NCBI GenBank assembly: GCA_963804165.1
Contig: CAWDPO010000014.1
Location: forward strand, 64,001 to 128,000
Reading direction: 5' to 3'
DNA: 64,000 nucleotides
From: an uncultured delta proteobacterium
Lineage (GTDB): Bacteria > Desulfobacterota > Binatia > UBA9968
Shown here in pieces: positions 1-64,000 of the stretch; position 1 is the first letter of the stretch; each line of letters begins with the position of its first letter. The notes beneath the pieces were generated by a model. That model searched no databases. It saw nothing but the letters and a program-made list of their open reading frames with translations, and was not told the origin of the DNA. The translations under genes were made by a program, and so were the position numbers.

Positions 1-333
1 TGGGACGGGGTGGCGAATAATCTGGCGCTGAAAAATCTGCGCGATATCAAGAAGGGCGATTTGATTTTTATTTATCATACCGGCGACGAAAAACAGGCTG
101 TCGGAATCGCCCGCGCGTTGGGCGGCGCCTACGCCGATCCGAGCAAGAAAGATCCCAAGTTGTTGGTGGTCGATATCGAGCCGGTAAAAGCGCTGCCCAA
201 GCCCGTGACGCTGGCGCAAGTGAAAGCCGATAAGAAACTCGCCAACTTCGATCTCGTGCGCAACTCACGGCTGTCGATCATGAAGGTGACCGACGAGCAG
301 TGGGAGATTATGGAAGGGATGACCCGCGGGTAG
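1..333 (+). CDS. EVE domain-containing protein (5'-truncated by window edge)
   Basis: Frame from base 1 reads WDGVANNLALKNLRDIKKGDLIFIYHTG...LVRNSRLSIMKVTDEQW, matching EVE motifs WDGVRN, GD..F.YH, SRLSV. Confidence 0.9.
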   Translation, partial: WDGVANNLALKNLRDIKKGDLIFIYHTGDEKQAVGIARALGGAYADPSKKDPKLLVVDIEPVKALPKPVTLAQVKADKKLANFDLVRNSRLSIMKVTDEQWEIMEGMTRG

Positions 334-480
334 CGCACGGTCTCGGAAATTGACAACAGAATTTGATCATTGCTTAGCGCGAACTGTAGTAGCCCGCTAA
401 ACACAGCATCCTGCTTTTAGGTGAGATCGCGAACGCTCAGAAACGCTCCACGGGCATGATGGCCACAAGCGGGAGTCCGG

Positions 481-2367
481 CTATAGCTCGCGATCCTGTG
501 TGGATTGATAAACAACTACACGGTCGCGGCCGGCGTTCTTGGCGGCGTACAGGGCCACGTCTGCCGCCCGCAATAATTCACTTGGGTCGGCGGTGTCATC
601 ACCCGCCTGCGCAACGCCCGCCGACGCAGTCAGAGCGCTGAGCACTTGTTCGCCGTGGGGAATCTGCAGTTCCTTGATTTGCGTCCGAATCTGTTCCACG
701 CGTTGCTGGGCATCGGCAATGGATGAGTCGGGCAGCACGAGGACAAACTCCTCCCCGCCGTAGCGGCACGAGATGTCGCTTTTGCGCAATTTTCCACGCA
801 ACAGTCGTCCCAACTCGCGCAACAGCGAGTCACCCGCATCGTGGCCGTAAGTATCGTTGAAGCGCTTGAAGTCGTCTAGATCGAGCATCGCCACACAGAG
901 CGGCGCATGGGCGCGCCGGGCACGATGCAGCTCGCGCGGCAGGGTTTCTTCAAGATAGCGCCGGTTAAATAGCCCGGTCAGCGGATCGTGAATCGCCTCT
1001 GCCCGCAGCTCCTCTCGCAATTTCAGGTTGGACAAAGATAGCTTGATCGATTCGCTCACCGTCGCGGCCAACTGGAGCTGGCTAACTTGGTGTTTACTCC
1101 TTTTGGCGGGAGCGCCGACGAGACAAAAAACTCCCAACATTTCGCCCTGCACGGTCAACGGCACGCACAGGTAGCTAGTCTCCGGTTGGCTGACAAAATG
1201 ACGGCACAACAAGCCGGCCTGCGGATCGACGACTTCATGCAGTTGGCCACGGCGCAGTGCCCAACAATCCTCCAGTGAAAAGATCGACTCGCCGAGCGGC
1301 CGCTCGCCCCAGCGCGCAACCATTTCAAGATACTGACCCGACGCATGCAGAACCGCCAGGCATCCGGCCTGCCCGTCAAAGAGCTCGCCGGCGGCGAGGC
1401 CAACCACCTTGTAAGCTTCTTCCTGAGTGGTGCAGCTCTGCAGGAGATCGTCCATGCTGATGAGCGCCTGCATTTCACTGTCACGCCGCTGCAGTTCAGC
1501 AACCAATGCCATCAACTCCTCATTGGTTTTTCGTACGCTTTCCGTTGCCAGTTTGGGGGCCGTGACGTCGCGCACAATGGCGATTACCATGCTGCCGCTT
1601 TCCGTAGTCATCGGACTCAGCATAATGTCTACAGGGAATTCGCTCTTGTCTTTGCGCTGACCGAACAGTTCCAAACCGACTCCCATGGGTCGCATGCGCG
1701 GATCGGCAATGTAGCCGGTGATGTGTTTGACGTGCCGTTCTCTAAACCGTTCGGGAATCAAGAACTCCACAGGTTTGTCCTGCAGCTCGTTACGACTGTA
1801 ACCGAAAATAGACTCGACCTGAGCATTCATCTCGGTAATTTTTCCATGACGGTCGATCACCGCGATGGCGTCGGGAAACGACTCATACAGCCCCCTGGCG
1901 ATTTCAGCAAATCTGACGTCGGTGAGATCCCGGGTGATCAGCGAAAAACCCGCCAGTATTCCTTTCGCGCGCCGCATTGCGGTGATGAGCACATTGGCAA
2001 AAAAGCGCGAGCCGTCTTTGCGGACGCGCCAGGCCTGTTCTTCGTGGCGACCTTCGGACGCCGCAGTCTTGAGGACAAAGTCCGGCCGGCGGCGCTGAAT
2101 GTCTTCGGCGGGATAAAAACAGGAGAAGTGTTTGCCGAGAATCTCATCTTGCAGATAACCCGTAAGCCGCTCGGCGCCAATGTTCCAACTCGCCACGCGT
2201 CCCCGAGGATCGAGCGAGCAGACGGCGTAGTCCTTCGCGTTTTCGATAAGAAGACGAAGAGGCTCATTGCCTCCTTGCGCCGCTGTCTTTGTCCGCCGTA
2301 ACAAAGTTGGCAACGCTGGCGCTTTGTTGACTCCTTTGTCCGATGGCTTTTTCTTTCGCGGTTTCAC
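481..2367 (-). CDS. PAS-PAS-GAF diguanylate cyclase
   Basis: Two PAS domains (WNIGAERLTGY...RKDGSRF; GQRKDKSEFPV), GAF-like segment, DPLTGLFNRR, RKSD I-site and GGEEF active site. Confidence 0.95.
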   Translation of the reverse strand: MKPRKKKPSDKGVNKAPALPTLLRRTKTAAQGGNEPLRLLIENAKDYAVCSLDPRGRVASWNIGAERLTGYLQDEILGKHFSCFYPAEDIQRRRPDFVLKTAASEGRHEEQAWRVRKDGSRFFANVLITAMRRAKGILAGFSLITRDLTDVRFAEIARGLYESFPDAIAVIDRHGKITEMNAQVESIFGYSRNELQDKPVEFLIPERFRERHVKHITGYIADPRMRPMGVGLELFGQRKDKSEFPVDIMLSPMTTESGSMVIAIVRDVTAPKLATESVRKTNEELMALVAELQRRDSEMQALISMDDLLQSCTTQEEAYKVVGLAAGELFDGQAGCLAVLHASGQYLEMVARWGERPLGESIFSLEDCWALRRGQLHEVVDPQAGLLCRHFVSQPETSYLCVPLTVQGEMLGVFCLVGAPAKRSKHQVSQLQLAATVSESIKLSLSNLKLREELRAEAIHDPLTGLFNRRYLEETLPRELHRARRAHAPLCVAMLDLDDFKRFNDTYGHDAGDSLLRELGRLLRGKLRKSDISCRYGGEEFVLVLPDSSIADAQQRVEQIRTQIKELQIPHGEQVLSALTASAGVAQAGDDTADPSELLRAADVALYAAKNAGRDRVVVYQSTQDREL

Positions 2368-2561
2368 GTTCGATTTCCTTCGGTCATCGATTTTACATTT
2401 CTAGCAGAAGACGATTCTGTTTCCGAGTGCCGATTTAAAAAACCGGGACGCAAACAACGGCCAATCGGCACGCCTTGAACGCAGACGGTCATCTGAGATA
2501 GCTATAAGCAATTAGTGATTCGAAGGTTAGCATAGCTTTCAAGGAGTGAGGAAACAGGAAA

Positions 2562-3600
2562 ATGGCGGACGAACACAAACACGAACACAAAGGCGAGCAC
2601 GCGCACGACCACAAGCAAGATCACGGCCACGAGCACGGTCATTCCCATGGGCCCGACGACCAACATACGCACGCGCCCGATCACGGCCATTCGCACGATC
2701 GCGGCCAGTCCCATGACCACGGCCATGATCACGATCATTCGCATGAACACGCGCATGGTCACGAGCACGAGCACGAACACGGCTCCTCCCACGGTCATAG
2801 CCACGATCACAAGACGCGTTTTCACGATCCGGCGCACGCCGCCGAATTCGATCGGCGAGCGCTGTCGGGCATCCGCAGTTCGTTGACGGAGAAGTTAATC
2901 GAAATGTTAACCCTTAAAGGCGGCGAGCTCGTGCTCGATCTTGCAACGGGCACCGGAAGGGTCGCACGGCCGCTGTCCAAACATATGAAAGGTGGTCGCA
3001 TCGTCGGCGTAGATCAGGCGCTGGCGATGCTCGACGTCGGTCACCAGCACGAGGATGCGATTCCGCACTACAATCAGAGCGCCGGCGAGGCCGATAAGTT
3101 GCCCTTCAAAACCAACACTTTCGATCGCGCGTTTCGTCTCGTTTAGCCTGCATCATTTCAGCAATCCGTCGGGTGTCGTCGGCGAAGTGCTGCGCGTGCT
3201 CAAGAACAGCGGTCGCTTCGTGGTGCTCGATCCGATCATCGAAGAGGCGAAAGACGCCGTCGATATCGCACTCGAAACGAAGATCAATCAAGTTTTTCGC
3301 CGCACCCACGGCGATGATTTCCGCTTCCACACATCGAGCAGCATTCAGCGCTTGCTGACCAAAGCCGGTTACCGCGTGCCGCGCTGCAACGTGCTTTCTT
3401 TCTCCTTCAATCAAGAAGGCATGGACGGCATCCCCACCGGGCGCCACTGGCTCGAAGCCGCGCTGGAACTGGAAAAAGAAGCGCCGGAGCTCGCCGAGCG
3501 CATGAAGAAAAACTATTTCACCTGGCACGCCCACGGCGACCATGTGCACGTGAAGGGCGCGTTTTCTTACGCGTTAATCACAGGCGTCAAGCCGGCTTAA
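2562..3600 (+). CDS. Class I SAM-dependent methyltransferase (UbiE-like) with His-rich N-terminal tail; frameshift near 3135
   Basis: VLDLATGTG motif I and LPFKTNTFD in ORF 2562..3146; continues FSLHHF...EVLRVLKNSGRFVVLD in ORF ending 3600. Confidence 0.85.
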
Positions 3601-3607
3601 AAAGACT

Positions 3608-3632
3608 GTAGGGGCGCAGCATGCTGCGCCCT
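3608..3632 (+). repeat. GTAG-type REP-like palindrome, copy 1
   Basis: GTAG followed by the perfect palindrome GGGCGCAGCA|TGCTGCGCCC; near-identical copy at 9564-9588. Confidence 0.75.
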
Positions 3633-3652
3633 CTGATTAGGAGAGCGATGAC

Positions 3653-3913
3653 GTGAAGAAAGCCGACTTCCGAACTTTCTACCGCGACGCGCATGCCGTC
3701 GAATGCCTAACCGAGCGCGAGAAGATGCTCATCGGTCTCACTGTCGCCATGATGCGGCTCTGCGATCCGTGAGTGGATAGGCGCCTTGCGGACGCAAGGA
3801 AAGCGGGGATGACGGAAGAAGAGCTTGATGCGGCAGTGGATGTGATCGCCGCGGTGGATGCGGGCGTGCTGCAGTCGTTGAACCAGAGGATCAAAGCGAG
3901 GAACAAGGGGTAA
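3653..3913 (+). CDS. AhpD/carboxymuconolactone-decarboxylase-like selenoprotein (CxxU), copy 1, 86 aa; absent from ORF track
   Basis: AGGAGA RBS, GTG start; MKKADFRTFYRDAHAVECLTEREKMLIGLTVAMMRLCDP-TGA(3770-3772)-VDRRLADARKAGMTEEELDAAVDVIAAVDAGVLQSLNQRIKARNKG*. LTEREK.LI.L.VA...CxxC...A.KAG.TEEEL is the CMD/AhpD pattern; hairpin just downstream of TGA. Confidence 0.85.
3773..3800 (+). promoter_or_regulatory. Putative bacterial SECIS hairpin
   Basis: TGA-GTGGATAGGCG-CCTTGC-GGAC-GCAAGG: 6-bp stem with G-starting loop 17 nt after the UGA; retained in copies 2, 4 and 6. Confidence 0.65.
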
Positions 3914-4101
3914 CTCCCGCAGCCGCCGAGGACCACCTGGGTGGTACAAAGCCGGTGCTACCGAGACACTGAACAGCGTTTTCAACCAAGCTGGTCAGAA
4001 TATGCGCGAGGCAATCGAGTCCGATCTTGAAGGCTCGCGGCACGACTAAAGCGTTCTCACGCCCGAGCTCGTATTCCACCTACATTGACGTAACTGTTTA
4101 A

Positions 4102-4260
4102 CCTCCGTTGTCGGGGTTGGTAGAGGGCTGGGGCGAATACCCGAAGGGCAATGATGAGCCGAGAATTCGGGCTACGTTACTTCGAGGAATTCGTACCGGT
4201 CAGCCGGCGGGCAGCGACCAGTTTATCGAAGTGATTGAACAGTTAGAGGTCGTGGTCTAA
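4102..4260 (+). pseudogene. C-terminal remnant of a REP-associated (Y1/RAYT-like) transposase
   Basis: PPLSGLVEGWGEYPKGNDEPRIRATLLRGIRTGQPAGSDQFIEVIEQL resembles the L..LV.DW..YL...RTGRP.G...FI..IE.L tail of Y1 transposases; no HUH part. Confidence 0.5.
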
Positions 4261-4340
4261 TAATGCGCACAGCCAGGCGCCTACTGAAATGCATCATGAG
4301 AAATTAGTATTATGCCCCGGAATTCTCGCCACAACTCAAC

Positions 4341-7300
4341 ATGAGTGAACTTAAGAGACACCCTGCCAAGCTGCCGCCGGAGCAGGCGGCGCTCCGAGCG
4401 AAGTGTTTTCACCCGTCGGGGACATTTGTCGAGTTTCCAATCGAAGACGTTGAGACATCAATCCCCGCCCGGTTTGAGAAGATCGTACGCAAATATCCCG
4501 ACCGAATCGCGATCAAATCAGCAAATCAACTGCTCACTTACACCGAGCTCAACTCCCAAGCCAATCGAATAGCCCACGCGATTGTAGATCAGCAAGGAGA
4601 TGAGGCGGAACCGATCGCGGTATTGCTTGAAAGCGCGATGACGTTGATGGCAGCGACAATCGGGGTTTTAAAGGCTGGGAAATTTGTTGCGCTTCTGGAT
4701 GCTTCCTTCCCGGATTCGCGTAATGCGGCCATATTGGAGGATTCTCAAGCGCAAGTGGTGATCACCAACCGAAAAAATGCTCCGCTAGTTAACAGAATCA
4801 CAAACCGTGATTGTCGATTGATGGATTTCGAATCCGCCAATTCGGGAACTTCGGACGATGACCTGTGGTTATCTGTCTCACCGAACGCGCTCGCATTCCT
4901 TGTGTATACGTCCGGTTCCACTGGACAGCCCAAAGGCGTCATGCAGGATCATCGGAGTCGCTTGCATCAATATAAGTGGAGTACAAACACGAATCACATT
5001 TGCGAACACGATCGGGCGAGCCTTCTGACTTCCGGTACGTCCAGTTCGGTGGTTGTTAGTCTTAGGACCTTGCTTAATGGTGCGATGCTTCTTCCATTTG
5101 ATATTCGTAGGAGAGGAGTCGACAATCTCGCCGGCTGGCTCTTGGGCGAGAAAATTTCCGTTTGCGTAATCAGCTCGCCACTTTTCCGCAGCCTTTGCGA
5201 AAGCCTAACGGGAAAGGAAGGATTTCCCGATCTTCGCCTCATCCGGTTGAGTAGCGAAACAGCTTATAAGAATGATTTTTGTCTTTATAAGAAATTTTTC
5301 CCCCCAGAATGCCTTCTTACCAATGGGTTATCCCCCACTGAAGCTGGAGCGTTGACAGACTATTTCATGGACCAAGAGACAGAGATTCCCGGTGACGAGA
5401 TACCCGTGGGTTATCCCTTGGAAGATATAGACATTTTGTTACTGGATGACCAGGGCAAGGAGGTTGGCTTCAATCAGGTGGGCGAGATAGCCGTGAAAAG
5501 TCGTTATCTCTCGTCGGGCTATTGGCGAAGGCCAGCGCTTACCGAAGCCAAATTTAGACGCGCTCTCGACGGCAAGGACAGCCGTCTTTATCTCACCGGT
5601 GATTTGGGACTTATGCTTCCTGACAGTTGTCTCCTTCACAGGGGACGCAAGGATTTCCGAGTGAAGGTCCGGGGCTATGGGGTCGAGATGGCGGAAGTAG
5701 AGACTGTTCTCCGGGATCATGCGGCCATCAATGACGGAGTTGTGGTGGCGCGCCCAAATGAATCGGGTGAGGCTCGTTTGGTTGCTTATTTTACTTCTCC
5801 CCGGAGGCCCGGCCCCAGCGTGAGCGAGTTGCGCCGTTTCTTGCAAGAGAAGCTTCCCGACTACATGATCCCGTCGGCCTTTGTGAGGCTAGACGCGATA
5901 CCTTTGACTCCAAATGGCAAGGTAGACCGAGAAGCGCTTCCCGACCCGAAAAACTCAAGACCTAGTCTCAATGCTCCGCCCGTCGCACCGCGGACTTCCA
6001 AGGAGGAGAAATTAGCAAAGATTTGGGCGAAGGAGCTGCACATCGATCAGATAGGAGTTCATGACAATTTTTTCGATTTAGGCGGCCATTCTCTATTAGC
6101 AATGCGAGTCATCTCGCAGGTTCGCGACCATCTACAGGCTGAATTGTCCCTGATTCAGTTTTTTGAAAGTCCGACTGTGGCTGCTCTCGCCGCTCGAATT
6201 GAACCGGCTCGTTCACCGCAGGACGGGACACCGGCTCCTTTTATACAGCCCGCTTCAAGGGACGGAAAACTCCTTCTTTCTTTTGCCCAACAGAGGCTAT
6301 GGTTCATGCACCAGCTCGACCCAGAAAGCTGTGCGTACAACCTGTTTTCTGCAACTCAGCTCACGGGCCGACTCAACGTGACGGCGTTGGAGCAGAGTTT
6401 CAACGAGATCATTGGGCGCCACGAGGCCTTGCATACCGTCTTTAGGTCGGTCAACGGACAGCCGTTCCAAGTTGTTCTCCCAGCTCTGACTATCAACCTT
6501 CCTGTCGTGGAATTGCGAGATATCGTTTCTCCGGCTGAGCGAGACGCGGAGCGTCGCCGCCTTTGCGCTGAGGAGGCCCGGCGACCCTTCGATCTGGCCA
6601 ACGGCCCTTTGCTACGGGCCACTTTACTAAGATCGACCGACGAAACGTACGTTCTGCTGCTGGTCCTACACCATATTATTTTCGATGGTTGGTCTAGAGC
6701 AGTCTTAGATCAAGAAATTTCCATAGCCTACGAGGCCTTGTCCTGCGGCCAATCTCCATCGCTGCCCGTGTTGCCGCTTCAGTATGCAGACTTTGCTCAA
6801 TGGCAGCGCCAGCAGCTACACGGCGAGGCGCTCGAAGGGCAACTGGCCTACTGGAAAAAGCAGCTTGAAACGCTCTCAATTTTGCAGTTGCCGAGTGATC
6901 GGCCACGACCAGCGATTCAAACTTCTAGAGGCGCAAGACAATCTTTCACGCTGCCCGAAGAACTCGTCGCGGGACTCAAAATGTTTGGGCGCCAGGAGGG
7001 CGCCACTCTTTTCATGACGTTGCTAGCGGCCTATCTGACATTGCTGGGCCGTTACACGGGGCAGAACGATATCGCGATTGGGGCTCCCATCTCCGGCCGG
7101 AACCGTAGCGAGTTCGAAAGTTTAATCGGGCTCTTTCTTAACATGTTGGTCCTGCGCACCGACTTGTCTGGCAATCCAACCTTTCGAGAGCTGCTCTCTC
7201 GCGCCCGAAAGGTTTGCCTGGAAGCTTATGCGAACCAGGATGTCCCTTTTGAAGAACTCGTCCAAGAACTGCAGCCGCTACGCAGTCTAAGTCACAATCC

Positions 7301-9473
7301 ACTATTTCAAGTAACCTTTGCGCTACAGAATAGCCCAACGAGCCTTCTCAAGCTGACCGGTATGACCGCACGAGATCTTAATCTGGGGTCAGGAATAGCA
7401 ACTTTTGATTTACACCTGTTCATGGTCGAGGAGGAGACAACCTTGAGCGGTTGGTTGGTTTATAACACGGATCTGTTTGATGCCGCGTCGATCGCCCGGA
7501 TGGTCAGGCATTTTCAAATGATACTGGAAGGCGTCGTCGCTAATCCCGACCAGCATATCTCGGATCTACCGCTACTCACGGAGGCCGAAAAGCATCAACT
7601 TTTGGTGGAGTGGTGCGATAGAAGGGAAGAATACACAAAAGACAGGTGTCTGCACCAGCGGTTTGAGGAGCAGGTAGTGCGTACGCCTGAGGCCCTCGCC
7701 GTGGTCTTTGAAGATCAGCAATTGACCTACCGAGAATTGAACCGGTCCGCAAATCGCATAGCGCGTCGATTGCAAGGACTGGGAGTTGGGCCTGATGTTC
7801 TGGTCGGCCTGTACGTCGAACGATCCATCGAGTTGATCATCGGCGTTCTGGGAATTCTCAAAGCCGGCGGGGCCTATGTTCCGTTCGACCCCAGTTATCC
7901 AGCGGATCGAGTAGAGTTCATGCTGAGAGATGCCGACGTATCGGTGCTGCTGACGCAGAAGCACCTGTCCACTCAATTACCTGCATGCGATTCCGCAGTG
8001 GTATACCTTGATGCGGAACATTTGAAAAATTCGTCCGACGACGCGAATGAAGCAGATCTTGAAAGCAGTGCCAAGCCGGATGATTTGGCATACGTGATCT
8101 ACACTTCCGGCTCTACCGGCAAGCCCAACGGCGTGTTGATCACGCATCGTAGTGCTGGCGCTTTTCTCAATTGGGCTCACAGCGCGTTTACCCAAGAAGA
8201 TTTCGCCGGCGTCATTGCATCGACCTCGATTTGCTTTGACTTATCCGTGTTTGAAATTTTTGCTCCGCTTACAGCCGGCGGGCAGGTTATCCTGGTTGAA
8301 AACGCTTTGGCGCTAGCCCACGTGGACGAGGCAGTGGCGCCAACTTTAGTGAACACGGTGCCGTCGGTCATGGCCGAGCTGTTGCGCCTTGGCGGGTTGC
8401 CGAAGTCGATTCGCACCGTGAATCTGGCCGGCGAGCCACTTAAGGCGAGCCTGGTTCGGCAGATCCATCAACAAACTTCCGCACAGCAGGTCTATGATCT
8501 TTATGGACCGTCGGAGACCACGACGTACTCGACTTACACGCAGAGAACGGCCGATGGTGCTCAAACGATTGGCCGTCCGATCGCCAACACGCAAATCTAT
8601 ATCCTGGATCCGCATGGGAATCCCGCGCCGATCGGCATACCGGGAGAGATTTACATTGGCGGGACGGGTTTAGCGCGCGGCTATTTGAATCGTCCTGAGC
8701 TGACTGCGGAGAAATTCATTGCCAATCCGTTCAGCACCGAGCGCGGGGCAAGGCTTTACAGGACCGGAGATTCAGCGCGGTATTTACCCGACGGAAATAT
8801 CGAGTTCCGCGGGCGCCTGGACAACCAAGTCAAGATCCGGGGATTTCGCATTGAGCTAGGGGAGATCGAAGCCGTGCTCAGTCAACACTCCAGACTCCGA
8901 GAGGCTGTCGTGCTCGTTAGAGAAGACAATCCTGGCGAGAAGCAGTTAGTGGCCTATACCGTCGCCGCTGCCGGCTTCATGCCTTCGGTCAATGAACTGC
9001 GCGCCTTTCTACAGCAGAAACTCCCGGAATACATGGTACCGTCCGCGTTTGTCATGCTCGTCAGCCTTCCATTTACTCCCAACGGTAAGGTGGACCGAAA
9101 GGCACTACCCGCACCACACCAAACCAGGCCTGAGCTGGAGGAAACTTTCGTCGCTCCGCGGACACCGACCGAGCAAACGCTCGTCGCAATATGGGGCAAA
9201 GTGCTCAAACTCGAAAAGGTCGGCATCCACGACAACTTCTTCGAGTTGGGAGGACATTCGTTACTTGCCACGCAAGTCATGTCCCGAATACGCAGTGCTT
9301 TTTCCATCGACCTGCCGCTACGCCGCATGTTCGAATCGCCAACGGTGGCGGAAATTGCGGTCATTATAACAGAAAGCCGAGCACAGCCTGTGAGCGAAGC
9401 AGCGTTTGCGCGTATGTTGTCTGAGGTAGAAGTCACGACCGAGGAAGAAGCGGAAAAAATCCTTGCAAAATAG
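4341..9473 (+). CDS. Non-ribosomal peptide synthetase, A-T-C-A-T, no TE
   Basis: Two YTSGSTG.P A3 motifs, TGD motifs, two FF.LGGHSL carrier motifs, HHIIFDG condensation motif, PLTPNGKVDR A10. Confidence 0.95.
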   Translation: MSELKRHPAKLPPEQAALRAKCFHPSGTFVEFPIEDVETSIPARFEKIVRKYPDRIAIKSANQLLTYTELNSQANRIAHAIVDQQGDEAEPIAVLLESAMTLMAATIGVLKAGKFVALLDASFPDSRNAAILEDSQAQVVITNRKNAPLVNRITNRDCRLMDFESANSGTSDDDLWLSVSPNALAFLVYTSGSTGQPKGVMQDHRSRLHQYKWSTNTNHICEHDRASLLTSGTSSSVVVSLRTLLNGAMLLPFDIRRRGVDNLAGWLLGEKISVCVISSPLFRSLCESLTGKEGFPDLRLIRLSSETAYKNDFCLYKKFFPPECLLTNGLSPTEAGALTDYFMDQETEIPGDEIPVGYPLEDIDILLLDDQGKEVGFNQVGEIAVKSRYLSSGYWRRPALTEAKFRRALDGKDSRLYLTGDLGLMLPDSCLLHRGRKDFRVKVRGYGVEMAEVETVLRDHAAINDGVVVARPNESGEARLVAYFTSPRRPGPSVSELRRFLQEKLPDYMIPSAFVRLDAIPLTPNGKVDREALPDPKNSRPSLNAPPVAPRTSKEEKLAKIWAKELHIDQIGVHDNFFDLGGHSLLAMRVISQVRDHLQAELSLIQFFESPTVAALAARIEPARSPQDGTPAPFIQPASRDGKLLLSFAQQRLWFMHQLDPESCAYNLFSATQLTGRLNVTALEQSFNEIIGRHEALHTVFRSVNGQPFQVVLPALTINLPVVELRDIVSPAERDAERRRLCAEEARRPFDLANGPLLRATLLRSTDETYVLLLVLHHIIFDGWSRAVLDQEISIAYEALSCGQSPSLPVLPLQYADFAQWQRQQLHGEALEGQLAYWKKQLETLSILQLPSDRPRPAIQTSRGARQSFTLPEELVAGLKMFGRQEGATLFMTLLAAYLTLLGRYTGQNDIAIGAPISGRNRSEFESLIGLFLNMLVLRTDLSGNPTFRELLSRARKVCLEAYANQDVPFEELVQELQPLRSLSHNPLFQVTFALQNSPTSLLKLTGMTARDLNLGSGIATFDLHLFMVEEETTLSGWLVYNTDLFDAASIARMVRHFQMILEGVVANPDQHISDLPLLTEAEKHQLLVEWCDRREEYTKDRCLHQRFEEQVVRTPEALAVVFEDQQLTYRELNRSANRIARRLQGLGVGPDVLVGLYVERSIELIIGVLGILKAGGAYVPFDPSYPADRVEFMLRDADVSVLLTQKHLSTQLPACDSAVVYLDAEHLKNSSDDANEADLESSAKPDDLAYVIYTSGSTGKPNGVLITHRSAGAFLNWAHSAFTQEDFAGVIASTSICFDLSVFEIFAPLTAGGQVILVENALALAHVDEAVAPTLVNTVPSVMAELLRLGGLPKSIRTVNLAGEPLKASLVRQIHQQTSAQQVYDLYGPSETTTYSTYTQRTADGAQTIGRPIANTQIYILDPHGNPAPIGIPGEIYIGGTGLARGYLNRPELTAEKFIANPFSTERGARLYRTGDSARYLPDGNIEFRGRLDNQVKIRGFRIELGEIEAVLSQHSRLREAVVLVREDNPGEKQLVAYTVAAAGFMPSVNELRAFLQQKLPEYMVPSAFVMLVSLPFTPNGKVDRKALPAPHQTRPELEETFVAPRTPTEQTLVAIWGKVLKLEKVGIHDNFFELGGHSLLATQVMSRIRSAFSIDLPLRRMFESPTVAEIAVIITESRAQPVSEAAFARMLSEVEVTTEEEAEKILAK

Positions 9474-9563
9474 GGGTCAATGAAGAAAGCGATTCTGGCA
9501 CGGGAAGGCGGGGCATCTATTCCAGGGCAAGTGCTCAGTCATGAGTGCTGAGGTTTCGCATCA

Positions 9564-9588
9564 GTAGCGGCGCAGCATGCTGCGCCTT
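9564..9588 (+). repeat. GTAG-type REP-like palindrome, copy 2
   Basis: GTAGC-GGCGCAGCATGCTGCGCC, same position relative to selenoprotein copy 2 as in copy 1. Confidence 0.7.
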
Positions 9589-9609
9589 CTGCGTGACAGG
9601 AGCAATACT

Positions 9610-9924
9610 TTGACGAAAGCCGATTTTCGAACCTTTTATCGTGACGCGCATGCCGTCGAATGCCTAACCGAGCGCGAGAAGATGCTCATCGGTCTCACTG
9701 TCGCCATGATGCGGCTCTGCGATCCGTGAGTGGATAGGCGCCTTGCGGACGCAAGGAAAGCGGGGATGACCGAAGAAGAACTCGACGCGGCGGTCGACGT
9801 GATTGCCGCGGTGGACGCGGGAGTGTTGCGGTCGTTGAATCAGCGGATCAAGCAGAGGGGGCAAAAGCTAAGAATCTACTTGACTGCACCTGCACTACGA
9901 AACCGGTCCCTGAGTCCTGGTTAA
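9610..9924 (+). CDS. AhpD/CMD-like selenoprotein (CxxU), copy 2
   Basis: AGGAG RBS, TTG start, MTKADFRTFYRDAHAVECLTEREKMLIGLTVAMMRLCDP-TGA(9727-9729)-VDRRLADARKAG...; 9643-9770 identical to 3686-3813. Confidence 0.8.
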
Positions 9925-9966
9925 CCTCTTGACCTCCGTATGCTGGTCCTGTCTTAATCGGTCTCA

Positions 9967-10251
9967 ATGTCCATTAAGTTTGAATGGGATTCTCGTAAAG
10001 CTCGACAAAACCTTCGAAAGCACGGGATAGATTTTGATGAGGCGACCACAGTATTTGCCGATATACTCTCGGTTACGATCCCCGATCCCGATCACTCGGA
10101 GGACGACGAACGCTGGGTGACGATGGGTCTGTCGAATCGCCACCGTCTGCTGGTTGTGGTACATACTGAAGAAGAGGAAACGATCCGGATCATTAGTGTC
10201 CGAGCAGCAGACCGCCTTGAGCGGAGGAAACATGAAGAAGGGGACTCGTAG
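9967..10251 (+). CDS. brnT: BrnT family toxin
   Basis: FEWDSRKARQNLRKHGIDFDEATTVF...HSEDDERW...LLVVVHT...IRIISVRAA. Confidence 0.92.
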   Translation: MSIKFEWDSRKARQNLRKHGIDFDEATTVFADILSVTIPDPDHSEDDERWVTMGLSNRHRLLVVVHTEEEETIRIISVRAADRLERRKHEEGDS

Positions 10252-10522
10252 AAACGACAAAATGCGCAATCACTATGACTTTACCGGTGGAGTTCGCGGC
10301 AAGTACGCGCACAGGTACGCCGAAGGCACCAATGTGGTCGTGCTTGATCCCGACGTGGCGCGGTTGTTTCCTAATCGTCAGGCGGTAAATGAGACGCTGC
10401 GGGCGGTAGCCCAGATTGTTGAGATACAGGAGCGAAGGCAGGACGGCATTAAAAAGGCCGTCGCACGTGACCGCCGCACGGGCGTTGGTCGGAAAGATCG
10501 TGAGCGGTCTCGTTCGGGGTAG
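10232..10522 (+). CDS. BrnA-like antitoxin
   Basis: Overlaps toxin end; MR..YDFTGGVRGKYA...VVLDPDVARLFP...AVNETLR pattern typical of BrnT partners. Confidence 0.8.
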   Translation: MKKGTRRNDKMRNHYDFTGGVRGKYAHRYAEGTNVVVLDPDVARLFPNRQAVNETLRAVAQIVEIQERRQDGIKKAVARDRRTGVGRKDRERSRSG

Positions 10523-10600
10523 GCGGGTGATCAGCAGTGCTAGCCGAAATCAAGCAATAAAGACCGGTTATAACGGCTTCCTTTGTAAAAGCCTTTTTAT

Positions 10601-10658
10601 CGAGCGTGATGCTCATCGGTCTCACCGTCGCGATGATGCGGCTTTGCGATCCATGAGT
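10601..10658 (+). repeat. Selenoprotein gene fragment, copy 3 (codons ~21-40, ends just after TGA)
   Basis: GATGCTCATCGGTCTCACCGTCGCGATGATGCGGCTTTGCGATCCATGAGT vs copy 1 GATGCTCATCGGTCTCACTGTCGCCATGATGCGGCTCTGCGATCCGTGAGT. Confidence 0.85.
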
Positions 10659-10870
10659 ATGAGCCTTTACGGGAAACGCGAAACAGGAAACAACTGCGTC
10701 CCAATCCTTTGGCTCCCTGGGAATTGCGCGTCGGTTCGTTGCGGGTTTTCTATGAAGTAGATGCTGGGGAACCGGGCCTCGTGAATGTCCTCGCTATCGG
10801 AATCAAAAAAGGGAATCTCCTGATCATTGCAGGTAGGAAATACACATATGAAGGCAATGAAACTGCCTAA
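10658..10870 (+). pseudogene. 5'-truncated RelE/ParE-family toxin
   Basis: YEPLRETRNRKQLRPNPLAPWELRVGSLRVFYEVD...VNVLAIGIKKGNLL; N-terminus replaced by selenoprotein fragment. Confidence 0.75.
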
Positions 10871-11148
10871 AAGAGATCCAATCATTTCTCGAGGTTGCGG
10901 AAACCGCGAAAGAAGACACGCTGGTCTTTACCAAGAAGAAACGACCGGTCGCTGCTCTGGTCTCTCTCCGAAAGGTGGACCGGGATTCGCTTGCGTTGAG
11001 TACCAATCCGCAGTTTTTGAGAATCATCGAGATCGCGAGAAAAGAATTTCGGGCGGGCAAAACGATTTCAATCGAGGCATTACAGAAAAAGTTTGGCGTA
11101 AGGATGCGGGCTTCGAGAAAAGCGCGCCGCGGCGCGGCCCCGCGTTAA
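10848..11148 (+). CDS. Phd/YefM-like antitoxin (frameshift in A-run ~10870)
   Basis: MKAMKLPK then +1 frame EIQSFLEVAETAKEDTLVFTKKKRPVAALVSLRKVDRDSLALSTNPQFLRIIEIARKEFRAGKTISIEALQKKFG. Confidence 0.7.
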
Positions 11149-11150
11149 CC

Positions 11151-11382
11151 GAGGTGTCCGATTCCGGCGACGTGCGGTCGAATGCCTGCTCGAACGCGAG
11201 AAGATGCTGATCGGTCTTACCGTCGCGACGATGCGGCTCTGCGATCCGTGAGTGGATAGGCGCCTTGCGGACGCAAGGAAAGCGGGGATGACGGAAGGAG
11301 AATTAGATGCTGCCGTCGATGTGATCGCCGCGGCGTGCTGCAGTCGCTAAATCAGCGGATCAAGCAGAGAAGCAAGACGTAA
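11151..11382 (+). pseudogene. Decayed selenoprotein gene, copy 4
   Basis: CGCGAGAAGATGCTGATCGGTCTTACCGTCGCGACGATGCGGCTCTGCGATCCG-TGA(11249)-GTGGATAGGCGCCTTGCGGACGCAAGG...QRIKQRSKT*; damaged 5' end and ~10-nt internal deletion. Confidence 0.85.
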
Positions 11383-11451
11383 AGATTGGAGTCGAGGACT
11401 ACATCGGGACCATATGACAGAAGGTCTGTAGGTCATTGGTTAGGCATTGCT

Positions 11452-11889
11452 TTGGCGAGTACTGTAGAAATTCCATTTACCGGCGGTTGCGCGTGTGGCG
11501 CTATCCGCTACGAATGTCTCGCATCACCACTTCGAATGCTCAATTGCCATTGTCGCGATTGCCAAGTTGCGAGTGGAAGCGCGTTCTCGCCAACCTTGAT
11601 TATGGCAAGTAGCGCCGTGAAGGTGACGAAAGGCCAGCCCACACACTTTGAGAAGCTCGCCGAAAGCGGCAACACCGCGAAGCGTGCATTTTGTTCCGCC
11701 TGCGGCACGCCATTGTTTGCGTCGAGTTCGGCGGGGGCGGAATATGTTGGTGTAAGAGCGGCGAGCCTCGACGATCCCAGCTGGTTCAGGCCGGAGGCGA
11801 ACGTCTGGGTCGGAAGTGCCCAACCGTGGGATTGCCTCGATCCAACAATACCAAAATTCGAAAAGAATCGACCGCATGCCAAGCAGTGA
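11452..11889 (+). CDS. GFA (glutathione-dependent formaldehyde-activating/CENP-V) family protein
   Basis: GGCACGAIRY, CHCRDCQ, FCSACGTPLF, SLDDPSWFRP...SAQPWD; flanked by GTTAGGC (11439) and GCCTAAC (11900). Confidence 0.92.
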   Translation: MASTVEIPFTGGCACGAIRYECLASPLRMLNCHCRDCQVASGSAFSPTLIMASSAVKVTKGQPTHFEKLAESGNTAKRAFCSACGTPLFASSSAGAEYVGVRAASLDDPSWFRPEANVWVGSAQPWDCLDPTIPKFEKNRPHAKQ

Positions 11890-11918
11890 GAAGGCAAGTG
11901 CCTAACACCTGATCCCAT

Positions 11919-11996
11919 GTCGATGTGATCACCGCGGTGGACGCGAGAGTGCTCCAGTCGTTAAACCGGCGGATTAAGCAAAGGAGCCAGATATAA
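11919..11996 (+). repeat. Selenoprotein gene 3' fragment, copy 5
   Basis: GTCGATGTGATCACCGCGGTGGACGCGAGAGTGCTCCAGTCGTTAAACCGGCGGATTAAGCAAAGG = VDVITAVDARVLQSLNRRIKQRSQI*. Confidence 0.8.
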
Positions 11997-12204
11997 CTTC
12001 CGAAGCGGACGGCCAAAAAAGAAAAAATGTGATTCCGATCGAAAAGGTCCCCTCTCACCTCATTCCCCATAAGCCGCCATCTCTGGAGCCATCAACCTTG
12101 ACGTATAGTAAGAGAATGTATGACGCGCCATCAGAACCATGTCGATCAAAACCCTTCCGCCCAGCTCCCATGTCGCTCGTTGACGCAGCTGTTGCATTTC
12201 ACGC

Positions 12205-13731
12205 ATGGAATTCAAGCGCCTCGTTGCTGACATGACAGAGAATCCAGGGCGTGGAATCGTCCACGCGCGGTTTATTCACTATTTTCTCCTTCTCTTACCG
12301 ATGGGGTTGGCGGCGGCTCTCAGCTTCTATTCGATCGCTGACAAGAGCTTGTGGTTAGACGAAGCGTTCAGTGTAGCTCTGGCGCGCCTTGATTGGTCGG
12401 AAATGTGGCGAGTGATAACCGTCCGCGAGTCCAACATGGGACTCTACCACGTGTTGCTCCACTACTGGGTGCAGCTTGGCACCGGGGAATTTGCGGTCAG
12501 ATCCCTGTCGGCAATCACGGCAATCGTCTCGATTGCTCCTGTATATGCGATAGGCGCTCGCCTGTTCGGAGTAAACACGGGAATCATCGCCGCGTTATTG
12601 CTGGCGATGAACGCTTTCTTCATTCAATATGCCCAAGAGGCCAGAGGTTACGCTCTTGTTCTTCTGCTCTCAGCCGCCTCGGCATACCTCTTTCTTAAAG
12701 CGATCGATAAACCCTCTGTAAAGAGCTGGGGCGCTTATGCTGCAATTGGCGCTCTCTCCATTTATGCGCATTTCTTTGGCGCATGGGTCATAGCGGCGAA
12801 CTTTCTGTCCGGCTTAGCCGTCCGAGGGCTTGCACAAAAGAGGAATCTCGTCGTCAGCAACCTAGTTATCGCCCTTCTCGTCAGCCCTCTGCTTGTATCT
12901 ATCCTGGCCCCGCATGCTCATGATTCGCATCTCGGTTGGCTAGCGAAGCCATCGCTCCAGACATTCACTCGTTTTTTCAACGCGCTCACCGGTTATGGAG
13001 GCCCCGCCCTGGTCATCGTCCACTCCGTAGTCTGCGGCTTCGCTCTGCTCTCGGCATCGGCCCGGCAGCGAAGAGCCCACGGCAGTTTGATCACCTGGAA
13101 CTATGCTTTTTTATGCACTTGGCTTTTCCTGCCCGTGCTTGGGAGTTTTTTGCTCTCAATCGTATTCAAACCGATCTTCCACCCTCGATATCTGATCATT
13201 TCGCTGCCGCCACTTGTATTGATTGCGGCAGCGGGTGTGCAGAACCTGCGGCCGGCGTGGCTCAAACTCGCTACTGTGCTGTTGCTCTTGGTCCTTTCGA
13301 GCCGGGGTCTTGTGGCGTTGTATTCGGGGCGTTGTTGCCAGAAGGAGAACTGGAGAGCAGCCACCAAGTATGTGCTCGACAATAGCGTGGCCGGTGATGG
13401 TATGGTATTTCAAGCGCCGTACGCCCGGATAGCATTTGAATACTACTTGCAAGCGCTGGGTTCTCAATCCAGGGCCCTGCAACCAGTAGTACCATCAGAC
13501 CCTTGGGGGACACTCGATCTGACCAAGAGACGGTCCGAATGGCTGCATCGCAGCCCGCAAGAGGACCAACGGCTATGGCTCATTTTGGTTTACCAAAGTT
13601 TCGCAAAAGGACCGAGCCCCGGGATTTCCGGTTGGCTGCCGGCAAGCTTCCAAAGCCAGTACTGTTTTCGGGGAATGCAGTCTTTTCAATCGATTGAAGT
13701 GATTCAGTTCCAGCCTTGCTCACGGCCATAG
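12205..13731 (+). CDS. GT-C fold membrane glycosyltransferase (PMT/ArnT-like, GT39-type)
   Basis: SLWLDEAFS, LY..LLH.W, EFAVRSLS, YAQEARGY motifs; multiple TM segments. Confidence 0.88.
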   Translation: MEFKRLVADMTENPGRGIVHARFIHYFLLLLPMGLAAALSFYSIADKSLWLDEAFSVALARLDWSEMWRVITVRESNMGLYHVLLHYWVQLGTGEFAVRSLSAITAIVSIAPVYAIGARLFGVNTGIIAALLLAMNAFFIQYAQEARGYALVLLLSAASAYLFLKAIDKPSVKSWGAYAAIGALSIYAHFFGAWVIAANFLSGLAVRGLAQKRNLVVSNLVIALLVSPLLVSILAPHAHDSHLGWLAKPSLQTFTRFFNALTGYGGPALVIVHSVVCGFALLSASARQRRAHGSLITWNYAFLCTWLFLPVLGSFLLSIVFKPIFHPRYLIISLPPLVLIAAAGVQNLRPAWLKLATVLLLLVLSSRGLVALYSGRCCQKENWRAATKYVLDNSVAGDGMVFQAPYARIAFEYYLQALGSQSRALQPVVPSDPWGTLDLTKRRSEWLHRSPQEDQRLWLILVYQSFAKGPSPGISGWLPASFQSQYCFRGMQSFQSIEVIQFQPCSRP

Positions 13732-13768
13732 ATGTGGGAGACAAGGGGACGGGAACCTTTTGCCTTCC

Positions 13769-13951
13769 CGAGCAGGTGAAGATGATAACGGTCCGACCGT
13801 CACGATGCTGCGGCTCTGCGATCGTGAGTGGATAGGCGCCTTGCGGACGCGAGGAAAGCGGGGATGACGGAAGAAGAACTCGACGCCGTCGTGGACGCGG
13901 GAGTTTTGCAGTGGCTGAATCAGCGGATCAAACAGAGAAACCAAGACCTAA
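13769..13951 (+). pseudogene. Decayed selenoprotein gene, copy 6
   Basis: GCGGCTCTGCGATCG-TGA(13825)-GTGGATAGGCGCCTTGCGGACGCGAGGAAAGCGGGGATGACGGAAGAAGAACTCGACGC...; ~18-nt internal deletion. Confidence 0.85.
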
Positions 13952-13967
13952 AGAATGGAGTGATGCA

Positions 13968-14971
13968 GTGTTGGAGTCATGGATTCGTTGTCGATTCGCT
14001 GTCGTAGCGATTAACTGCTGGTTTTTCGCATTCATTCTAGCTGTGACGCCGGCCTTAGCCCTAGACAAGCTGCGCATTTCCTACGCTTCTGTCACTGGCA
14101 ACACCGCTGGGATTACTTATATCGCCCAGCGCGCCGGGTTATTCGAGAAACAGGGGCTGGACGTTGAATTGATTCTGATCACCGGTGGGCCGGCGTCGAT
14201 CAGCGCTTTGTTGAACGCCGACGTTGATCTGGACATGCGCGCGCCGGTCGCGGCGCTGCAGGTGATGGCGCATGGAGTCAAGCTGACTTTTTTACTTTTT
14301 CAATCGAATACCCTCGAATACGACGTGGTGACACGGCCGGAGATCAAAGACATCAAGCAGCTTAAAGGCAAAAAAGTCGGCATCATCCGCTTCGGTGGCA
14401 TTTCCGAACTGATGGTGCGCTATCTGTTTCAAAAACTGGGCTTGGACGCGGACAAGGACATCGCCATTGTCCAGGTTGGCCAGGCACGCTTTGTCGCGAT
14501 GGAAAAGGGCGCCATCGACGCGACGGTTTTGCCTCCGCAGAGTCCGCCTATGCCAAGCGCAATGGCTTTCGCGTTCTCGACATGCCGACTCTGCCGTTTT
14601 TTGGCAGCACGATTGTCGCCGCGCCAGCTGTCGCGGCGAAGCGAGCCGATGTGATGACGCGGTACATGAAAGGCTATTTGGACGGGGTGCGGTTCTTTCT
14701 CAGCGAGCGAGAGCGGAGCAGCCAGTACCTCGCCGATCTGTTGCGCACGAAAGACCGCGATATGATCGATCTCGCGTACAGGAATCACCCGCAGCATCAG
14801 ATGGGCCGAAAGCCCTATCCGGACATGAACGCGGTCAAGGCGACGCTCGACATCATGAGCTCCCGCGATCCATTGGTGAAGAAACTCAAGGCGGAAGAGC
14901 TGTTCACCCTTGGCTATTTAAAGCAGCTCGATCAAAGCGGCTACATCGATCAATTGTATTCGGGTAAATAG
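13968..14971 (+). CDS. NMT1/SsuA-like ABC substrate-binding protein (frameshift ~14535)
   Basis: GLFEKQGLDVEL, LKGKKVGIIRFGG; continuation ORF 14582..14971 ends LDQSGYIDQLY; start approximate. Confidence 0.85.
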
Positions 14972-15046
14972 AGAAGCGGGCGAAAAGGCACTACATGGGT
15001 TCGCCTGTGGCGAAAGCCGCGCAGTGTTTTACGGCTGCTCGTTTGA

Positions 15047-15649
15047 TCAGCTAATCGATTTCAACCATTCCTGCCATCGCTCCATGTCACGGAATAAGGG
15101 CAGCGAGTCCGTTGTCGCTTCACTTCGCACTAGCTCGAAGCGTTTTTTGAAAAGCTGCTCGGCTTCGGGCTCGGTAAGAGGAAACGGCGGACCCGACGAC
15201 GGCCTTTGTCCATACAAAAAGACACCGATCAGTCTGCCTCGGGGCAACAGAAGATCCGCCATTCTGGTTACATACTCGGGCCAGCGCGTGGGAGTCATCG
15301 AACAAAGAAATGTCCGTTCGTAGATGAGGTCGAATCGGCGCTCGCCGAAGTCGTGCGTAAAGAAGTCTCCCAGAACAATCCGTTCAGCTAGAGACCCGAG
15401 CACCCGTTTGGCTTGGTCGACAGCGGCGGGAGAAAAATCTATTGCTGAAACATCGTAGCCGGCGGCATGGAAAGCCTGAATCTCGTAGCCGGAGCCACAT
15501 CCCGGAATTAATACTCTGCCGGGAGCAGAAGATCTCTCAAGAAATAATTTCAAGGCCGATGGAACACCACCGAAGTCCCAGGGCGTCTTACCCGTGACGT
15601 AGCGGACCGTCCAGAAATCTGGCTGGTTATTATCGGAAGGATTGTCCAT
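15047..15649 (-). CDS. Thiopurine S-/halide methyltransferase (TPMT) family
   Basis: FW..RY..GKTPWD, RVLIPGCGSGYE, FDLIYERTFLCSM, GPPF. Confidence 0.88.
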   Translation of the reverse strand: MDNPSDNNQPDFWTVRYVTGKTPWDFGGVPSALKLFLERSSAPGRVLIPGCGSGYEIQAFHAAGYDVSAIDFSPAAVDQAKRVLGSLAERIVLGDFFTHDFGERRFDLIYERTFLCSMTPTRWPEYVTRMADLLLPRGRLIGVFLYGQRPSSGPPFPLTEPEAEQLFKKRFELVRSEATTDSLPLFRDMERWQEWLKSIS

Positions 15650-15815
15650 AGTAGATGCCTTAAAAGCTAAGCGATGCGGTTGCCAAAGGCAACGAGTATT
15701 AATTGTCGCAATTGCCACTCATGTGTTAGGTATGCGGGCTGGAAGACTGGAGTGGTGGATTCGGAATTAGTACGGCTGCGACTCATTTCGAACCATGCCT
15801 GAAGAGGAGGGTCGG

Positions 15816-17501
15816 ATGAATACTAATCTTCGTCGAACGATTTTTCTGAGCTTGCTCTTCTGCCTGTTTTTCTCACCGGTACTTTGGGCGCAGACTCGGG
15901 CGATCGCGATTGTCGGCGGCACGTTGATCGACGGGACCGGGCGGGCGGCTGTCGAAGACGCGGTGGTTATTTTTCAAGGCGGGCGCATCCAGGACGTGGG
16001 CAAGCGCGGTGAGGTCGCGATTCCCCGCGGCGCTGAGGTGATCGATGCCAAGGGTAAGACGGTGTTGCCGGGGCTGATCGATGGGCATTGCCACTACTGG
16101 GAGTGGATCGGCGAGCTTCATCTCGCCTATGGTGTGACCACTTGCCCCGACATCAATAACAGTCCGACCGAATGGATCATCGCGCAGAAGGAAGGCATTC
16201 AAAAAGGCAAGATTCGCGGGCCGCGCTTGTGGATTTCCGGCCACGCGCTCGATGGGCCGCGGCCGCAGGGCATGCCGGAGCAACGCTGGCAGCGCGGCAG
16301 CATCATCGTGCGCACCGAAGACGAAGCGCGCAAAGCCGTCCAGGAACATGTCAACAAAGGCATGGATGGTTTCAAATTTCTCGAACGTCTCGCACCCAAC
16401 GTTGCCAAAGCCGCCGCTGAGGAGGCGCGCCGCTTAGGCAAACCGGTGATCGGCCATTCAATCAACATTTTCGACGCCGTCGATGCGGGTTATACTTCGG
16501 TGGAGCACTCGTGGGCGGTCATGTTCACGACGATCCGCGATGTTCAGAAGCGCGCGGAAGTCGACATGAACCGCATGACCGGCAAGGTGGGGACGGTCGA
16601 GGCGCACAGCAACATGGCGCCGGAGCAGTTCGACGAGATCGTCAAGGCGATGGTCGCCAAGGACGTCCATTGGAGCCCGGCTTGGGCGACGCAGTTTCGC
16701 GCGCTCTCGCCGCGCGCGGCGGATATGAAAAAGCGCGAGCTCGCGACGCTCAAAAATCCGCGCTTGAGTTACCTGCCGCCTTACAACTTGGAAGCGGTGG
16801 AAGGTTATTTCGCCGGCTACGAGAAGATGACCCAGGAAAGACGTGAAACCTTCGATAACGCCTACAAGATGGTTCAGGACTTTGCCCGTCGCTATGTCGC
16901 CGCCGGCGGCAAAATGCACTCCGGCTCGGATCCGGGAAGCTTGCTGCCGGCATACGGTGTACACGCCGAGTTCGAGCTTGCCATCGACGCAGGCTTGAGC
17001 CCGCTGGTGGCGATTCAATCGGCGAGTCTCAACGTCGCCAAGACTTGGGGCAAGGACAAAGACTTCGGCAGCGTCGAGAAAGGCAAAGTCGCGGATCTGG
17101 TGATCGTGCGCGGCGACGTCATGAGTGATATCAGCGCGACACAGAACGTCGAAAAAGTTTTCATGGACGGCAAGGCGGTCGATACTTCGTTCAACCCGAA
17201 CTATCGCAATCCGATTCCGCGGACGATTGCGGATCGCTACGTGACGAATCTGACTCAGCTCTCGCCCGCGATGCTGGTCGAAGGCAATACTGGCTCGGTT
17301 AAACTTACCGGTGTGAATTTTCGTCCGACGCACCAAGTGCTGATCAATGGCAAGAAAGTCGAGAGCCGGTTTGTCAGCGGCAGAGAATTGGAGCTCAAAG
17401 TGCCTTCCTTAAGGGCCGGAACTCACAAGATCATAGTGGTCGATCCTGGTATCCCGACCTCGGAGTCGGCCCCGGTTTATCTGGTCGTGTCGTTCAAGTA
17501 G
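15816..17501 (+). CDS. Exported amidohydrolase family protein with C-terminal IPT/TIG-like domain
   Basis: Signal peptide ...PVLWAQ; VLPGLIDGHCH, GSDPG, GSVEKGKVADLVIV; beta-rich C-terminal extension. Confidence 0.9.
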   Translation: MNTNLRRTIFLSLLFCLFFSPVLWAQTRAIAIVGGTLIDGTGRAAVEDAVVIFQGGRIQDVGKRGEVAIPRGAEVIDAKGKTVLPGLIDGHCHYWEWIGELHLAYGVTTCPDINNSPTEWIIAQKEGIQKGKIRGPRLWISGHALDGPRPQGMPEQRWQRGSIIVRTEDEARKAVQEHVNKGMDGFKFLERLAPNVAKAAAEEARRLGKPVIGHSINIFDAVDAGYTSVEHSWAVMFTTIRDVQKRAEVDMNRMTGKVGTVEAHSNMAPEQFDEIVKAMVAKDVHWSPAWATQFRALSPRAADMKKRELATLKNPRLSYLPPYNLEAVEGYFAGYEKMTQERRETFDNAYKMVQDFARRYVAAGGKMHSGSDPGSLLPAYGVHAEFELAIDAGLSPLVAIQSASLNVAKTWGKDKDFGSVEKGKVADLVIVRGDVMSDISATQNVEKVFMDGKAVDTSFNPNYRNPIPRTIADRYVTNLTQLSPAMLVEGNTGSVKLTGVNFRPTHQVLINGKKVESRFVSGRELELKVPSLRAGTHKIIVVDPGIPTSESAPVYLVVSFK

Positions 17502-17517
17502 TCGGAGAGGGACGCAT

Positions 17518-18963
17518 ATGAACATTTCTCGGTTCGGCAGTCTAACGGGCGTTATCTTTGCCGCGGCATTCATCTCCGGGTGCACACTTGGGGCACAAAC
17601 CCGATCGCTTGTGATCCAAGGCGCGACCTTGATCGACGGCACGGGGCGGGCGGCGGTGACGGATTCGGTGATCGTGGTTCGCGACGGCAAGTTTCAAGCC
17701 GTCGGCAAGCGCGCGGACGTCACTATCCCCCAGGGAGCCGAAGTGATCGACGCCAAAGGCAAGACGGTTCTCCCGGGACTCATCGACGGCCACTGTCACT
17801 ACCGCGATTGGATGGGCGAGCTTTATCTCGCCTACGGCGTAGTGACTTGCCCGAACATTTCCAACAATCCTGTTGAATGGATAGTCGCGCAGCGCGAGGG
17901 CGTGAAAAACGGCAGCGTGCGCGGGCCGCGCATATGGGCGTCCGCAAACATCATCGATGGGCCGCCGCCGGAAGGCACCGGCACGCTCCGACGTCAGCGC
18001 ACCAGCATCATCGTCGATAGCGAAGAAGAAGCTCGCAAAGCGGTGCGCGATTTAGTGGAAAAGGGCGTCGACGGGATCAAGCTCTTCGAGCGGCTCAAAC
18101 CGCAGGTTGCAAAGGCGGCAGCGGATGAGGCGCACAAGCTCGGCCGGCCGGTGTTCGGACATACGCTCGATATTTTTACCGCGGCGGCAAACGGCTATCA
18201 GTCCGTCGAACATTCCTGGTCGGTGGTTTATACGTCGATCCAAGATCCAAAAAAGAAGCGCGAGCTGGATATTGGGCGCATGCTCAGAAAAGTCGACACT
18301 GACGAGGTTCACGCGTACATGGAGCCGGCGATGTTCGATAAGATCATCAAAGTCATGGTCGACAAGAACGTGCACTGGAGCACGACCTGGGGGACGTGGT
18401 TTCGGCCCGCGTCGACGTATGCGGACGAGATGAAGAAGCGTGAGCTGGCCTTGCTCAAGAATCCGCAACTCAAGTACTTGCCCGCGTACATTCTTAAGGA
18501 TACCGAGAGCTTTTTTTCTAGGTATGAGAAAATGGCGCCGGAAAAGCGCAATTCAGTTGTCTCAGGCTACAAGATGCTCCAGGAATTTGTCCGCAAGTTC
18601 GCTGGCGCAGGGGGGAAGATTCATACCGGCTCCGATCCCAATCATGTGGTGCCGGGTTACGCCATGCATGCGGAGCTGCAAATGCTTGTGGAGGCTGGAC
18701 TGACGCCGCTGCAGGCGATTCAAACCGCGAGCATCAACGTCGCTCAGGCTTGGGGCAAAGAGAAGGAATACGGCAGCGTCGAAAAGGGCAAAGTGGCGGA
18801 CTTTTTCATCGTCAATGGAGACCCGACAAAAAATATTTCGGATACGCAAAACGTCGAAATGGTTTTTATCGAAGGTAAGAAGATGGACACTGCGTTTCAC
18901 GCCGATTATAAGAATCCGATACCGCGGCCGATCGAAGATCGACCGGAAGGTGGTTCCGAGTAA
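17518..18963 (+). CDS. Exported amidohydrolase family protein (paralog)
   Basis: Signal peptide; PGLIDGHCH, GSDPN, GSVEKGKVADF. Confidence 0.9.
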   Translation: MNISRFGSLTGVIFAAAFISGCTLGAQTRSLVIQGATLIDGTGRAAVTDSVIVVRDGKFQAVGKRADVTIPQGAEVIDAKGKTVLPGLIDGHCHYRDWMGELYLAYGVVTCPNISNNPVEWIVAQREGVKNGSVRGPRIWASANIIDGPPPEGTGTLRRQRTSIIVDSEEEARKAVRDLVEKGVDGIKLFERLKPQVAKAAADEAHKLGRPVFGHTLDIFTAAANGYQSVEHSWSVVYTSIQDPKKKRELDIGRMLRKVDTDEVHAYMEPAMFDKIIKVMVDKNVHWSTTWGTWFRPASTYADEMKKRELALLKNPQLKYLPAYILKDTESFFSRYEKMAPEKRNSVVSGYKMLQEFVRKFAGAGGKIHTGSDPNHVVPGYAMHAELQMLVEAGLTPLQAIQTASINVAQAWGKEKEYGSVEKGKVADFFIVNGDPTKNISDTQNVEMVFIEGKKMDTAFHADYKNPIPRPIEDRPEGGSE

Positions 18964-19032
18964 AGTCATGCGGGGTTTTGCCAATTGCTGGCGAAAATTT
19001 TGTTCTTTGCCGCGAGGCCTGTCTTTCCTATA

Positions 19033-19123
19033 CCCTCGCCCCTTGCGGGAGAGGGCAAGGGTGAGGGGAATTCAAGATTGGGGAGCACCCCCACCTCAGT
19101 CCTCCCCCGTCAAGGGGGAGGAG
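19033..19123. repeat. Intergenic palindromic repeat (CCCTC...GGGAGAGGG...GGGTGAGGGG type)
   Basis: CCCTCGCCCCTTGCGGGAGAGGGCAAGGGTGAGGGG paired with inverted CACCCCCACCTCAGTCCTCCCCCGTCAAGGGGGAGGAGG. Confidence 0.7.
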
Positions 19124-19156
19124 GTTGAGCGGGGATTCGGACTCGCGTGTGTCCTC

Positions 19157-20164
19157 ATGACAATTAGCCTAATGGGAAGCTGGCTGGGCCAGGTTTATGC
19201 GGCCGACAGTCCGCTCACCGTTCTTTCCTATCCGGATCGACCGGCGAAGTTGCCGCTCTGGCTTGCGCAGGACGCCGGGCTATTCGAGAAATATGGATTG
19301 AAAGTCGACATCAAGGCGCCTAAATCCGGCGAAGATCTGGTCGAGCGGATCGCTCGCGACGAAGCGCAGATTTACGTCGCCACTGCGAACTGGATCGTTT
19401 CCGGCATCGGTGACGGCAAGGATTTAGTTTTCTTCGCCAATACCGGTTATAGCGTGCTGAAGCTTGTCGCCCGGCCGGACATTACTCGAGCGCAAGATTT
19501 GAAAGGAAAAAAGGTCGGCACCGGCGAGCCGAACAGCAGCCAGGATCGGATCACGCGGCAGACATTGCAACGACTTGGCTTGAACCCCGACCGGGATGTG
19601 ACTCTCGTTCCCTTCGGCAGCCGGAGCATCCAGCGCTTGAATGCGCTGCTCAAGGGCGAGATCGACGCGACGACGAGCAACGAAGATAATTTATTCGAGC
19701 TGGAGCGGCGCGGAGAGATGAATAAAATTCGAGTCCTAGCCGATAACGAGAGCTTGAAACTTTTCATCGGCGCGGGCGTGGACTTCGCCGTGCAGCGCCG
19801 TCTGCTCGCCAAATCGCGCCACGTTGTCAAGGGATTTGTTCAGGCGCTCTCTGAAGCCATCGCGCTGGCGCGGCGCGATCGTTCCCAGGCGGAGCGTATC
19901 TATGGCCGTTATTTAAATGTCAAAGATCCCACGTTGCTGGAATTCATGTACCGGACCTACGTTCACGGCGCGATTCCAGAGCGCCCCTATCCCAAGTTGG
20001 ACAACGTCGCACTCGGCATCGAGGAATTCAGCGCCAAGCCCGGCCTCAAAGGCAAGCGCGCCGAAGACATCACCGATCCAAGTCTGGTCAAGGAGCTCGA
20101 GTCCGAGGGCTTCTTCGATCGGCTGTCCCGCAAACCCGAAGAGCATGGCACCCGAGCTGAATAA
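19157..20164 (+). CDS. NMT1/SsuA-like ABC substrate-binding protein
   Basis: PLWLAQDAGLFEKYGL, DLKGKKVG, ELESEGFFDRL; ORF extension upstream of 19157 runs through the repeat. Confidence 0.85.
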   Translation: MTISLMGSWLGQVYAADSPLTVLSYPDRPAKLPLWLAQDAGLFEKYGLKVDIKAPKSGEDLVERIARDEAQIYVATANWIVSGIGDGKDLVFFANTGYSVLKLVARPDITRAQDLKGKKVGTGEPNSSQDRITRQTLQRLGLNPDRDVTLVPFGSRSIQRLNALLKGEIDATTSNEDNLFELERRGEMNKIRVLADNESLKLFIGAGVDFAVQRRLLAKSRHVVKGFVQALSEAIALARRDRSQAERIYGRYLNVKDPTLLEFMYRTYVHGAIPERPYPKLDNVALGIEEFSAKPGLKGKRAEDITDPSLVKELESEGFFDRLSRKPEEHGTRAE

Positions 20165-20232
20165 GTTGACACTCACGAAGCTTTCTTAGTACCTTCGCGG
20201 CCAATCGATCCTATCTATCTAAGGAGGCGGCT

Positions 20233-21141
20233 ATGCGAACAAAGCTGACTTTGGCTCTCGCAGTATGTGTGGGTTTGATGTCGGCTGCGACTCTCGCGGC
20301 GCAGGAGCTGGCGCCGAACATTCGCAAAATTAAAGATGGCATCTACGTCTACGTCGGCAATAACTTCAACTCCAATTGCGGCATCGTGATCACCCAGGAG
20401 GGCGTGGTGCTGATCGACAGCGGTCACAATCCCACCGATTCTCGCGCCATCCTCGACGCCGTAAAGAAGCTCACGCCGTTGCCCGTGCGTTTTTTGATCG
20501 ACACTGAACCGCATGGCGACCACACGACTGGCCATTTCGTTTTCTCGCCTCCCGCGATCATCGTGGCGCATGATGGGGCAACGGAATCGATGAAAGCGGC
20601 TTTCAATCCGAAGCGAAACGAAAAACTCATGGCCGAGTCGCGGGAAATGCGCGCTGCCTTCGAAGGGTTTCGTCTCGTGTTGCCGCATCTCGAGTACCGA
20701 CAAAAGATGACGCTCAATGTCGGCGAGAGAACTTTCGAGCTGCTCTATTAAAAAGGCGTGCATAGCGAAGCTGACACCGCAGTGTGGCTGCCGGAAGAGC
20801 GCGTGTTGTTTTCGGCGTCTGGCATCGTCGTCGACCAGATCAACATCCTCCGTCCGTTCGTAACCATCCCCGATATTCTGGCGGCCGCCAAGATGATGAA
20901 AGCACTGAACCCGGAGCATGTGATTCCCGGCCACGGCCAACCCGGCACGGTGAAGATATTCGAGGACACGGAGAAATATTACGCGTTGCTCCTGGAACGG
21001 GTTGGCAAGATGGTGAAGGAAGGCAAGTCGCTCGACGAGATCAAGAAAGAGGTCAAGATGCCGGAATACGCTCACTGGGCGAGCAAAGAACGTTTCCCCA
21101 CCAATGTCGAAGCCGCGTACAAAGCGGTGAAGGGGAGTTGA
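20233..21141 (+). CDS. Exported MBL-fold metallo-hydrolase (frameshift ~20750)
   Basis: GVVLIDSG, TEPHGDH, HSEADT, VIPGHG. Confidence 0.85.
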
Positions 21142-21189
21142 CGAGGCGAAGATGTCGGCGCAGGGAGATTACTGAAGCACTCTCTCGGA

Positions 21190-21276
21190 GTCCTTCGACA
21201 GGTCTCAGGACGAGCGGAAAGAGCTTGATACCGACGAAGAAAGATTTTCCGTTCACGCTGAGGCCCTCGAAGCGTT
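21190..21276. repeat. Intergenic inverted repeat (TTCGACAGG.TCAGG...CTGAGG.CCTCGAAG type)
   Basis: CCTTCGACAGGTCTCAGGACGAGCGGAAA ... TTTTCCGTTCACGCTGAGGCCCTCGAAG. Confidence 0.6.
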
Positions 21277-21329
21277 CCGAGGTTTTTTTCGTAACCCGAT
21301 ACACTGAAGCGTCGGTTGGATAAACAATT

Positions 21330-22254
21330 ATGGAGGTCGTAATGAGAGCTAGACATGTTTGCTCGATATTCGCGGCAATCTGGATCGGATTGTTCCACAC
21401 GCATTTATCAGCTCAAGACCTCGGGCCGCATTTCAAAAAGATCGCGGAAGGGATCTTTGTCCGTGCGGTGAAACCGGCCGATTCCAATGCGGCGATTATC
21501 CTTACCTCCGAAGGCGTGGTGTTGATCGACAGCGGCCACAATCCGCCGGACTCGATCGCGCTTAGCCAAGCGATCAAAAAATTGACGCCGCTGCCGGTGC
21601 GCTACCTGATCAACACCGAGCCGCACAGCGACCACACGACGGGACACTTCGTTTTCTCTCCGCCGGCGCTGATCGTCGCCCATGAGGGCGCGACGGAATC
21701 GATGAAGAAAGCTTACAACCCGAAGCGCAACGAAAAACTGATGGCCGAGTATCCGGAGATGCGTGAGTCGTTCAAGGATTTCAAGATGATCACGCCGCAT
21801 ATCGAATACCGCCAGAAGATGACGCTCCAATCGGGGGAAAGAACCTTTGAACTCTATTACCTTAAAAACGTGCATAGCGAGGCGGATACGGCGATCTGGC
21901 TGCCGAAGGAGCGGGTGCTGTTTTCCGCGGCGGTGGCGGGGATAAAGCGTTTCAGCAATATCCGACCATTCCGTGCAGATCCCCGATATGATCGGCGCCA
22001 TGAAGATGATGAAGGCCCTCAATCCGGAGATCGTCGTGCCGGGTCACGGCGCGCCGGGGACGACGAAGATCTTCGACGACTCGATTCAGTACTATAGCCT
22101 TCTGCTTGAGCGGGTGGGCAAGATGGCGAAAGAAGGCAAGTCCCTGGAGTCCATCAAGAAAGATTTGCGCATGCCCGAGACCGACGACTGGGCGTCCAAA
22201 GATCGCATCGACACGAACATCGAAGCAGCGTATCGCGCGGTGTCGGGGAAGTGA
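21330..22254 (+). CDS. Exported MBL-fold metallo-hydrolase paralog (frameshift ~21970)
   Basis: GVVLIDSG, TEPHSDH, HSEADT, VVPGHG; highly similar to preceding gene. Confidence 0.85.
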
Positions 22255-22360
22255 TGCGGGAAAGCTTGTTCAAGATCTTGTCTTTTCGAGGAAGGGTTTG
22301 GGCTGAGACACTGATGAAGTCCTACCCGTTGACTTAGCAGTTAGGCCCAAGGAAAGCTCG

Positions 22361-22774
22361 ATGTTCCACGTATTGCTGCTGGTTACCTTTGTCTTGGCGC
22401 TCGCAGTTTCTTATCTCGTGACTCGAGCATTTACGAAGCCTCTCGATAGTATCCTGAACCGAATCATTGCGGACCAGATTAGCGCGGCTTGGCTTAAGTA
22501 TCTCAAGTTCGCCATTATGGTTGTTGGCGTCTCCTCCGGCGTGCGGATTAACGAGCTAGAAAAATACATTACTCCATTCCGTTACGATAAGGAGGCAAGG
22601 ATTGTTGAGCTTACACAGGAGCGCTGGGTACTTGAGGTATATCGCACCGTGATAGAAACGCTGCAAGGCATCGCGTGGATGCTATTGGTGTTCTTCGTAT
22701 TCGCCCTGCTTGCTTACGTCATCGTCCGTATTGGTGAATTAAGGCAGGGTCGGGCCAATCCGAGGTCTCCCTAG
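22361..22774 (+). CDS. Hypothetical 3-TM membrane protein
   Basis: 137-aa ORF with three hydrophobic segments, lower GC than neighbours, AAGGA RBS. Confidence 0.75.
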   Translation: MFHVLLLVTFVLALAVSYLVTRAFTKPLDSILNRIIADQISAAWLKYLKFAIMVVGVSSGVRINELEKYITPFRYDKEARIVELTQERWVLEVYRTVIETLQGIAWMLLVFFVFALLAYVIVRIGELRQGRANPRSP

Positions 22775-22920
22775 TCCCTCCCTCCAGAGGGCCGATTCGC
22801 AAGCTGTGCTTCCTTGCCAAGCCGCTCCGAAAGAATGAATCCCGCGGTTTTAGCTTCACATTTTATTTGGCGACAACTTCCCTGATCCGCACACCCAAAA
22901 CATTTCCCAAAACATTTCAC

Positions 22921-22950
22921 TTGACCGGTTCATGCCGTTTTAACTAGAAT
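22921..22950 (+). promoter_or_regulatory. Putative sigma70 promoter of ThDP-enzyme operon
   Basis: TTGACC-N18-TAGAAT upstream of 23083. Confidence 0.45.
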
Positions 22951-22977
22951 CCAATCGCCGTAGCAGCCAAAAACAAC

Positions 22978-23066
22978 GGAGTAATGGAGCGATGGAGTAT
23001 TGGAGTAAGGGTTTAAAGCCCAACACTCCAGTTCACCAGTACTCCAACACTCCATCACTCCAACTC
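22978..23066. repeat. Octamer inverted-repeat hairpin (TGGAGTRA)n...(CCAACACT)n
   Basis: GGAGTAATGGAGCGATGGAGTATTGGAGTAA ... CCAACACTCCAGTTCACCAGTACTCCAACACTCCATCACTCC. Confidence 0.85.
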
Positions 23067-23082
23067 TCACAGGGAGGTTTCT

Positions 23083-24985
23083 ATGCATAGGCTGGTTAGA
23101 GATTATTTGACTCAGGACCTTTCAAGGCGCGGCTTTTTGAAATCCATGGCCGCGGCCGGCTTCACTGTGGCGGCGGCGCAGTCGGTTTTGGAGAATCTCG
23201 TTCCCGCGGCCCATGCGCAAACTGCCGGGAAGGAATACGTCAAACCGTTTGAGGGAAACGGCGGCGAGCTGTTGGCCGAGCAGTTGTTGCAAACCGGCAT
23301 CGACTACCTCTTTGTCGGCAACGGCTCGGGTCTGGGTTCGCTCTGCGATGCCGTGATCGATCGGCCCAAGCTCAAGTTGGTGCTGGCGACTCATGAAGCT
23401 CACGTCGTGGCGATGGCGAGCGGCTACACGATGGCTACGGGAAATCCCTCGTTCTGCATGTACAGCCGGGTGGGAGCGGCTCACTCCACGGGCAACATTT
23501 ACAATGCCATGAAAGACCACCTGCCGATTGTCGTTGCCGTGGATCGCGCCGATACGACGGAAGACGGTCGGGACGGGCACGAGGATCTTGAGGACATGCT
23601 CGAGCCGATGAAGCAGTACACCAAGTGGCGCTGGGTCGTCAAAGAGGTTGGCCGCACGCCCGAATGGGTCACCAAAGCGTTCAAAGTCTCCGCTACCTTG
23701 CCCTGCGGCCCGACCTATCTCATGTTTCCGCGCGACGTCACCTTCGAGCATAAGGCCAAGGCGAATATTTTTCTGCCGGGCACATTCAACGTGCCGATGA
23801 ACGTCAGGCCCAATGCTAAGAGCGTCGAGAAAACCGCCAAGCTGCTCTTGGAAGCGAAAAGTCCGCTGCTGATGATCGGTCCCGAGGTCTATCAAAGCGG
23901 CGCGCAAAAAGAGGTGGTGGAGTTGGCCGAGCTGCTGAGTCTGCCCGTGTGCGAGCGCGGCCGGTGGTGCCAGGTGTTCCCGAACCAGCACCCGCTCTTT
24001 TTGGGAGCGCTTAGAAGACAAATGCGCTATCCGCAGAATGTCGATCTGTTTCTGAATCTGGGCGCGCTCTTTCCTGACCCGGAAGAGAGCTTCATCGTCG
24101 AGAAGAAAGTTCCCGCGGTGGTGGCCGGCACCGATGTCCGTCATATGGGCGATGCGATGCCGCTAGAAGAGGCGCTGGTGGGAAATCTTAAGGAGACAAC
24201 GCGGGATCTTATCGACGCGCTCAAGAGCATGGCGACGAAGGATCGCATCGACAAGATCGCCAAGCCGAAGATTCGATGAGACCAAGAAATATACCGAGAG
24301 GCTGCGCGCGGGGCGCGAGGCTGCGGCGAAAAAAACATGGGACAATAAACCCATCGAGTGGGACCGTCTGGCGAAAGAGATCGAGGCGGTGGCGGATAAA
24401 GACGCGATCATCGTCGAAGAGTTCGGTTCACAGCGCGGCAAAGTGCCTCGATTATATGAATCTAGGTTACGGCGCCAAGACCCAGTTGGGCCGCACGACG
24501 GGAAGCTGCCTGGGGTGGGGTTTGCCGGCGTGCGGTGGGCGTAAAGCTCGCCAAACCGGATCACCAAGTCTGGGCCCTTCAAGGTGATGGCGGCATGCTG
24601 TTCGGCCAGACCGAGGCGCTGTGGCCAATGCGCCGCCACGAAGCGCCGATCATTACGGTGGTCTTTAACAACCGGAGCTACAACGAGACGCAGAAATCGA
24701 ATGTGGAGCAGGGGCGCGCAGCAGCGCGAGAAAAAGTTGGACATGATCAGTCACTTGGGCAATCCGGATGTGAACTTCGCGAAGATCGCCGAGGCCTACG
24801 ACATCAAGGGCGAGGTCGTTGCCGATCCCAACGACATCGCGCCGGCGCTGAAGCGCGCCATTCAAGCGACGCGCGACGGCAAACCGTATCTGCTCGACGT
24901 TCTCGTCGCGCAGGCCGGGCAGGGCGCGAATCTCAACTGGTATCCAAAGGTGTCGGTGGCGGAGATGAGGACGAAGAAAGCCTAA
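23083..24985 (+). CDS. ThDP-dependent enzyme (benzoylformate decarboxylase/ALS-like) with Tat signal; several frameshifts 24270-24700
   Basis: SRRGFLK...AAHAQ; ATHEAHVVAMA catalytic Glu; QGDGGMLFG...VVFNNRSY ThDP motif. Confidence 0.85.
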
Positions 24986-24989
24986 AAAT

Positions 24990-25070
24990 TGGAGTAATGG
25001 AGTGATGGAGTATTGGAGTAATGGGTTGGGAGCCCACCACTCCAGCACTCCAAAACTCCAACACCCCAAT
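24990..25070. repeat. Octamer inverted-repeat hairpin
   Basis: TGGAGTAATGGAGTGATGGAGTATTGGAGTAATGG ... CCACCACTCCAGCACTCCAAAACTCCAACACCCC. Confidence 0.85.
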
Positions 25071-25087
25071 TCTCTCCGGGAGGTTTT

Positions 25088-26992
25088 ATGCGTGAACTAG
25101 TGATGCGTTATCTCAGTCGCGATTTGTCGCGGCGGTCTTTTCTTACGAGCATGGCCGCGGCCGGGTTCACTCTGACGGCGGCTGAATCGGTGCTCAAGTC
25201 GCTGACTCCGCTCGCCGAGGCGCAAACCGTAGCGCCCGAGGCGGTGAAAATTGTCGAGGGAACCGGAGGAGAGCTTTTAGTCCAGCAGCTGATCGCGGCG
25301 GGCACAAAATATTTCTTTTATTGTAATAGTTCCCCCGCGGGGCCGATTCTGGACGCGCTGGTCGATACACCGGAGATCAAGATCGTCATCGGCACTTCCG
25401 AGAACATCACGATGGCGCTGGCGTGCGGCTACTCGTTGGCGACCGGCCAGCCCAGCGTTGTCAATGTAACGACCGTCGTTGGCACCGCGAGTCTCATGGC
25501 CAATCTGTTCAACGCGCGGCGAGATTACATTCCCGTGATCGTCACGGCGGGCACGCACTATTCGAAAGGAACGGGACGAGACGGCTTTGAAGACATCGAC
25601 GACATCCTTGAGATCACCAAACCGTTCGCGCGCTGGGGTTTTCAAGCAAATTACGCCAGCCGCATGCCGGAGCTGACCCGGATGGCTTTCAAGATGGCGA
25701 CCACGCCGCCGGGAGGTCCCGTCTATCTCGCCTGCCCGCGCGATGTTCTCGATCAGAAGGCTAAAGGCGAAATCATCACGCGGGATAAATTCGATATTCC
25801 GTCGCGGGTCCGGCCCGACAGCCGCGCCGTAGAGAAAGCGGCCCAGCTCCTTCTCGAAGCGAAGGCTCCAGTGCTTGGCGTCGGCCATGAGGTTTGGCGC
25901 ACCGGCGCGATGGACCAGGTCGTTGCGCTGGCTGAAATGCTCGGCTTACCGGCCGTGCAGGTGCTGAGCCCTTACAATGATTTTCCCACGACCCATCCGC
26001 TCTACATGGGCGACGTCGCGGGCCGCTTCAATATACGCCATCCCAAGAACGTCGATGCATTCTTGAACCTGGGTGGCCGCATGCCGTATCAGCAAGGCGA
26101 CGAGCCGAGCATACCGCGAAAGTGGAAGGTGATTCACGCTTCGCTCGACGGCGAAAGCATCGGCAAGGTCTATCCGACGGACGTTGCTTTGCTCGGGGAC
26201 GTGAAGGAAACAACCATGGCGTTGTCAGAGGCGATCAAACAGGGGCTGACTCCGGCGCTCAAGGCTGAGGTGAAAAAGCGCAACGAGGAAACCAAGGCCT
26301 TCACGGATAAATTGAATGATTCGCGGATGCAGTTTGCCCGTCGCGAGTGGGACAACGCGCCCATCAGTTGGGCGCGGATGGGATTCGAGCTGAACGAAGG
26401 ACTCGACAAAGACGCCGTTCTCGTGAACGAATTTGGTTCCTCGAAGGATTCCGTCTTCCGCTGGTTTCGCTGCGCCAAGGATGAAAAAAGCAGCATAGGC
26501 AGAACCATGGGTTCGGCGCTGGGCTGGTCGATGGGCGCGGCTTTAGGAATCAAGCTCGCACTGCCTGACCGGCAGGTTTGCTGCATGGTCGGCGACGGCG
26601 CCGTGATGTTCGGTCAATTTGAATCTCTATGGACGGCCGCCCGCTATGAGATTCCTGTCATCTTCGTCGTCTTCAATAACCGCAGCTACAACGAGACGCG
26701 CGTGCGCCACTTGTCCGGTGGCGGCAAGATGGCGCAGCAGAAAAAAGATCTGGTCAATTACCTCGGCAATCCCGATGTGGCCTTCGCCGACGCCGCCCGA
26801 GCTTTTGGAGTCAAGGCAGAGTCGGTCAAAGCCCCCGGCGACCTAAAGGCCGCGATCAAGCGCGCCGCCGCTGCGGCGCGGGACGGCAAACCGTATCTCT
26901 TGGACGTATTAGTCGAGCGCACTGGAGCTTTGGCCGAGTCCACATGGTATCCAAAGGTGTCGGTTGCGGAGATGAGGACGAAGAAAGTTTAA
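25088..26992 (+). CDS. ThDP-dependent enzyme with Tat signal
   Basis: SRRSFL...LAEAQ; GTSENITMALA; VGDGAVMFG...VFNNRSY. Confidence 0.92.
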   Translation: MRELVMRYLSRDLSRRSFLTSMAAAGFTLTAAESVLKSLTPLAEAQTVAPEAVKIVEGTGGELLVQQLIAAGTKYFFYCNSSPAGPILDALVDTPEIKIVIGTSENITMALACGYSLATGQPSVVNVTTVVGTASLMANLFNARRDYIPVIVTAGTHYSKGTGRDGFEDIDDILEITKPFARWGFQANYASRMPELTRMAFKMATTPPGGPVYLACPRDVLDQKAKGEIITRDKFDIPSRVRPDSRAVEKAAQLLLEAKAPVLGVGHEVWRTGAMDQVVALAEMLGLPAVQVLSPYNDFPTTHPLYMGDVAGRFNIRHPKNVDAFLNLGGRMPYQQGDEPSIPRKWKVIHASLDGESIGKVYPTDVALLGDVKETTMALSEAIKQGLTPALKAEVKKRNEETKAFTDKLNDSRMQFARREWDNAPISWARMGFELNEGLDKDAVLVNEFGSSKDSVFRWFRCAKDEKSSIGRTMGSALGWSMGAALGIKLALPDRQVCCMVGDGAVMFGQFESLWTAARYEIPVIFVVFNNRSYNETRVRHLSGGGKMAQQKKDLVNYLGNPDVAFADAARAFGVKAESVKAPGDLKAAIKRAAAAARDGKPYLLDVLVERTGALAESTWYPKVSVAEMRTKKV

Positions 26993-26996
26993 AGAC

Positions 26997-27077
26997 TGGA
27001 GTAATGGAATGGTGGAGTAATGGGGTAATGGGTTGATAACCCAACACTCCAGAACTCCAATACTCCAGCACTCCAAT
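26997..27077. repeat. Octamer inverted-repeat hairpin
   Basis: TGGAGTAATGGAATGGTGGAGTAATGGGGTAATGG ... CCAACACTCCAGAACTCCAATACTCCAGCACTCC. Confidence 0.85.
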
Positions 27078-27092
27078 TCCTCGGGAGGTTTT

Positions 27093-29009
27093 ATGCGTGA
27101 ACTAGCGATGCGGTTTTTAAATGGCGACCTTTCGCGACGCGGTTTTTTGAAGGGTCTGGTCGCCACGGGATTCAGCCTGACCGCAGCCCAGTCGGTGGTG
27201 GAGTCGTTCAAGGGCTATGCCGAGGCGCAGGAAATTCCACCGACGATGATCAAGCCGTTTCAAGGCGAGGTGGGCGAGCTGATCGCCGAGTGTCTGCGTG
27301 CGGCCAAGGTCAAGTACATGTTCTTCTGTAACGGCTCGCCGCAGGGGCCGATTCTGGATGCGCTGGTGGACAAGCCGGATATCAACGTCATCATCGCGAC
27401 CGAAGAGGGACAAGCCGTCGCGATGGCGCAGGGATACGAAATCGCCTCCGGTGAGATCCCGTTCGTGGTCACGCAAGCGGTCGGTGTCCCACGCCAGGTG
27501 ACCAATTTGGTGAACGCCTGGAAGGACCGCTCGGGTATGGTCGTCATGACGCCGCGCACGCCACTCGATACCCATGGCCGGGATAGTTTCGAAGACGTGG
27601 AAAATTGGTTGGATTTCGTCAAGCCGGTGACCAAGTGGCGTTGGGACATCGTCAAAGCGAATCGTATCGGCGAGCATATGCGTCACGCCTTTAAGCTCGC
27701 TTCGACGGCGCCCCGGTCGCCGGTCTTTCTGACGGTTCCTGACGATCTCCTGGAGGAAAAAAACGTCAAGGCTTCGGTGATCAGCCAGGACTATTTCACC
27801 GTCCCGGTAAAGGTGAAGGCCGATCCCAAACAGATCGAAGCCGCAGCCAAGATGATCATCGAGGCGAAGAATCCGCTCCTCCTCGCGGGGCATGAGATCA
27901 CGCGGTCAAAGGCGCAAAAGGAGATGCTCGCCTTCGCCGAATTGTTGGGCATTCCGGTCACCCGCGAGCGCGGGCTTTTCCTGGACTTTCCGAGCATGCA
28001 CCCGCTGTTTCTAGGCGATTTCGTCGCCAACATGCGCTTCCCGCGTAACATGGATTTGATTGTAAATATCGGCGGACAATTTCCCCGGATGAGCGAGAAC
28101 GCGGAGGAAGACCCGTTCGTTTTCCTGCCCAAAGGCGTGAAGATCATCCATGCGCGCATCGAGACCGACGATATTGCGCGGCTCTTCCCCACCAGCTTCA
28201 GTATCGCCGCCGACGTCGGCCACACGCTGCGCGATCTCACGGACGCGGTGAAGTCCATGCTCACCCAGGAGCGCATCGAGGCGATTCGAAAACCGCGCCT
28301 GGAGGCGGCGACGAAGTTTACCGCCGCGCTGCGGGAGTCGTGGCGCAAGGCCGCGCAGACCACTTGGAACAGCAATCCGATGTCGTGGGAACGCGTGGTC
28401 TTCGAACTCGACAAGGCGATGGACAAGGATGCGGTGGTGGTCCAGGAAATTGCCGACAACAAGCGGACGGAGCGTTGGATCAGCTATGGCGAAGAAGGCG
28501 GCAGAACGCTCATGGGCCGCACCACGGGGCAATGCCTGGGTTGGGGCGTCGGTGCCGGGCTCGGGGTCAAACTGGCATGGCCCAATCGCCAAGTGGTGAG
28601 CCTGCAGGGCGACGGCGGAATCATGTTCGGCCAGACCGAAGCCTTCTGGAGTTACGCTCGCTATGGGGCGCCGATCATCACGGTGGTCATGAACAACCGG
28701 AGCTACGACGGCGTGCGCCGCAGGCAATTTGCCAAGCAGGGCAAGCAAGCGAAGTTCAACAAGGACATGAGCGCGTACATGGGCAACCCCGATATCGATT
28801 TCTCGAAGATCGGCGAAGCGTACGGCATCAAAGGCAGCTTTGCGCGCGACGCCGGCGAGTTGCAGACCGCGCTCAAACGCGCCATTCAGGCGACCCGCGA
28901 CGGCAAGCCGTACATCATCGATGCGCTGATCGAGCGCACCGGGCCGGGCGCCGACCTGACATGGCATCCGCCGTTCACAGTCGCCGGGATACGGACGAGG
29001 AATGCGTAG
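27093..29009 (+). CDS. ThDP-dependent enzyme with Tat signal
   Basis: GGAGG RBS; SRRGFLK...YAEAQ; ATEEGQAVAMA; QGDGGIMFG...VMNNRSY. Confidence 0.92.
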   Translation: MRELAMRFLNGDLSRRGFLKGLVATGFSLTAAQSVVESFKGYAEAQEIPPTMIKPFQGEVGELIAECLRAAKVKYMFFCNGSPQGPILDALVDKPDINVIIATEEGQAVAMAQGYEIASGEIPFVVTQAVGVPRQVTNLVNAWKDRSGMVVMTPRTPLDTHGRDSFEDVENWLDFVKPVTKWRWDIVKANRIGEHMRHAFKLASTAPRSPVFLTVPDDLLEEKNVKASVISQDYFTVPVKVKADPKQIEAAAKMIIEAKNPLLLAGHEITRSKAQKEMLAFAELLGIPVTRERGLFLDFPSMHPLFLGDFVANMRFPRNMDLIVNIGGQFPRMSENAEEDPFVFLPKGVKIIHARIETDDIARLFPTSFSIAADVGHTLRDLTDAVKSMLTQERIEAIRKPRLEAATKFTAALRESWRKAAQTTWNSNPMSWERVVFELDKAMDKDAVVVQEIADNKRTERWISYGEEGGRTLMGRTTGQCLGWGVGAGLGVKLAWPNRQVVSLQGDGGIMFGQTEAFWSYARYGAPIITVVMNNRSYDGVRRRQFAKQGKQAKFNKDMSAYMGNPDIDFSKIGEAYGIKGSFARDAGELQTALKRAIQATRDGKPYIIDALIERTGPGADLTWHPPFTVAGIRTRNA

Positions 29010-29023
29010 GAGGGTGCAACGAA

Positions 29024-29106
29024 CTGGAGTAATGGAATGATGGAGCGTTGGAGTAATGGGTGGGGAGCCCATCACTCCACTACTCCAATACTCCAGCACT
29101 CCAATT
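29024..29106. repeat. Octamer inverted-repeat hairpin
   Basis: TGGAGTAATGGAATGATGGAGCGTTGGAGTAATGG ... CCATCACTCCACTACTCCAATACTCCAGCACTCC. Confidence 0.85.
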
Positions 29107-29125
29107 ATTGGGAGGAGTCTTTTTC

Positions 29126-29431
29126 ATGCAACGTGGACTTTTTTTGATCTTGTTTTTGGTTTCGATTCTATTTCCGGTGGCGGTTTCGTGGTCGGACAAT
29201 CACTGGAAAAACCTCATGCCGGATGGAGAAGGAAAGCAAGTCACCATGGAGCTTTGCGGCACCTGTCACAATCTGCAAAAAACCGTCGTATCGAGAAAAT
29301 CCGCTCAGGAATGGGAGCGCACGGTTTACGACATGATCCGCCGCGGGGCGCAGATTTTTCCCGACGAAGCCGATCAAATCGTCAAGTACCTGGCGGTGAG
29401 CTTTCCGCCCGGGAAGGCGGTAAACCAGTAG
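29126..29431 (+). CDS. Small monoheme cytochrome c
   Basis: Signal peptide, MPDGEGK, CGTCH heme motif, W.RTVYDMIRRGA, IVKYLA. Confidence 0.88.
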   Translation: MQRGLFLILFLVSILFPVAVSWSDNHWKNLMPDGEGKQVTMELCGTCHNLQKTVVSRKSAQEWERTVYDMIRRGAQIFPDEADQIVKYLAVSFPPGKAVNQ

Positions 29432-29587
29432 AAAAGAAATTGGAGTGATGGAGTGGCGGAGTAAAGGATTCCAATACTCCAGTTGCCAATCTCTCAGATT
29501 TTCAAATCTTGCCGCAGGAATTTTGCCGCGGTTCGATCTCATTGGGTCAGTTCCCCGCAGCTTGTTGCGTAATGGCTAATACTAAGT

Positions 29588-29738
29588 CCGTCATTCCCGC
29601 ATGCCTTACGCGGTGGTTCGACATGGCTCACCACAGGCGAAATTCTGATTGGACCTCCGATTAAAACATTCGGGGGTGACGCCCTTAAGACAAATCTCAT
29701 CGCCGATTTCTGATACCCCGCAGCTGCTGCGGGGGTTA
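29588..29738. repeat. Cluster of intergenic palindromic repeats
   Basis: GTCATTCCCGCATG...CCTCCGATTAAAACATTCGGGGGTGAC with nested TTCGACATGGCTCACC, and ACCCCGCAGCTGCTGCGGGG. Confidence 0.55.
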
Positions 29739-29752
29739 TTCACTATGGCCGG

Positions 29753-30224
29753 CTATGATAAGAAGCCGATCCACGGTTTCGGCCAGGGGACGCTCAATAG
29801 ATTGTCATAAACGCCGTAGAGAAAACCCCAGGTGACCGCGGTCAAGACTATCGCCGTTAACCAACCGCCGCCGTACAGCTTGACGTAGAGGAAAACAAAC
29901 AACGGCAGCGCGACCAGAAAGCCGATCAGATGGATCGCGAAGAAAAGCCCCCAGAGCCACGCCCAGATTTCTAAACTGCCCCAGCGGCCTTGATGCTCGA
30001 TGGCCTGAACCTCGAAGGTCGGACGCAGGATTTTTGCTCCCTCGGCGCGCGCCGCCTTAAAATCTAGCCGCAGTTGTAGCAAGGCGAGCACGACCCCGAT
30101 GCTTCCCAACAAGAAGAATTATAATCGAAGCGCGAACGGGCCAATCCTTGGCGACGAACAGAGCCGCGAGCATGACAAGGCCGATAAACGCCGTAAAAAA
30201 CATCTGTTCTTTAGCGCGACTCAT
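29753..30224 (-). CDS. tctB: Tripartite tricarboxylate transporter TctB-like small membrane subunit (frameshift ~30105)
   Basis: Hydrophobic; IGFLVALPLF...YGVYDNLLSVPWP; directly follows tctA. Confidence 0.75.
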
Positions 30225-31718
30225 CAAGCCTCCGACAATGACGTCTCGACTTTTCGTTTTCGCGCGGTGAGGATCGGATACACAATGGATGCGATCAGGA
30301 GCAGGATCAAAACAATCACCATCGGCCGCGCCAGCCATTCGAATCCATAGCGCGTGTACGAGAGCCAGAAGTAGAGTTCCATCTTGTCGCCCAGGACCAT
30401 GCCCAGCACTAGCGGCGCGCGCGGCCAACCGTAGCGGCGCATGAAGAAACCGAGGGAGGAGAAACATCATCAGCCCCGTGAGATCGTAGGTGTGAAAGTT
30501 GGCCGCGAAGGCGCCGATGAAGACAAAAGCCACCGACCGGCGGGACGATGGCATAAAACGGCATGAAGCAAATCTTCGCGATGGGTTTGGCGAACACCAT
30601 GCAGATCGCCGTGGCGAGAATATTCGCAATCACCAAGGTCCAGATCACAGCGAAGGTCAGGTTGAGCTGTGAGGTCAGCATGTCCGGGCCCGGTTTGATG
30701 CCGACGGCGATAAAGGCGGTGAGCACGAGCGCCGATGAAGTGCCGCCGGGAATGCCAAAGGCCAGTGTCGGAATGTAATCGCCGCCTTCCTTGGCGTTGT
30801 TCGAACCTTCCGACGCGATCACGCCGCGCACGTCGCCTTTGCCGAAATTTTCCCGGTTTTTTTCGGTCTGCACCGCGTGGGCATAGGCAAACCAATCCGC
30901 CACCGAGCTGCCGAGACCGGGGAGAAAACCGACCCAGACGCCGATGATCGAAGTACGAATCAACAGCCACCAGTGAATGAAGACGTCCTTGATGCCTTGC
31001 ACGTAGCCGCGGCCAAATTCTTCCGCCTTTGCGATGGCGCCTTTGCGGCCGGCGAGATCGATCACTTCCGGGATCGCGAAGATGCCCAGCGCGACGAGAA
31101 CCAGATCGATACCTTCCCAGAAGTATGAAAAATTGAACGCGTAAGCGCTCGACGCCGGATTTCGCGTCCAGGCCGACGGTTGAAATCAATACGCCGAGAA
31201 TGCCGCCGAGAAGGCCCTTGATCGGCGCGTTGCCGCTGAGAATGCCGACCATGCTCACGCCCCAAATCGTGAGAATAAAAAACTCCGGCGAGCTAAACGA
31301 AAGCACCAGTGGGCGCAGCACCGGTAACGAGGCAAACAGGACCAGCGCGCCGAAAATGCCGCCCAACAACGACGCCACGAACGAAGCGCTGAGCGCTCTG
31401 GCGCCTTCGCCGTTTTTCGCCATCGGGATGGCCGTCGAGAATCGTCGCTTGGGAGCCCGTGCTGCCCGGCACCGAGATGAGAATCGAAGTAAACGCGCTG
31501 GCGGTGTTGCCGACCGCGTCCATGCCGACCAGCAGCGCGATGACGAGCAGCGGATCTTTCATCGTCATGACGAAGGGAAGCATGAGGGCAAGCGTGCTCG
31601 GCCCGCCGATGCCCGGCAAAAAGCCGACCAGGCTGCCGATGCCGACGCCGAGGCACATGAACATGAATGCCTCGGGTTGAAGCACGCCGACTAAGCCTTC
31701 AAGGGCAGCTTCAAACAT
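30224..31718 (-). CDS. tctA: Tripartite tricarboxylate transporter TctA large permease (several frameshifts)
   Basis: GFLPGIGG, SVPG...ATILDG.P, EGSNNAKEGG.YIPTLAFGIPG, APLVLGMVLG across ORFs 31293-31718, 30470-31423, 30409-31065, 30224-30442. Confidence 0.88.
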
Positions 31719-31748
31719 TGCGCGTTCCGAAAGGTTGCGAAAACGGCA

Positions 31749-32807
31749 CTAGGATTGTTTCTCGCCTAGCGGGAGACTGTATTTCTGACGCAGCTTGGTG
31801 ATGAATTCCTTGGCGTCTTTTGAGATGGTGGTTTGCTCACGAATCACTTCCTCAACCCGTTCCGCCGTAACCGGTTTCCAACCGTCGCCGAAAAACTTAT
31901 CGCCTTCCTTGTCGACTTCGGGATCTTTCATCAGTTTGGCGAACGCCTCGCGCAGCGACGTCACCAGATGGTCCGGAGTCCCCGGGGGTGCCACTAAAAA
32001 TTTATCCAGATCCGGCGAGCCGGCCCAGCCAACGAAGGCCTGCCAGGCCAAACCCGTCGGTTTTTTTGTGCCCAAGGTTTCCAGAAAAGTCGGAACATCG
32101 GCGAAGTCGGTGCGGCGCCGTTCATCTTCGGCGAGGACGATCTGGACGACGCCCTCGCGTCGCAAATCGTTGACGAGCTTGACGTTCGCCGTCGCCCACA
32201 CATCGATTTCGCCCTGGCGGATCGCCAACTGGAGCTCTCGACTGCCCGGATAGCCGTAAATCCAGCGCAGGTTCCAACCGAGATACTCGGCGGCCCAAAC
32301 CGTCATGGCAACCCAGGAACGAATACCGTCCGAGTCGCCGACCACGACCGGCTTGGCGCTGCGGTTGGTGAGTCTATCGCGGGCGTCGTTGCGTATCATC
32401 AGAAGCGTCCCCGCGCGGGCGACGCCGCCGATCATCTTGTTCTTTCTCGGGTCGTACTTGATGGTCGGGCCGCCGCGCACAAAATTACCGATTCCGGAGG
32501 AGGAGTCTTGCAGAATCGTCAAACCGTCCGGCTTTGCTTCAGTGGCAAAATAGTTATTGGCGATCGTGCCGCCGCCACCCGGCATATTTTGCACGAGCAC
32601 TCTGGGATTGCCCGGCAGATATTTGCCGATGAACCTGGATACCAGTCTTGCCGCCGTGTCCGTGCCGCCGCCGGTTCCGGACGAGACCAGGATTTTGAGC
32701 GTCTTGCCATCGTAATATGGCGCTTCAGCCGCGTTCGTCGGCAATCCAGTGACGAACAAGGCGAGAAAAAACGCGCCGCCTGCCAATCCTATAATCTTCC
32801 TTGACAT
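31749..32807 (-). CDS. TctC/Bug-like substrate-binding protein
   Basis: YYDGKTLKILV..GGGTD..ARL...LPGNP...VQNMPGGGG, PDGLT, GYPGSREL.LA..QGEID. Confidence 0.88.
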   Translation of the reverse strand: MSRKIIGLAGGAFFLALFVTGLPTNAAEAPYYDGKTLKILVSSGTGGGTDTAARLVSRFIGKYLPGNPRVLVQNMPGGGGTIANNYFATEAKPDGLTILQDSSSGIGNFVRGGPTIKYDPRKNKMIGGVARAGTLLMIRNDARDRLTNRSAKPVVVGDSDGIRSWVAMTVWAAEYLGWNLRWIYGYPGSRELQLAIRQGEIDVWATANVKLVNDLRREGVVQIVLAEDERRRTDFADVPTFLETLGTKKPTGLAWQAFVGWAGSPDLDKFLVAPPGTPDHLVTSLREAFAKLMKDPEVDKEGDKFFGDGWKPVTAERVEEVIREQTTISKDAKEFITKLRQKYSLPLGEKQS

Positions 32808-32859
32808 CGAATTGACTCCTTTTTCACTCGGACAATGAGCCGTTGGCGACTCGGTTTCC

Positions 32860-33867
32860 TTATTTCGAATCTCCAACCGGCAAATTATACTTCTGCCGCA
32901 GCTTGGTAATGTAATCCTTTGCCTCTTTCGGAATCGCGATATGCTCGCGGATCACGGTTTCGATTTTTTCCGCGCTGTGGGCGCGCCAGCCATCGCCGAA
33001 AAATTTGTCGCCGTCTTTGTCCACTTCCGGGTCTTTCATTACTTGAATAAATGCTTCGCGCAAGAGTTTGACGAGATGATCCGGAGTGCCCTCAGGCGCG
33101 ACTAAGTACTTATCAAGCTCCGGCGCGCCGGCCCACGCCTGGTACGCTTGCCAGGGTAGCCCGGTGGGTTTCTTGGCGCCCAAAAGTTCGAGGAACGTCG
33201 GCGCATCGGGAAAATCGGCGCGCCGTTGATCTTCTTCGGTGCCGATGATCTGCACCACGCCCTCACGTTGCAGATCTTTTACCAGCTTGGCGTTTTGCGT
33301 CGCCCAGATATCGATTTCACCCTGGCGGATGGCTAACTGCAGCTCGCGGCTGCCCGGATAGCCGTAGATCCAGCGCAGGTTCCAACCGATATATTCGGCG
33401 CCCCAGACCGTCATCGCGATCCAGTTACGAATTCCGTCGGTGTCGCCGACCACGACGGGTTTAGCCGCTTTGTTCGTCAACCTGTCGCGAGCGTCGTTTC
33501 TGATCATCAGTAGACTTCCCGGCCGCGCGACCCCGCCGATAATGCGGAATTTTCTCGGGTCATATTTGATCGCAGGGCCGCCGCGTGCGAAGCTCGCCAC
33601 GCTGGAAGACGAATCTTGCATGATCGTCAGACCGTCCGGTTTGACCTCGCTGGCGAAGTAGTTGTTGGCGATGGTGCCACCGCCACCGCCCATATTCTGA
33701 ATAACTATCTTGGGATTGCCCGGCAGGTATTTCGGCAAATAGCGCGCCACGAGCCGGCCCGCGGTGTCGGTGCCGCCGCCGGGACCCGACGCGATCAGCA
33801 CGCGCAAGGTCTTGCCTTCATAGAACGGCGCCTGCGCCGCCGGTGCTGATGTCACCAATGCGAACAC
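32860..33867 (-). CDS. TctC/Bug-like substrate-binding protein (tandem paralog; true start probably ~33919 across a frameshift)
   Basis: FYEGKTLRVLI..GPGGGTD..GRL...LPGNP; very similar to neighbour. Confidence 0.88.
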   Translation of the reverse strand: MFALVTSAPAAQAPFYEGKTLRVLIASGPGGGTDTAGRLVARYLPKYLPGNPKIVIQNMGGGGGTIANNYFASEVKPDGLTIMQDSSSSVASFARGGPAIKYDPRKFRIIGGVARPGSLLMIRNDARDRLTNKAAKPVVVGDTDGIRNWIAMTVWGAEYIGWNLRWIYGYPGSRELQLAIRQGEIDIWATQNAKLVKDLQREGVVQIIGTEEDQRRADFPDAPTFLELLGAKKPTGLPWQAYQAWAGAPELDKYLVAPEGTPDHLVKLLREAFIQVMKDPEVDKDGDKFFGDGWRAHSAEKIETVIREHIAIPKEAKDYITKLRQKYNLPVGDSK

Positions 33868-34148
33868 TAACCCTACGAACCCAACGAATGGACAGGAAAC
33901 TTAAACTCCTCTTGGTCATGACGGGTTATCCTCCGTTCTAGTGCGCGTCGCATTTTTCGGCCGGTGCTGCGCCACGTATATCAATAAGGTGTAGAGAGGA
34001 GGCATATTACACAAAAACGTCGCCGCGCAACAATCGATTTCTGACTTTCTTAATCGTTGCTCAACGACCGGCGATTCTGCTAACCGCGACGACCGCTAAG
34101 ATGATTCTTGAAGCTGCACCGACAAGGTGTTAAAAGAAATGCTTCCGT

Positions 34149-34225
34149 GGTCGCATAGCTCAGATGGTTAGAGCGCGCGCCTCACATGCGCGAGGTCGTA
34201 GGTTCAAGTCCTACTGCGACCACCA
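34149..34225 (+). tRNA. tRNA-Val(CAC)
   Basis: GGTCGCA/TGCGACC acceptor stem, TAGCTCAGATGGTTAGAGC D arm, CGCGC-CTCACAT-GCGCG anticodon arm, GGTTCAAGTCC T arm, encoded CCA. Confidence 0.97.
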
Positions 34226-35295
34226 TCCCACCTCATCCCGTATCAAGATAAAGTTTTGCAACTCTCAGAAGTCTTCGGTTACCGTCAACTGTGGCGGCTT
34301 TTTGACCGGCGAATTCCCGATGTAACAAGCGAGATGATTCTCGGAAACTTCCAGGTTTTTGATTTCTTCGATTTGGTTATTGTAGCAGGCCGCGACATCC
34401 AACGTTTCCCGTCGGGCAGTAGGTTATAAAAGCATGGGCAAGGCAGTGGTCGTGATACCGCCGCCGGACACAAGCCGTATGAACTTCGAAGGGCCGCTGC
34501 CACCGCCGCTCGATCGATTCCAGTTAACGATTGCCGAAGGTGACCAACCACTCGTCGACAAGAGTATGACGTTTAATATGCAAGCGGGCGTGGAGCCTGA
34601 CGAGCACTATCCGTAAAGCGTACTGAAAGCGTAATGAGCTTGGCTTGGGCCGCTCTAACGCACTCAAACAGCGGTTCAAATCCCTAAAAATGAGCGCAAC
34701 TGACAAGTCAAACTTCGGAGTCAGTCACAGCCGCTTCAACCTTATTCCTTGCGGAGGCGGTTGATTGATGAGAAATGGATCGATGATTGGAAGGCGATGT
34801 AACGTGCTAGCCTAGCCGGCGCTTGATTGGCGGATTTCACTTGAAAGTCCGCCCTGGATCAAGACAAATTGGCGGCGGACAATATTTGCGCGTTGCCGGA
34901 GTCTAGAATGGCGATATTTGTCCGCTAAAACTGCAGTAATGTGCTTTTCTTCGTGCTCCCGCAGCGCTGTAAGTGTCTGTTCACACAAGTTTAATATCTC
35001 GACAAGCGCTTCGGAACAGGTACTTGATGGTCCCATGGTGGGGCAAATAGGCAAAAACCGTGCAAACGCGAAAGACTGGATCGGCAAAGTCGGACAAATC
35101 CGGATGCTTCATATCACCGGTAACCACCGATTGTGTATCGCCGTTCAAATTCCTCTTATTGCCTAGGCGGGATCGAAGCGGCGATCCTGGCGCAGCACTT
35201 CGACGGATCGGGTAGTTTGACAGGGATATGCCAGCGTATTAATCGATACAAAGCACTGACGTCATCCCGCATCAAGACCTAACTCTTGCCGATCA

Positions 35296-36501
35296 ATGAA
35301 ACGTTTGAAGAAGTTCACGCTCGCTGACATTCCATACGTTGGCCGCGGCACGCCGGCCGGAGATTGGTTCCGCCGTTACTGGTTAGTGATCGGCACGGTG
35401 CGAGAACTTTACGATATTCCCCAGGGCGTCAAGGTGCTGGGCGAGGAGTTGGTGCTGTTTCGCGATGAAAGTGGAAAGATCGGCTTGATCGCCGCCCATT
35501 GTCCCCATCGCGGTGCGTCGTTGGAGTACGGCGACATCGAAGACGGCGGTATTCGTTGTCCCTATCATGGCTGGCTATTCGACGTTCATGGCCAGTGTTT
35601 GCAGATGCCGGCCGAGCCGAAGGACAGCAAATTTGCGGAAAAGGTAAAGCATCTTTCTTATCCCGTGCGGGTGCAGGGCGGATTGATTTTCGCCTACATG
35701 GGGCCGAACGAGCCGCCGCCGTTGCCCAAGTACAGAGCGCTGGCCGATGCCTCGGGTCAAAGATCTCTGGAAGCGACGAGACTGTACGACTACAACTGGT
35801 TTAACTTTATCGAAAACGGCGCGGACCCGGCGCACTTCTCGATTCTGCACCGCGCCGATCCGAACGACGGGACTTGGCGCAGTTGGTTTTTCAATTTTAG
35901 AGACGTTCCGCCCTTTGACGCGGTTGAGACTTCCTACGGCATGAAGGTTGTTTCACGCAAGTCGGGACCGACCGTGGACACCGAGTACGTCGATGAAAAA
36001 AGCTTCGCTCTGCCGAGTATCCTGCAAATCGGCGATACCGAGTTCACCCATTTCGAACAGCCGCGCGAAGCTCTGAGCGCGGGATCGCACAACGCGCATT
36101 TCATGTTCGTTACGCCGAACGACGATCACAGCTTTACGCTGTTCACCCTCAACCATTACACCGGCTCCGATCCCGAGTTTTTCCACAAGCTCTCGCCGAG
36201 CCGAAAGGTCGAAGCCAAAGCCGAGAAGAAGCCTTACGATCGGCGCAAGTATTCGCCATTTAGAGGTAGCGTGCGCACGGAAGACATCGCCTGCCAGGGA
36301 ACACAGCCGCTGCTCGATCAGCGCAAAGAGCAGCTCGCGACGTCGGACAAGGGCGTGATCCTGATTCGCAAGATCATTCTGAACGCCATTCAAGCGGTGC
36401 AAGAAAATCGCACGCCCAAAGGAGTGCTGCAGAGAAGCCAGGCGCAAGAGCTCGTGAATATCGATTCTTTTACGGGCGTGCGGGCGAAAGGATCCACGTG
36501 A
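35296..36501 (+). CDS. Rieske non-heme iron oxygenase alpha subunit (phthalate 4,5-dioxygenase/LigX-like)
   Basis: CPH...CPYH Rieske ligands; ENGADPAHFSILH iron ligands; LATSDKGVI. Confidence 0.92.
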   Translation: MKRLKKFTLADIPYVGRGTPAGDWFRRYWLVIGTVRELYDIPQGVKVLGEELVLFRDESGKIGLIAAHCPHRGASLEYGDIEDGGIRCPYHGWLFDVHGQCLQMPAEPKDSKFAEKVKHLSYPVRVQGGLIFAYMGPNEPPPLPKYRALADASGQRSLEATRLYDYNWFNFIENGADPAHFSILHRADPNDGTWRSWFFNFRDVPPFDAVETSYGMKVVSRKSGPTVDTEYVDEKSFALPSILQIGDTEFTHFEQPREALSAGSHNAHFMFVTPNDDHSFTLFTLNHYTGSDPEFFHKLSPSRKVEAKAEKKPYDRRKYSPFRGSVRTEDIACQGTQPLLDQRKEQLATSDKGVILIRKIILNAIQAVQENRTPKGVLQRSQAQELVNIDSFTGVRAKGST

Positions 36502-36502
36502 A

Positions 36503-37492
36503 ATGCCATTGAGGAGATATCTTAAATTAACTTTAACTGCGCTTATCGTAGTAGTTTCTCCGGCGCGCGGCGTCGAGGCCGCGCCGATGCGAATCTCGTA
36601 CAGCGCGATCAGCGGCGCGATGTCGTCGCTGTGGGTCGCGCAAGAAGACGGTTACTTCAAACGCGAGGGACTCGACACCGAGTTGCTTTATATCGGCGGC
36701 GGTTCGCTGTTGATTCAGTCCATGCTGAGCGGCGAGGTGCCGTTCGCTTACGGACCCTCGGTGCCGGTGATCAACGCCTCGCTGCGCGGCGCGGATCTTA
36801 CGCTGATAGGCAACACCGGTAACGCTTTAGTATTCTCGATCATGTCGCGGCCGGAGATCAAGCAACCGGCGCAGCTCAAGGGCAAGAAAGTTGGAGTGAC
36901 TCGTCTGGGCGGATCGACCGATTGGGCGTTGGATGCGGCGACGAAACAATGGGGCCTTGAGCGCGGACGCGACATCGTCGTGATTCAGACCGGCGGTATG
37001 CCCGAAGGATTGGCAGCACTCTTGTCCGGGACGCTCGATGCCGTCGTGCTCTCGCCGCCGAGCAATTTTCGCGCGATGAAAGCGGCCATGCACGAGCTGG
37101 TCGACGTCGGCCAGTTGGGTATTGTCTTTCCGAACACGCCGCTGTCGACGACGAAAAGTTTTATCAAATCGCACCGGGACACCGCGCTGCGTTTTCTGCG
37201 CGGTTTTAGCCAGGGGCTAAACCGGCTGCGCACGGACAAAGAGTTCAGCATGAAAGTGCTGTCGAAATATACCAAGGTGACGGACGCGGAGACGCTGGCG
37301 CAGCTGCACCAAACCTACGGCGTGCGTTATAGCGGCGATCGTATCCCCTATGTGCGCGCCGAGGGCGTCGACGAAATTCTCAAACGCACTCCCGGCAAGG
37401 AAGCGCGCGATGCCAAAGCCGGCGAGTTTATCGACAACAGCTTATTGAAAGAACTGGAACAAAGCGGCTGGTTTCGTTCCCCGGGTCGCTAG
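36503..37492 (+). CDS. NMT1/SsuA-like ABC substrate-binding protein
   Basis: LWVAQEDGYFKREGLD, LKGKKVGVTRLGGSTD. Confidence 0.9.
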   Translation: MPLRRYLKLTLTALIVVVSPARGVEAAPMRISYSAISGAMSSLWVAQEDGYFKREGLDTELLYIGGGSLLIQSMLSGEVPFAYGPSVPVINASLRGADLTLIGNTGNALVFSIMSRPEIKQPAQLKGKKVGVTRLGGSTDWALDAATKQWGLERGRDIVVIQTGGMPEGLAALLSGTLDAVVLSPPSNFRAMKAAMHELVDVGQLGIVFPNTPLSTTKSFIKSHRDTALRFLRGFSQGLNRLRTDKEFSMKVLSKYTKVTDAETLAQLHQTYGVRYSGDRIPYVRAEGVDEILKRTPGKEARDAKAGEFIDNSLLKELEQSGWFRSPGR

Positions 37493-37496
37493 AGCC

Positions 37497-38378
37497 ATGC
37501 GCGTAGTCGTTACGGGAGGTTCGGGTCGGCTCGGGCAGTTCGTCGTGCGCGAGCTTTTCAGCCACAGCCATCAGGTTTCGATGCTCGATACGATCAAGCC
37601 CAGAGAATGTGTCTGTCCGACCTACACTGCCGATCTCAGCAAAGCGCATGCGCTGCAAGATTATTTCAAAGGTGTAGACGCAGTCGTCCACCTCGCGCGG
37701 CAGCGCTTCCCGTACACCGAAACGGGATTCAATGTCGAAGCGCAACGCTGGGAGTTTCCCGATGTCGCGGCGGACGCCGAACGGTTTAATCTCAACGTCG
37801 CTCTCACCAATAATGTCTTGGCCGCGGCGCAAATTGCGGGAGCAAAGAAGTTTGTCTGTGGCTCGAGCCTGGCGGTCTATGGACTTTATTATCCGGTAAC
37901 CGCGTTGCAGCCAGACTATCTGCCGATCGACGAAGAACATTCGAGCCGACCGCAAGACCCCTATGGGCTAAGCAAACTGGTCGGCGAAAAGTTGTGCGAT
38001 GCAATCAATTTAAAAACCGGTTTGCAGATCGCGAGCTTGCGTTTTTCCGGTATCTATACCGAGGAGCATCGAGGAAGACTTGCCGAGCGCAGTAAGAATC
38101 CGCTCATCCGCGGCACGGGCGCGTTGTGGAGTTACGTCGACGTACGCGACGCCGCGCGCGCCTGCCGCCTCGCGCTCGAAGCGAATTTTGCGGGCCATCA
38201 GACTTTTAACCTCTGCGCGCCGGACACGATCATAACCATGCCGACGGCGGAGCTGGCCGCCAAGTATCTGCCGCAGGTGCAATCCGTGCGCAAAGGCGAG
38301 GGCCGTTGGAGCGGTTACGATACCGCGAAGGCGGAAAAGATGCTGGGCTTCCGCGCCAAGTTGTTGCTGCACAATTAA
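37497..38378 (+). CDS. NAD-dependent epimerase/dehydratase family
   Basis: VTGGSGRLG, SSLAVYG, YGLSK, VDVRDAA. Confidence 0.92.
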   Translation: MRVVVTGGSGRLGQFVVRELFSHSHQVSMLDTIKPRECVCPTYTADLSKAHALQDYFKGVDAVVHLARQRFPYTETGFNVEAQRWEFPDVAADAERFNLNVALTNNVLAAAQIAGAKKFVCGSSLAVYGLYYPVTALQPDYLPIDEEHSSRPQDPYGLSKLVGEKLCDAINLKTGLQIASLRFSGIYTEEHRGRLAERSKNPLIRGTGALWSYVDVRDAARACRLALEANFAGHQTFNLCAPDTIITMPTAELAAKYLPQVQSVRKGEGRWSGYDTAKAEKMLGFRAKLLLHN

Positions 38379-38496
38379 ACCAGCGGCGCTTTCACTCTGC
38401 TGTAGTAACTCAACCAAGGCACAGTTTATTTTCGCGATCTTATCCAGTAAGTAGGGGGGTAGGTAAATTGAATCAGCGGAGGCCTGACATCAGCTT

Positions 38497-39873
38497 ATGA
38501 TGGATTTACGGGAGTTTCTCGACACGTTGGAAAAAGCCGGCGAGCTGCACACCATTGCGGCTCAAGTTGATCCGAAGCACGAGCTTGGCGCCATTTGTAA
38601 GATCTTCAACGAGCGGCCGAACGGTCCTACATTGCTATTCGAGAACGTCAAGGGCTCGAAGATTCCCGTAGTTGGACAATTGTTGGCGAGCGACCGGCGT
38701 GTCGCCCTCGCCTTGGGCCTCTCGCAAAAAAATGTTTTCGACGAAACCGTTCGGCGCGCGACGAAGCCGATTCCGACGCGGCTGGTCGCGAACGGTCCTT
38801 GCCAAGAAGTGGTCATGGAGGGGAGCGAAGTCGACGTCACGAAATTGCCTTTGTGCACCAACAATCCGCGCGACGGCGGGCCGTACATTACGGCGGGTCA
38901 TGTGATTATCAAAGATCCGGAGTACGGCAACAATCTGGCGATCTACCGGATGATGTTAGTGTCCAAAAACGAGGTCACGATTCGCTTCACCCCCGGCCAC
39001 GACGGTTATGATTTTATCAAGAATGCCGAGAAGCGCGGCCAGAAAAAGTTCGAAGTCGCGGTATGCGTCGGTGTGCCGCCGGCCGTTTATGTTGCTTCGC
39101 AGTTCGAGCCGCGAGCCGGCGTCTTCGAGCTGGAGATTGCCGGCGGATTGGCCGGCGAACCGGTCGACGTGGTCAAGTGCCGTACCATCGACTTGGAAGT
39201 CCCAGCGCTCGCCGAGATTGTCCTCGAAGGCGAGCTGACGATCCCGGCAAAGACCGGCGACGAGGGGCCCTTCGGTGAATTCTGCGGTTATACCACGGCG
39301 CGGGTGCCCAACGAGCGCATCATGACGATCAAGGCGGTGACCCAGCGCAAGAATCCGATCTACCACAATATCTGGCTCGGCAAACCGCCGCATGAACATT
39401 TATATGTAGACGCGTTGACCTACGCCGTGGCGGCTTACCAGGAGTTGAAGCCCGCTTATCCGGCTTTGAAGAAGGCCTATGCGCCGCCCTGGGGAGTTTC
39501 GATCGTATTGATCCTGCAACTTGAAAAACGCTTGATGCGGCCTGGGATCGTCAACAATATCCTTGCCGCCTCGCTCTATACACGAAGCGGTAAATGGAAG
39601 CATGTCATCGTCGTCGACGAAGATATCAATCTCGAAGATCCCAACGAGGTTCTTTGGGCGCTGACCACTCGTTTCCAGCCGGCGACGGATATGTATGTGA
39701 TTCCGCGTGGCATCACCAGTTCACTGGAGCCGTCGGCGACCGTGGACGGACTGACGTCAAAACTGATGCTCGATCTAACGATCAAAGAAAACTTTCGCGG
39801 CGAAGTGGCGGAACCCACCGACGCCATGCGTCAGACGGTTTTGCAACGCTGGAAAGAATATGGTTTCAAATAA
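38497..39873 (+). CDS. UbiD-family prFMN-dependent (de)carboxylase
   Basis: MDLREFL, RDGGPYIT, EIVLEG, EGPFGEFCGY, VVDEDI...WALTTRFQP. Confidence 0.93.
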   Translation: MMDLREFLDTLEKAGELHTIAAQVDPKHELGAICKIFNERPNGPTLLFENVKGSKIPVVGQLLASDRRVALALGLSQKNVFDETVRRATKPIPTRLVANGPCQEVVMEGSEVDVTKLPLCTNNPRDGGPYITAGHVIIKDPEYGNNLAIYRMMLVSKNEVTIRFTPGHDGYDFIKNAEKRGQKKFEVAVCVGVPPAVYVASQFEPRAGVFELEIAGGLAGEPVDVVKCRTIDLEVPALAEIVLEGELTIPAKTGDEGPFGEFCGYTTARVPNERIMTIKAVTQRKNPIYHNIWLGKPPHEHLYVDALTYAVAAYQELKPAYPALKKAYAPPWGVSIVLILQLEKRLMRPGIVNNILAASLYTRSGKWKHVIVVDEDINLEDPNEVLWALTTRFQPATDMYVIPRGITSSLEPSATVDGLTSKLMLDLTIKENFRGEVAEPTDAMRQTVLQRWKEYGFK

Positions 39874-39878
39874 AAAAA

Positions 39879-39920
39879 TCGTTCAAGCTGTTCAATGCGT
39901 TCAAATCGTTCAAGCCGTTT
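39879..39920. repeat. 9-mer tandem repeat (GTTCAANNC)
   Basis: CGTTCAAGCTGTTCAATGCGTTCAAATCGTTCAAGCCGTT; related units at 57244-57260 and 61263-61377. Confidence 0.6.
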
Positions 39921-39959
39921 TAAGATAGGACTTCAGATTCATCCGAGAGGGAACTTTCG

Positions 39960-41200
39960 GTGGCGAAAGTAAGCGCGACGAGAAAGAACAAGAGCGTTAC
40001 AGTCGCGGATATTCCGCACGTCGGGCCCGGGACGCCGTGCGGCGAATGGTTTCGGCGCTATTGGCTCGTCGTCGGCACCACCCAGGAGCTTTACGACATC
40101 CCTCAAGCCGTGAAAGTCCTGGGCGAAGATTTGGTATTGTTCCGCGACCAGTTTGGCAAAGTTCGGATTGCTCGGTGAACACTGCTCACATCGCGGCGCG
40201 TCGTTGGAATACGGCGATATCGAAGATGGCGGTCTGCGCTGTCCATATCACGGCTGGTTGTTCGACGTTCAAGGCCAGTGCTTAGAGATGCCGGCGGAAC
40301 CAAAAGACAGCAAGTTTTGCCAGAAAGTGAAACACCTTTCCTATCCCGTGAGGGAGTTGGGCGGGTTGCTCTTCGCCTACATGGGATCCGGACAAGGACG
40401 ATCCGCCGCCGCTCCCCAAGTACGCGCCCCTCGTCGAGCGTAGCGGCCAATGGCAGATCGAGCCTGTGCGTCACGCCGAATATAACTGGTTCAACTTCTT
40501 TGAAAACTCCGCGGACCCTGCCCACGTATGCATCCTGCACCGAGACGCCGGTTACGGCCAGCAATCCTGGGGCAATCAGTTTTTTAGTTACACGGAAATG
40601 CCGCATTTCGAATTTGTCGAGATGGATTACGGCATGAAAGTCGTTATGACCAAACCCGGCCCGGAGCCGGGCACGGAATTCGTCGACGAAATGAGTCTGG
40701 CCTTGCCGAGTATCGTTCAAGTGGGCGATACGGAGTTCGTCCACGCGAAAGCTGACGCGGCGGCACTGATCAAGGCAGGCTCGCAGTGCGAGCATTGGAT
40801 GTTTGTCACGCCCAATGACGATGACCACTTCATGCTCTTTACCGCGGACAATTACCGTGGCCCGGAAGAGAAGTTCTTCGAGAAACTCAAAGCGCTGCGC
40901 GCAAAAGAAACGCCGGCGCAAGAAGTGATGCCCTACGACAAGCGCAAGTTCATGCCCTACAAGGGCAACGTTCGCAAGGAAGATCTGGTCACCCAAGGAA
41001 CGCAGGGTTTGCTCGGCGAGCGCAATGAACAGCTCGGCGTCTCCGATCGCGGCGTGATCAAGTTTCGCAAGATCGTTGTGGATGCCATCGAGACGGCCCT
41101 GAACGGCGGCGTGCCCAAGGGGATTGTTGACACAAAGCGAGCGAAGGAGCTCTATCGTTTGGATACCCAGGTGGGAGTGCGGGCGCAGAGATCAAATTAG
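39960..41200 (+). CDS. Rieske oxygenase alpha subunit, paralog of 35296 (frameshifts ~40160 and ~40390)
   Basis: CSH...CPYH; ENSADPAHVCILH; LGVSDRGVI. Confidence 0.88.
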
Positions 41201-41229
41201 GTTAGCGATTGGTGAGATCTAAAAAGCAA

Positions 41230-41306
41230 AAGCAGATTCTTCGTCGTTGCACTCCTCAGAATGACACTCTCTCCGAGTTGTCATCCTGAACGTAGTGAAG
41301 GATCTG
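41230..41306. repeat. Intergenic inverted repeat (AGATTCTTCG...CAGAATGACA / TGTCATCCTGAAC...GAAGGATCT)
   Basis: Two inverted arms visible in the sequence. Confidence 0.65.
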
Positions 41307-41324
41307 ATTTAATGAGGAGGCAAA

Positions 41325-42215
41325 ATGATTCGTGGAGTTTTGTTGCCGATAATCACGCCGTTTGACGAGAAGGTTCGCGTCGATGAACAGATGATGCGCC
41401 AAATCGTCGACTTTCACATCAAGGCCGGTGTGCAGGGGTTGTTCGTGCTCGGCTCCACCGGACAGGGACCGGCGATGACTGTCGAAGAACGCAAGCAGAC
41501 GGCGGCGATCGCCCTCGACCAGGCCAAGTCGCGGGTGCCGGTGATCATTCACGTCGGCACGGCCGATGCAGGCAGCGCGGTGGAGCTAGCGGAGCATGCG
41601 GCGGCACATAAAGCCGATGTGGTGGCGATCGTGCCGCCATATTACTACTCCGATCACACCGAGTTCGAAATCATCGCGCACTACAAAGCCGTGCACAAAG
41701 CGGTGCCACTGCCGATCTACATCTACGAGAATCCCAAATATTCCGGCATTTCGATTCCGCCCGCCTTTGCCGTGCGAATGAAAGAGCATGTGCCTGCGCT
41801 CAAGGGCATCAAAGTCGCCTATGGCCAGGGCGCTTTGCTCGAGTATGTTCGGCTTTTACCCGATGTTTCCGTTTTCACCGGTAATGCGGATCTGTTCGGC
41901 CTGGTGCCGTTCGGCGTTGCCGGTATGATCAATCCGCCGACGAGTTTTGTTCCCGAGCTGTGCGTTGAATTGTTCAATGCGCTTGATCGCAAAGACTACC
42001 CGGCTGCCGTCGCAGCGCAGAAACGCGTAGATACCGCCGCGCGCTTGGTCGCGTCGCGCCTGCGCAAGTACGGCCGGGTGCCTCTGCAAGAGGTGTATCG
42101 TATGCGCGGTTTCGCGGTGAAACGTTTTCCCAAATGGGAGACCGAGCAAATGCCAAAAGAAGAAATCGCCAAATTGGAGCGCGAGCTGAGAGACGAGGGG
42201 ATTCTCGGGCAGTGA
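41325..42215 (+). CDS. DHDPS/N-acetylneuraminate lyase family class I aldolase
   Basis: ITPF, GLFVLGSTGQ, VPPYY, IYIYENP, GIK Schiff-base Lys. Confidence 0.9.
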   Translation: MIRGVLLPIITPFDEKVRVDEQMMRQIVDFHIKAGVQGLFVLGSTGQGPAMTVEERKQTAAIALDQAKSRVPVIIHVGTADAGSAVELAEHAAAHKADVVAIVPPYYYSDHTEFEIIAHYKAVHKAVPLPIYIYENPKYSGISIPPAFAVRMKEHVPALKGIKVAYGQGALLEYVRLLPDVSVFTGNADLFGLVPFGVAGMINPPTSFVPELCVELFNALDRKDYPAAVAAQKRVDTAARLVASRLRKYGRVPLQEVYRMRGFAVKRFPKWETEQMPKEEIAKLERELRDEGILGQ

Positions 42216-42345
42216 AAGTAAATTGAAATCGTTATCACTCCACAGCGGGACTAAAGTCTTCAAGGAAGTTGTTGCTTCGAGCGAGACGCGCGAACGTTGC
42301 CCGATTGATGGTTTTGGCGGCGCGGGCCATCGAAGCATCGTTGCG

Positions 42346-43338
42346 ATGGTGATGAATGCTGGAAGAGCGCTTTTCGTCACTCTGTTCGCATTACTCGCAC
42401 CGACCTCTTCATTCCTCTTCGCCGCACAAGCAGAGCCCATTCGATTGGCGTACAGCTCGATCAGCGGTGCCATGGCGCCCTTATGGGTGGCGCAGGACTT
42501 TGGATACTTTCGCCGCCAGGGATTGGATCTTCAGCTTCTCTACATCGGCGGCGGGTCCGTCGCGACTCAAGCTCTCATCGGCGGCGATGTGCAATTTGTC
42601 CGGCTCGGCGCGAACGCCGTCGTTCAGGCTTCGCTTAGAGGGGCGAATCTCAAGATGATCGGCAATACGATCAATACCTTGGTGTTTTCCCTTATGGCGC
42701 GGCCCGAAATTCAGGGCGCCAAGGATCTAAAGGGAAGAAAAATAGGCTTGACTCGTCTCGGCGGTTCGACGGATTTTGCTTTGGATCTCGCTCTAAAAAA
42801 ATGGGGACTTCGGCGGGGTTCGGACGTGGCGGTTATTCAGACCGGCGGCATGCCGCAACTGCTTGGGGCGATTACCGGCGGCATCGTCGACGCCGGCGTG
42901 GTCTCGCCGCCAACCAACTTGTCCGCGGCGAAGCTTGGTCTTAAGGAATTGGTCGATTTCGGTGAAATCGGCATTGTGTATCCCAACTCGCCGCTTGCAA
43001 CCTCGCAGCTCTATTTGGAAAGGAACCGCAGCACCGCCTTGAGAGTTTTGCGCGCCTACTGCGAAGGTATTCATCGCGCAAGAACGGACAGAGAGGGAAC
43101 GATGAAGGTGCTGGCGAAGTACACCAAAGTCTCAGACATGGAGATTCTCGCTGAGCTCTACCGAATCTACGGCGTGAAATACCTCGAGCCGATTCCAAGA
43201 GTGCGGCTGGATGCCGTCGAAGAAGTACTGCGCTCCGAGGTGAAAACAGGAGCTGGCGTCAAAGCGAGTGACTTTGTCGACAATAGTCTAGTCGCGGAGC
43301 TCGAGCAGCAAGGATTGTTTCAGACGTTGTATCGATAG
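42346..43338 (+). CDS. NMT1/SsuA-like ABC substrate-binding protein
   Basis: PLWVAQDFGYFRRQGLD, LKGRKIGLTRLGGSTD; paralog of 36503. Confidence 0.88.
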   Translation: MVMNAGRALFVTLFALLAPTSSFLFAAQAEPIRLAYSSISGAMAPLWVAQDFGYFRRQGLDLQLLYIGGGSVATQALIGGDVQFVRLGANAVVQASLRGANLKMIGNTINTLVFSLMARPEIQGAKDLKGRKIGLTRLGGSTDFALDLALKKWGLRRGSDVAVIQTGGMPQLLGAITGGIVDAGVVSPPTNLSAAKLGLKELVDFGEIGIVYPNSPLATSQLYLERNRSTALRVLRAYCEGIHRARTDREGTMKVLAKYTKVSDMEILAELYRIYGVKYLEPIPRVRLDAVEEVLRSEVKTGAGVKASDFVDNSLVAELEQQGLFQTLYR

Positions 43339-43344
43339 GAGGCA

Positions 43345-44775
43345 ATGATGGCATACAAGGATCTGCGCGAGTGGATGGAGCAAGTCGACCAGTTGGGCGA
43401 ACTCAAAACCGTGGAAGGCGCGGATTGGGATCTGGAGATCGGCGCGATTATCGAGATGGCCCGCAAGGAGTCTAAGATCGCTCCCTGCATACTTTTCGAT
43501 TCCATCAAGGGCTTTGCCAAAGGTTTGAGAATCGTGGCCGGACAACTCAACTCGATCAAGCGGGTCGCGCTTACCTGCGGTATGCCGACCGACATGGCGA
43601 CCATGGATTTGGTCGCCGCCATGCGCAAGAAGATCAAAGACATGAAGCCGATCCCACCGCGAGAGGTCAAAGAAGGACCTTTTATGGAGAACGTCTGGGA
43701 AGAGAAAGATGTTGACGTTCTGCGCTTCCCGACGCCACGCTACAACATCGGCGACGGCGGACGCTACATCGGCACCGGTCATCTGACGATCACCAGGGAT
43801 CCGGAAGAGGGTTGGCTCAACATCGGCACTTACCGAGTGATGATTCACGATAGTAAATCGGTGGGTCTCTACATTTCGCCGGGACGGCATGCGCGTATTC
43901 AGATGGAAAAATATTTTGCTCAAAACCGCCCCATGCCGGTGGCGCTTTCCTTGGGGCACGATCCGCTTCTCTTCATGGCGTCGGCGTTTGAAGTGCCTTA
44001 TGGTCTTTCGGAGTACGATTTTGCCGGCGGTCTGAAAGGCGCGCCCATCGATGTGGTGAAACTGGCGCGAATCGGGTTTCAGGTGCCGGCGACAGCGGAG
44101 GTTGTCATAGAGGGAGAATGTTTGCCGGGAGATCAAAAGACCGAGGGGCCATTCGGGGAGTGGACCGGATACTACGCGAGTCATATTCGCGAAGAACCCA
44201 TCATCCGGATCCGCCGCATGTATTTTCGCAACGATCCGATCATGGCGGGCGCGCCGCCGAGCCGCCCGCCGACCGAAGCGACTTTCTATAAAAGTTTTTG
44301 GCGCTCGGCGATGGTTTGGGAAGAGCTGGAGCGCGCCGGGGTGCCTGACGTTGTCGGGGTTTACTGTCCGCCCGAAGGCAATACACGCCTGCTCACCGTG
44401 GTGGCCATTCGGCAGCGTTATCCGGGCCACGCGCGCCAGGCGGGATTGATCGCGTCTCAATGTCACGCCGCCGCCTATCTCGGGCGCTTCACCGTCGTGG
44501 TCGACGAAGACATCGACCCCACCGACATGAAGGATGTGTGGTGGGCGATGACTACACGCTGCGACCCGTCCGAGGACATCGAGATCTTGCGGCGCTGCTG
44601 GAGCGGTCCCCTGGATCCGATCGTTCAAAGAGGCAAAAAGGGATTCAATTCGCGCGCTGTCATCGATGCTTGTCGACCGTATGAATGGATCAAAGATTTC
44701 CCCGCGTCGGTGATCGTTCCACCCGACTTGGCGAAGCAAGTCAGGGAAAAGTGGGGAAAACAGATTTTATCGTAA
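43345..44775 (+). CDS. UbiD-family (de)carboxylase
   Basis: YKDLREW, DGGRYIGT, EVVIEG, EGPFGEWTGYY, VVDEDIDP. Confidence 0.93.
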   Translation: MMAYKDLREWMEQVDQLGELKTVEGADWDLEIGAIIEMARKESKIAPCILFDSIKGFAKGLRIVAGQLNSIKRVALTCGMPTDMATMDLVAAMRKKIKDMKPIPPREVKEGPFMENVWEEKDVDVLRFPTPRYNIGDGGRYIGTGHLTITRDPEEGWLNIGTYRVMIHDSKSVGLYISPGRHARIQMEKYFAQNRPMPVALSLGHDPLLFMASAFEVPYGLSEYDFAGGLKGAPIDVVKLARIGFQVPATAEVVIEGECLPGDQKTEGPFGEWTGYYASHIREEPIIRIRRMYFRNDPIMAGAPPSRPPTEATFYKSFWRSAMVWEELERAGVPDVVGVYCPPEGNTRLLTVVAIRQRYPGHARQAGLIASQCHAAAYLGRFTVVVDEDIDPTDMKDVWWAMTTRCDPSEDIEILRRCWSGPLDPIVQRGKKGFNSRAVIDACRPYEWIKDFPASVIVPPDLAKQVREKWGKQILS

Positions 44776-44809
44776 GCGGCCGCGCTGAGTTCATAGGAAA
44801 TTTCTTTTC

Positions 44810-45409
44810 ATGATTCGTTACGAATGCTTCGAATGGCTTGCGCCGCTTATGACGGACCAACTAGTAGTCACGTCCCTCAGCGGCCAAAGGGTCGAGTGGG
44901 GACATCTTTCGAAGCGCGAAGCGGATCTCAATCTCGGTTCCATGGGCAATGCTCTTGCGGTCGCCATCGGTCTGGCTCTCGCTCTGCCGCATCGAAAAGT
45001 TTTCGTCTTCGAGTCCGACGGCAGCGTGCTGCTATCGCTCTTCAATCTGCCGACGCTGGCGAACCTCAATCCGCCCAACATGGCCGTGTTCGTTTTCGAC
45101 AATCAGGCTTACAGCGGCACGAGAATCAGTTATCCGAGCGCGACGGCGGGAAAGACGGATCTTGCGGCAGTGGCCAAAGGCTCCGGTATCGAGCACGCGG
45201 TAACGGTGTCGAAGTTAGAGGATTTCAAGCACGAGGCGACGGCGGCGCTGAGCGAGCCCGGCCTGCGCTTCGTCGTCTGCAAAATCGAAGAGAGCCTCGG
45301 CCACCGGCAGATCACCCGAAGCGATGTCGATTTGTTGGAAACGAAATATCGCTTCGTGCGTTATCTCGAGCGCACCGAAGGCAGGCCGATCTTCCAGGGA
45401 CGCGGGTAA
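44810..45409 (+). CDS. ThDP-dependent decarboxylase beta subunit (ComE/phosphonopyruvate decarboxylase-like)
   Basis: GSMGNALAVAIGLALALP, ESDGSVLL, VFDNQAY. Confidence 0.85.
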   Translation: MIRYECFEWLAPLMTDQLVVTSLSGQRVEWGHLSKREADLNLGSMGNALAVAIGLALALPHRKVFVFESDGSVLLSLFNLPTLANLNPPNMAVFVFDNQAYSGTRISYPSATAGKTDLAAVAKGSGIEHAVTVSKLEDFKHEATAALSEPGLRFVVCKIEESLGHRQITRSDVDLLETKYRFVRYLERTEGRPIFQGRG

Positions 45410-45438
45410 ATGATTCAATCATATTTATTTGGAATGTC

Positions 45439-45945
45439 ATGAAAGCCGAGCTCGCCAGCAGAACGGTCGCGGGACTTAAAGACGCGGGAATAAATTTCGT
45501 CAGCTACATGCCCGAGACGAGATTGAGCGAGATTCTACCGGTGATGAAGGCGGACGGCTCTTTTACTCTCGTCCCGGTCGCGAGCGAAGCCGAGGGAGTG
45601 GGCATTGCCGCCGGAGCATCGATGGGTGGAAAGGGTTCCGCGGTTTATATGGAAGGAACCGGTCTGTTTGTTTCGACCTATAATCTCCTCACAGTCGGCG
45701 AACGGTACGGCGTGCCGATGTTGTTGCTGATCGCTTACGTCGGAAGCTTCGAAGATCAGCGCAATTCTTACCTGTTTTCTCATTACGGCAACAAGACAAA
45801 AGGAATACTCGATACCCTCGGCATCCAATACCTGACCGTCGATTCCGCCAACGAGCTCGAAACGCGGATCAAAGACGCCGTCAGAATGATGCACGCCTTG
45901 AAACTGCCCGTGGCTTTGCTGTTCACGGGAGAATTCACCGAATAA
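45439..45945 (+). CDS. ThDP-dependent decarboxylase alpha subunit (ComD-like)
   Basis: LKDAGINFVSYMPE, ASEAEGVGIAAGA, YGVPMLLLIAY. Confidence 0.85.
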   Translation: MKAELASRTVAGLKDAGINFVSYMPETRLSEILPVMKADGSFTLVPVASEAEGVGIAAGASMGGKGSAVYMEGTGLFVSTYNLLTVGERYGVPMLLLIAYVGSFEDQRNSYLFSHYGNKTKGILDTLGIQYLTVDSANELETRIKDAVRMMHALKLPVALLFTGEFTE

Positions 45946-45975
45946 TTCTCCAATCCTAATGAAGAGGTCAGCAAG

Positions 45976-46952
45976 ATGAAATTGCGCGGCTGCGATTTTG
46001 CGCGGCGTTTTCGTTGTCGCTAGTGACTTTAAGTTTGGCACTCCATAGCGTCGAAGCCAAAACTATTTACATTGCGGTTTCCAACCCCGACATGTCGTTT
46101 CTAAGCGGCGGCGTGGCTAAGTATCAAGGATACTTCAAGGACGAAGGGCTGGACGTCGAGGTCTTGCAGATGAACGCCAACGTTTCCGTGGCGGCGTTGG
46201 CGGCGGGCAACGTAGATTACAATCTGATATTGCAATCGGTGGTCACGGCGAATTTGCGCGGTCTGCCGCTCAAAATCGCCGGCATTCTCATCGAGCGGCC
46301 CAACCATGTCGTCGTGGTGCATCCGAGCATTCAGAAATTCGCCGATCTGAAAAACAAAAAGATCGCCATCAGCTCTTTCGGTTCCCTCGTGGATATTCTC
46401 GCCAGGCTGACGGCGGCGCACTTCCAGCTCGATCCGCGCAAGGAAGTGGACTACGTCGCGGCAGGGAGCAGCTCGGCGCGCGTCGCGCAACTGCAGGCCG
46501 GCGTGGTGCAGGCGGCCTTCGTCACGCCGCCGGGCAATTTGAGAGCGGAGGCGGCGGGCTTCAAGACATTGCTGCGAGTCCGCGATTTGTTCCCTTTTCC
46601 TGTGAACGGTATCGGCGTTACCGAACAGAAACTCAAGACGAATAGAGACGAAGTGAAAAAAATCGTCCGCGCGCTGCTCCGGGCCAACCGCTTCATCATC
46701 AACAATCCGAAGGGCGCGATCAAGATCCTGTCGGATTGGGGCAGAACGAAACCCGAGGTTGCCGAAGACGCCTACAACGACAACGCGAAAAATTATAGCC
46801 GAAATCTTCTAGTGTCGAGAGCGACCTTGGAAAACGTCATCGAGAGCACGCGTTGGAATGTCGAATTGAAAAGGAATGTCTCAGTCGATGAGATATTCGA
46901 CTTCAGCCTGGTGCGCGAGGTTCTGAAGGAAATGGGAGAATCGCCGAGCTGA
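45976..46952 (+). CDS. NMT1/SsuA-like ABC substrate-binding protein (start uncertain, probable early frameshift)
   Basis: QGYFKDEGLDVE, DLKNKKIAISSFGS. Confidence 0.85.
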
Positions 46953-49252
46953 TGAGCACGCGCTCAAAAAGCCGAAAATCGCACTGACGGCACAAGCAAC
47001 CCTTTCGGGGGCGCAGCCAAAGTCATTGGAACTCCGACGCCGCGTTTAGAAGGGCCCTGAAAAAGTATCGGGGCGGGCGATCTATGCCACCGACGTCAAC
47101 TTGCCGGGCATGCTTTGGTGCAAAGTCTTGCGCAGTCCGATCTCTCACGGCCGCATCAAGAAGATCGATGTGAGCCGCGCTCGCGCTTTACCCGGCGTGC
47201 ACGCGATCATTACCGGCGAAGACGTCAAAGGGCTATTGATTGGCAGAAAAATTTACGACATGCCCATTCTCGCCGACGGCGTGGTCCGGTTTATCGGCGA
47301 GAAAGTCGCCGCGGTGGCGGCGGAGAAGCGAGGCGATCGCTGAAGAAGCGGTCGAGCTGATCGACGTCGAGTACGAGGAAATGCCGGCGTTGCTCGATCC
47401 GCTCGAAGCGGTCAAACCTTCGGCCACGCTGCTCCATCCTAACGTCCAGGGTATCGGGGACTTGCTTCATCCAATCGAGACGCCGAGCAACGTGTTCGTC
47501 AACATGAATTGGAAAAAAGGCGATGTCGAAGCAGGGTTTCACGACGCGGATATCATTATCGAGAACACTTTTACGACCAAGCCGGTGCATCAAGCCTATA
47601 TCGAGCCGCACGCGTGTGTCGTCCGGGCGCAAAGTGTTGGAAGCGCCGATATCTGGGCATGCTCCAAGGTGCCGTTCGCGTTGCGCGAGCAATCGCCACG
47701 GCGTTCGGCAAAGGCCTGCGAGAATTTTATCATCCACCCCTGTTATATCGGCGGCTGCTTTGGCGGCAAGGGCGACTTCATGGATGTGCCGGCCTGCTAT
47801 CTGTTGTCCCTGAAAAGCGGGCGGCCGGTGAAAATGGTGATGGATTATTCGGAAGAATTCGTCGCGGGCAATCCGCGCCATGCTGCCATCGTATTCGGGT
47901 AAAAAGCGGCGTCAAAAAGGACGGCCGGCTCGTAGCGCATCAAATGGAGTACGTCTTCGACAGCGGCGCGTACGGCGCATTCAAGCCTCAAGGTTATTTG
48001 GTCGGTCCGAAGGAAGCTGCCGGGCCCTTACAGAATTCCCAACGTCTTCATCGAAGAAAAAATCGTTTACACTAACAAAATTCCGTGCGGCCACATGCGC
48101 GCGCCGGGCGATCCGCAAGGTTTTTTCGCCAACGAGTCGCAGATGGATTTGATCGCGCGCCGATTGGGCATGGACCCGATCGCGTTCAGGAAAAAAGAAT
48201 TTGATGCACGACGGCGATCTCTCGCCGATCGGCCACGCGGTGCCGCATATCAAGAGCGACGAAATTCTCGACGGCAGCCGTCGAGAGTTCCGGCTACCGC
48301 CGGCCGAAGCGCAAAGCATACCGGGCGCGGTATCGCGGTTTCGCAGTGGTTGCCGCTCGGCGGCGAAAGCCACGCGTTCGTCTCGATCGATGCGCAAGGA
48401 GACGTTACTCGTTTCCACGGCGATGCTCGATCAAGGCGCGGGGACGCATACGGCGATGCGGCTGGTTGCCGCCGAGGAGTTGCAACTTCCGCTCGAAAAA
48501 ATCCGGATCGCGACGCTCGACACGAGCAAGGTGGGACCGGATACCGGCATCGGCGCCAGCCGCGGCACGCGCATCTTCGGCAACGCACCCGTTTGGCGGC
48601 GGCGCAGGCGAAAGAGCAATTGCTCGACGCTGCCAGCGCTAAACTCGGCGTTGCCAAGGAACAGCTTTCTTTGACCGGCGACGGCGCCGTGCGCGCTCCT
48701 ACGGGTCCAAGCTTGAGCTATCGCGAGATCGTGACGTCGAGCGGCGTCAGAAATTCGCGGCCATGGCTTTTATAAGAATTTCGAATCGGGCCCGGCAGCG
48801 GCGCTTTGTGTCCAGGTCGCCGAAGTCGATGTCGATGTGGAAACCGGGCAGGTCAAACTCACGCATTTCACGAGCGCGCACAGCACCGGAACGGTTTTGA
48901 ACCCGCTGATGCATCAAGGCCAGATCGACGGCGGCGTCGTTATGGGCATGGGCTACGCGCTTATGGAAGGAGTGATGATCGACGGCGGCAATGTGGTCGA
49001 CGACCAATTTTGGCGAGAACAAGATTCCCTCGATTCGGGACATTCCAGTTCTGAAAACGGTTATTCAGGAATTCCCGGTCGGCAACGGTCCCTACGGCGG
49101 CATGAGCATCGGCGAACCGCCGGTGCGTTCCGACCGCGGCGGCCATCGCCAATGCGGTGGAGGATGCCGTCGGCGCGCGAATCTATGATTTGCCGATTAC
49201 CGCGGAGAAGGTGCTGCGGGCGATGCGCGCTAGGAATGGAGTAATGGAGTGA
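46952..49252 (+). CDS. Xanthine dehydrogenase/CoxL-family molybdopterin-binding subunit (many frameshifts)
   Basis: LRSPISHGRI, HQAYIEPHAC, IGGCFGGKG, MRAPGDPQ, GIGASR, GQIDGGVVMGMG, GMSIGE spread over successive frames. Confidence 0.85.
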
Positions 49253-49419
49253 TGGAGTAATGGGCTCCGAACTCCGCACCTCTGCGCGTGCAGTTATCCC
49301 CGCAACGACTTGAACGTGAAGCGAAGCCGAAGCATCGGACGCTCTTGGAACTCCGAACTCTCAGTCTTAAATACCCGTTGCGACGAATTATTTTACCTGC
49401 TAATTCACTTGACCAGTCT

Positions 49420-49925
49420 ATGAAAGACGAACTAGCGAAGAGATTGGTTCAAGGCCTGAAAGACGCGGGTGTCAACTTCGTCACTTACCTGCCGGAGACT
49501 CGCTTGAGCCAGATCGTGCCGTTGATTCGCGACGATCCGAAAATGGAGTTGATCGCGGCGGCGAGCGAGCAGGAGGCGGTCACGATCGCCGCGGGAGCTA
49601 CCTTGGGCGGCAAACAGGCTGCCGTGTACATGGAAAACACCGGCATCTACGTGTCGAGTTACAGCTTGCTGACGATCGGCAAACAACTCGGCGTGCCGAT
49701 TGTTCTTGTCATCGGCTATTTGGGCGGCGTGCCCGACCAGCGCAATAGTTTTCTTTACGCGACGATCGGCAAGCACACGATTCCGATGCTCGAAGGACTG
49801 GGCATCGAGCACATGCTGCTCAAGACGGCGAGGGGCTCGAAGTCAAGATCAACGACGCGGTGCGGGCGGCCAACTCGTTGCGCGCGCCGTTCGCGCTGCT
49901 GTTCGCCGGGGAGTTTTCCGTATGA
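49420..49925 (+). CDS. ComD-like ThDP decarboxylase alpha subunit (frameshift ~49825)
   Basis: LKDAGVNFVTYLPETRL, ASEQEAVTIAAGA; paralog of 45439. Confidence 0.82.
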
Positions 49926-50530
49926 TTCGTCACGAGTGTCTCGAATTGCTGGCCGGCAAGATGAGCGATCAGCTGGTGGTTACTTCGCAGAGCGGCCAGC
50001 GCATCGAGTGGTCGCATCTGTCGCAAGCATGAAGGCAATTTGCTCGTCGGCATGATGGGCTGCGCCATCGGCGTCGCGACCGGTTTGGCGTTGGCCTTGC
50101 CGCACCGCAAGGTGATCGCGCTCGATTCCGACGGCAGCGTGCTGCTGTCGCTGTTCAATCTGCCGACGCTGGGTAATCTGCGGCCGAAGAATTTAGTCGT
50201 CTACGTCTTCGACAACGGCGTTTACAGCGGCAGCCGGATAAGTTATCCGACTGCGACTTCGGGGAACACGGACTTGGCGGCGAATGGCGCGCGGCGCCGG
50301 GATCAGCCAACGCGCACGACGATCCACGACATCGAGGAATTCAAAAACAAGCCGGCATGGAGGCGTTGACACGTAACGAATTGGCTTTCTTCGTCTGTAA
50401 AGTCGAAGAGAGCCTGCTGCACCGCGAGATTCCCCGGCCGAACACCGACCTCGCCGAAAACAAATATACTTTTGTGCGCTATCTGGAACGAACGGAAGGC
50501 AAGACGGTCCCGTTCGTCGGCCGCGGTTGA
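49922..50530 (+). CDS. ComE-like ThDP decarboxylase beta subunit (frameshifts)
   Basis: MIRHECLE..., GMMGCAIGVATGLALALP, DSDGSVLL, VFDNGVY; paralog of 44810. Confidence 0.82.
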
Positions 50531-50549
50531 GAACGTTTTGGGAGAGAGA

Positions 50550-51593
50550 ATGAAAGAAGCAAAACGATTGGTGCTGATTGCCGTCGCGTTGTTGGGCATC
50601 GCTGTCGCTGCAACGTCATCAGCTCAGGCGCAGGATTTCTACAAGGACAAAACGCTTACCATCATTGTCGGCTATTCGCCCGGAGGCTCTTTCGATCTCT
50701 ACGCGCGCGTGCTGGCCCGCTATATCGGCCGATATCTCCCCGGGCAATCCGACCCGGATCGTCGAGAACATGACGGGCGCCGGCGGATTGATCGCGGCCA
50801 ATCATCTTGTACAATCGGGTCAAGCCGGACGGATTGACCATCGGCGCGTGGGCGTCGCCGTTGGTGTTGCAGCACATCATGGGCAACGAAGCGGCCCAGT
50901 TCGACGGCCGGAAATTCGGCTACCTCGGCATCCCGAGCGAGTACGATACCGTCTGCACTTTCAACCAGCAAAGCGGCATAACCAAGATGGACGATTGGAT
51001 CAATGCCAAGCGGCCGCAAAAGATCTCCACTATCGGCCCCGGCACCAGCACATCGGACATTCCAAAATTGCTCAAAGCCGCGCTCAATCTGCCGATGGAC
51101 GTGATCGACGGTTACAAAGGCGGCGCGGATGCGCGGCTGGCAGTGGAGTCAGGCGAAGTCGACGGTTACTGCGGCTCATGGGGAACGGTGGAAACGGTTT
51201 GGCGCAGCGCCTATGAAAGCAAGAAAATCGTTCCCGTCTTGCAAGTCGTCGCTCAAGTCGCAGCCCAAGTATCAAACATATTCCGCTGGCGATCAATTAC
51301 GCCAAGACGGAGGAGGCGCGCGAGTTGCTAAAAATCGCGGACGATGTCCACGTCGTGCAGTTTCCTTTTTCGCGTGCCGCCGGGCATGGCGAAAGACCGG
51401 CTCGAGCTGTTGCAGCGAGCATTTGTTCGCACGTTCAAAGATCCCGACCTGATTGCCGAAGCGAAGCGATCGCAGCTTGGACATCGATCCGATCGATGGC
51501 CCGACGATCACCAAGACGCTGACGAGCCTTTACGATCTCAAGCCGGCGACAGTGGCGCAACTGAAAGACATCCTGCTGCCGAAGAAGAAATAG
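50550..51593 (+). CDS. TctC/Bug-like substrate-binding protein (frameshifts)
   Basis: FYKDKTLTIIVGYSPGGSFD.YAR, VENMTGAGG, KPDGLT, GYKGGADARLAVESGEVDG. Confidence 0.82.
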
Positions 51594-51774
51594 CAAGCCG
51601 TGTTCGTGATCGGGTCACGGGTCGCAGCTATGAAATCCTCAGCGATCTCGATACCGCCAAGCACTCTGTGGCGTCGGTCCCAACTTGACACCACTAGGTC
51701 TTTTCCCGGTAGAGACTCAACAGAACATGCTCGCGATCGTTGCGATATCTACAGCGAAGTGGAGGGAAGCAAAT

Positions 51775-52733
51775 ATGGCAGAAATCGTAATCGGTATCGG
51801 CACGTCGCATAGTCCGCAATTGAGCATACGCGCGAAGGATTGGGATCACCTGTTAAAAAAGGACGAGACCGATCCGCGGCTCGACTATCCAGGCCTTGGT
51901 GCAAAAGGCCAAGCCGGGTCTGGCAGCGGAGCTTACGCCGGAGAAGTTTCGCGAGCGCGACGAAGCTTGTCTGAAAGCGGTCAAAGACTTGGGCGAGGCG
52001 CTGCAAAAGGCGAACGCCGATGTGGTGGTGGTTTTCGGCGACGATCAACAGGAACAGTTCCACGACGAGAACATGCCGACGTTCGCGATCTACCACGGCA
52101 AGTCGGTGCCTGTCGTCAAGGATAACAGACTACCGGCCTTCCGGGTGGAAGGACGCGGAGCGCCAAGGCTGGGCGGAGACGGCGCGCGGAATATGATACC
52201 GCTCATGACTTGCGAATCATTTGATTCGCTCGCTGGTCGATGCCGAGTTCGACATCGCGCGCTGCAATAAACTGCGCGAAGAAATCGGTGTCGGCCACGC
52301 GTTTAGTTTTCTCTACCGACGCGTGTTGCCGGGGAGCAGGCTGCCCATGGTGCCGGTGATGGTGAACACTTACTATCCGCCGAATCAGCCGACGCCGAAA
52401 CGGTGCTATACTTTCGGCCAGGCGGTGCGTAAAGCGATCGAGTCGTGGAACAGCGACAAGCGCGTCGCGCTCATGGCGTCCGGCGGCCTAAGTCACGTCG
52501 TTATCGACGAGGAAATCGATGCGATGACTATCGACGGTTTGAAAAACAAGAGGCCCGAGGTGTTATTTCAATTGCCACGCGAAAGATTGCGCGGCGGCAC
52601 GTCGGAGATCCTCAACTGGGTGGCGCTGGCCGGCGCGATGGAAGATCGCGATCTGAAATATTTTGAATATGTCACGACCTATCGCTCGCCGGCGGCGACA
52701 GGATGCGGCATGGGGTTCGCGTACTGGATGTAA
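51775..52733 (+). CDS. LigB-type extradiol ring-cleavage dioxygenase (frameshifts)
   Basis: MAEIVIGIGTSHSP, FGDDQ.E.F, GHAF, MASGGLSH, GTSEILNW. Confidence 0.85.
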
Positions 52734-52825
52734 GAGTCTCGGTTTCGGGGTCTGATCCTGAGTCGAAGGGTCTGGGTGCTAGGTTGGTTCGACTTGGCTA
52801 AAACCAAACACTAAGAAGAATGTAG

Positions 52826-53488
52826 ATGGCAAGAGAACCAATCATCGAGCGCTTGGCGAAGCTGGATACCTGCGCGGTGTCCGATGCGCTGGATAGTCTG
52901 ATACTCAAAGGCGCGACGTGGGGCGTCGCGGCCGCAATGGCAATGCCCGCGCATCGTCGGGCGGGCGGTGACGATGAAGATCAAGCCGGCCGGTTTGCAG
53001 CAGCCGACGCAGCATCTTGGCACGGCGCCGATCGAAGCCGCGAAGCCCGGCGACATCATCGTCATCGATAACGGCGGGAAGCTGGAATTTTCCTGCTGGG
53101 GCGGTTTGTTGGCGCTTTCGGCCAAATTAAAAGGAATAAGCGGCGTGGTCATCGACGGCGCATCACGCGAATTGATGAAGCGCGCGAGCTGAATTTTCCG
53201 GTGTATGCGCGCGGCGCTGTGCCCATGACTGCGCGCGGTCGGGTCATGCAGGAATCTTTCAACCAGGAAATTCAATTCGCCGGCGTGCAATGCCATCCCG
53301 GAGATCTGGTCATCGCCGACGGCAGCGGTGTGGTGATCATCCCGAAGGAAAAAGAAGAAGAGGTCGTTGCCGCAGCGGAAGGGATTTATCAGAAAGAACA
53401 GGAAATGGCGGACGGCATCCGCAAAGGATATTCGGGTCGCGAAATGTTGGAAAAACTCGGCTACGAGCAGATGTTGAACAAAAAGTAG
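52826..53488 (+). CDS. RraA/HMG (LigK-like) aldolase family (frameshifts)
   Basis: TCAVSDALD, PGDIIVIDNGG, WGGLL, GVVIDGA, PGDLVIADGSGVVIIP. Confidence 0.85.
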
Positions 53489-53529
53489 GAATATTTAAAT
53501 TCGCATGCCGACGATCACCAGAGTTCGCT

Positions 53530-54714
53530 ATGCTCACACGCGAAGAAAACGAATTTCTAACTCAAGTCAGCGCCGGCACGCCGTGCGGCGAACTCTTGCG
53601 CCGCTACTGGCATCCGGTTGCCGCCGCCGCCGAATTGACCGACGAAAAACCGATCAAGGCAGTAAAGATTCTCAATGAAGAGTTAGTCGTCTATCGCGAT
53701 AAAGCGGGCCGCTACGGCCTGGTCGGCGAGCATTGCCCGCATCGCTCGGCTTCGCTTGCGTACGGCCGCGTCGACGACGAAGGAATCCGTTGCCCGTATC
53801 ACGGCTGGAAGTTCGATTGCACGGGCAAATGCCTCGAACAGCCGGCGGAGCCGGCGGACAGCACGTTCAAAGACCGCATCAAACATGTCGCCTATCCTGT
53901 GGAGTACCTGGGTGGCCTCATCTATGCCTATCTCGGTCCCACGCCGGCGCCGCTCTTGCCGCGCTGGGATGTGCTCGTCTGGGAGCATGGCCGGCGCTGG
54001 ATCGTCAAGGAGACGATCATCGACTGCAACTGGTTGCAGCCGATGGAGAACTCAGTGGATCCGTCGCATCTCTTTTGGCTGCACGGCGATACCGAGCGGT
54101 TTGTACCGGGCTTGAAAACTTACGCCGAGGAGCACGAGTTTATCCGCTTTGAGTACGGCATCCGAAAACGCCGAACGACGTTGCCGCTGGCGACCGGTGG
54201 TAAAACCGCGGTGGACGACCATCCGTTGCTTTTTCCGACCGTGTTGCGGCACGTAGCGCCCTATAATGAGGGCAGCGGGCACCGACACAATTTACAGATT
54301 CGCGTGCCGGTGGACGATTTTCACACTCAGGTGTTCCGCGTGAATTTTTTGCCGATGGAATCCGAAAGATCGCCGGCGGATGCGCCTGTGCCTTTTCGTT
54401 TCACTCCCCTTAAGACCGGCCCGCGCGAGTATAAAATGAATATGATTCCGGCGCAGGACTCGATGGCGTGGGAAACTCAAGGTCTCCTCGCCAACCGCGC
54501 GCAAGAACACCTCGGCGTGGGCGATGAAGGGGTCATCGAGCTGAGAAAACTTCTGCGCGAGCAAATCGAGCGCGTGCAGCAAGGTCTCGAACCTCTGGGG
54601 ATCATCCGCGACCCCGAAAAAAATCAGTTGATCGACCTTGGTGTGATCAACGAGCGGATCGGGCTATTTGCTGCATCGGGCACAAGAGCGATGCAGAGCC
54701 ACGCCGCGCGCTGA
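53530..54714 (+). CDS. Rieske oxygenase alpha subunit
   Basis: MLTREENE.LT, CPH...CPYH, ENSVDPSHLFWLH, QDSMAWETQG. Confidence 0.92.
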   Translation: MLTREENEFLTQVSAGTPCGELLRRYWHPVAAAAELTDEKPIKAVKILNEELVVYRDKAGRYGLVGEHCPHRSASLAYGRVDDEGIRCPYHGWKFDCTGKCLEQPAEPADSTFKDRIKHVAYPVEYLGGLIYAYLGPTPAPLLPRWDVLVWEHGRRWIVKETIIDCNWLQPMENSVDPSHLFWLHGDTERFVPGLKTYAEEHEFIRFEYGIRKRRTTLPLATGGKTAVDDHPLLFPTVLRHVAPYNEGSGHRHNLQIRVPVDDFHTQVFRVNFLPMESERSPADAPVPFRFTPLKTGPREYKMNMIPAQDSMAWETQGLLANRAQEHLGVGDEGVIELRKLLREQIERVQQGLEPLGIIRDPEKNQLIDLGVINERIGLFAASGTRAMQSHAAR

Positions 54715-55115
54715 ATTGTCCCTACCTGGTTCGTCGCTTCACCGATCCCTCCACTGCAAAATAGTTCAAATCTTTCCGAGAGTCGCGTCTCTGCGGTGCA
54801 CTAGTTTTCGCTGCCGCATTGATCAATCGTAGACTCTCTGATCGTTAACGTCTAAAAATTTCATACCTAACATAAGTTATTGATTTTTCTTGGCTTTTTT
54901 GAATAAAACTCTTGCTTAAGGAGTTCCGATTCGATTATGATTCGGCAGCGATGGTAGTGCGACCAATGATCTCGATTCCCAAGGAAAAGGGCAAGTACAT
55001 CAATTCGAGCTTACCGCAGTATCAGGACGTCGACGCGGCGCTAAAAATCGTTGACGACGCTTTGGCAAAGGCGGGGAAAAAATAACGCTCGACATCAAGG
55101 ACGGAGGATTTGGCT

Positions 55116-56282
55116 ATGCTCACCAGAGAAGAAAACGAAATGATTACTCGCGTTGGACAGGGAACCCCCGCTGGAGAACTGTTGCGGCGGTATTGGTTTC
55201 CGGTTGGTGTTGCCAGCGAACTTACCGCTGAGAACCCCACGCAAATCGTCCGGATTCTCGGTGAGACGCTGGTGCTGTTTCGCGACAAAAAAGGCAACGT
55301 CGGTTTGCTTAACGATCGCTGCTCGCATCGCGGCGCTTCGCTTTGCTACGGTCGCGTCGAAGAACGGGGCATCGCATGCCCATATCATGGTTGGCTGTAC
55401 GACACCAAGGGAAACTGTCTGGAAACGCCGGCTGAACCCGCCGAAAGCAAATTCCATTTGACCGTTAAACAAAAATCCTATCCGGTGCAAAAGTTAGTGG
55501 GACTTTATTGGGCCTATCTCGGTTTGGCGCCGGCGCCGATTATTCCCAACTTCGACATCTGGTATAGAAAAGATGGCCATCGGAAGATTTTTATTCAGCC
55601 GCAGCTCGACTGCAATTGGTTTCAAGCGATGGAAAATTCCATGGATCCGGCGCATCTGCAGATTCTCCATCAGGACACTGCCAACCGCGGCCGGCCGATT
55701 CAAGACAGCACGCGCGGACTCACCGATGACGTCCAAGAATTTGACTTCTACGAAGTTTCCTATGGACTCATGAAGCGCCGGACGTACAAAAACGGCATGC
55801 TCGACGAGCATCCGGTCATCTTCCCAAATATTTTACGCCAGGGAAATGTTGGCCAAATTCGCGTGCCCATGGACGATATGCACACAAAAGTTTACTTCGT
55901 GCGCTTTTTCCCGACGAAGAACGGCGAAATTGTCGAGAACGACGAACCGCCGGTGGAATACATCAAGCCTTACAAAAATCCTCCCGAAGCGCTACATCCC
56001 TACACGAAGTTTCGCATGGACATGGTGCAGGCCCAAGATCATATGGCCTGGGAAACCCAGGGGCCGATCGCGGACCGCACGACCGAAAGGCTAACCAGCT
56101 CCGATCGCGGCATCATCATGCTGCGCGAAGTCATGTTCCGCGAAATGAAAAAAGTGCAGCAAGGTAAAGATCCCATGGGCATCGTACGCGACCCGGCGAA
56201 GAACCCCTTTCTCGACACCCATTTGCTGGAATCCATCGCGCAAATCGGTGACGATCGCGCGCCGCGCGCCGTCAACCAATAA
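55116..56282 (+). CDS. Rieske oxygenase alpha subunit
   Basis: CSH...CPYH, ENSMDPAHLQILH, QDHMAWETQG, LTSSDRGI. Confidence 0.92.
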   Translation: MLTREENEMITRVGQGTPAGELLRRYWFPVGVASELTAENPTQIVRILGETLVLFRDKKGNVGLLNDRCSHRGASLCYGRVEERGIACPYHGWLYDTKGNCLETPAEPAESKFHLTVKQKSYPVQKLVGLYWAYLGLAPAPIIPNFDIWYRKDGHRKIFIQPQLDCNWFQAMENSMDPAHLQILHQDTANRGRPIQDSTRGLTDDVQEFDFYEVSYGLMKRRTYKNGMLDEHPVIFPNILRQGNVGQIRVPMDDMHTKVYFVRFFPTKNGEIVENDEPPVEYIKPYKNPPEALHPYTKFRMDMVQAQDHMAWETQGPIADRTTERLTSSDRGIIMLREVMFREMKKVQQGKDPMGIVRDPAKNPFLDTHLLESIAQIGDDRAPRAVNQ

Positions 56283-56290
56283 CCCTCGAC

Positions 56291-56336
56291 CGGGCCCTTC
56301 CATAGGTTCCAAAGGGGCTCGCTTTCTTTTTTCTTT
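56291..56336 (+). terminator. Putative rho-independent terminator
   Basis: CGGGCCCTT...AGGGGCTCG stem followed by CTTTCTTTTTTCTTT directly after a stop codon. Confidence 0.55.
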
Positions 56337-56505
56337 CGATTTCAGCGTCTGCTGATCGGGATTTCCTTGGAGAAGATCGGCCGCGATTGCGGGTCAGGTG
56401 TCCATCTCCCAAAAGTGCACTGTTCGCTTGCCTTGGCATTTTTGCGAGACTATGATCCAGTCGCGTCGGTGACGATCGAAATCAAGAATAGCGGAGAAAA
56501 ATTTT

Positions 56506-57234
56506 ATGGCTGACCTATCCAAGTTGCGCGAGCTGGTTGCCCAATCTTGCCGTGTCCTCGGCAAACTAAACCTCACCAAAGAGCCCAGCGGCCACGTGAG
56601 CGCGCGGGTGCCGGGCGAGGACAAAGTTCTCATCAAAGCGCGCGGCCCCGAAGAGTCGGGTCTGCGTTTTGTCAGCGCGCGCGATATCATCACGGTCGAT
56701 TTCAATGGCAAGAAGCTGGCGGGCGATGACGGCCTGGATGTGCCGCAGGAAGTCTTCATCCACACTTGGCTCTACAAGACGCGCTCGGACGTTCAGTGCG
56801 TCGTGCATGTGCATCCGTTGACCGTCGTGTTGTTTACGATCTGTAATAAACCGATTCAACCCTTGTATGGCGCCTACGATCCGTCGGGGCTCAGGCTGTT
56901 AGTTGACGGCCTGGCGACTTATCCGCGCAGCATCACGGTGTCGAACGAAAAGCTCGGCGAAGAATTCGCCCGGGCGATGGGGAGCAAACAGGCGTGCCTC
57001 ATGCGCGGCCACGGGATCACCAGCGCCGGGCCGAACGTCGAAGACGCGACGCTGACGGCCATCAAACTCAACGACGCAGCCGTCATCAACTACCAGGCTT
57101 CGCTGCTTGGTACCCCGCAACCGATTCCGCAGGAAGACATTGACATTCTCGTCGGCAAGGCGCGCGGCGGCGGCAATGCCGTCCATGCGAATTCCAACTG
57201 GCGCTATTACTGCAAGCTGCTTGACGAAGAATAA
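56506..57234 (+). CDS. Class II aldolase/adducin family protein
   Basis: GHVSARVPG, EVFIH..LY, VVHVHP, LMRGHG. Confidence 0.92.
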   Translation: MADLSKLRELVAQSCRVLGKLNLTKEPSGHVSARVPGEDKVLIKARGPEESGLRFVSARDIITVDFNGKKLAGDDGLDVPQEVFIHTWLYKTRSDVQCVVHVHPLTVVLFTICNKPIQPLYGAYDPSGLRLLVDGLATYPRSITVSNEKLGEEFARAMGSKQACLMRGHGITSAGPNVEDATLTAIKLNDAAVINYQASLLGTPQPIPQEDIDILVGKARGGGNAVHANSNWRYYCKLLDEE

Positions 57235-57304
57235 TTCCTAAACGCGTTCCAGGCGTTCAAGCAATGCTCGGTCAATCCGAGGGATAACATTTCGTTTGTT
57301 TGCT

Positions 57305-58396
57305 ATGGCGCAGCCCGTTCTCGAATTTCGCGAAGTCGTGAAACGTTTTGGTGTCGTCCATGCCGTCGACGGTGTAAATTTTACAATTCAGCGCGGTGAG
57401 GTTTTTACTTTGCTAGGTCCGTCCGGCTGCGGCAAGACGACCACGCTGCGCTTGGTGGCGGGATTGGAAGAGCCCGACGGCGGTGAGATTGATATCGACG
57501 GAAAAATCGTCGCGGCACCGCAACGGGGAGTATTTCTCCCACCTGAAAAGCGCCAGCTCGGAATGGTGTTTCAGTCCTACGCGATCTGGCCGCACCTGTC
57601 AGTTTTCGAGAACGTGGCGTTTCCGCTACGGGTGCGGCGTGAATCCACCCAGTTAATCCGACAACGGGTCGATCATGCGCTGGAGAGCGTCGGCCTCGGT
57701 GGCTTTGCCGAGCGTGGCGCGACGCAGCTTTCCGGCGGCCAACAGCAGCGTGTCGCGCTGGCACGGGCGCTCGTGTACGAGCCCGCCCTTTTGCTACTCG
57801 ATGAGCCGCTTTCGAATCTCGACGCCAAGCTGCGCGAGCAGATGCGCGTCGAGATTCGCGCGCTGCAACGAAAGCTCGGCCTGACGGTCCTGTATGTAAC
57901 CCACGACCAGGCCGAAGCGATGACGTTATCGGACCGGATCGCGGTGGTCCAGCGCGGCCGGTTCGAGCAGGTCGGCACGCCAGAGGAAGTATACGAGAAT
58001 CCGACAACGCTGTTTGTCGCCGAATTTTTGGGACGCACGGTCAGTCTCGAAGGGACAATATCCCGAAACCACACGGGCTGCTGGGTCGAATTTTTGCCGG
58101 GCGCTGCACGGAGCGCGTTGTCCAGCGCAGCGGCCGAATCTCTCTCCCATGGATCCAAGGTAAGGGTGCTCACCCGACCGGAAGATGTCGAGATTCTCGA
58201 TGGCGGCGAGCTGACAGCGAATCAACTTGCGGCAACCATCGAGCAAGTCGCTTATCTGGGCGAACGTTTCGAATATCATGTGCGCGCAGCTGGCGTGTTG
58301 TTTGTCTTATCGGCGCCCAAGAAGCAGCGCTTTCGGCCGGGCGATGCGGTGCGTCTCTCGCTCGATCCCAGTCGTCTTCATTTTCGGCCGCGTTAA
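57305..58396 (+). CDS. ABC transporter ATP-binding subunit (FbpC/PotA-like)
   Basis: GPSGCGKTT, LSGGQQQR, LLLDEP, TOBE-like C-terminus. Confidence 0.95.
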   Translation: MAQPVLEFREVVKRFGVVHAVDGVNFTIQRGEVFTLLGPSGCGKTTTLRLVAGLEEPDGGEIDIDGKIVAAPQRGVFLPPEKRQLGMVFQSYAIWPHLSVFENVAFPLRVRRESTQLIRQRVDHALESVGLGGFAERGATQLSGGQQQRVALARALVYEPALLLLDEPLSNLDAKLREQMRVEIRALQRKLGLTVLYVTHDQAEAMTLSDRIAVVQRGRFEQVGTPEEVYENPTTLFVAEFLGRTVSLEGTISRNHTGCWVEFLPGAARSALSSAAAESLSHGSKVRVLTRPEDVEILDGGELTANQLAATIEQVAYLGERFEYHVRAAGVLFVLSAPKKQRFRPGDAVRLSLDPSRLHFRPR

Positions 58397-58399
58397 ACC

Positions 58400-60127
58400 G
58401 TGATGAAATCGCCGAGCGCTACTCTTTCACTACCGAGACTCCGCCTGCGGCCTATTCGTTTGGCGGAATTTGGCTTCCTGGTTTTTCTTGTCGTGGCGAT
58501 GGGGTTACCGCTGTTGTTTTTGCTCAGCGGCAGTTTCAATCTGGCAGCGCCGGGGAAACCGCCGATTTACGGTTTCGCCAACTGGCAGGGGGCTTTCACC
58601 GACGCAGGCACGCTGAGCGCTCTGTGGATGAGTTTTTTGCTTTCGGTCGTGCGTTTGATCCCGGCGATGATTCTCTCTGTGGTTTTTGCCTGGCTCATCG
58701 CGCGCACCGATATGCCCGGCGGCAGGTTCATCGAGTCGGCCTGTTGGATCGCTTACTTTGTCCCGGATTTTCCGCTGGTGCTGGCCTGGATCCTATTGCT
58801 CGATCCCAATTTCGGCTTTCTTAATTCGCTCGCCAAGAGCTTGCCCTTCGTCGACGGGCCGCTTTTCAACCCCTATGGTTTCTGGGGCATCGTTTGGGTG
58901 CATACCTCGACGGGCGGCATCTGGTTCAAAGTCATGCTGCTGGTTCCCGTGTTCCGCCGCCTGGGGGCGACGCTGGAAGAGGCGGCGCGGGTCGCCGGCG
59001 CCAATACCACAGCGATGCTTTGGCGCATTACCCTACCGGTCTTGTCGCCGATGATTCTCGCCGTCGCCGTGCTGAGCTTTATCCGCGGCCTGCAGTCCTT
59101 CAACACCGAGCTTTTGCTCGGCACTCCCGTGGGAATTTACGTCTACTCGACCAAGATTTACGATTACTTGCAGCGCGAGCCGCGCGGCTATGGCGAAGCC
59201 ACGGCACTGGGCTCGGTATTTCTATTCGTGCTGGCGATTCTGCTCTTTTTCTACTGGCGCTATTTAAGCGGCAATAAGAGATTCACCGTGGTTACCGGCC
59301 AAGGATATTCGACTCTGCGCGTGAAGCTCGGCAGGTGGCGCTATGCCGCCTTGGCAGGATGTCTGCTTTACGTTGCAGTGATGATGCTTGTGCCTCTGGC
59401 GTTCTTAGTGATCGGTTCTTTTATGCGGCGCTATGGTTTTTTCAACATCGCGGCGCCGTTTACTCTAAATCATTGGCACAATTTGCTCGCTGACCCGATC
59501 TTTCTCGTCGCGCTCAAGAACAGTTTGATCATCGCCAGCGTAACCGCCATCGGCGGTATCCTGCTCTATTCAGCGCTCGCTTATTTGTTGGTTTCCCGAC
59601 GCACGATCACCGCTCCCGTACTAGAAAGTCTCTGTTGGATTCCTCATGTGCTGCCAGGGATACTCTTGAGTCTGGGCGTCCTGTGGCTTTTCCTGGCGAC
59701 GCCGCTGCGTTTTTTTCTCTACGGCACGGTTTGGGGCATCGCTTTCGCACTGATTTTGGCCGACAGCCCGGTGACAACCCAGGCGTTCAAGGCAGGGTTA
59801 TTACAATTAGGCGCCGACCTGGAAGAATCGGCGCGTGTGAGCGGCGCTTCATGGGCCTATGCTTACCGCCGCATTCTATTGCCGCTGTTGGCACCGATCG
59901 CCGCCGCGGTCGGCTTGATGAACTTCGGCAGCGCCTTGACCAGCATCAGCACACCTGTGTTACTTTACAGCCACCAGTCGCGGCCGCTGGCCATCTTACT
60001 ACTGGAATATAGCTTTACCGGCGAGCTGGAACGGGCCGCGGCCCTCGGTTTGTTAATTACTCTGATTATCGGGACGATGATGCTGGTCGCTAGAAAACTG
60101 GGATTGCAATTATCCGGGAGTGATTAG
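58400..60127 (+). CDS. ABC transporter fused double permease (FbpB-like)
   Basis: Two EAA loops (LEEAARVAGA, LEESARVSGA), many TMs. Confidence 0.93.
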   Translation: MMKSPSATLSLPRLRLRPIRLAEFGFLVFLVVAMGLPLLFLLSGSFNLAAPGKPPIYGFANWQGAFTDAGTLSALWMSFLLSVVRLIPAMILSVVFAWLIARTDMPGGRFIESACWIAYFVPDFPLVLAWILLLDPNFGFLNSLAKSLPFVDGPLFNPYGFWGIVWVHTSTGGIWFKVMLLVPVFRRLGATLEEAARVAGANTTAMLWRITLPVLSPMILAVAVLSFIRGLQSFNTELLLGTPVGIYVYSTKIYDYLQREPRGYGEATALGSVFLFVLAILLFFYWRYLSGNKRFTVVTGQGYSTLRVKLGRWRYAALAGCLLYVAVMMLVPLAFLVIGSFMRRYGFFNIAAPFTLNHWHNLLADPIFLVALKNSLIIASVTAIGGILLYSALAYLLVSRRTITAPVLESLCWIPHVLPGILLSLGVLWLFLATPLRFFLYGTVWGIAFALILADSPVTTQAFKAGLLQLGADLEESARVSGASWAYAYRRILLPLLAPIAAAVGLMNFGSALTSISTPVLLYSHQSRPLAILLLEYSFTGELERAAALGLLITLIIGTMMLVARKLGLQLSGSD

Positions 60128-60164
60128 GGCAGGATTTCATTCCGATTCCTTTAGGAGAGCATAG

Positions 60165-61256
60165 ATGAAACCAGTACTCATGCTCGCGTTCGTGCTTGTT
60201 GGGTCTACCACCGCGTGGGCCCAGACCAAGGCGAGCGAAAAAGAATGGGCCGCGGTCATTGAAGCCGCCAAGAAAGAGGGCAAGATCGTCGTTGCCGGTT
60301 CTCCCGACCCGGTGATGCGCAACGACGTGATCCCCAAATTCACCGCGCGCTTTGGCATTCCAGTGGAATTCGTTGCGGGACGTTCAAGCCAAATTGTTTC
60401 GCGTGTGCAGACCGAACGGGGTTCAGGCATTTACAGCATCGACGTTTATCTTGCCGGCCCCGACACCAGCGCGAACGAACTCTACAACGACAAGTTGATC
60501 GACCCGCTGAGACCCTTGATCGTCATGCCGGAAGTGGCCGATGGCTCGAAATGGAAAACCGGCAAAGTTTGGTTCGCTGATCCGCAGGAACAATTCATCG
60601 TGCGCGCGTTCAACAGCGTGGCGACGTGGCTCTTCATCAATACGGATCATGTCAAACCCGAGGAGGTGCGCCACGTCAAGGATCTGATCCATCCCAAGTG
60701 GCGCGGCAAGATTTCCACCGAAGATCCGACGACGACCGGCGCGGGCGCCAACATGGCAGCGCGCCTGTACTTTCAAGTCGGCGAAGAGTATGTGAAGAAT
60801 CTTTACGTCGACCAAAAAACCGTGCGCACCCGCGAACGCCGCCAGATGACCGATTGGCTGGCGCGCGGCACGCAGCCGATTTGTCTCAACTGCCGAGAAG
60901 ACGATGTCCGGCCGCTGGTCAAAGACGGGTTTAAGATCCTAGAAATATTTGAATTCAGCGGCGTCCCGAGCACAATCAACGGTTCGCCGTGGATGTTATC
61001 CTTGGCCAACAGGGCGCCGCACCCAAAGGCGGCTCAAGTTTTCGCCAACTGGATTCTTTCCAAGGAAGGGCTGGAGACCTACGCGAGAGGTTACGGGTCG
61101 GCGACTCTCCGCACGGACATCGATGAATCATTTCTCAATCCCGGCAATGTGCCGAAGAAGGGCGTTAAATATTTCGACGACACGGAATGGAAATGGATCG
61201 TCACCGGGCGCCATGAGAATCGGGATAAAGTATGGCAACTCTTGAAGGCGCGCTAA
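60165..61256 (+). CDS. ABC substrate-binding protein (Fe3+/thiamine/polyamine class)
   Basis: AAKKEGKIVV, DLIHPKWRGKI, APHPKAAQVFANWILSKEG. Confidence 0.92.
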   Translation: MKPVLMLAFVLVGSTTAWAQTKASEKEWAAVIEAAKKEGKIVVAGSPDPVMRNDVIPKFTARFGIPVEFVAGRSSQIVSRVQTERGSGIYSIDVYLAGPDTSANELYNDKLIDPLRPLIVMPEVADGSKWKTGKVWFADPQEQFIVRAFNSVATWLFINTDHVKPEEVRHVKDLIHPKWRGKISTEDPTTTGAGANMAARLYFQVGEEYVKNLYVDQKTVRTRERRQMTDWLARGTQPICLNCREDDVRPLVKDGFKILEIFEFSGVPSTINGSPWMLSLANRAPHPKAAQVFANWILSKEGLETYARGYGSATLRTDIDESFLNPGNVPKKGVKYFDDTEWKWIVTGRHENRDKVWQLLKAR

Positions 61257-61262
61257 GCGCGC

Positions 61263-61377
61263 GGTTCAATTCGTTCAAGCCGTTCAGAACGTTTCAGTTG
61301 TGTAAACATCTCGGGGAAACAATTGAACGGGGCCTTCGGAAAATCAACGGTTTGAACGGATTGAACGTTTTGAACGA
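61263..61377. repeat. 9-mer inverted tandem repeat (GTTCAA.../...TTGAAC)
   Basis: GGTTCAATTCGTTCAAGCCGTTCAG ... TTTGAACGGATTGAACGTTTTGAACG. Confidence 0.65.
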
Positions 61378-61409
61378 TAGATATCAACAGTAAGAAAGGC
61401 AGGAAGGTC

Positions 61410-62348
61410 ATGGCTACAAAGAAAAAAATCAGAATCTACTATCGGGCGCCGAGTCACGTGCCGCTGTGGAAAGTGATGGAGGAAGGCGGGTTTTTGGAGA
61501 AGCACGGCTTGGAAATGGAAATGGGCTCGCTCGAGGGACAGCGCAAGCGCGCGGCTGAAGGACTTAAGGCGGGCGACCTCGACGTGGTGTCGGGCAACCA
61601 CCATAATTTATATGCGCGCAAGGCGCTCTACGGCGATCCTTACGTGCACATCGCGCAGAGCAACAACGCCTGGCGGGAAGATTATCTCGTCTGCGGCAAG
61701 GGCGTTAATGGCTTGGCCGATTTAAAGAGCAAACGCGTGGCGATGGATGATTACGACGGCCACACCGGATTGAATGTCTGGCTGTACCTCAAGCAGCACG
61801 GGCTGGAAGAAGGACGGGATGTCGAACTGGTGACCGATCCCGTCAAAGGCGCCGATCGCGCCAAAGCGGTGGTGGACGGCAAATACGACGCGACTTTCAT
61901 TCGCGCCGTCGATCGACTGCGCGCGCTTAAATTCGGCGCGAAGATTATCGAGGTACCGCCGATGGCGATGATCGAGGGAGTGACACTCACGACGACGACC
62001 ACGTATGTGAGTCAGCATGAAGAGGAGTGCCGATCACTGATCATGGCGCTGATTGACGGCATTCATTTTTTCAAAACCAAGAAGGCCGACACCCTCACTA
62101 TTATCAAAAAACATTGCTCGCAGCTGCTCAAGATGCACGACGACGAAGAGTGGAACTGTTTCTATGACACCCAGTCCGAATCGCTGGAGAAAGCGCCGTA
62201 TCCGTCCATCGAGGCCATCCAAAATGTCTTCGCTCTCGGCGTGAAACGCGATCCGGAGATCAAGGAATTCAACCCCTTGGCGTTGTGGGACCTGCACTAC
62301 GTTAAAGAGATAGATGACAGCGGTTACATTCGTCGTTTGTACGCGTAA
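61410..62348 (+). CDS. NMT1/SsuA-fold binding protein lacking an obvious signal peptide
   Basis: PLWKVMEEGGFLEKHGLE, EIDDSGYIRRLY; N-terminus MATKKKIRIYY has no hydrophobic core. Confidence 0.85.
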   Translation: MATKKKIRIYYRAPSHVPLWKVMEEGGFLEKHGLEMEMGSLEGQRKRAAEGLKAGDLDVVSGNHHNLYARKALYGDPYVHIAQSNNAWREDYLVCGKGVNGLADLKSKRVAMDDYDGHTGLNVWLYLKQHGLEEGRDVELVTDPVKGADRAKAVVDGKYDATFIRAVDRLRALKFGAKIIEVPPMAMIEGVTLTTTTTYVSQHEEECRSLIMALIDGIHFFKTKKADTLTIIKKHCSQLLKMHDDEEWNCFYDTQSESLEKAPYPSIEAIQNVFALGVKRDPEIKEFNPLALWDLHYVKEIDDSGYIRRLYA

Positions 62349-62381
62349 CAAACCTGGCAAGAAAGCGAATAGGATTCCAAG

Positions 62382-63455
62382 ATGTCCACGAGCACGAACC
62401 CGCAACCGATCAATCTTTTTGAATTCGAAGAAATTGCCAGACAACGTCTACCCAAAGAGGAGTACGACTATATCGCCGGCGGCGCCACCGATGAGATCAG
62501 CGTCGATCGGAATCGCCGGGCCTTTGCTTCTTGGGCCCTTCGGCCGCGCGTGTTGCGCGATGTGAGTGCGTTGGATTTGTCCACAACGGTGCTTGGCACG
62601 AAGGTGAACTTGCCGGTGTTGATCGCACCGTGTGGTGGCCACAAGCGCGCGCACCCCGAGGGCGAGGTCGCCACCTATCGCGCCGCGACCGCCTGCGGCA
62701 CCGTCTTTGCCGTTAGCGCTAATTCAAATACATCCTTCGAAGATTTGGCGAAAGCTGCGCGCGGCCATCTTTGGGTGCAGCTCTATCCGTTCCGCGATAA
62801 GGCCATGACTCAAGACTGGTTGGATCGGGCAAAAGACGCGGGGTTCGAAGCGGCCATTGTCACACTCGACTCGCAGTGGCCGCCCAAGCGCGAGCGCAAT
62901 ATTCGCAACAACTATCGCCGCACGCGCGGCGTGAACTACCCTAAGGCCAACGGGGAGACACCGAGACCCGCTGGCAGAGCCGGTGAAGGATCCGATCCTG
63001 CAGCGACATGGAAAGATTTGGAATGGATCAAATCGGCAACCGAGCTTCCGGTTGTCGCCAAGGGCGTGTTGACGGGCGAGGATGTCGAGCTTTGCGCCGA
63101 AGTCGGCGCCGACGGCGTCATCGTTTCCAATCACGGCGGCCGTCACTTGGACAACACTCTGGCGACGATCGAAGTTTTGTCCGAGGCCGTCGCCGCGGCC
63201 AAGGGTAAATTGGAAATCTATCTCGACGGCGGCATCCGGCGCGGCGCCGATGTCGTCAAAGCACTTGCTATGGGCGCCAAAGCCGTCTTCATCGGCCGGC
63301 CGCTCTTTTGGGGTCTCGCCGTCGACGGTGAAAAAGGCGTGGTTCGCGTATTAGACATTCTGCGCGAGGAAATCGAGATCACGATGGCGAAGTGCGGCCG
63401 GCCGACCGTTTCCGCCATCGATTCTACGGTGGTGGCCAAGGCACCCCGGCTGTAG
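62382..63455 (+). CDS. FMN-dependent alpha-hydroxy acid oxidase/dehydrogenase
   Basis: YDYIAGGA, LRPRVL, VSNHGGRHLD, DGGIRRGADVVKALAMGA. Confidence 0.95.
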   Translation: MSTSTNPQPINLFEFEEIARQRLPKEEYDYIAGGATDEISVDRNRRAFASWALRPRVLRDVSALDLSTTVLGTKVNLPVLIAPCGGHKRAHPEGEVATYRAATACGTVFAVSANSNTSFEDLAKAARGHLWVQLYPFRDKAMTQDWLDRAKDAGFEAAIVTLDSQWPPKRERNIRNNYRRTRGVNYPKANGETPRPAGRAGEGSDPAATWKDLEWIKSATELPVVAKGVLTGEDVELCAEVGADGVIVSNHGGRHLDNTLATIEVLSEAVAAAKGKLEIYLDGGIRRGADVVKALAMGAKAVFIGRPLFWGLAVDGEKGVVRVLDILREEIEITMAKCGRPTVSAIDSTVVAKAPRL

Positions 63456-63510
63456 GTAACTCCTCGGTGTTAAGCCAGGGCTTATCTTTCAATGGTGTTG
63501 GCCGGCTTTG

Positions 63511-64000
63511 ATGGACAAGGTCACTGGAAAATTAGCTGAATACGCTTCGTCCGCGCGCTACGAAGACCTACGCGACGGCACTGTGCATGCCGCGATCCAG
63601 CGGCTAATCGATTCTCTTGCCTGCGCGCTCGGCGCCTACGATTGCGAACCTGCGCAAATCGGCCGGCGACTCGCCATCGGGCAGACGGCGGGGAAGTATC
63701 CCGGCCGGGTGCTCTGCTATGGTGACATTTTGCCGGCGGAATCCGCCACGTTCATTAACGCGGCGATGATCCGCAATCTCGACTTCAACGACCGCTATCC
63801 CGGTGGGCATCCGAGCGATTGTCTGGGCGCGCTATTGGCTTTGGCGGGCGCGACAAAGCTCGACGGTAAACGCCTGCTTACGAGCATGATCGTCGTTTAC
63901 GAAATTTTTGCACGCTTGAGCGACGCGACAATGCTCAGCCGGCACGGTTGGGATCAAGGTTATGCCATCGGCATCGCCACCGCAGCGGGAGTCTGTAATC
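63511..64000 (+). CDS. MmgE/PrpD family protein (3'-truncated by window edge; absent from ORF track)
   Basis: MDKVTGKLAEYA...LIDSLACALGA...ATFINAAMIRNLDFNDRYPGGHPSD. Confidence 0.9.
   Translation, partial: MDKVTGKLAEYASSARYEDLRDGTVHAAIQRLIDSLACALGAYDCEPAQIGRRLAIGQTAGKYPGRVLCYGDILPAESATFINAAMIRNLDFNDRYPGGHPSDCLGALLALAGATKLDGKRLLTSMIVVYEIFARLSDATMLSRHGWDQGYAIGIATAAGVCN

Follow-up and report, generated by a model that had tools for sequence, protein, structure and literature searches.

Can genes be stacked and exchanged as cassettes beside a protein-coding gene when no dedicated recombinase is in sight? This question is raised by a locus at which a Binatia bacterium from soil carries an AhpD/CMD-like CxxU selenoprotein gene six times on the + strand, with cargo genes filling the spaces between the copies. 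To our knowledge, the known cassette arrays and tandem islands (integrons, tRNA-anchored islands, accreted ICE/IME/CIME) need a dedicated recombinase and a short attachment site. In its behaviour, the locus described here resembles an array of cassettes of the integron type, but no integrase is visible.

Data sets and searches

The window, i.e. the whole stretch of DNA analysed, comprises 64,000 nt and belongs to contig C14 of a 7.5 Mb metagenome-assembled genome (MAG; 81% complete, 5% contamination). It was compared with 13 loci from the same genus and 80 metagenome loci, only 33 of which extend at least 1.5 kb past the main AhpD copy. Overall, 137 loci (1.02 Mb) were fetched. AhpD copies were detected by sensitive BLASTN of positions 3560-3990 against the window, and a repeat-family search yielded the same families.

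Table 1. Positions of genes, gene remnants and repeats at the AhpD locus (window coordinates)
Feature	Position	Strand	Remarks
His-rich SAM methyltransferase (left flank)	2562-3600	+	two frames, 2562-3146 and 3055-3600; Pfam/NCBIfam methyltransferase matches
REP-like palindrome	3608-3635; 9564-9591		GTAG-headed; upstream of copy 1 and copy 2, respectively; repeat search
AhpD copy 1	3653-3913	+	intact; 86-aa CMD-domain selenoprotein gene
HicA/HicB toxin-antitoxin remnant	3939-4103	+	frameshifted; tblastn with L107 HicB, E 1.4e-5, two frames
50-aa ORF	4108-4260	+	kind not assigned by Pfam/NCBIfam; present in L125, absent from L117
Cargo 1, two-module NRPS (A-T-C-A-T)	4341-9473	+	1710 aa; Pfam AMP-binding x2, PP-binding x2, Condensation
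AhpD copy 2	9542-9924	+	intact ORF 9610-9924, 104 aa, longer C-terminal tail
Cargo 2, BrnT toxin and BrnA-like partner	9967-10251; 10232-10522	+	Pfam BrnT_toxin, E 8.5e-28
AhpD copy 3	10568-10658	+	decayed middle piece; core 10608-10658 stops 2 nt past TGA
Cargo 3, ParE/RelE-type toxin and antitoxin	10657-10870; 10848-11148	+
AhpD copy 4	11150-11383	+	near full length; 5' deletions, 10-nt deletion in 3' third
Cargo 4, GFA-family protein	11386-11889	+	Pfam GFA, E 2.7e-33
AhpD copy 5	11919-12006	+	3' end of gene only, plus ~10 nt of 3' flank
Cargo 5, GT-C type (PMT_2) membrane glycosyltransferase	12205-13731	+	508 aa; Pfam PMT_2, E 1.8e-11
AhpD copy 6	13753-13951	+	decayed, several deletions; at ancestral junction with SBP gene
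SsuA-like substrate-binding protein, SBP (right flank)	13911-14971	+	two frames
Two amidohydrolase genes	15795-18963		downstream of SBP

Six copies of one gene

All six same-strand copies of the original prediction were recovered by BLASTN and repeat search, and the predicted coordinates proved right to a few bases (Table 1). The E values of the AhpD copies range from 1e-12 to 1e-103. The BLASTN matches lie at 9564-9851 (copy 2; 88%, E 8e-103), 10608-10658 (copy 3; 92%, E 6e-16), 11173-11382 (copy 4; 83%, E 1e-62), 11919-12006 (copy 5; 76%, E 1e-12) and 13761-13941 (copy 6; 76%, E 1e-37). The repeats of the window are AhpD-homologous stretches of 51-288 nt with variable ends.

As had been proposed, the two left copies are intact and the four right copies damaged. 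Copies 1 and 2 can be read through, each with one in-frame TGA within a C-D-P-U motif (3770-3772 in copy 1) and otherwise open, and copies 3 to 6 have suffered deletions. In copy 1, a SECIS-like hairpin is located at 3784-3799, and copy 4 retains both TGA and hairpin. Copy 3 has 5' traces with internal deletions back to ~10568. Copy 2 brings along its own upstream intergenic stretch including the REP-like palindrome (9542-9609), and the segment 9542-9606 matches the spacer between methyltransferase and AhpD in three metagenome loci (L107, L135, L172). Copies 1 and 2 are identical over 128 nt in the middle of the gene (gene columns 34-161) and diverged at both ends; the identical segment represents a putative gene conversion tract. 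The 3' flank of copy 6 matches that of genus genome G007, where AhpD abuts the SBP gene. In an AhpD tree, supports around the window copies are 8-59%, too low for tracing the individual copies to a source.

A search of the own genome returned 18 matches at E<=0.01: five AhpD copies and 13 matches of 22-31 nt to the REP-like palindrome, the latter distributed over six other contigs. The palindrome folds into a hairpin (-19 kcal/mol, z -2.98). Because these other 13 matches concern only the palindrome, the gene copies are confined to a single locus and not scattered like a MITE.

Cargo genes between the copies

The earlier labels NRPS, BrnT, GFA and GT-C/PMT_2 glycosyltransferase were confirmed, and RelE can be specified as a 5'-truncated ParE/RelE-type toxin. 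Only the RAYT remnant postulated at 3.9-4.3 kb had to be rejected: The stretch 3939-4098 is a frameshifted HicB remnant. Nucleotides 3997-4103 match L107 (81%, E 3e-22), whose ORFs match Pfam HicA_toxin and HicB_lk_antitox. A profile search with Y1_Tnp found no match on contig C14, and neither a RAYT-like protein from genus genome G012 nor the Y1 transposases of the own genome matched the 3.9-4.3 kb stretch. Similarly, the adjacent 50-aa ORF has no Pfam/NCBIfam match, no longer homologue and no match to an own-genome Y1 transposase.

In L117 and L125, too, the NRPS gene is enclosed by two AhpD copies (94.5-95.4% identity), and Logan contigs cover it in four runs on soil that belong to different studies. 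The BrnTA pair follows AhpD in L133 (81% over 561 nt). Its BrnA-like member is without Pfam/NCBIfam match and was named from its position only. The cargo 3 toxin lacks ~35 N-terminal codons, as seen in a six-frame comparison with L073, L075 and L076, and its antitoxin gene is frameshifted by 1 nt in an A-run near 10872. L135 aligns without interruption with window positions 10656-11371 and encodes a full-length 99-aa toxin that matches ParE_toxin (E 6.8e-5). For the GFA cargo, no homologue was found in any fetched locus. The glycosyltransferase has an NCBIfam mannosyltransferase match below the cut-off of that model. In L127 and L131 it follows a full AhpD copy, and the alignment continues into the next AhpD piece (12275-13862, 89-90%). 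A promoter scan remained at chance level (5 found versus 5.1 expected).

Conserved flanks and variable content in relatives

If the locus accumulates cassettes, relatives should keep the flanks and differ in cargo and copy number, and this is what was found. In 13 genus loci, and also in Binatia that are more distant, the methyltransferase gene adjoins AhpD. Within the genus, the left flank formed by these two genes is conserved, as is the right flank of SBP and amidohydrolase genes. The split of the methyltransferase gene is probably due to a 1-nt assembly indel near 3135, as the gene is single-frame in relatives and other-soil contigs lack 1 nt at 3135. Likewise, the split SBP frame probably reflects an assembly indel near 14528. 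Across the 13 genus loci, the gap between AhpD and the next conserved gene amounts to ~5 nt (G007), 0.5, 1.8, 2.5, 4-6.4 or, in the window, 10 kb. On four contigs from more distant Binatia, AhpD is located 20-94 nt from the amidohydrolase gene. Judged from this gene content, the locus is a hotspot in the genus.

In 16 of the 80 metagenome loci as well as in genus genomes G025 and G012, the first AhpD copy is followed by another one on the same strand. Four cargos of the window recur as units enclosed by AhpD and a further AhpD piece (AhpD'): the NRPS (L117, L125), BrnTA (L133), the ParE/RelE toxin with its antitoxin (L135) and the glycosyltransferase (L127, L131). Relatives contain further cargos, namely HicAB, DUF4160/DUF2442, Phd with a PIN protein, and a TIR protein. 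The order of the units is not fixed: The glycosyltransferase comes first in L131 and last in the window, the RelE unit first in L135 and third in the window. In addition, the AhpD tail and 3' flank that precede RelE are the same in L135, where they belong to a first, full copy, and in L133, where they belong to a second, partial copy. The junction from DUF4160 to AhpD' is shared by G025 and L136.

L136, a close relative, carries an additional DUF4160/DUF2442 cassette beside the first copy, and its former first copy is 5'-truncated. This fits the original prediction that the array grows at the left and older units are pushed to the right. From gene position 52 of the second copy through 2.5 kb of the NRPS gene, L136 is 96.5% identical to the window, in contrast to only 88-90% in the first copy and the methyltransferase gene. 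Within a few bases of the junction, the second L136 copy turns from G025-like to copy-1-like. Thus, the comparison of the two sequences places one similarity breakpoint inside AhpD.

A putative UGA-SECIS segment fixed at the nucleotide level

The assignment of the gene to the AhpD-like (CMD, CxxU) selenoproteins is borne out, as far as can be read from sequence, by its domain, a conserved in-frame UGA and the decoding machinery. The CMD domain PF02627 was found above its cut-off in copy 1 (E 1.8e-10) and copy 2 (E 2.4e-10), and TIGR00778 (ahpD_dom) scored just under its own (E 8.9e-6). All 35 full-length AhpD sequences have TGA at one and the same column. The own genome encodes tRNA-Sec on contig C24 as well as SelA and a SelB wing domain on C16. 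Copies 1 and 2 fold into a G+C-rich stem of 6 bp with a GGAC loop, beginning 12 nt past the UGA, with z values of only -1.1 and -0.6. An Rfam search returned no match. The 16-nt sequence of this SECIS-like hairpin is identical in 34 of 35 orthologues; since the stem never varies, it does not show covariation. Third-codon-position conservation peaks here, too (0.87 at columns 121-150 versus 0.58-0.76 elsewhere), and the longest exact match between orthologues (median 25 nt) starts at column 128-130 in most pairs. Three partial copies (G012, the second locus of G003, L172) begin at position 128-130 as well.

Proposed exchange of cassettes between AhpD copies

How are such units gained and reordered? 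The reading that we prefer, with a probability of roughly one half, is that cassettes are exchanged when AhpD copies undergo homologous recombination, with the putative SECIS block, invariant at the nucleotide level, serving as anchor. AhpD would suit this role well because the nucleotides of its putative UGA-SECIS segment are fixed throughout the order, so that even distant relatives share 21-44 nt of perfect identity there. A lineage-specific array would have grown directly downstream of the conserved AhpD-like CxxU gene, the partner of the upstream methyltransferase gene. Its unit would consist of a cargo, a whole or partial AhpD copy and ~40 nt of AhpD 3' flank. Such units might be gained, lost and reordered by RecA-type recombination between an incoming and a resident AhpD copy, with the incoming DNA arriving either in linear form from a relative or as a circle that had looped out of a different array. 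A crossover within AhpD would leave a full-length, selectable gene at the left, and the previous copy, shoved to the right and now redundant, would decay through deletion. Toxin-antitoxin cargo may stabilize the array against repeat-mediated deletion. The evidence for this reading is comparative throughout; the similarity breakpoint inside AhpD and the putative conversion tract between copies 1 and 2 point to such recombination indirectly. The origin of the first unit of cargo plus repeat is not accounted for by homology alone.

One alternative is accretion by a recombinase encoded elsewhere, whose site would lie in the 3' part or 3' flank of AhpD. Circular cassettes would carry a partial AhpD copy as attachment site, and the process would resemble attI x attC recombination or decayed CIMEs mobilized in trans. 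The cassettes are indeed small, without a recombinase and mostly oriented like AhpD (five of five cargos on the + strand of the window; 10 of 12 readable cargo types), and in L136 the new unit is located beside the first copy. A conserved motif lies 10-35 nt past the AhpD stop codon in many copies, and the sequences diverge behind it. The starts of partial copies (50, 52, 52, 57, 58, 58, 61, 75, 81, 110, 110, 128, 129 and 144) form clusters at 50-61 and 128-130. Furthermore, the own genome has 21 matches to Phage_integrase, and in family f3 a tRNA-Val gene neighbouring AhpD is used by an integrase island.

Several observations are difficult to reconcile with such a site. None of the 21 matches is on contig C14, and tblastn with 10 of these 21 tyrosine recombinases as queries found no match in the window, in agreement with the original statement that no integrase is visible. 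With the same ten queries, the 137 loci yielded a single match, located in a tRNA-Val(CAC) island of G053; this search covered tyrosine recombinases only. The post-stop motif occurs nowhere else in the own genome. Partial copies start anywhere from 50 to 144, boundaries differ even within one cargo type (HicAB at 50, 58 and 110), and copy 2 includes the upstream spacer with the REP-like palindrome. Two loci show a mirror form, in which a 5' AhpD piece (3-43) is located upstream of the cargo. As this piece shares no segment with the 3' pieces, there is no common crossover core unless later deletions, which could hide a core, are invoked. We therefore regard a trans-acting recombinase as unlikely; the variable boundaries are more readily reconciled with RecA-type, homology-driven capture.

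Could the repeats instead be passive scars? AhpD might have been duplicated in tandem long ago, unrelated insertions and deletions filling and trimming the spaces as in an ordinary hotspot, and the repeats would cause deletions only. Identity of cassettes between lineages (81-90%) is close to that of the backbone (75-90%), and much of the pattern could therefore reflect old inheritance and loss instead of recent transfer. L133 keeps the window order BrnTA-AhpD'-RelE, decay proceeded through many independent deletions, and copies 1, 2, 4 and 6 share the base after the TGA, which is absent from the rows of relatives inspected. However, the orders are not collinear: The glycosyltransferase gene precedes a HicB-like gene in L131 and follows it in the window. 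The same cargos are found directly after the first full copy in L135 and L127/L131, but deep in the array in the window. Moreover, the change in similarity in L136 falls exactly at an AhpD copy, and cargo-specific AhpD tails travel with their cargo. An old array with ordinary turnover thus appears improbable.

A chimeric join of strains in the MAG, caused by the repeats, can practically be dismissed: Incompleteness and contamination of the genome, probable indel errors and two junctions without independent support (copy 4-GFA and GFA-copy 5-GT-C) would allow it, but Logan contigs from other soils span the segments copy 1-HicB remnant-NRPS (3776-4612, 3787-5252) and NRPS-copy 2 (8466-9651), L125 is collinear with the window over 3401-9825, L133, L135, L127 and L131 reproduce the junctions BrnTA-AhpD'-RelE, antitoxin-AhpD' and GT-C-AhpD', G007 reproduces that between copy 6 and SBP, and the copies differ by 12-25%, so that a collapse or mis-join would not be easy.

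Returning to homologous recombination between AhpD copies, a wider picture can be drawn tentatively. The locus might represent an integrase-free cassette system with a selenoprotein gene as recombination anchor. The UGA-SECIS identity shared across Binatia, maintained by a constraint on the RNA, would play the role of attI/attC or of a tRNA gene, and toxin-antitoxin, defence, enzyme and NRPS cassettes, each with a piece of the gene, would be swapped and stacked by host homologous recombination.

Comparison with known systems

The passages of PMC2398784 on AhpD-like selenoproteins describe a family AhpD-like 2 (pfam02627, CxxU), with which the window gene shares the CMD/AhpD domain, the CxxU motif and the in-frame UGA. 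They report a single read on which selenoprotein genes of the types Prx-like 1 and AhpD-like 2 lie next to each other, and those on 'AhpD-like' do not mention repeated copies or a role as recombination anchor.

Chromosomal integrons contain arrays of small, mostly co-oriented cassettes that are rich in toxin-antitoxin and small-enzyme genes and bounded by repeats; the arrays begin at a fixed site and vary in content between strains. The window array likewise consists of small, mostly co-oriented cassettes with toxin-antitoxin pairs and small enzymes, each bounded by a repeat, and it too begins at a fixed site and varies between strains. In contrast to integrons, it has no intI, its repeats are gene copies and not attC hairpins, its boundaries are unfixed and one cargo is a 5.1-kb NRPS gene. 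Thus, an integron in the strict sense was rejected: There is no tyrosine integrase by the array, and AhpD-homologous repeats with variable ends take the place of attC.

The locus is better classed with tandem accretion, as a variant of that kind. In streptococci, ICEs, IMEs and CIMEs form tandem elements at the 3' end of a gene, with direct repeats from the target gene between them; these repeats arise as att sites through the action of a site-specific integrase, which is encoded by some of the elements at least (described in part of PMC5704250). As in these accretions, every unit here is flanked by direct repeats that stem from the target gene, the target gene is intact at one end, units without recombination genes persist and newer units adjoin the intact gene. 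Unlike in the cases treated in that part, a recombinase was found in no array or flank with ten tyrosine-recombinase queries (137 loci), the lone match being the tRNA-Val island. Furthermore, the repeats range from ~40 nt to the whole gene plus upstream spacer with varying boundaries, and the units comprise only 0.5-5.7 kb. In tycheposon arrays of Prochlorococcus islands, as outlined in part of bioRxiv 10.1101/2020.12.28.424599, incoming elements push older ones further in, and degenerate remnants are scattered. Tycheposons, as described there, are anchored at tRNA genes and carry tyrosine recombinases, in contrast to the protein-coding selenoprotein anchor without a visible tyrosine recombinase found here.

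What would follow if host homologous recombination suffices? Arrays could then be seeded by any gene whose nucleotide sequence is kept constant, e.g. by a SECIS-type RNA structure. Uncultured soil bacteria would thereby have a cheap way of exchanging genes as modules. In addition, the locus suggests why toxin-antitoxin pairs dominate such sites, namely by guarding their cassettes against deletion between repeats. Since the units are small and found in many soil metagenomes, the case lends itself to testing.

The minimal mobile elements of Neisseria place differing cargo between the same conserved genes without mobility genes, and their exchange is attributed to homologous recombination in the flanks. 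The AhpD locus, too, combines conserved flanks with strain-variable cargo, and no mobility genes were found with the tyrosine-recombinase queries. As far as the Neisseria sites are described, each contains a single cargo at any one time, flanked by two genes that differ from each other, whereas here one of the flanks recurs within the site, so that cargos can be stacked as an array. Here, a variable, toxin-antitoxin-rich array beside a fixed gene has been reached with repeats of a protein-coding gene.

AhpD copies in the window and their confinement to one locus

The six same-strand copies of the AhpD/CMD-like CxxU selenoprotein gene (AhpD) named in the original prediction are real. Sensitive BLASTN with window positions 3560-3990 as query recovered them, and a repeat search returned the same families (see table). 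Copy 2 comes with an upstream spacer and a palindrome of its own. Several of the apparently partial copies are once-longer copies with internal deletions, and the junction between copy 3 and the toxin gene is a deletion by which the rest of copy 3 and about 35 toxin codons were lost. Copies 1 and 2 are identical over 128 nt in the middle of the gene and diverged at both ends, a pattern suggestive of a conversion tract.

Positions of AhpD copies and associated features in the window (identity and E value from BLASTN against the copy 1 region, 3560-3990)
Feature	Position	Strand	Identity	E value	Remarks
Copy 1	3653-3913	+			86 aa, open reading frame except one TGA
Copy 2, gene	9610-9924	+			104 aa, open reading frame except one TGA
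Copy 2, match	9564-9851	+	88%	8e-103	
Copy 3	10608-10658	+	92%	6e-16	middle piece, ends 2 nt past the TGA; 5' traces back to ~10568
Copy 4	11173-11382	+	83%	1e-62	10-nt deletion
Copy 5	11919-12006	+	76%	1e-12	3' end of the gene
Copy 6	13761-13941	+	76%	1e-37	several deletions
GTAG-headed REP-type palindrome, 28 nt	3608-3635				upstream of copy 1
GTAG-headed REP-type palindrome, 28 nt	9564-9591				upstream of copy 2
3'-flank motif (example)	11395-11420				
Low-complexity stretch of the methyltransferase gene	2558-2811				N-terminal part, His/Asp/Glu-rich
tRNA-Val(CAC)	34149-34225				

In the assembly as a whole (7.5 Mb on 46 contigs, completeness 81%), AhpD is confined to this locus and not scattered. 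Five of the 18 matches at E<=0.01 were copies in the window and 13 were 22-31-nt matches to the palindrome. The latter is also scattered over six other contigs (C3, C9, C17, C35, C41 and C45), sometimes as inverted pairs. An AhpD tree (261 nt, 38 sequences) was calculated without copies 3 and 5, the second copy of the related genome G012 and the second-locus piece of G003, which are too short. Around the window copies its supports are only 8-59%, so that in-place duplication and import are not separable. G005 (L020) is a row in the alignments, the identity table and the tree, and G035 and G079 are rows in the match tallies; no conclusion rests on these three genomes. Of the repeat clusters that genome-wide self-comparison of the own genome (G000) brought up, two were inspected, and neither is comparable. 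The cluster on contig C5 consists of paralogous binding-protein gene pieces, and that on contig C12 (G000:C12:30871-38618), where a 90-210-nt repeat of 85-92% identity is found four times in 8 kb, looks like a MITE-type element.

A conserved locus with variable cargo

Relatives (13 loci of the genus and 80 metagenome loci) bear out the proposal that the flanks are conserved and that cargo and copy number vary. At the genus loci, the methyltransferase gene is adjacent to AhpD, and the binding-protein gene and two amidohydrolase genes are located further on. The spacing after AhpD amounts to about 5 nt in G007, 0.5 kb in G011, 1.8 kb in G018, 2.5 kb in G004, 4-6.4 kb in G003, both G019 loci, G029 and G014, and 10 kb in the window. 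Because AhpD and the amidohydrolase gene are only 20-94 nt apart on four more distant Binatia contigs, the compact state is probably ancestral. Copy 6 retains a junction of the G007 type with the binding-protein gene, and copy 1 retains the methyltransferase junction. AhpD matches were found in 46 of 61 genomes searched, most of them single-copy; in G025 and G012, a further, partial copy follows the first at a distance of 0.8-1.9 kb. Loci L054 (G003) and L056 (G019, contig C14) have about 1.1-1.2 kb inserted between methyltransferase gene and AhpD. This means that insertions can occur on the upstream side of AhpD as well. In G019 (7% contamination), the whole locus exists in two versions, which are located on different contigs. 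On a contig from the sequencing run X2, only 8 letters of other sequence separate position 3502 (methyltransferase end) from 14244 (binding-protein gene); the contig could represent a paralogue or a strain devoid of both AhpD and the entire array.

Cargo units recur in other strains

A second same-strand AhpD copy was found in 16 of the 80 metagenome loci, 33 of which extend at least 1.5 kb past the main copy. By inter-copy content, these 16 comprise ten kinds, and they include near-duplicates (L107/L108, L127/L131, L134/L165, L117/L125), which as kin are not independent. Four of the five window cargos recur between a full AhpD copy and a later or partial one (AhpD'). The NRPS unit is present in L117 and L125 (94.5-95.4% identity), where 5.2-5.5 kb of the inter-copy segment could be aligned, and the BrnTA unit in L133 (81%). 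L135 contains the full-length ParE/RelE-type toxin and antitoxin (83%) in an unbroken alignment over 10656-11371 that reaches into copy 4. The full-length toxin was read from three loci including L073 (G076), a genome on which no conclusion rests. L127 and L131 contain the GT-C transferase unit (89-90%); their alignments begin at 12275-12283 and extend into copy 6. For the GFA cargo, no homologue was detected in any fetched locus. Other inter-copy cargos are HicA/HicB, DUF4160/DUF2442, Phd and PIN, an SH3-domain protein, and a TIR-domain protein accompanied by four further genes.

The order of the units differs. The GT-C unit is last in the window array, but in L127/L131 it comes directly after the full copy at the beginning; in L131 it precedes a HicB-like stretch, and the window array begins with the HicB remnant. 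RelE occupies the first place in L135 and the third in the window array. The window order BrnTA-AhpD'-RelE is kept in L133. In all five window units and in 10 of 12 cargo types readable from open reading frame lists (without gene calling), cargo and AhpD share a strand; this does not hold for a RAYT-like gene in G012 or for the L142 genes. A promoter and terminator scan gave results at chance level.

The descriptive conclusion is well supported by this evidence, which is comparative throughout and comes from relatives mostly represented by short contigs: The locus is a cassette array beside a fixed gene, with copies of that gene as repeats, and different strains share the array units in differing order.

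Junctions point to exchange within AhpD

The repeat runs about 40 nt past the AhpD stop codon. In many copies (for example in the window, L127, L131, L107, L137, L142, G018, G025, G029), a shared motif of two similar 9-nt halves is located 10-35 nt past the stop and is followed by differing cargo. A genome-wide scan yielded no full match elsewhere and three half-site matches; therefore, the motif is not a dispersed element. It is a candidate binding site, RNA end or recombination site.

The C-terminal AhpD tail and the 3' flank go with the downstream cargo. The stretch preceding RelE is of identical type in L135, where it belongs to the first, full copy, and in L133, where it belongs to the second, partial one. 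Likewise, the stretches preceding DUF4160 are alike in G025 and L136. Junctions between cargo and the next copy are also kept (DUF4160-AhpD' in G025 and L136, antitoxin-copy 4, GT-C-copy 6). Since both sides stay with the cargo, the travelling unit would be a cargo with AhpD sequence on either side, bounded by exchanges within AhpD homology. L136 provides an apparent example of one such exchange. Its methyltransferase gene (90.5% identity to the window) and AhpD (88%) are followed by DUF4160/DUF2442 and a second copy that starts at gene position 52. The first few bases of this copy are G025-like, and then it becomes copy-1-like; from position 52, L136 is 96.5% identical to the window over 2.5 kb (copy 1, HicB remnant, NRPS). 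Partial copies start at varying positions (50, 52, 52, 57, 58, 58, 61, 75, 81, 110, 110, 128, 129 and 144). Two loci show the mirror form, with only positions 3-43, upstream of the cargo.

How the cassettes might move

Host homologous recombination between AhpD copies would move the cassettes (probability about 0.5). It is favoured because the boundaries vary, because whole copies with upstream sequence occur, because the mirror form exists, and because the conversion tract and one breakpoint lie inside AhpD with no recombinase nearby, as judged with tyrosine-type queries.

Less likely is a trans-acting recombinase whose site would be located in the 3' part of AhpD or in its flank. It would fit the co-orientation of the cargo, the flank motif and the clustered starts of partial copies. 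That no integrase is visible in the window was upheld at the level of the contig: All 21 Phage_integrase matches of the genome are located on contigs other than C14, and tblastn with ten of them (tyrosine recombinases) as queries gave no match in the window. The same ten queries yielded one match in 137 fetched loci (1,022,728 nt), in G053, a member of another family. Here, a frameshifted tyrosine integrase abuts a tRNA-Val(CAC) gene that directly follows AhpD. The respective 20.8 kb island (G053:C1:1620500-1643500; L186/L187, L064, L065) contains RHS-repeat genes and IS copies and is flanked by 939-nt direct repeats (86%) holding AhpD and tRNA-Val(CAC). An AhpD-targeting element was thus ruled out in favour of a tRNA-Val island. 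This arrangement, with tRNA-Val(CAC) immediately after AhpD, is that of family f3 (L061-L065). In L099, about 550 nt separate the two genes, and in the genus 8.7 kb (G007) to 20 kb (window). The surroundings of AhpD may have served for insertions at a time when tRNA and AhpD were still together. The earlier reading of a RAYT remnant in the first cargo had to be given up, with none of the 18 Y1_Tnp matches of the genome, which are RAYT/IS200-like, on contig C14. The RAYT-like gene of G012 is located within the AhpD array, in opposite orientation.

An old AhpD duplication followed by passive turnover is unlikely. It agrees with cargo and backbone having diverged to a similar degree, but fits the differing cargo orders poorly.

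An assembly artefact is very improbable, as independent contigs reproduce most junctions. The stretch from copy 1 through the HicB remnant to the beginning of the NRPS gene is spanned by Logan contigs (3776-4612, 3787-5252), as is that from the NRPS end into copy 2 (8466-9651); the contigs originate from four soil runs that belong to different studies. These runs leave 11948-13683 uncovered and cover 9778-11947 very little, and are uninformative on those parts. L125 is collinear with window positions 3401-9825, and L133, L135, L127/L131 and G007 show the remaining junctions too, with the exception of those around GFA. None of the sequencing runs searched contained at least half of the window words (best 0.32, all Logan contigs). 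Frameshifts of 1 nt split the methyltransferase gene (~3135), the antitoxin gene (~10872, in an A-run) and the binding-protein gene (~14528). Contigs from other soils differ by one missing or added base at 3135 and 14528-14530. The frameshifts are probably assembly indels; therefore, a small frameshift in this genome is no reliable sign of decay.

The repeated gene and its partner

The AhpD protein comprises a CMD/AhpD domain (PF02627) with a C-D-P-U motif. AhpD-like CxxU proteins (pfam02627) are a known selenoprotein family (PMC2398784). The TGA column is identical in 35 of 35 full-length sequences of the order (one row, G037, is out of frame as cut), and 34 of the 35 share an identical 16-nt hairpin sequence that starts 12 nt past the TGA. 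The genome itself has tRNA-Sec, SelA and SelB. A limited literature search found no publication on Binatia and selenocysteine, an Rfam search of window positions 2500-15500 gave no match at E<=1, and no relative of the protein was found in the viral contigs searched.

Among 35 orthologues, third-codon-position conservation is 0.87 in columns 121-150 (the hairpin region) versus 0.58-0.76 in most bins. The longest exact match between orthologue pairs mostly starts at columns 128-130 (median 25 nt) and still reaches 21-28 nt when copy 1 is compared with members of other families. Three partial copies (G012, the second locus of G003, L172) start at 128-130. RNA structure might fix this stretch; we can only infer this because the stem is invariant and hence shows no covariation.

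There are selenoproteins in which a methyltransferase is fused to AhpD, namely NF045649 (MduS) and NF041537; AhpD matches their C-terminal AhpD domain, below the full-length cut-offs. The methyltransferase encoded upstream weakly matches the N-terminal part of these fusions. The pair (2562-3913) looks like a split form of them. Such a partnership would explain the intact state of the copy adjoining the methyltransferase gene. The adjacency is kept in the genus loci examined, apart from the two loci with inserts, and in more distant Binatia. The low-complexity stretch of the methyltransferase is encoded by 13 overlapping copies of a 44-nt repeat at offsets of 12, 18 or (once) 42 nt.

Comparison with known systems

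Four known systems come closest: integron arrays, the minimal mobile elements of Neisseria, tandem accretion involving CIMEs at gene 3' ends (PMC5704250), and tycheposon arrays separated by partial tRNAs (bioRxiv 10.1101/2020.12.28.424599). The locus differs from all four in that its repeats are copies of the AhpD gene and in that it apparently manages without a dedicated enzyme.

Follow-up and report, generated by a model that had tools for sequence, protein, structure and literature searches.

ThDP enzymes of the POX/ALS/BFD superfamily are cytoplasmic in the textbooks, and where oxidative forms are known, they rely on FAD, lipoamide, or iron-sulfur clusters. Benzoylformate decarboxylase (BFD) is cytoplasmic and non-oxidative. 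PoxB and POX, members of the same superfamily, oxidise the enamine and deliver the electrons to the respiratory chain, PoxB doing so with FAD and quinone at the cytoplasmic face of the membrane. In the pyruvate/2-oxoacid:ferredoxin oxidoreductases, hydroxyalkyl-ThDP is oxidised by one-electron steps via a radical; these enzymes belong to another fold family, use [4Fe-4S] acceptors, and are cytoplasmic and CoA-dependent. SorAB and the quinohaemoprotein dehydrogenases are built from a cofactor-loaded periplasmic dehydrogenase and a small, Sec-exported His/Met cytochrome c acceptor, SorA being Tat-exported.

How does a locus of an uncultured soil bacterium of the Binatia compare with these systems? 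Its ThDP enzymes share with BFD and 4-hydroxybenzoylformate decarboxylase (1bfd, 7orx, 6qsi) the three-domain fold, the activating Glu, and the GDG...NN motif, but, unlike BFD, they have a 45-residue twin-arginine leader and are encoded next to a partner cytochrome c. From the sequences, I give a probability of roughly 0.55 to the reading that Tat-exported, BFD-like ThDP enzymes oxidise a 2-oxo acid or an aldehyde in the periplasm and pass the electrons to cytochrome c. The first-pass annotation had suggested a periplasmic system of this kind, and the analysis below supports that suggestion. Such a system would resemble PoxB/POX in its chemistry, whereas no FAD is indicated and a periplasmic haem c would take the electrons. 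It would follow the design of SorAB and the quinohaemoprotein dehydrogenases with ThDP in place of molybdopterin or PQQ/CTQ. A literature search, a Tat review included, found no characterised system of an exported ThDP enzyme and a cytochrome c, in agreement with the first-pass annotation of this DNA, which knew of none.

The locus in the window

The window, i.e., the whole stretch of DNA analysed, comprises 64,000 nt from an uncultured delta proteobacterium (Binatia; UBA9968; assembly GCA_963804165.1, contig CAWDPO010000014.1, positions 64,001-128,000, forward strand). At positions 23083-29431 lie three tandem ThDP-enzyme genes (g1, g2, and g3) and the gene of a 101-aa c-type cytochrome. The first-pass annotation had described this arrangement, and all four genes are indeed present, but g1 is not one ORF. 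The genes g2 (25088..26992, plus strand, 634 aa) and g3 (27093..29009, plus strand, 638 aa) are intact, and g3 is 89% identical to L019_3. A TTG start of g3 at 27033, taken from the ORF listing, was dropped for the ATG at 27093, which is preceded by GGGAGG and matches the homologue starts. The cytochrome start had been placed at 29060, a position within an intergenic hairpin, and was reset to 29126.

The frame of g1 (23083..24985, plus strand, ATG start at 23083) halts at 24279 and continues through the frames along the path 1, 2, 3, 1, 2. A single extra base near each of 24268, 24441, 24532, and 24690 accounts for the breaks. These four insertions are probably assembly errors, since they are missing from related contigs: all seven related metagenome contigs that cover the sites have one open frame each without the extra bases, and contigs from soil runs lack the extra base at both sites that they cover. 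The sequencing runs were used solely for this indel check; they were DNA runs with small shares (≤0.12), all of them soil or sediment metagenomes, and there were no RNA runs among those listed as holding the sequence. The g1 ortholog L019_1 is intact (70% identity). It was also considered whether g1 is an old pseudogene. This was ruled out, since apart from the four +1 insertions there is no further indel relative to the seven related contigs, and each frame segment has kept a conserved coding sequence.

The ThDP enzymes and the paired cytochrome

The Pfam domains TPP_enzyme_N, _M, and _C all score above cut-off in g2 and g3, while the pieces of g1 carry TPP_enzyme_N and _M in the first and TPP_enzyme_C in the later ones. 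The catalytic Glu and the GDG...NN motif, reported for each enzyme in the first-pass annotation, can be read in all three translations as an activating Glu (HE/SE/EE) and a GDG-x(25-27)-NN Mg-ThDP motif; in alignment A1 (44 rows), E105, D503-G504, and N530-N531 are invariant. The AF2 model of g2 (pLDDT 89.6) has benzoylformate and 4-hydroxybenzoylformate decarboxylases as its nearest folds (TM 0.85 on target); glyoxylate carboligase and CDH rank lower (TM 0.76-0.78), the FAD-free BFDs coming first. The best PDB sequence match is likewise a BFD-type decarboxylase (1e-43, 22-25% identity). At the place of the GxG of FAD or ADP binders, the family has what we take to be a BFD-type G-x-E/D-V turn, and the invariant His of its FPxxHP motif presumably occupies the place of BFD His281, while the place of BFD His70 is, on the same assumption, not conserved. 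Judging by sequence and model, these enzymes presumably lack FAD.

A true BFD identity was ruled out by scores under the curated cut-off of the NCBIfam equivalog NF005485 (493 bits; 232.5 for g2 and 214.4 for g3). The NCBIfam pyruvate oxidase model gave 165 against a cut-off of 742, and among the 25 best NCBIfam models listed for each of g2 and g3, none reached its cut-off. The window enzymes belong to a monophyletic, uncharacterised ThDP family: its leader-bearing members form one clade (SH-aLRT 100) against nine cytoplasmic relatives. The same-phylum sample from which these nine come (301 genomes, the window's own included) yielded relatives in 15 other genomes, all of them leader-less; the nine serve as the outgroup and not as evidence for the range of the family. 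The genome loci analysed below were retrieved with a narrower alignment, A2; a genome scan with a single protein gave no relative.

The solved structures closest to the family belong to decarboxylases that are non-oxidative and FAD-free, which counts against an oxidative reading. The ThDP enzymes may be exported but non-redox, acting as decarboxylases, lyases, or carboligases that cleave or join aldehydes and diketones in the periplasm, while the cytochrome c serves another dehydrogenase acting before or after them. This alternative fits the non-oxidative character of the closest sequences and folds, yet I regard it as unlikely.

The cytochrome gene (29126..29431, plus strand) encodes a monohaem protein with CGTCH behind a hydrophobic, Sec-type N-terminal signal and with a conserved Met in DMIRRGA, so the run does end in a secreted CxxCH cytochrome as first annotated. 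C21, C24, H25, and M47 are invariant in 56 domains of the A3-type family, and M47 is presumably a haem ligand. An A3-type cytochrome domain lies on the same strand as the ThDP gene in 43 of 80 genome loci, within 400 nt of it in 38 of these 43, and in 51 of 79 metagenome loci. Of the 59 genome loci flanked by 1 kb or more on each side, 40 show the pairing and 19 do not; for metagenome loci with a flank of at least 600 nt, the corresponding numbers are 30 and 8 of 38. Four more genome loci have a different monohaem cytochrome beside the ThDP gene. A hydrophobic N-terminus was found in 41 of the 43 paired cytochrome ORFs, the other two being cut by contig ends. Most clades of the ThDP tree contain the pairing, and the paired loci span Binatia, Acidobacteriota, Alphaproteobacteria, and Gammaproteobacteria; a 22-row gammaproteobacterial clade has no A3-type cytochrome. 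The first-pass annotation had raised the possibility that the cytochrome link is not conserved, and the same-strand pairing in several phyla speaks for its conservation.

The 19 well-flanked loci without a cytochrome are consistent with the non-redox alternative, as are PQQ dehydrogenases adjoining in four loci and the presence of the cytochrome domain with other secreted proteins (2 to 43 matches in each of five other genomes; the ten matches examined are fused to secreted beta-propeller proteins). Against it, the cytochrome gene adjoins the ThDP gene, the tightest spacings being 2 and 8 nt, and the only A3-type copy in the window's genome (7.5 Mb) sits within the operon. Moreover, no second redox enzyme is conserved at the pair. 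Neither a conserved third gene nor a TorD/NapD-like chaperone was found among the neighbours. Since no other neighbour family exceeds 11 of the 80 loci, the ThDP gene and the cytochrome gene together are the conserved unit. A search for longer cytochrome-domain proteins found no fused ThDP-cytochrome protein, a weak result as only 34 candidates were scored. The window cytochrome itself is weakly like SorB (NF052246, 29.0 bits against a cut-off of 93) and like the haem domain of quinohaemoprotein amine dehydrogenase (Dehyd-heme_bind, PF09098), for which its 23.1 bits lie just under the gathering cut-off of 25.2; PF09098 is found in 28-66% of the members of its nearest Atlas clusters.

The twin-arginine leader

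The leaders have the cores LSRRGFLKS (g1), LSRRSFLTS (g2), and LSRRGFLKG (g3), each followed by 16 uncharged, Ala-rich residues and then by AHA-Q (g1) or AEA-Q (g2 and g3). The Tat consensus, Ala-rich stretch, and AxA-Q site claimed at first pass are thus all readable in the three translations. In the family, the leader has the consensus MRELV..YL...SRRxF.... All 86 locus-derived proteins carry the twin arginine, as do 116 of 120 database homologues; the remaining four are N-terminally truncated. R15 and R16 are invariant in the 44 rows of A1, and M1, L4, S14, F18, G26, A31, and S34 are nearly so. The nearest cytoplasmic relatives lack the leader, their matches starting at query residue 59-70. 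With the TIGR01409 Tat model (cut-off 16.7), g1 scored 19.7, g3 16.2, and g2 14.1; with Pfam TAT_signal PF10518 (cut-off 22.7), the scores were 20.3 for g1, 17.3 for g2, and 18.3 for g3. The window's genome has two TatC genes and two genes of the cytochrome c assembly family. I infer from these features that the ThDP enzymes are exported by Tat.

Conservation of the leader roughly equals that of the enzyme body, which is unusual for a signal peptide, and in the AF2 model the leader forms helices, with a block pLDDT of 69-82 as far as residue 40. The leader could be a structural element. One possibility, which I consider improbable, is that a Tat-translocated enzyme keeps its leader uncleaved as an N-terminal anchor on the periplasmic face of the membrane, with either redox or non-redox chemistry. 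The modelled helices and the strong conservation of the entire leader, its hydrophobic part included, would suit an anchor, and an AxA-like site is found in just 45 of the 86 family members. However, all three window copies end in AHA-Q or AEA-Q, and their leaders are probably cut after AxA. In addition, the leader would make a poor membrane span: its hydrophobic stretch is short, consists largely of Ala and Gly, and is interrupted at position 33 by a polar or acidic residue (E, Q, or N). That the extension is instead structural or regulatory, the enzymes staying in the cytoplasm and the cytochrome being unrelated, likewise has a slim chance: the Tat model scores (at or under cut-off, apart from g1 with TIGR01409), the unusual conservation, and the leader pLDDT of up to 82 agree with it, but the invariant RR is followed by F and a hydrophobic stretch, the Tat leaders of cofactor enzymes, hydrogenase small subunits among them, typically have conserved n-regions, the product of the partner gene can mature only outside the cytoplasm, and the pairing is present in two independent collections, genomes and metagenomes.

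Possible route of the electrons

Under the preferred reading, periplasmic oxidation with cytochrome c as the acceptor, the ThDP enzyme would fold, take up Mg-ThDP, and oligomerise in the cytoplasm, and would then leave via the Tat pathway on its family-specific twin-arginine leader. The small cytochrome c would go out by Sec and receive its haem in the periplasm. ThDP would attack a 2-oxo acid (with loss of CO2), an aldehyde, or a diketone to give the hydroxyalkyl-ThDP enamine; decarboxylation is one among several possible ThDP chemistries. Unlike in benzoylformate decarboxylase, the enamine would not be protonated and released. Instead, the His/Met haem c would take two single electrons from it, the resulting acyl-ThDP would be hydrolysed to a carboxylic acid, and the respiratory chain would receive the electrons from the reduced cytochrome. 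Both the existence and the direction of the electron transfer between enzyme and cytochrome are deduced here, and I know of no precedent for a direct ThDP-to-haem transfer. As for the substrate, the neighbouring genes and the nearest structures prompt a guess at aryl-glyoxylates or other keto acids derived from lignin.

The first-pass annotation had proposed a structure prediction of the complex. For g3 (residues 46-638) with the mature cytochrome, the score was 0.60 (runs 0.63, 0.54, and 0.60) against 0.00 for the best control, and the runs share at least 88% of contacts with a partner pLDDT of at least 78. This lends the pairing weak support, the score lying in a weak band: of 157 solved complexes, 116 passed the score mark, compared with 2 of 215 mismatches, and just 18 of the 157, together with both passing mismatches, did so at a score of 0.60 or less.

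If true, a periplasmic, cytochrome c-reducing ThDP enzyme would bring a further cofactor class into the known Tat cargo, would give ThDP chemistry a new electron-transfer partner, and would open a new entry point for organic carbon into respiratory chains. The pairing across several phyla suggests that organic acids or aldehydes are oxidised outside the cytoplasm by an undescribed route. Members of the family are widely distributed among uncultured bacteria of soil, sediment, and marine habitats (Binatia, Acidobacteriota, Xanthobacteraceae, Woeseiaceae, and Chromatiales), and the family may therefore matter for how keto acids and aldehydes from plants are turned over; plasmid sequences gave no match to it at E 1e-60. 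It could also yield a ThDP biocatalyst that is self-contained and lends itself to coupling with electrodes or cytochromes.

A broader scenario is tentative, and the odds are somewhat against it. It would comprise a novel class of respiratory dehydrogenases based on ThDP: FAD-less, Tat-exported, BFD-like enzymes that pass enamine electrons singly and directly to a dedicated periplasmic haem c. By this means, soil and sediment bacteria of multiple phyla could draw energy from keto acids or aldehydes (lignin-derived aryl-glyoxylates being a possibility) with no need to take them up; the ThDP and cytochrome cistrons of Binatia would be shuffled as cassettes between hairpin repeats. In the window, a hairpin of GGAGTAAT-type octamer repeats (22978..23061) lies immediately 5′ of the ribosome-binding site of g1. 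A promoter-like site (TTGACC, 18 nt, TAGAAT; 22921..22950, plus strand) is located 5′ of the operon; it matches at 10 of 12 positions and is weak, as the scan gave 4 sites where 3.4 were expected. Further intergenic octamer-repeat hairpins are found at 24987..25071 (-44.3 kcal/mol, z = -6.1, equalled by none of 200 shuffles), 26998..27074, and 29026..29102, and a shorter one follows 3′ of the last cistron at 29442..29480.

Operon layout, hairpin repeats and the interrupted first gene

Four cistrons lie on the + strand at 23083-29431, and a GGGAGG-type ribosome-binding site precedes each of them. Three genes for leader-bearing ThDP enzymes, namely g1 (start at 23083, interrupted frame), g2 (25088..26992, 634 aa), and g3 (27093..29009, 638 aa), are followed by the gene of a cytochrome (29126..29431) of 101 aa with a hydrophobic N-terminus and a CGTCH motif. 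The Pfam domains TPP_enzyme_N, _M, and _C were matched in g2, in g3, and in the pieces of g1. Thus, the first-pass annotation was right in describing three ThDP genes with RR leaders and then a CxxCH cytochrome, as judged from the Pfam domains, the leader readings, and the CGTCH in the translation. However, it placed the start of the cytochrome at 29060 instead of 29126, and it took g1 for a single open frame, while a stop codon lies at 24279 and the reading continues via frames 2, 3, 1, and 2.

When g1 was compared with an intact ortholog in a Binatia MAG (L019_1, 70% identity), its residues were found to be continuous and every shift to be +1. The extra bases near 24268, 24441, 24532, and 24690 are absent from all seven related metagenome contigs covering the sites, which have no further indel there and have one open frame of up to 671 codons. 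Soil-run contigs also lack the extra base at 24269 and 24690, the two sites that they cover. I attribute the insertions in g1 to errors of assembly or to a loss that is very recent and specific to the strain. Other genes of the window are split across frames as well: TctA/TctB (29756-31423), a molybdopterin-binding subunit (47240-49241), a small ThDP protein (49288-50369), TctC (50472-51331), and possibly a methyltransferase (2562-3597). These suggest frequent assembly indel errors, or many recent pseudogenes, in this MAG of 46 contigs and 7.5 Mb.

Long hairpins (22978-23061, 24987-25071, 26998-27074, 29026-29102, and 29442-29480), which consist of GGAGTAAT-like octamers and their complements, flank all cistrons of the operon. 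Octamer repeats also occur at 49238-49266 and 13957-13985; the pattern was matched 29 times, where 0.67 matches would be expected, and one hairpin was calculated at -44.3 kcal/mol (z = -6.1). In the soil runs, the summed contig depth was 98-1053 in the hairpin bin and at most 47 in the other bins, which indicates that the octamer hairpin is dispersed as a repeat. Related loci (L112, L045, L046, and L169) have these repeats at their cistron borders too. I compared 23083-29431 with the loci L112, L116, L117, L169, L173, L019, and L045. Close relatives, with 81-89% DNA identity, differ in how these cistrons are ordered: g1'-cytochrome-g2' in L112, L116, and L117, g1'-g3'-cytochrome in L169, and g1'-other ThDP-g3'-cytochrome in L019, against g1-g2-g3-cytochrome in the window, where the cytochrome is missing between g1 and g2. 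Cassettes seem to have been exchanged between the hairpin repeats.

The ThDP enzyme family and its twin-arginine leader

No curated NCBIfam model reached its cut-off among the 25 best for each protein, the top scores being 264 for PRK08327 (cut-off 456) and 232 for BFD (cut-off 493). The best PDB sequence matches are benzoylformate decarboxylases (1e-43). The folds closest to the AF2 model of g2 (pLDDT 89.6, pTM 0.88) are those of BFD, 4-hydroxybenzoylformate decarboxylases (Rhodococcus jostii, Pseudomonas fluorescens), and an HKA synthase, with 22-25% identity and a TM of 0.85 on the g2 model as the target, while the FAD enzymes glyoxylate carboligase and CDH are lower (0.76-0.78). The nearest solved enzymes are non-oxidative, which speaks against an oxidative reading. 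In a large protein database, 252 relatives reach E 1e-20 or better; those listed, 120 in number, are mostly 610-675 aa in length, and most align to the query at full length. The source names given for the database relatives are Candidatus Binatia, Bryobacteraceae, and Acidobacteria.

The leader cores are LSRRGFLKS (g1), LSRRSFLTS (g2), and LSRRGFLKG (g3), each followed by an Ala/Gly-rich stretch and then by AHA-Q in g1 and AEA-Q in g2 and g3. An RR pair with a hydrophobic residue two places on is present in 116 of the 120 listed database proteins, the remaining four being N-terminally truncated, and in all 86 proteins read from the genome loci. In an alignment of 44 leader-bearing enzymes, R15 and R16 are invariant, and so are GDG/NN and the activating Glu. 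Among 71 N-termini that were aligned, M1, L4, R15, and R16 occur in all 71, F18 in 70, A31 in 66, and G26 and S34 in 63 each; given these near-invariant positions, conservation along the whole leader is similar to that of the enzyme body. In a tree with nine leader-less relatives from the same-phylum sample described below, the leader-bearing proteins are a single clade (SH-aLRT 100). The ThDP-enzyme profile matches the genome of the window 39 times, on many contigs, and only the three matches of the window begin at profile residue 1. In a same-phylum sample of 301 genomes including this one, relatives were found in 15 other genomes, all starting at profile position 50-71.

The genome encodes two TatC proteins. 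The scores of the leaders with TIGR01409 are borderline (g1 passes with 19.7; g3 has 16.2 and g2 14.1), all three stay below 22.7 with the Pfam Tat model, and an AxA-like site is present in only 45 of 86 family members. An element with a structural role would likewise account for the conservation of the leader, the polar residue at position 33, and the modelled helices.

A full-text search of literature outside the subscription journals found no ThDP enzyme described as periplasmic or exported by Tat; the sole paper retrieved with both 'benzoylformate decarboxylase' and 'twin-arginine' appears to be on laccase secretion. In a 2026 review of Tat transport (PMC13673990), thiamin, ThDP, and TPP are absent. 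ThDP enzymes, Tat cargo, and dehydrogenase-cytochrome pairs are known kinds; the system found here is uncharacterised, and it is open to direct testing.

The cytochrome and its pairing with the ThDP gene

An HMM built on the cytochrome of the window was run over 80 genome loci. A domain of the same family was found in 43 of the 80, and in 40 of the 59 loci that have 1 kb or more of flank on each side. It always shares the strand of the ThDP gene, in one to three domains and on either side of the gene, with a gap of no more than 400 nt in 38 of the 43 loci (the smallest being 2 and 8 nt). In four more genome loci, a different monohaem cytochrome (Cytochrome_CBB3 type) adjoins the ThDP gene. In a second, independent collection, the domain was found in 51 of 79 metagenome loci, and in 30 of the 38 that have 600 nt or more on each side. 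The link to a cytochrome seen in the first-pass annotation is thus kept in many other genome and metagenome loci. The carriers are labelled Binatia, Thermoanaerobaculia, Terriglobia, Blastocatellia, Bryobacteraceae, Stellaceae, Xanthobacteraceae, Woeseiaceae, and others, and the pairing is present in most clades of the tree. On the other hand, the cytochrome is absent from about one quarter to one third of the well-flanked loci, and no member of a gammaproteobacterial clade of 22 rows has it.

A hydrophobic N-terminal segment was found in 41 of the 43 cytochrome ORFs, the other two being cut by contig ends. C21, C24, H25, W40, M47, G51, and Y65 are invariant in 56 cytochrome domains. The domain weakly resembles SorB and the haem domain of quinohaemoprotein amine dehydrogenase, with scores below both cut-offs. 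The cytochrome of the window is the sole copy of its domain in the genome, in which cytochrome c assembly genes are also present.

In several rows of the domain alignment, CxxCH is replaced by CX3CH (CAGACH, CSKSCH; five-residue-spaced): L026, L029, L034, L037, L040, and L042, labelled Stellaceae, Xanthobacteraceae, or Alphaproteobacteria, and L046, labelled Verrucomicrobiia. The ThDP gene of L046 is 97% identical to g3 and its cytochrome 60% identical to that of the window, and the locus clusters with Binatia loci; its label is probably a binning problem.

The domain is not private to the pairing with ThDP enzymes, since each of five other genomes has 2 to 43 matches, with 43 in a Terriglobia genome (G304, the genome of L049; loci L100-L108). 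In ten secreted proteins examined (eight from G304, one from G303, and one from G302), the haem domain is joined to a beta-propeller of the Vgb_lyase/SGL type, and seven of them have CarboxypepD_reg. The haem-propeller proteins are apparently a large, undescribed family.

A possible mechanism, the substrate and the gene neighbourhood

The most economical reading is that a ThDP enzyme would be exported by Tat and its enamine intermediate oxidised by a Sec-exported His/Met cytochrome c. The ThDP enamine can be oxidised by one-electron acceptors, as in ferricyanide assays and PFOR radicals. SorAB and the quinohaemoprotein dehydrogenases have the same design, with Mo or PQQ in place of ThDP. The idea in the first-pass annotation of a periplasmic oxidative decarboxylation that may pass electrons to the cytochrome is supported by comparative evidence from two collections. 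In a complex prediction of g3 (residues 46-638) with the mature cytochrome, the score was 0.60 and that of the best control 0.00; at least 88% of the contacts agree between runs, and the pLDDT of the partner does not fall below 78. Of 157 solved complexes, 116 reached the mark, as did 2 of 215 mismatches; only 18 of the 157 reached it with a score of 0.60 or under, and so did both of these mismatches. The modelled complex lends the enzyme-cytochrome pairing weak support.

Aryl-glyoxylates are a reasonable first guess for the substrate, no more, because of the BFD-like fold, the kinship with 4-hydroxybenzoylformate decarboxylases, and the aromatic-catabolism neighbours. Neighbour clustering found no further family in more than 11 of the 80 loci. 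The recurrent neighbours are TonB-dependent receptors, cupins, UbiD, Rieske/LigXa oxygenases, amidohydrolases, NMT1 and TctC binding proteins, and PQQ dehydrogenases, several of which are also found in the window. The window (1-64000) is dense in aromatic-catabolism-like genes; it has three Rieske/LigXa oxygenases (35296, 53290, and 55110), UbiD (38497), a LigB fragment (52221), two amidohydrolases (15795 and 17518), six NMT1-type and two TctC binding proteins, and an FMN-dependent 2-hydroxyacid dehydrogenase (62382). An NRPS module (4341-9470) and a PAS-GAF-GGDEF protein (484-2367) are also encoded.

In the gammaproteobacterial clade without the cytochrome (L052, L055, L056, L061, L069, L084, and L087), the neighbours suggest that the enzyme, predicted to be exported, has been put to a different use. 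Downstream of the ThDP gene come genes for an aminotransferase of class I/II and an acyltransferase; L052 and L055 have an aldo-keto reductase and an amino-acid permease in the interval. Some gammaproteobacterial loci without the cytochrome have a TonB-dependent receptor upstream.
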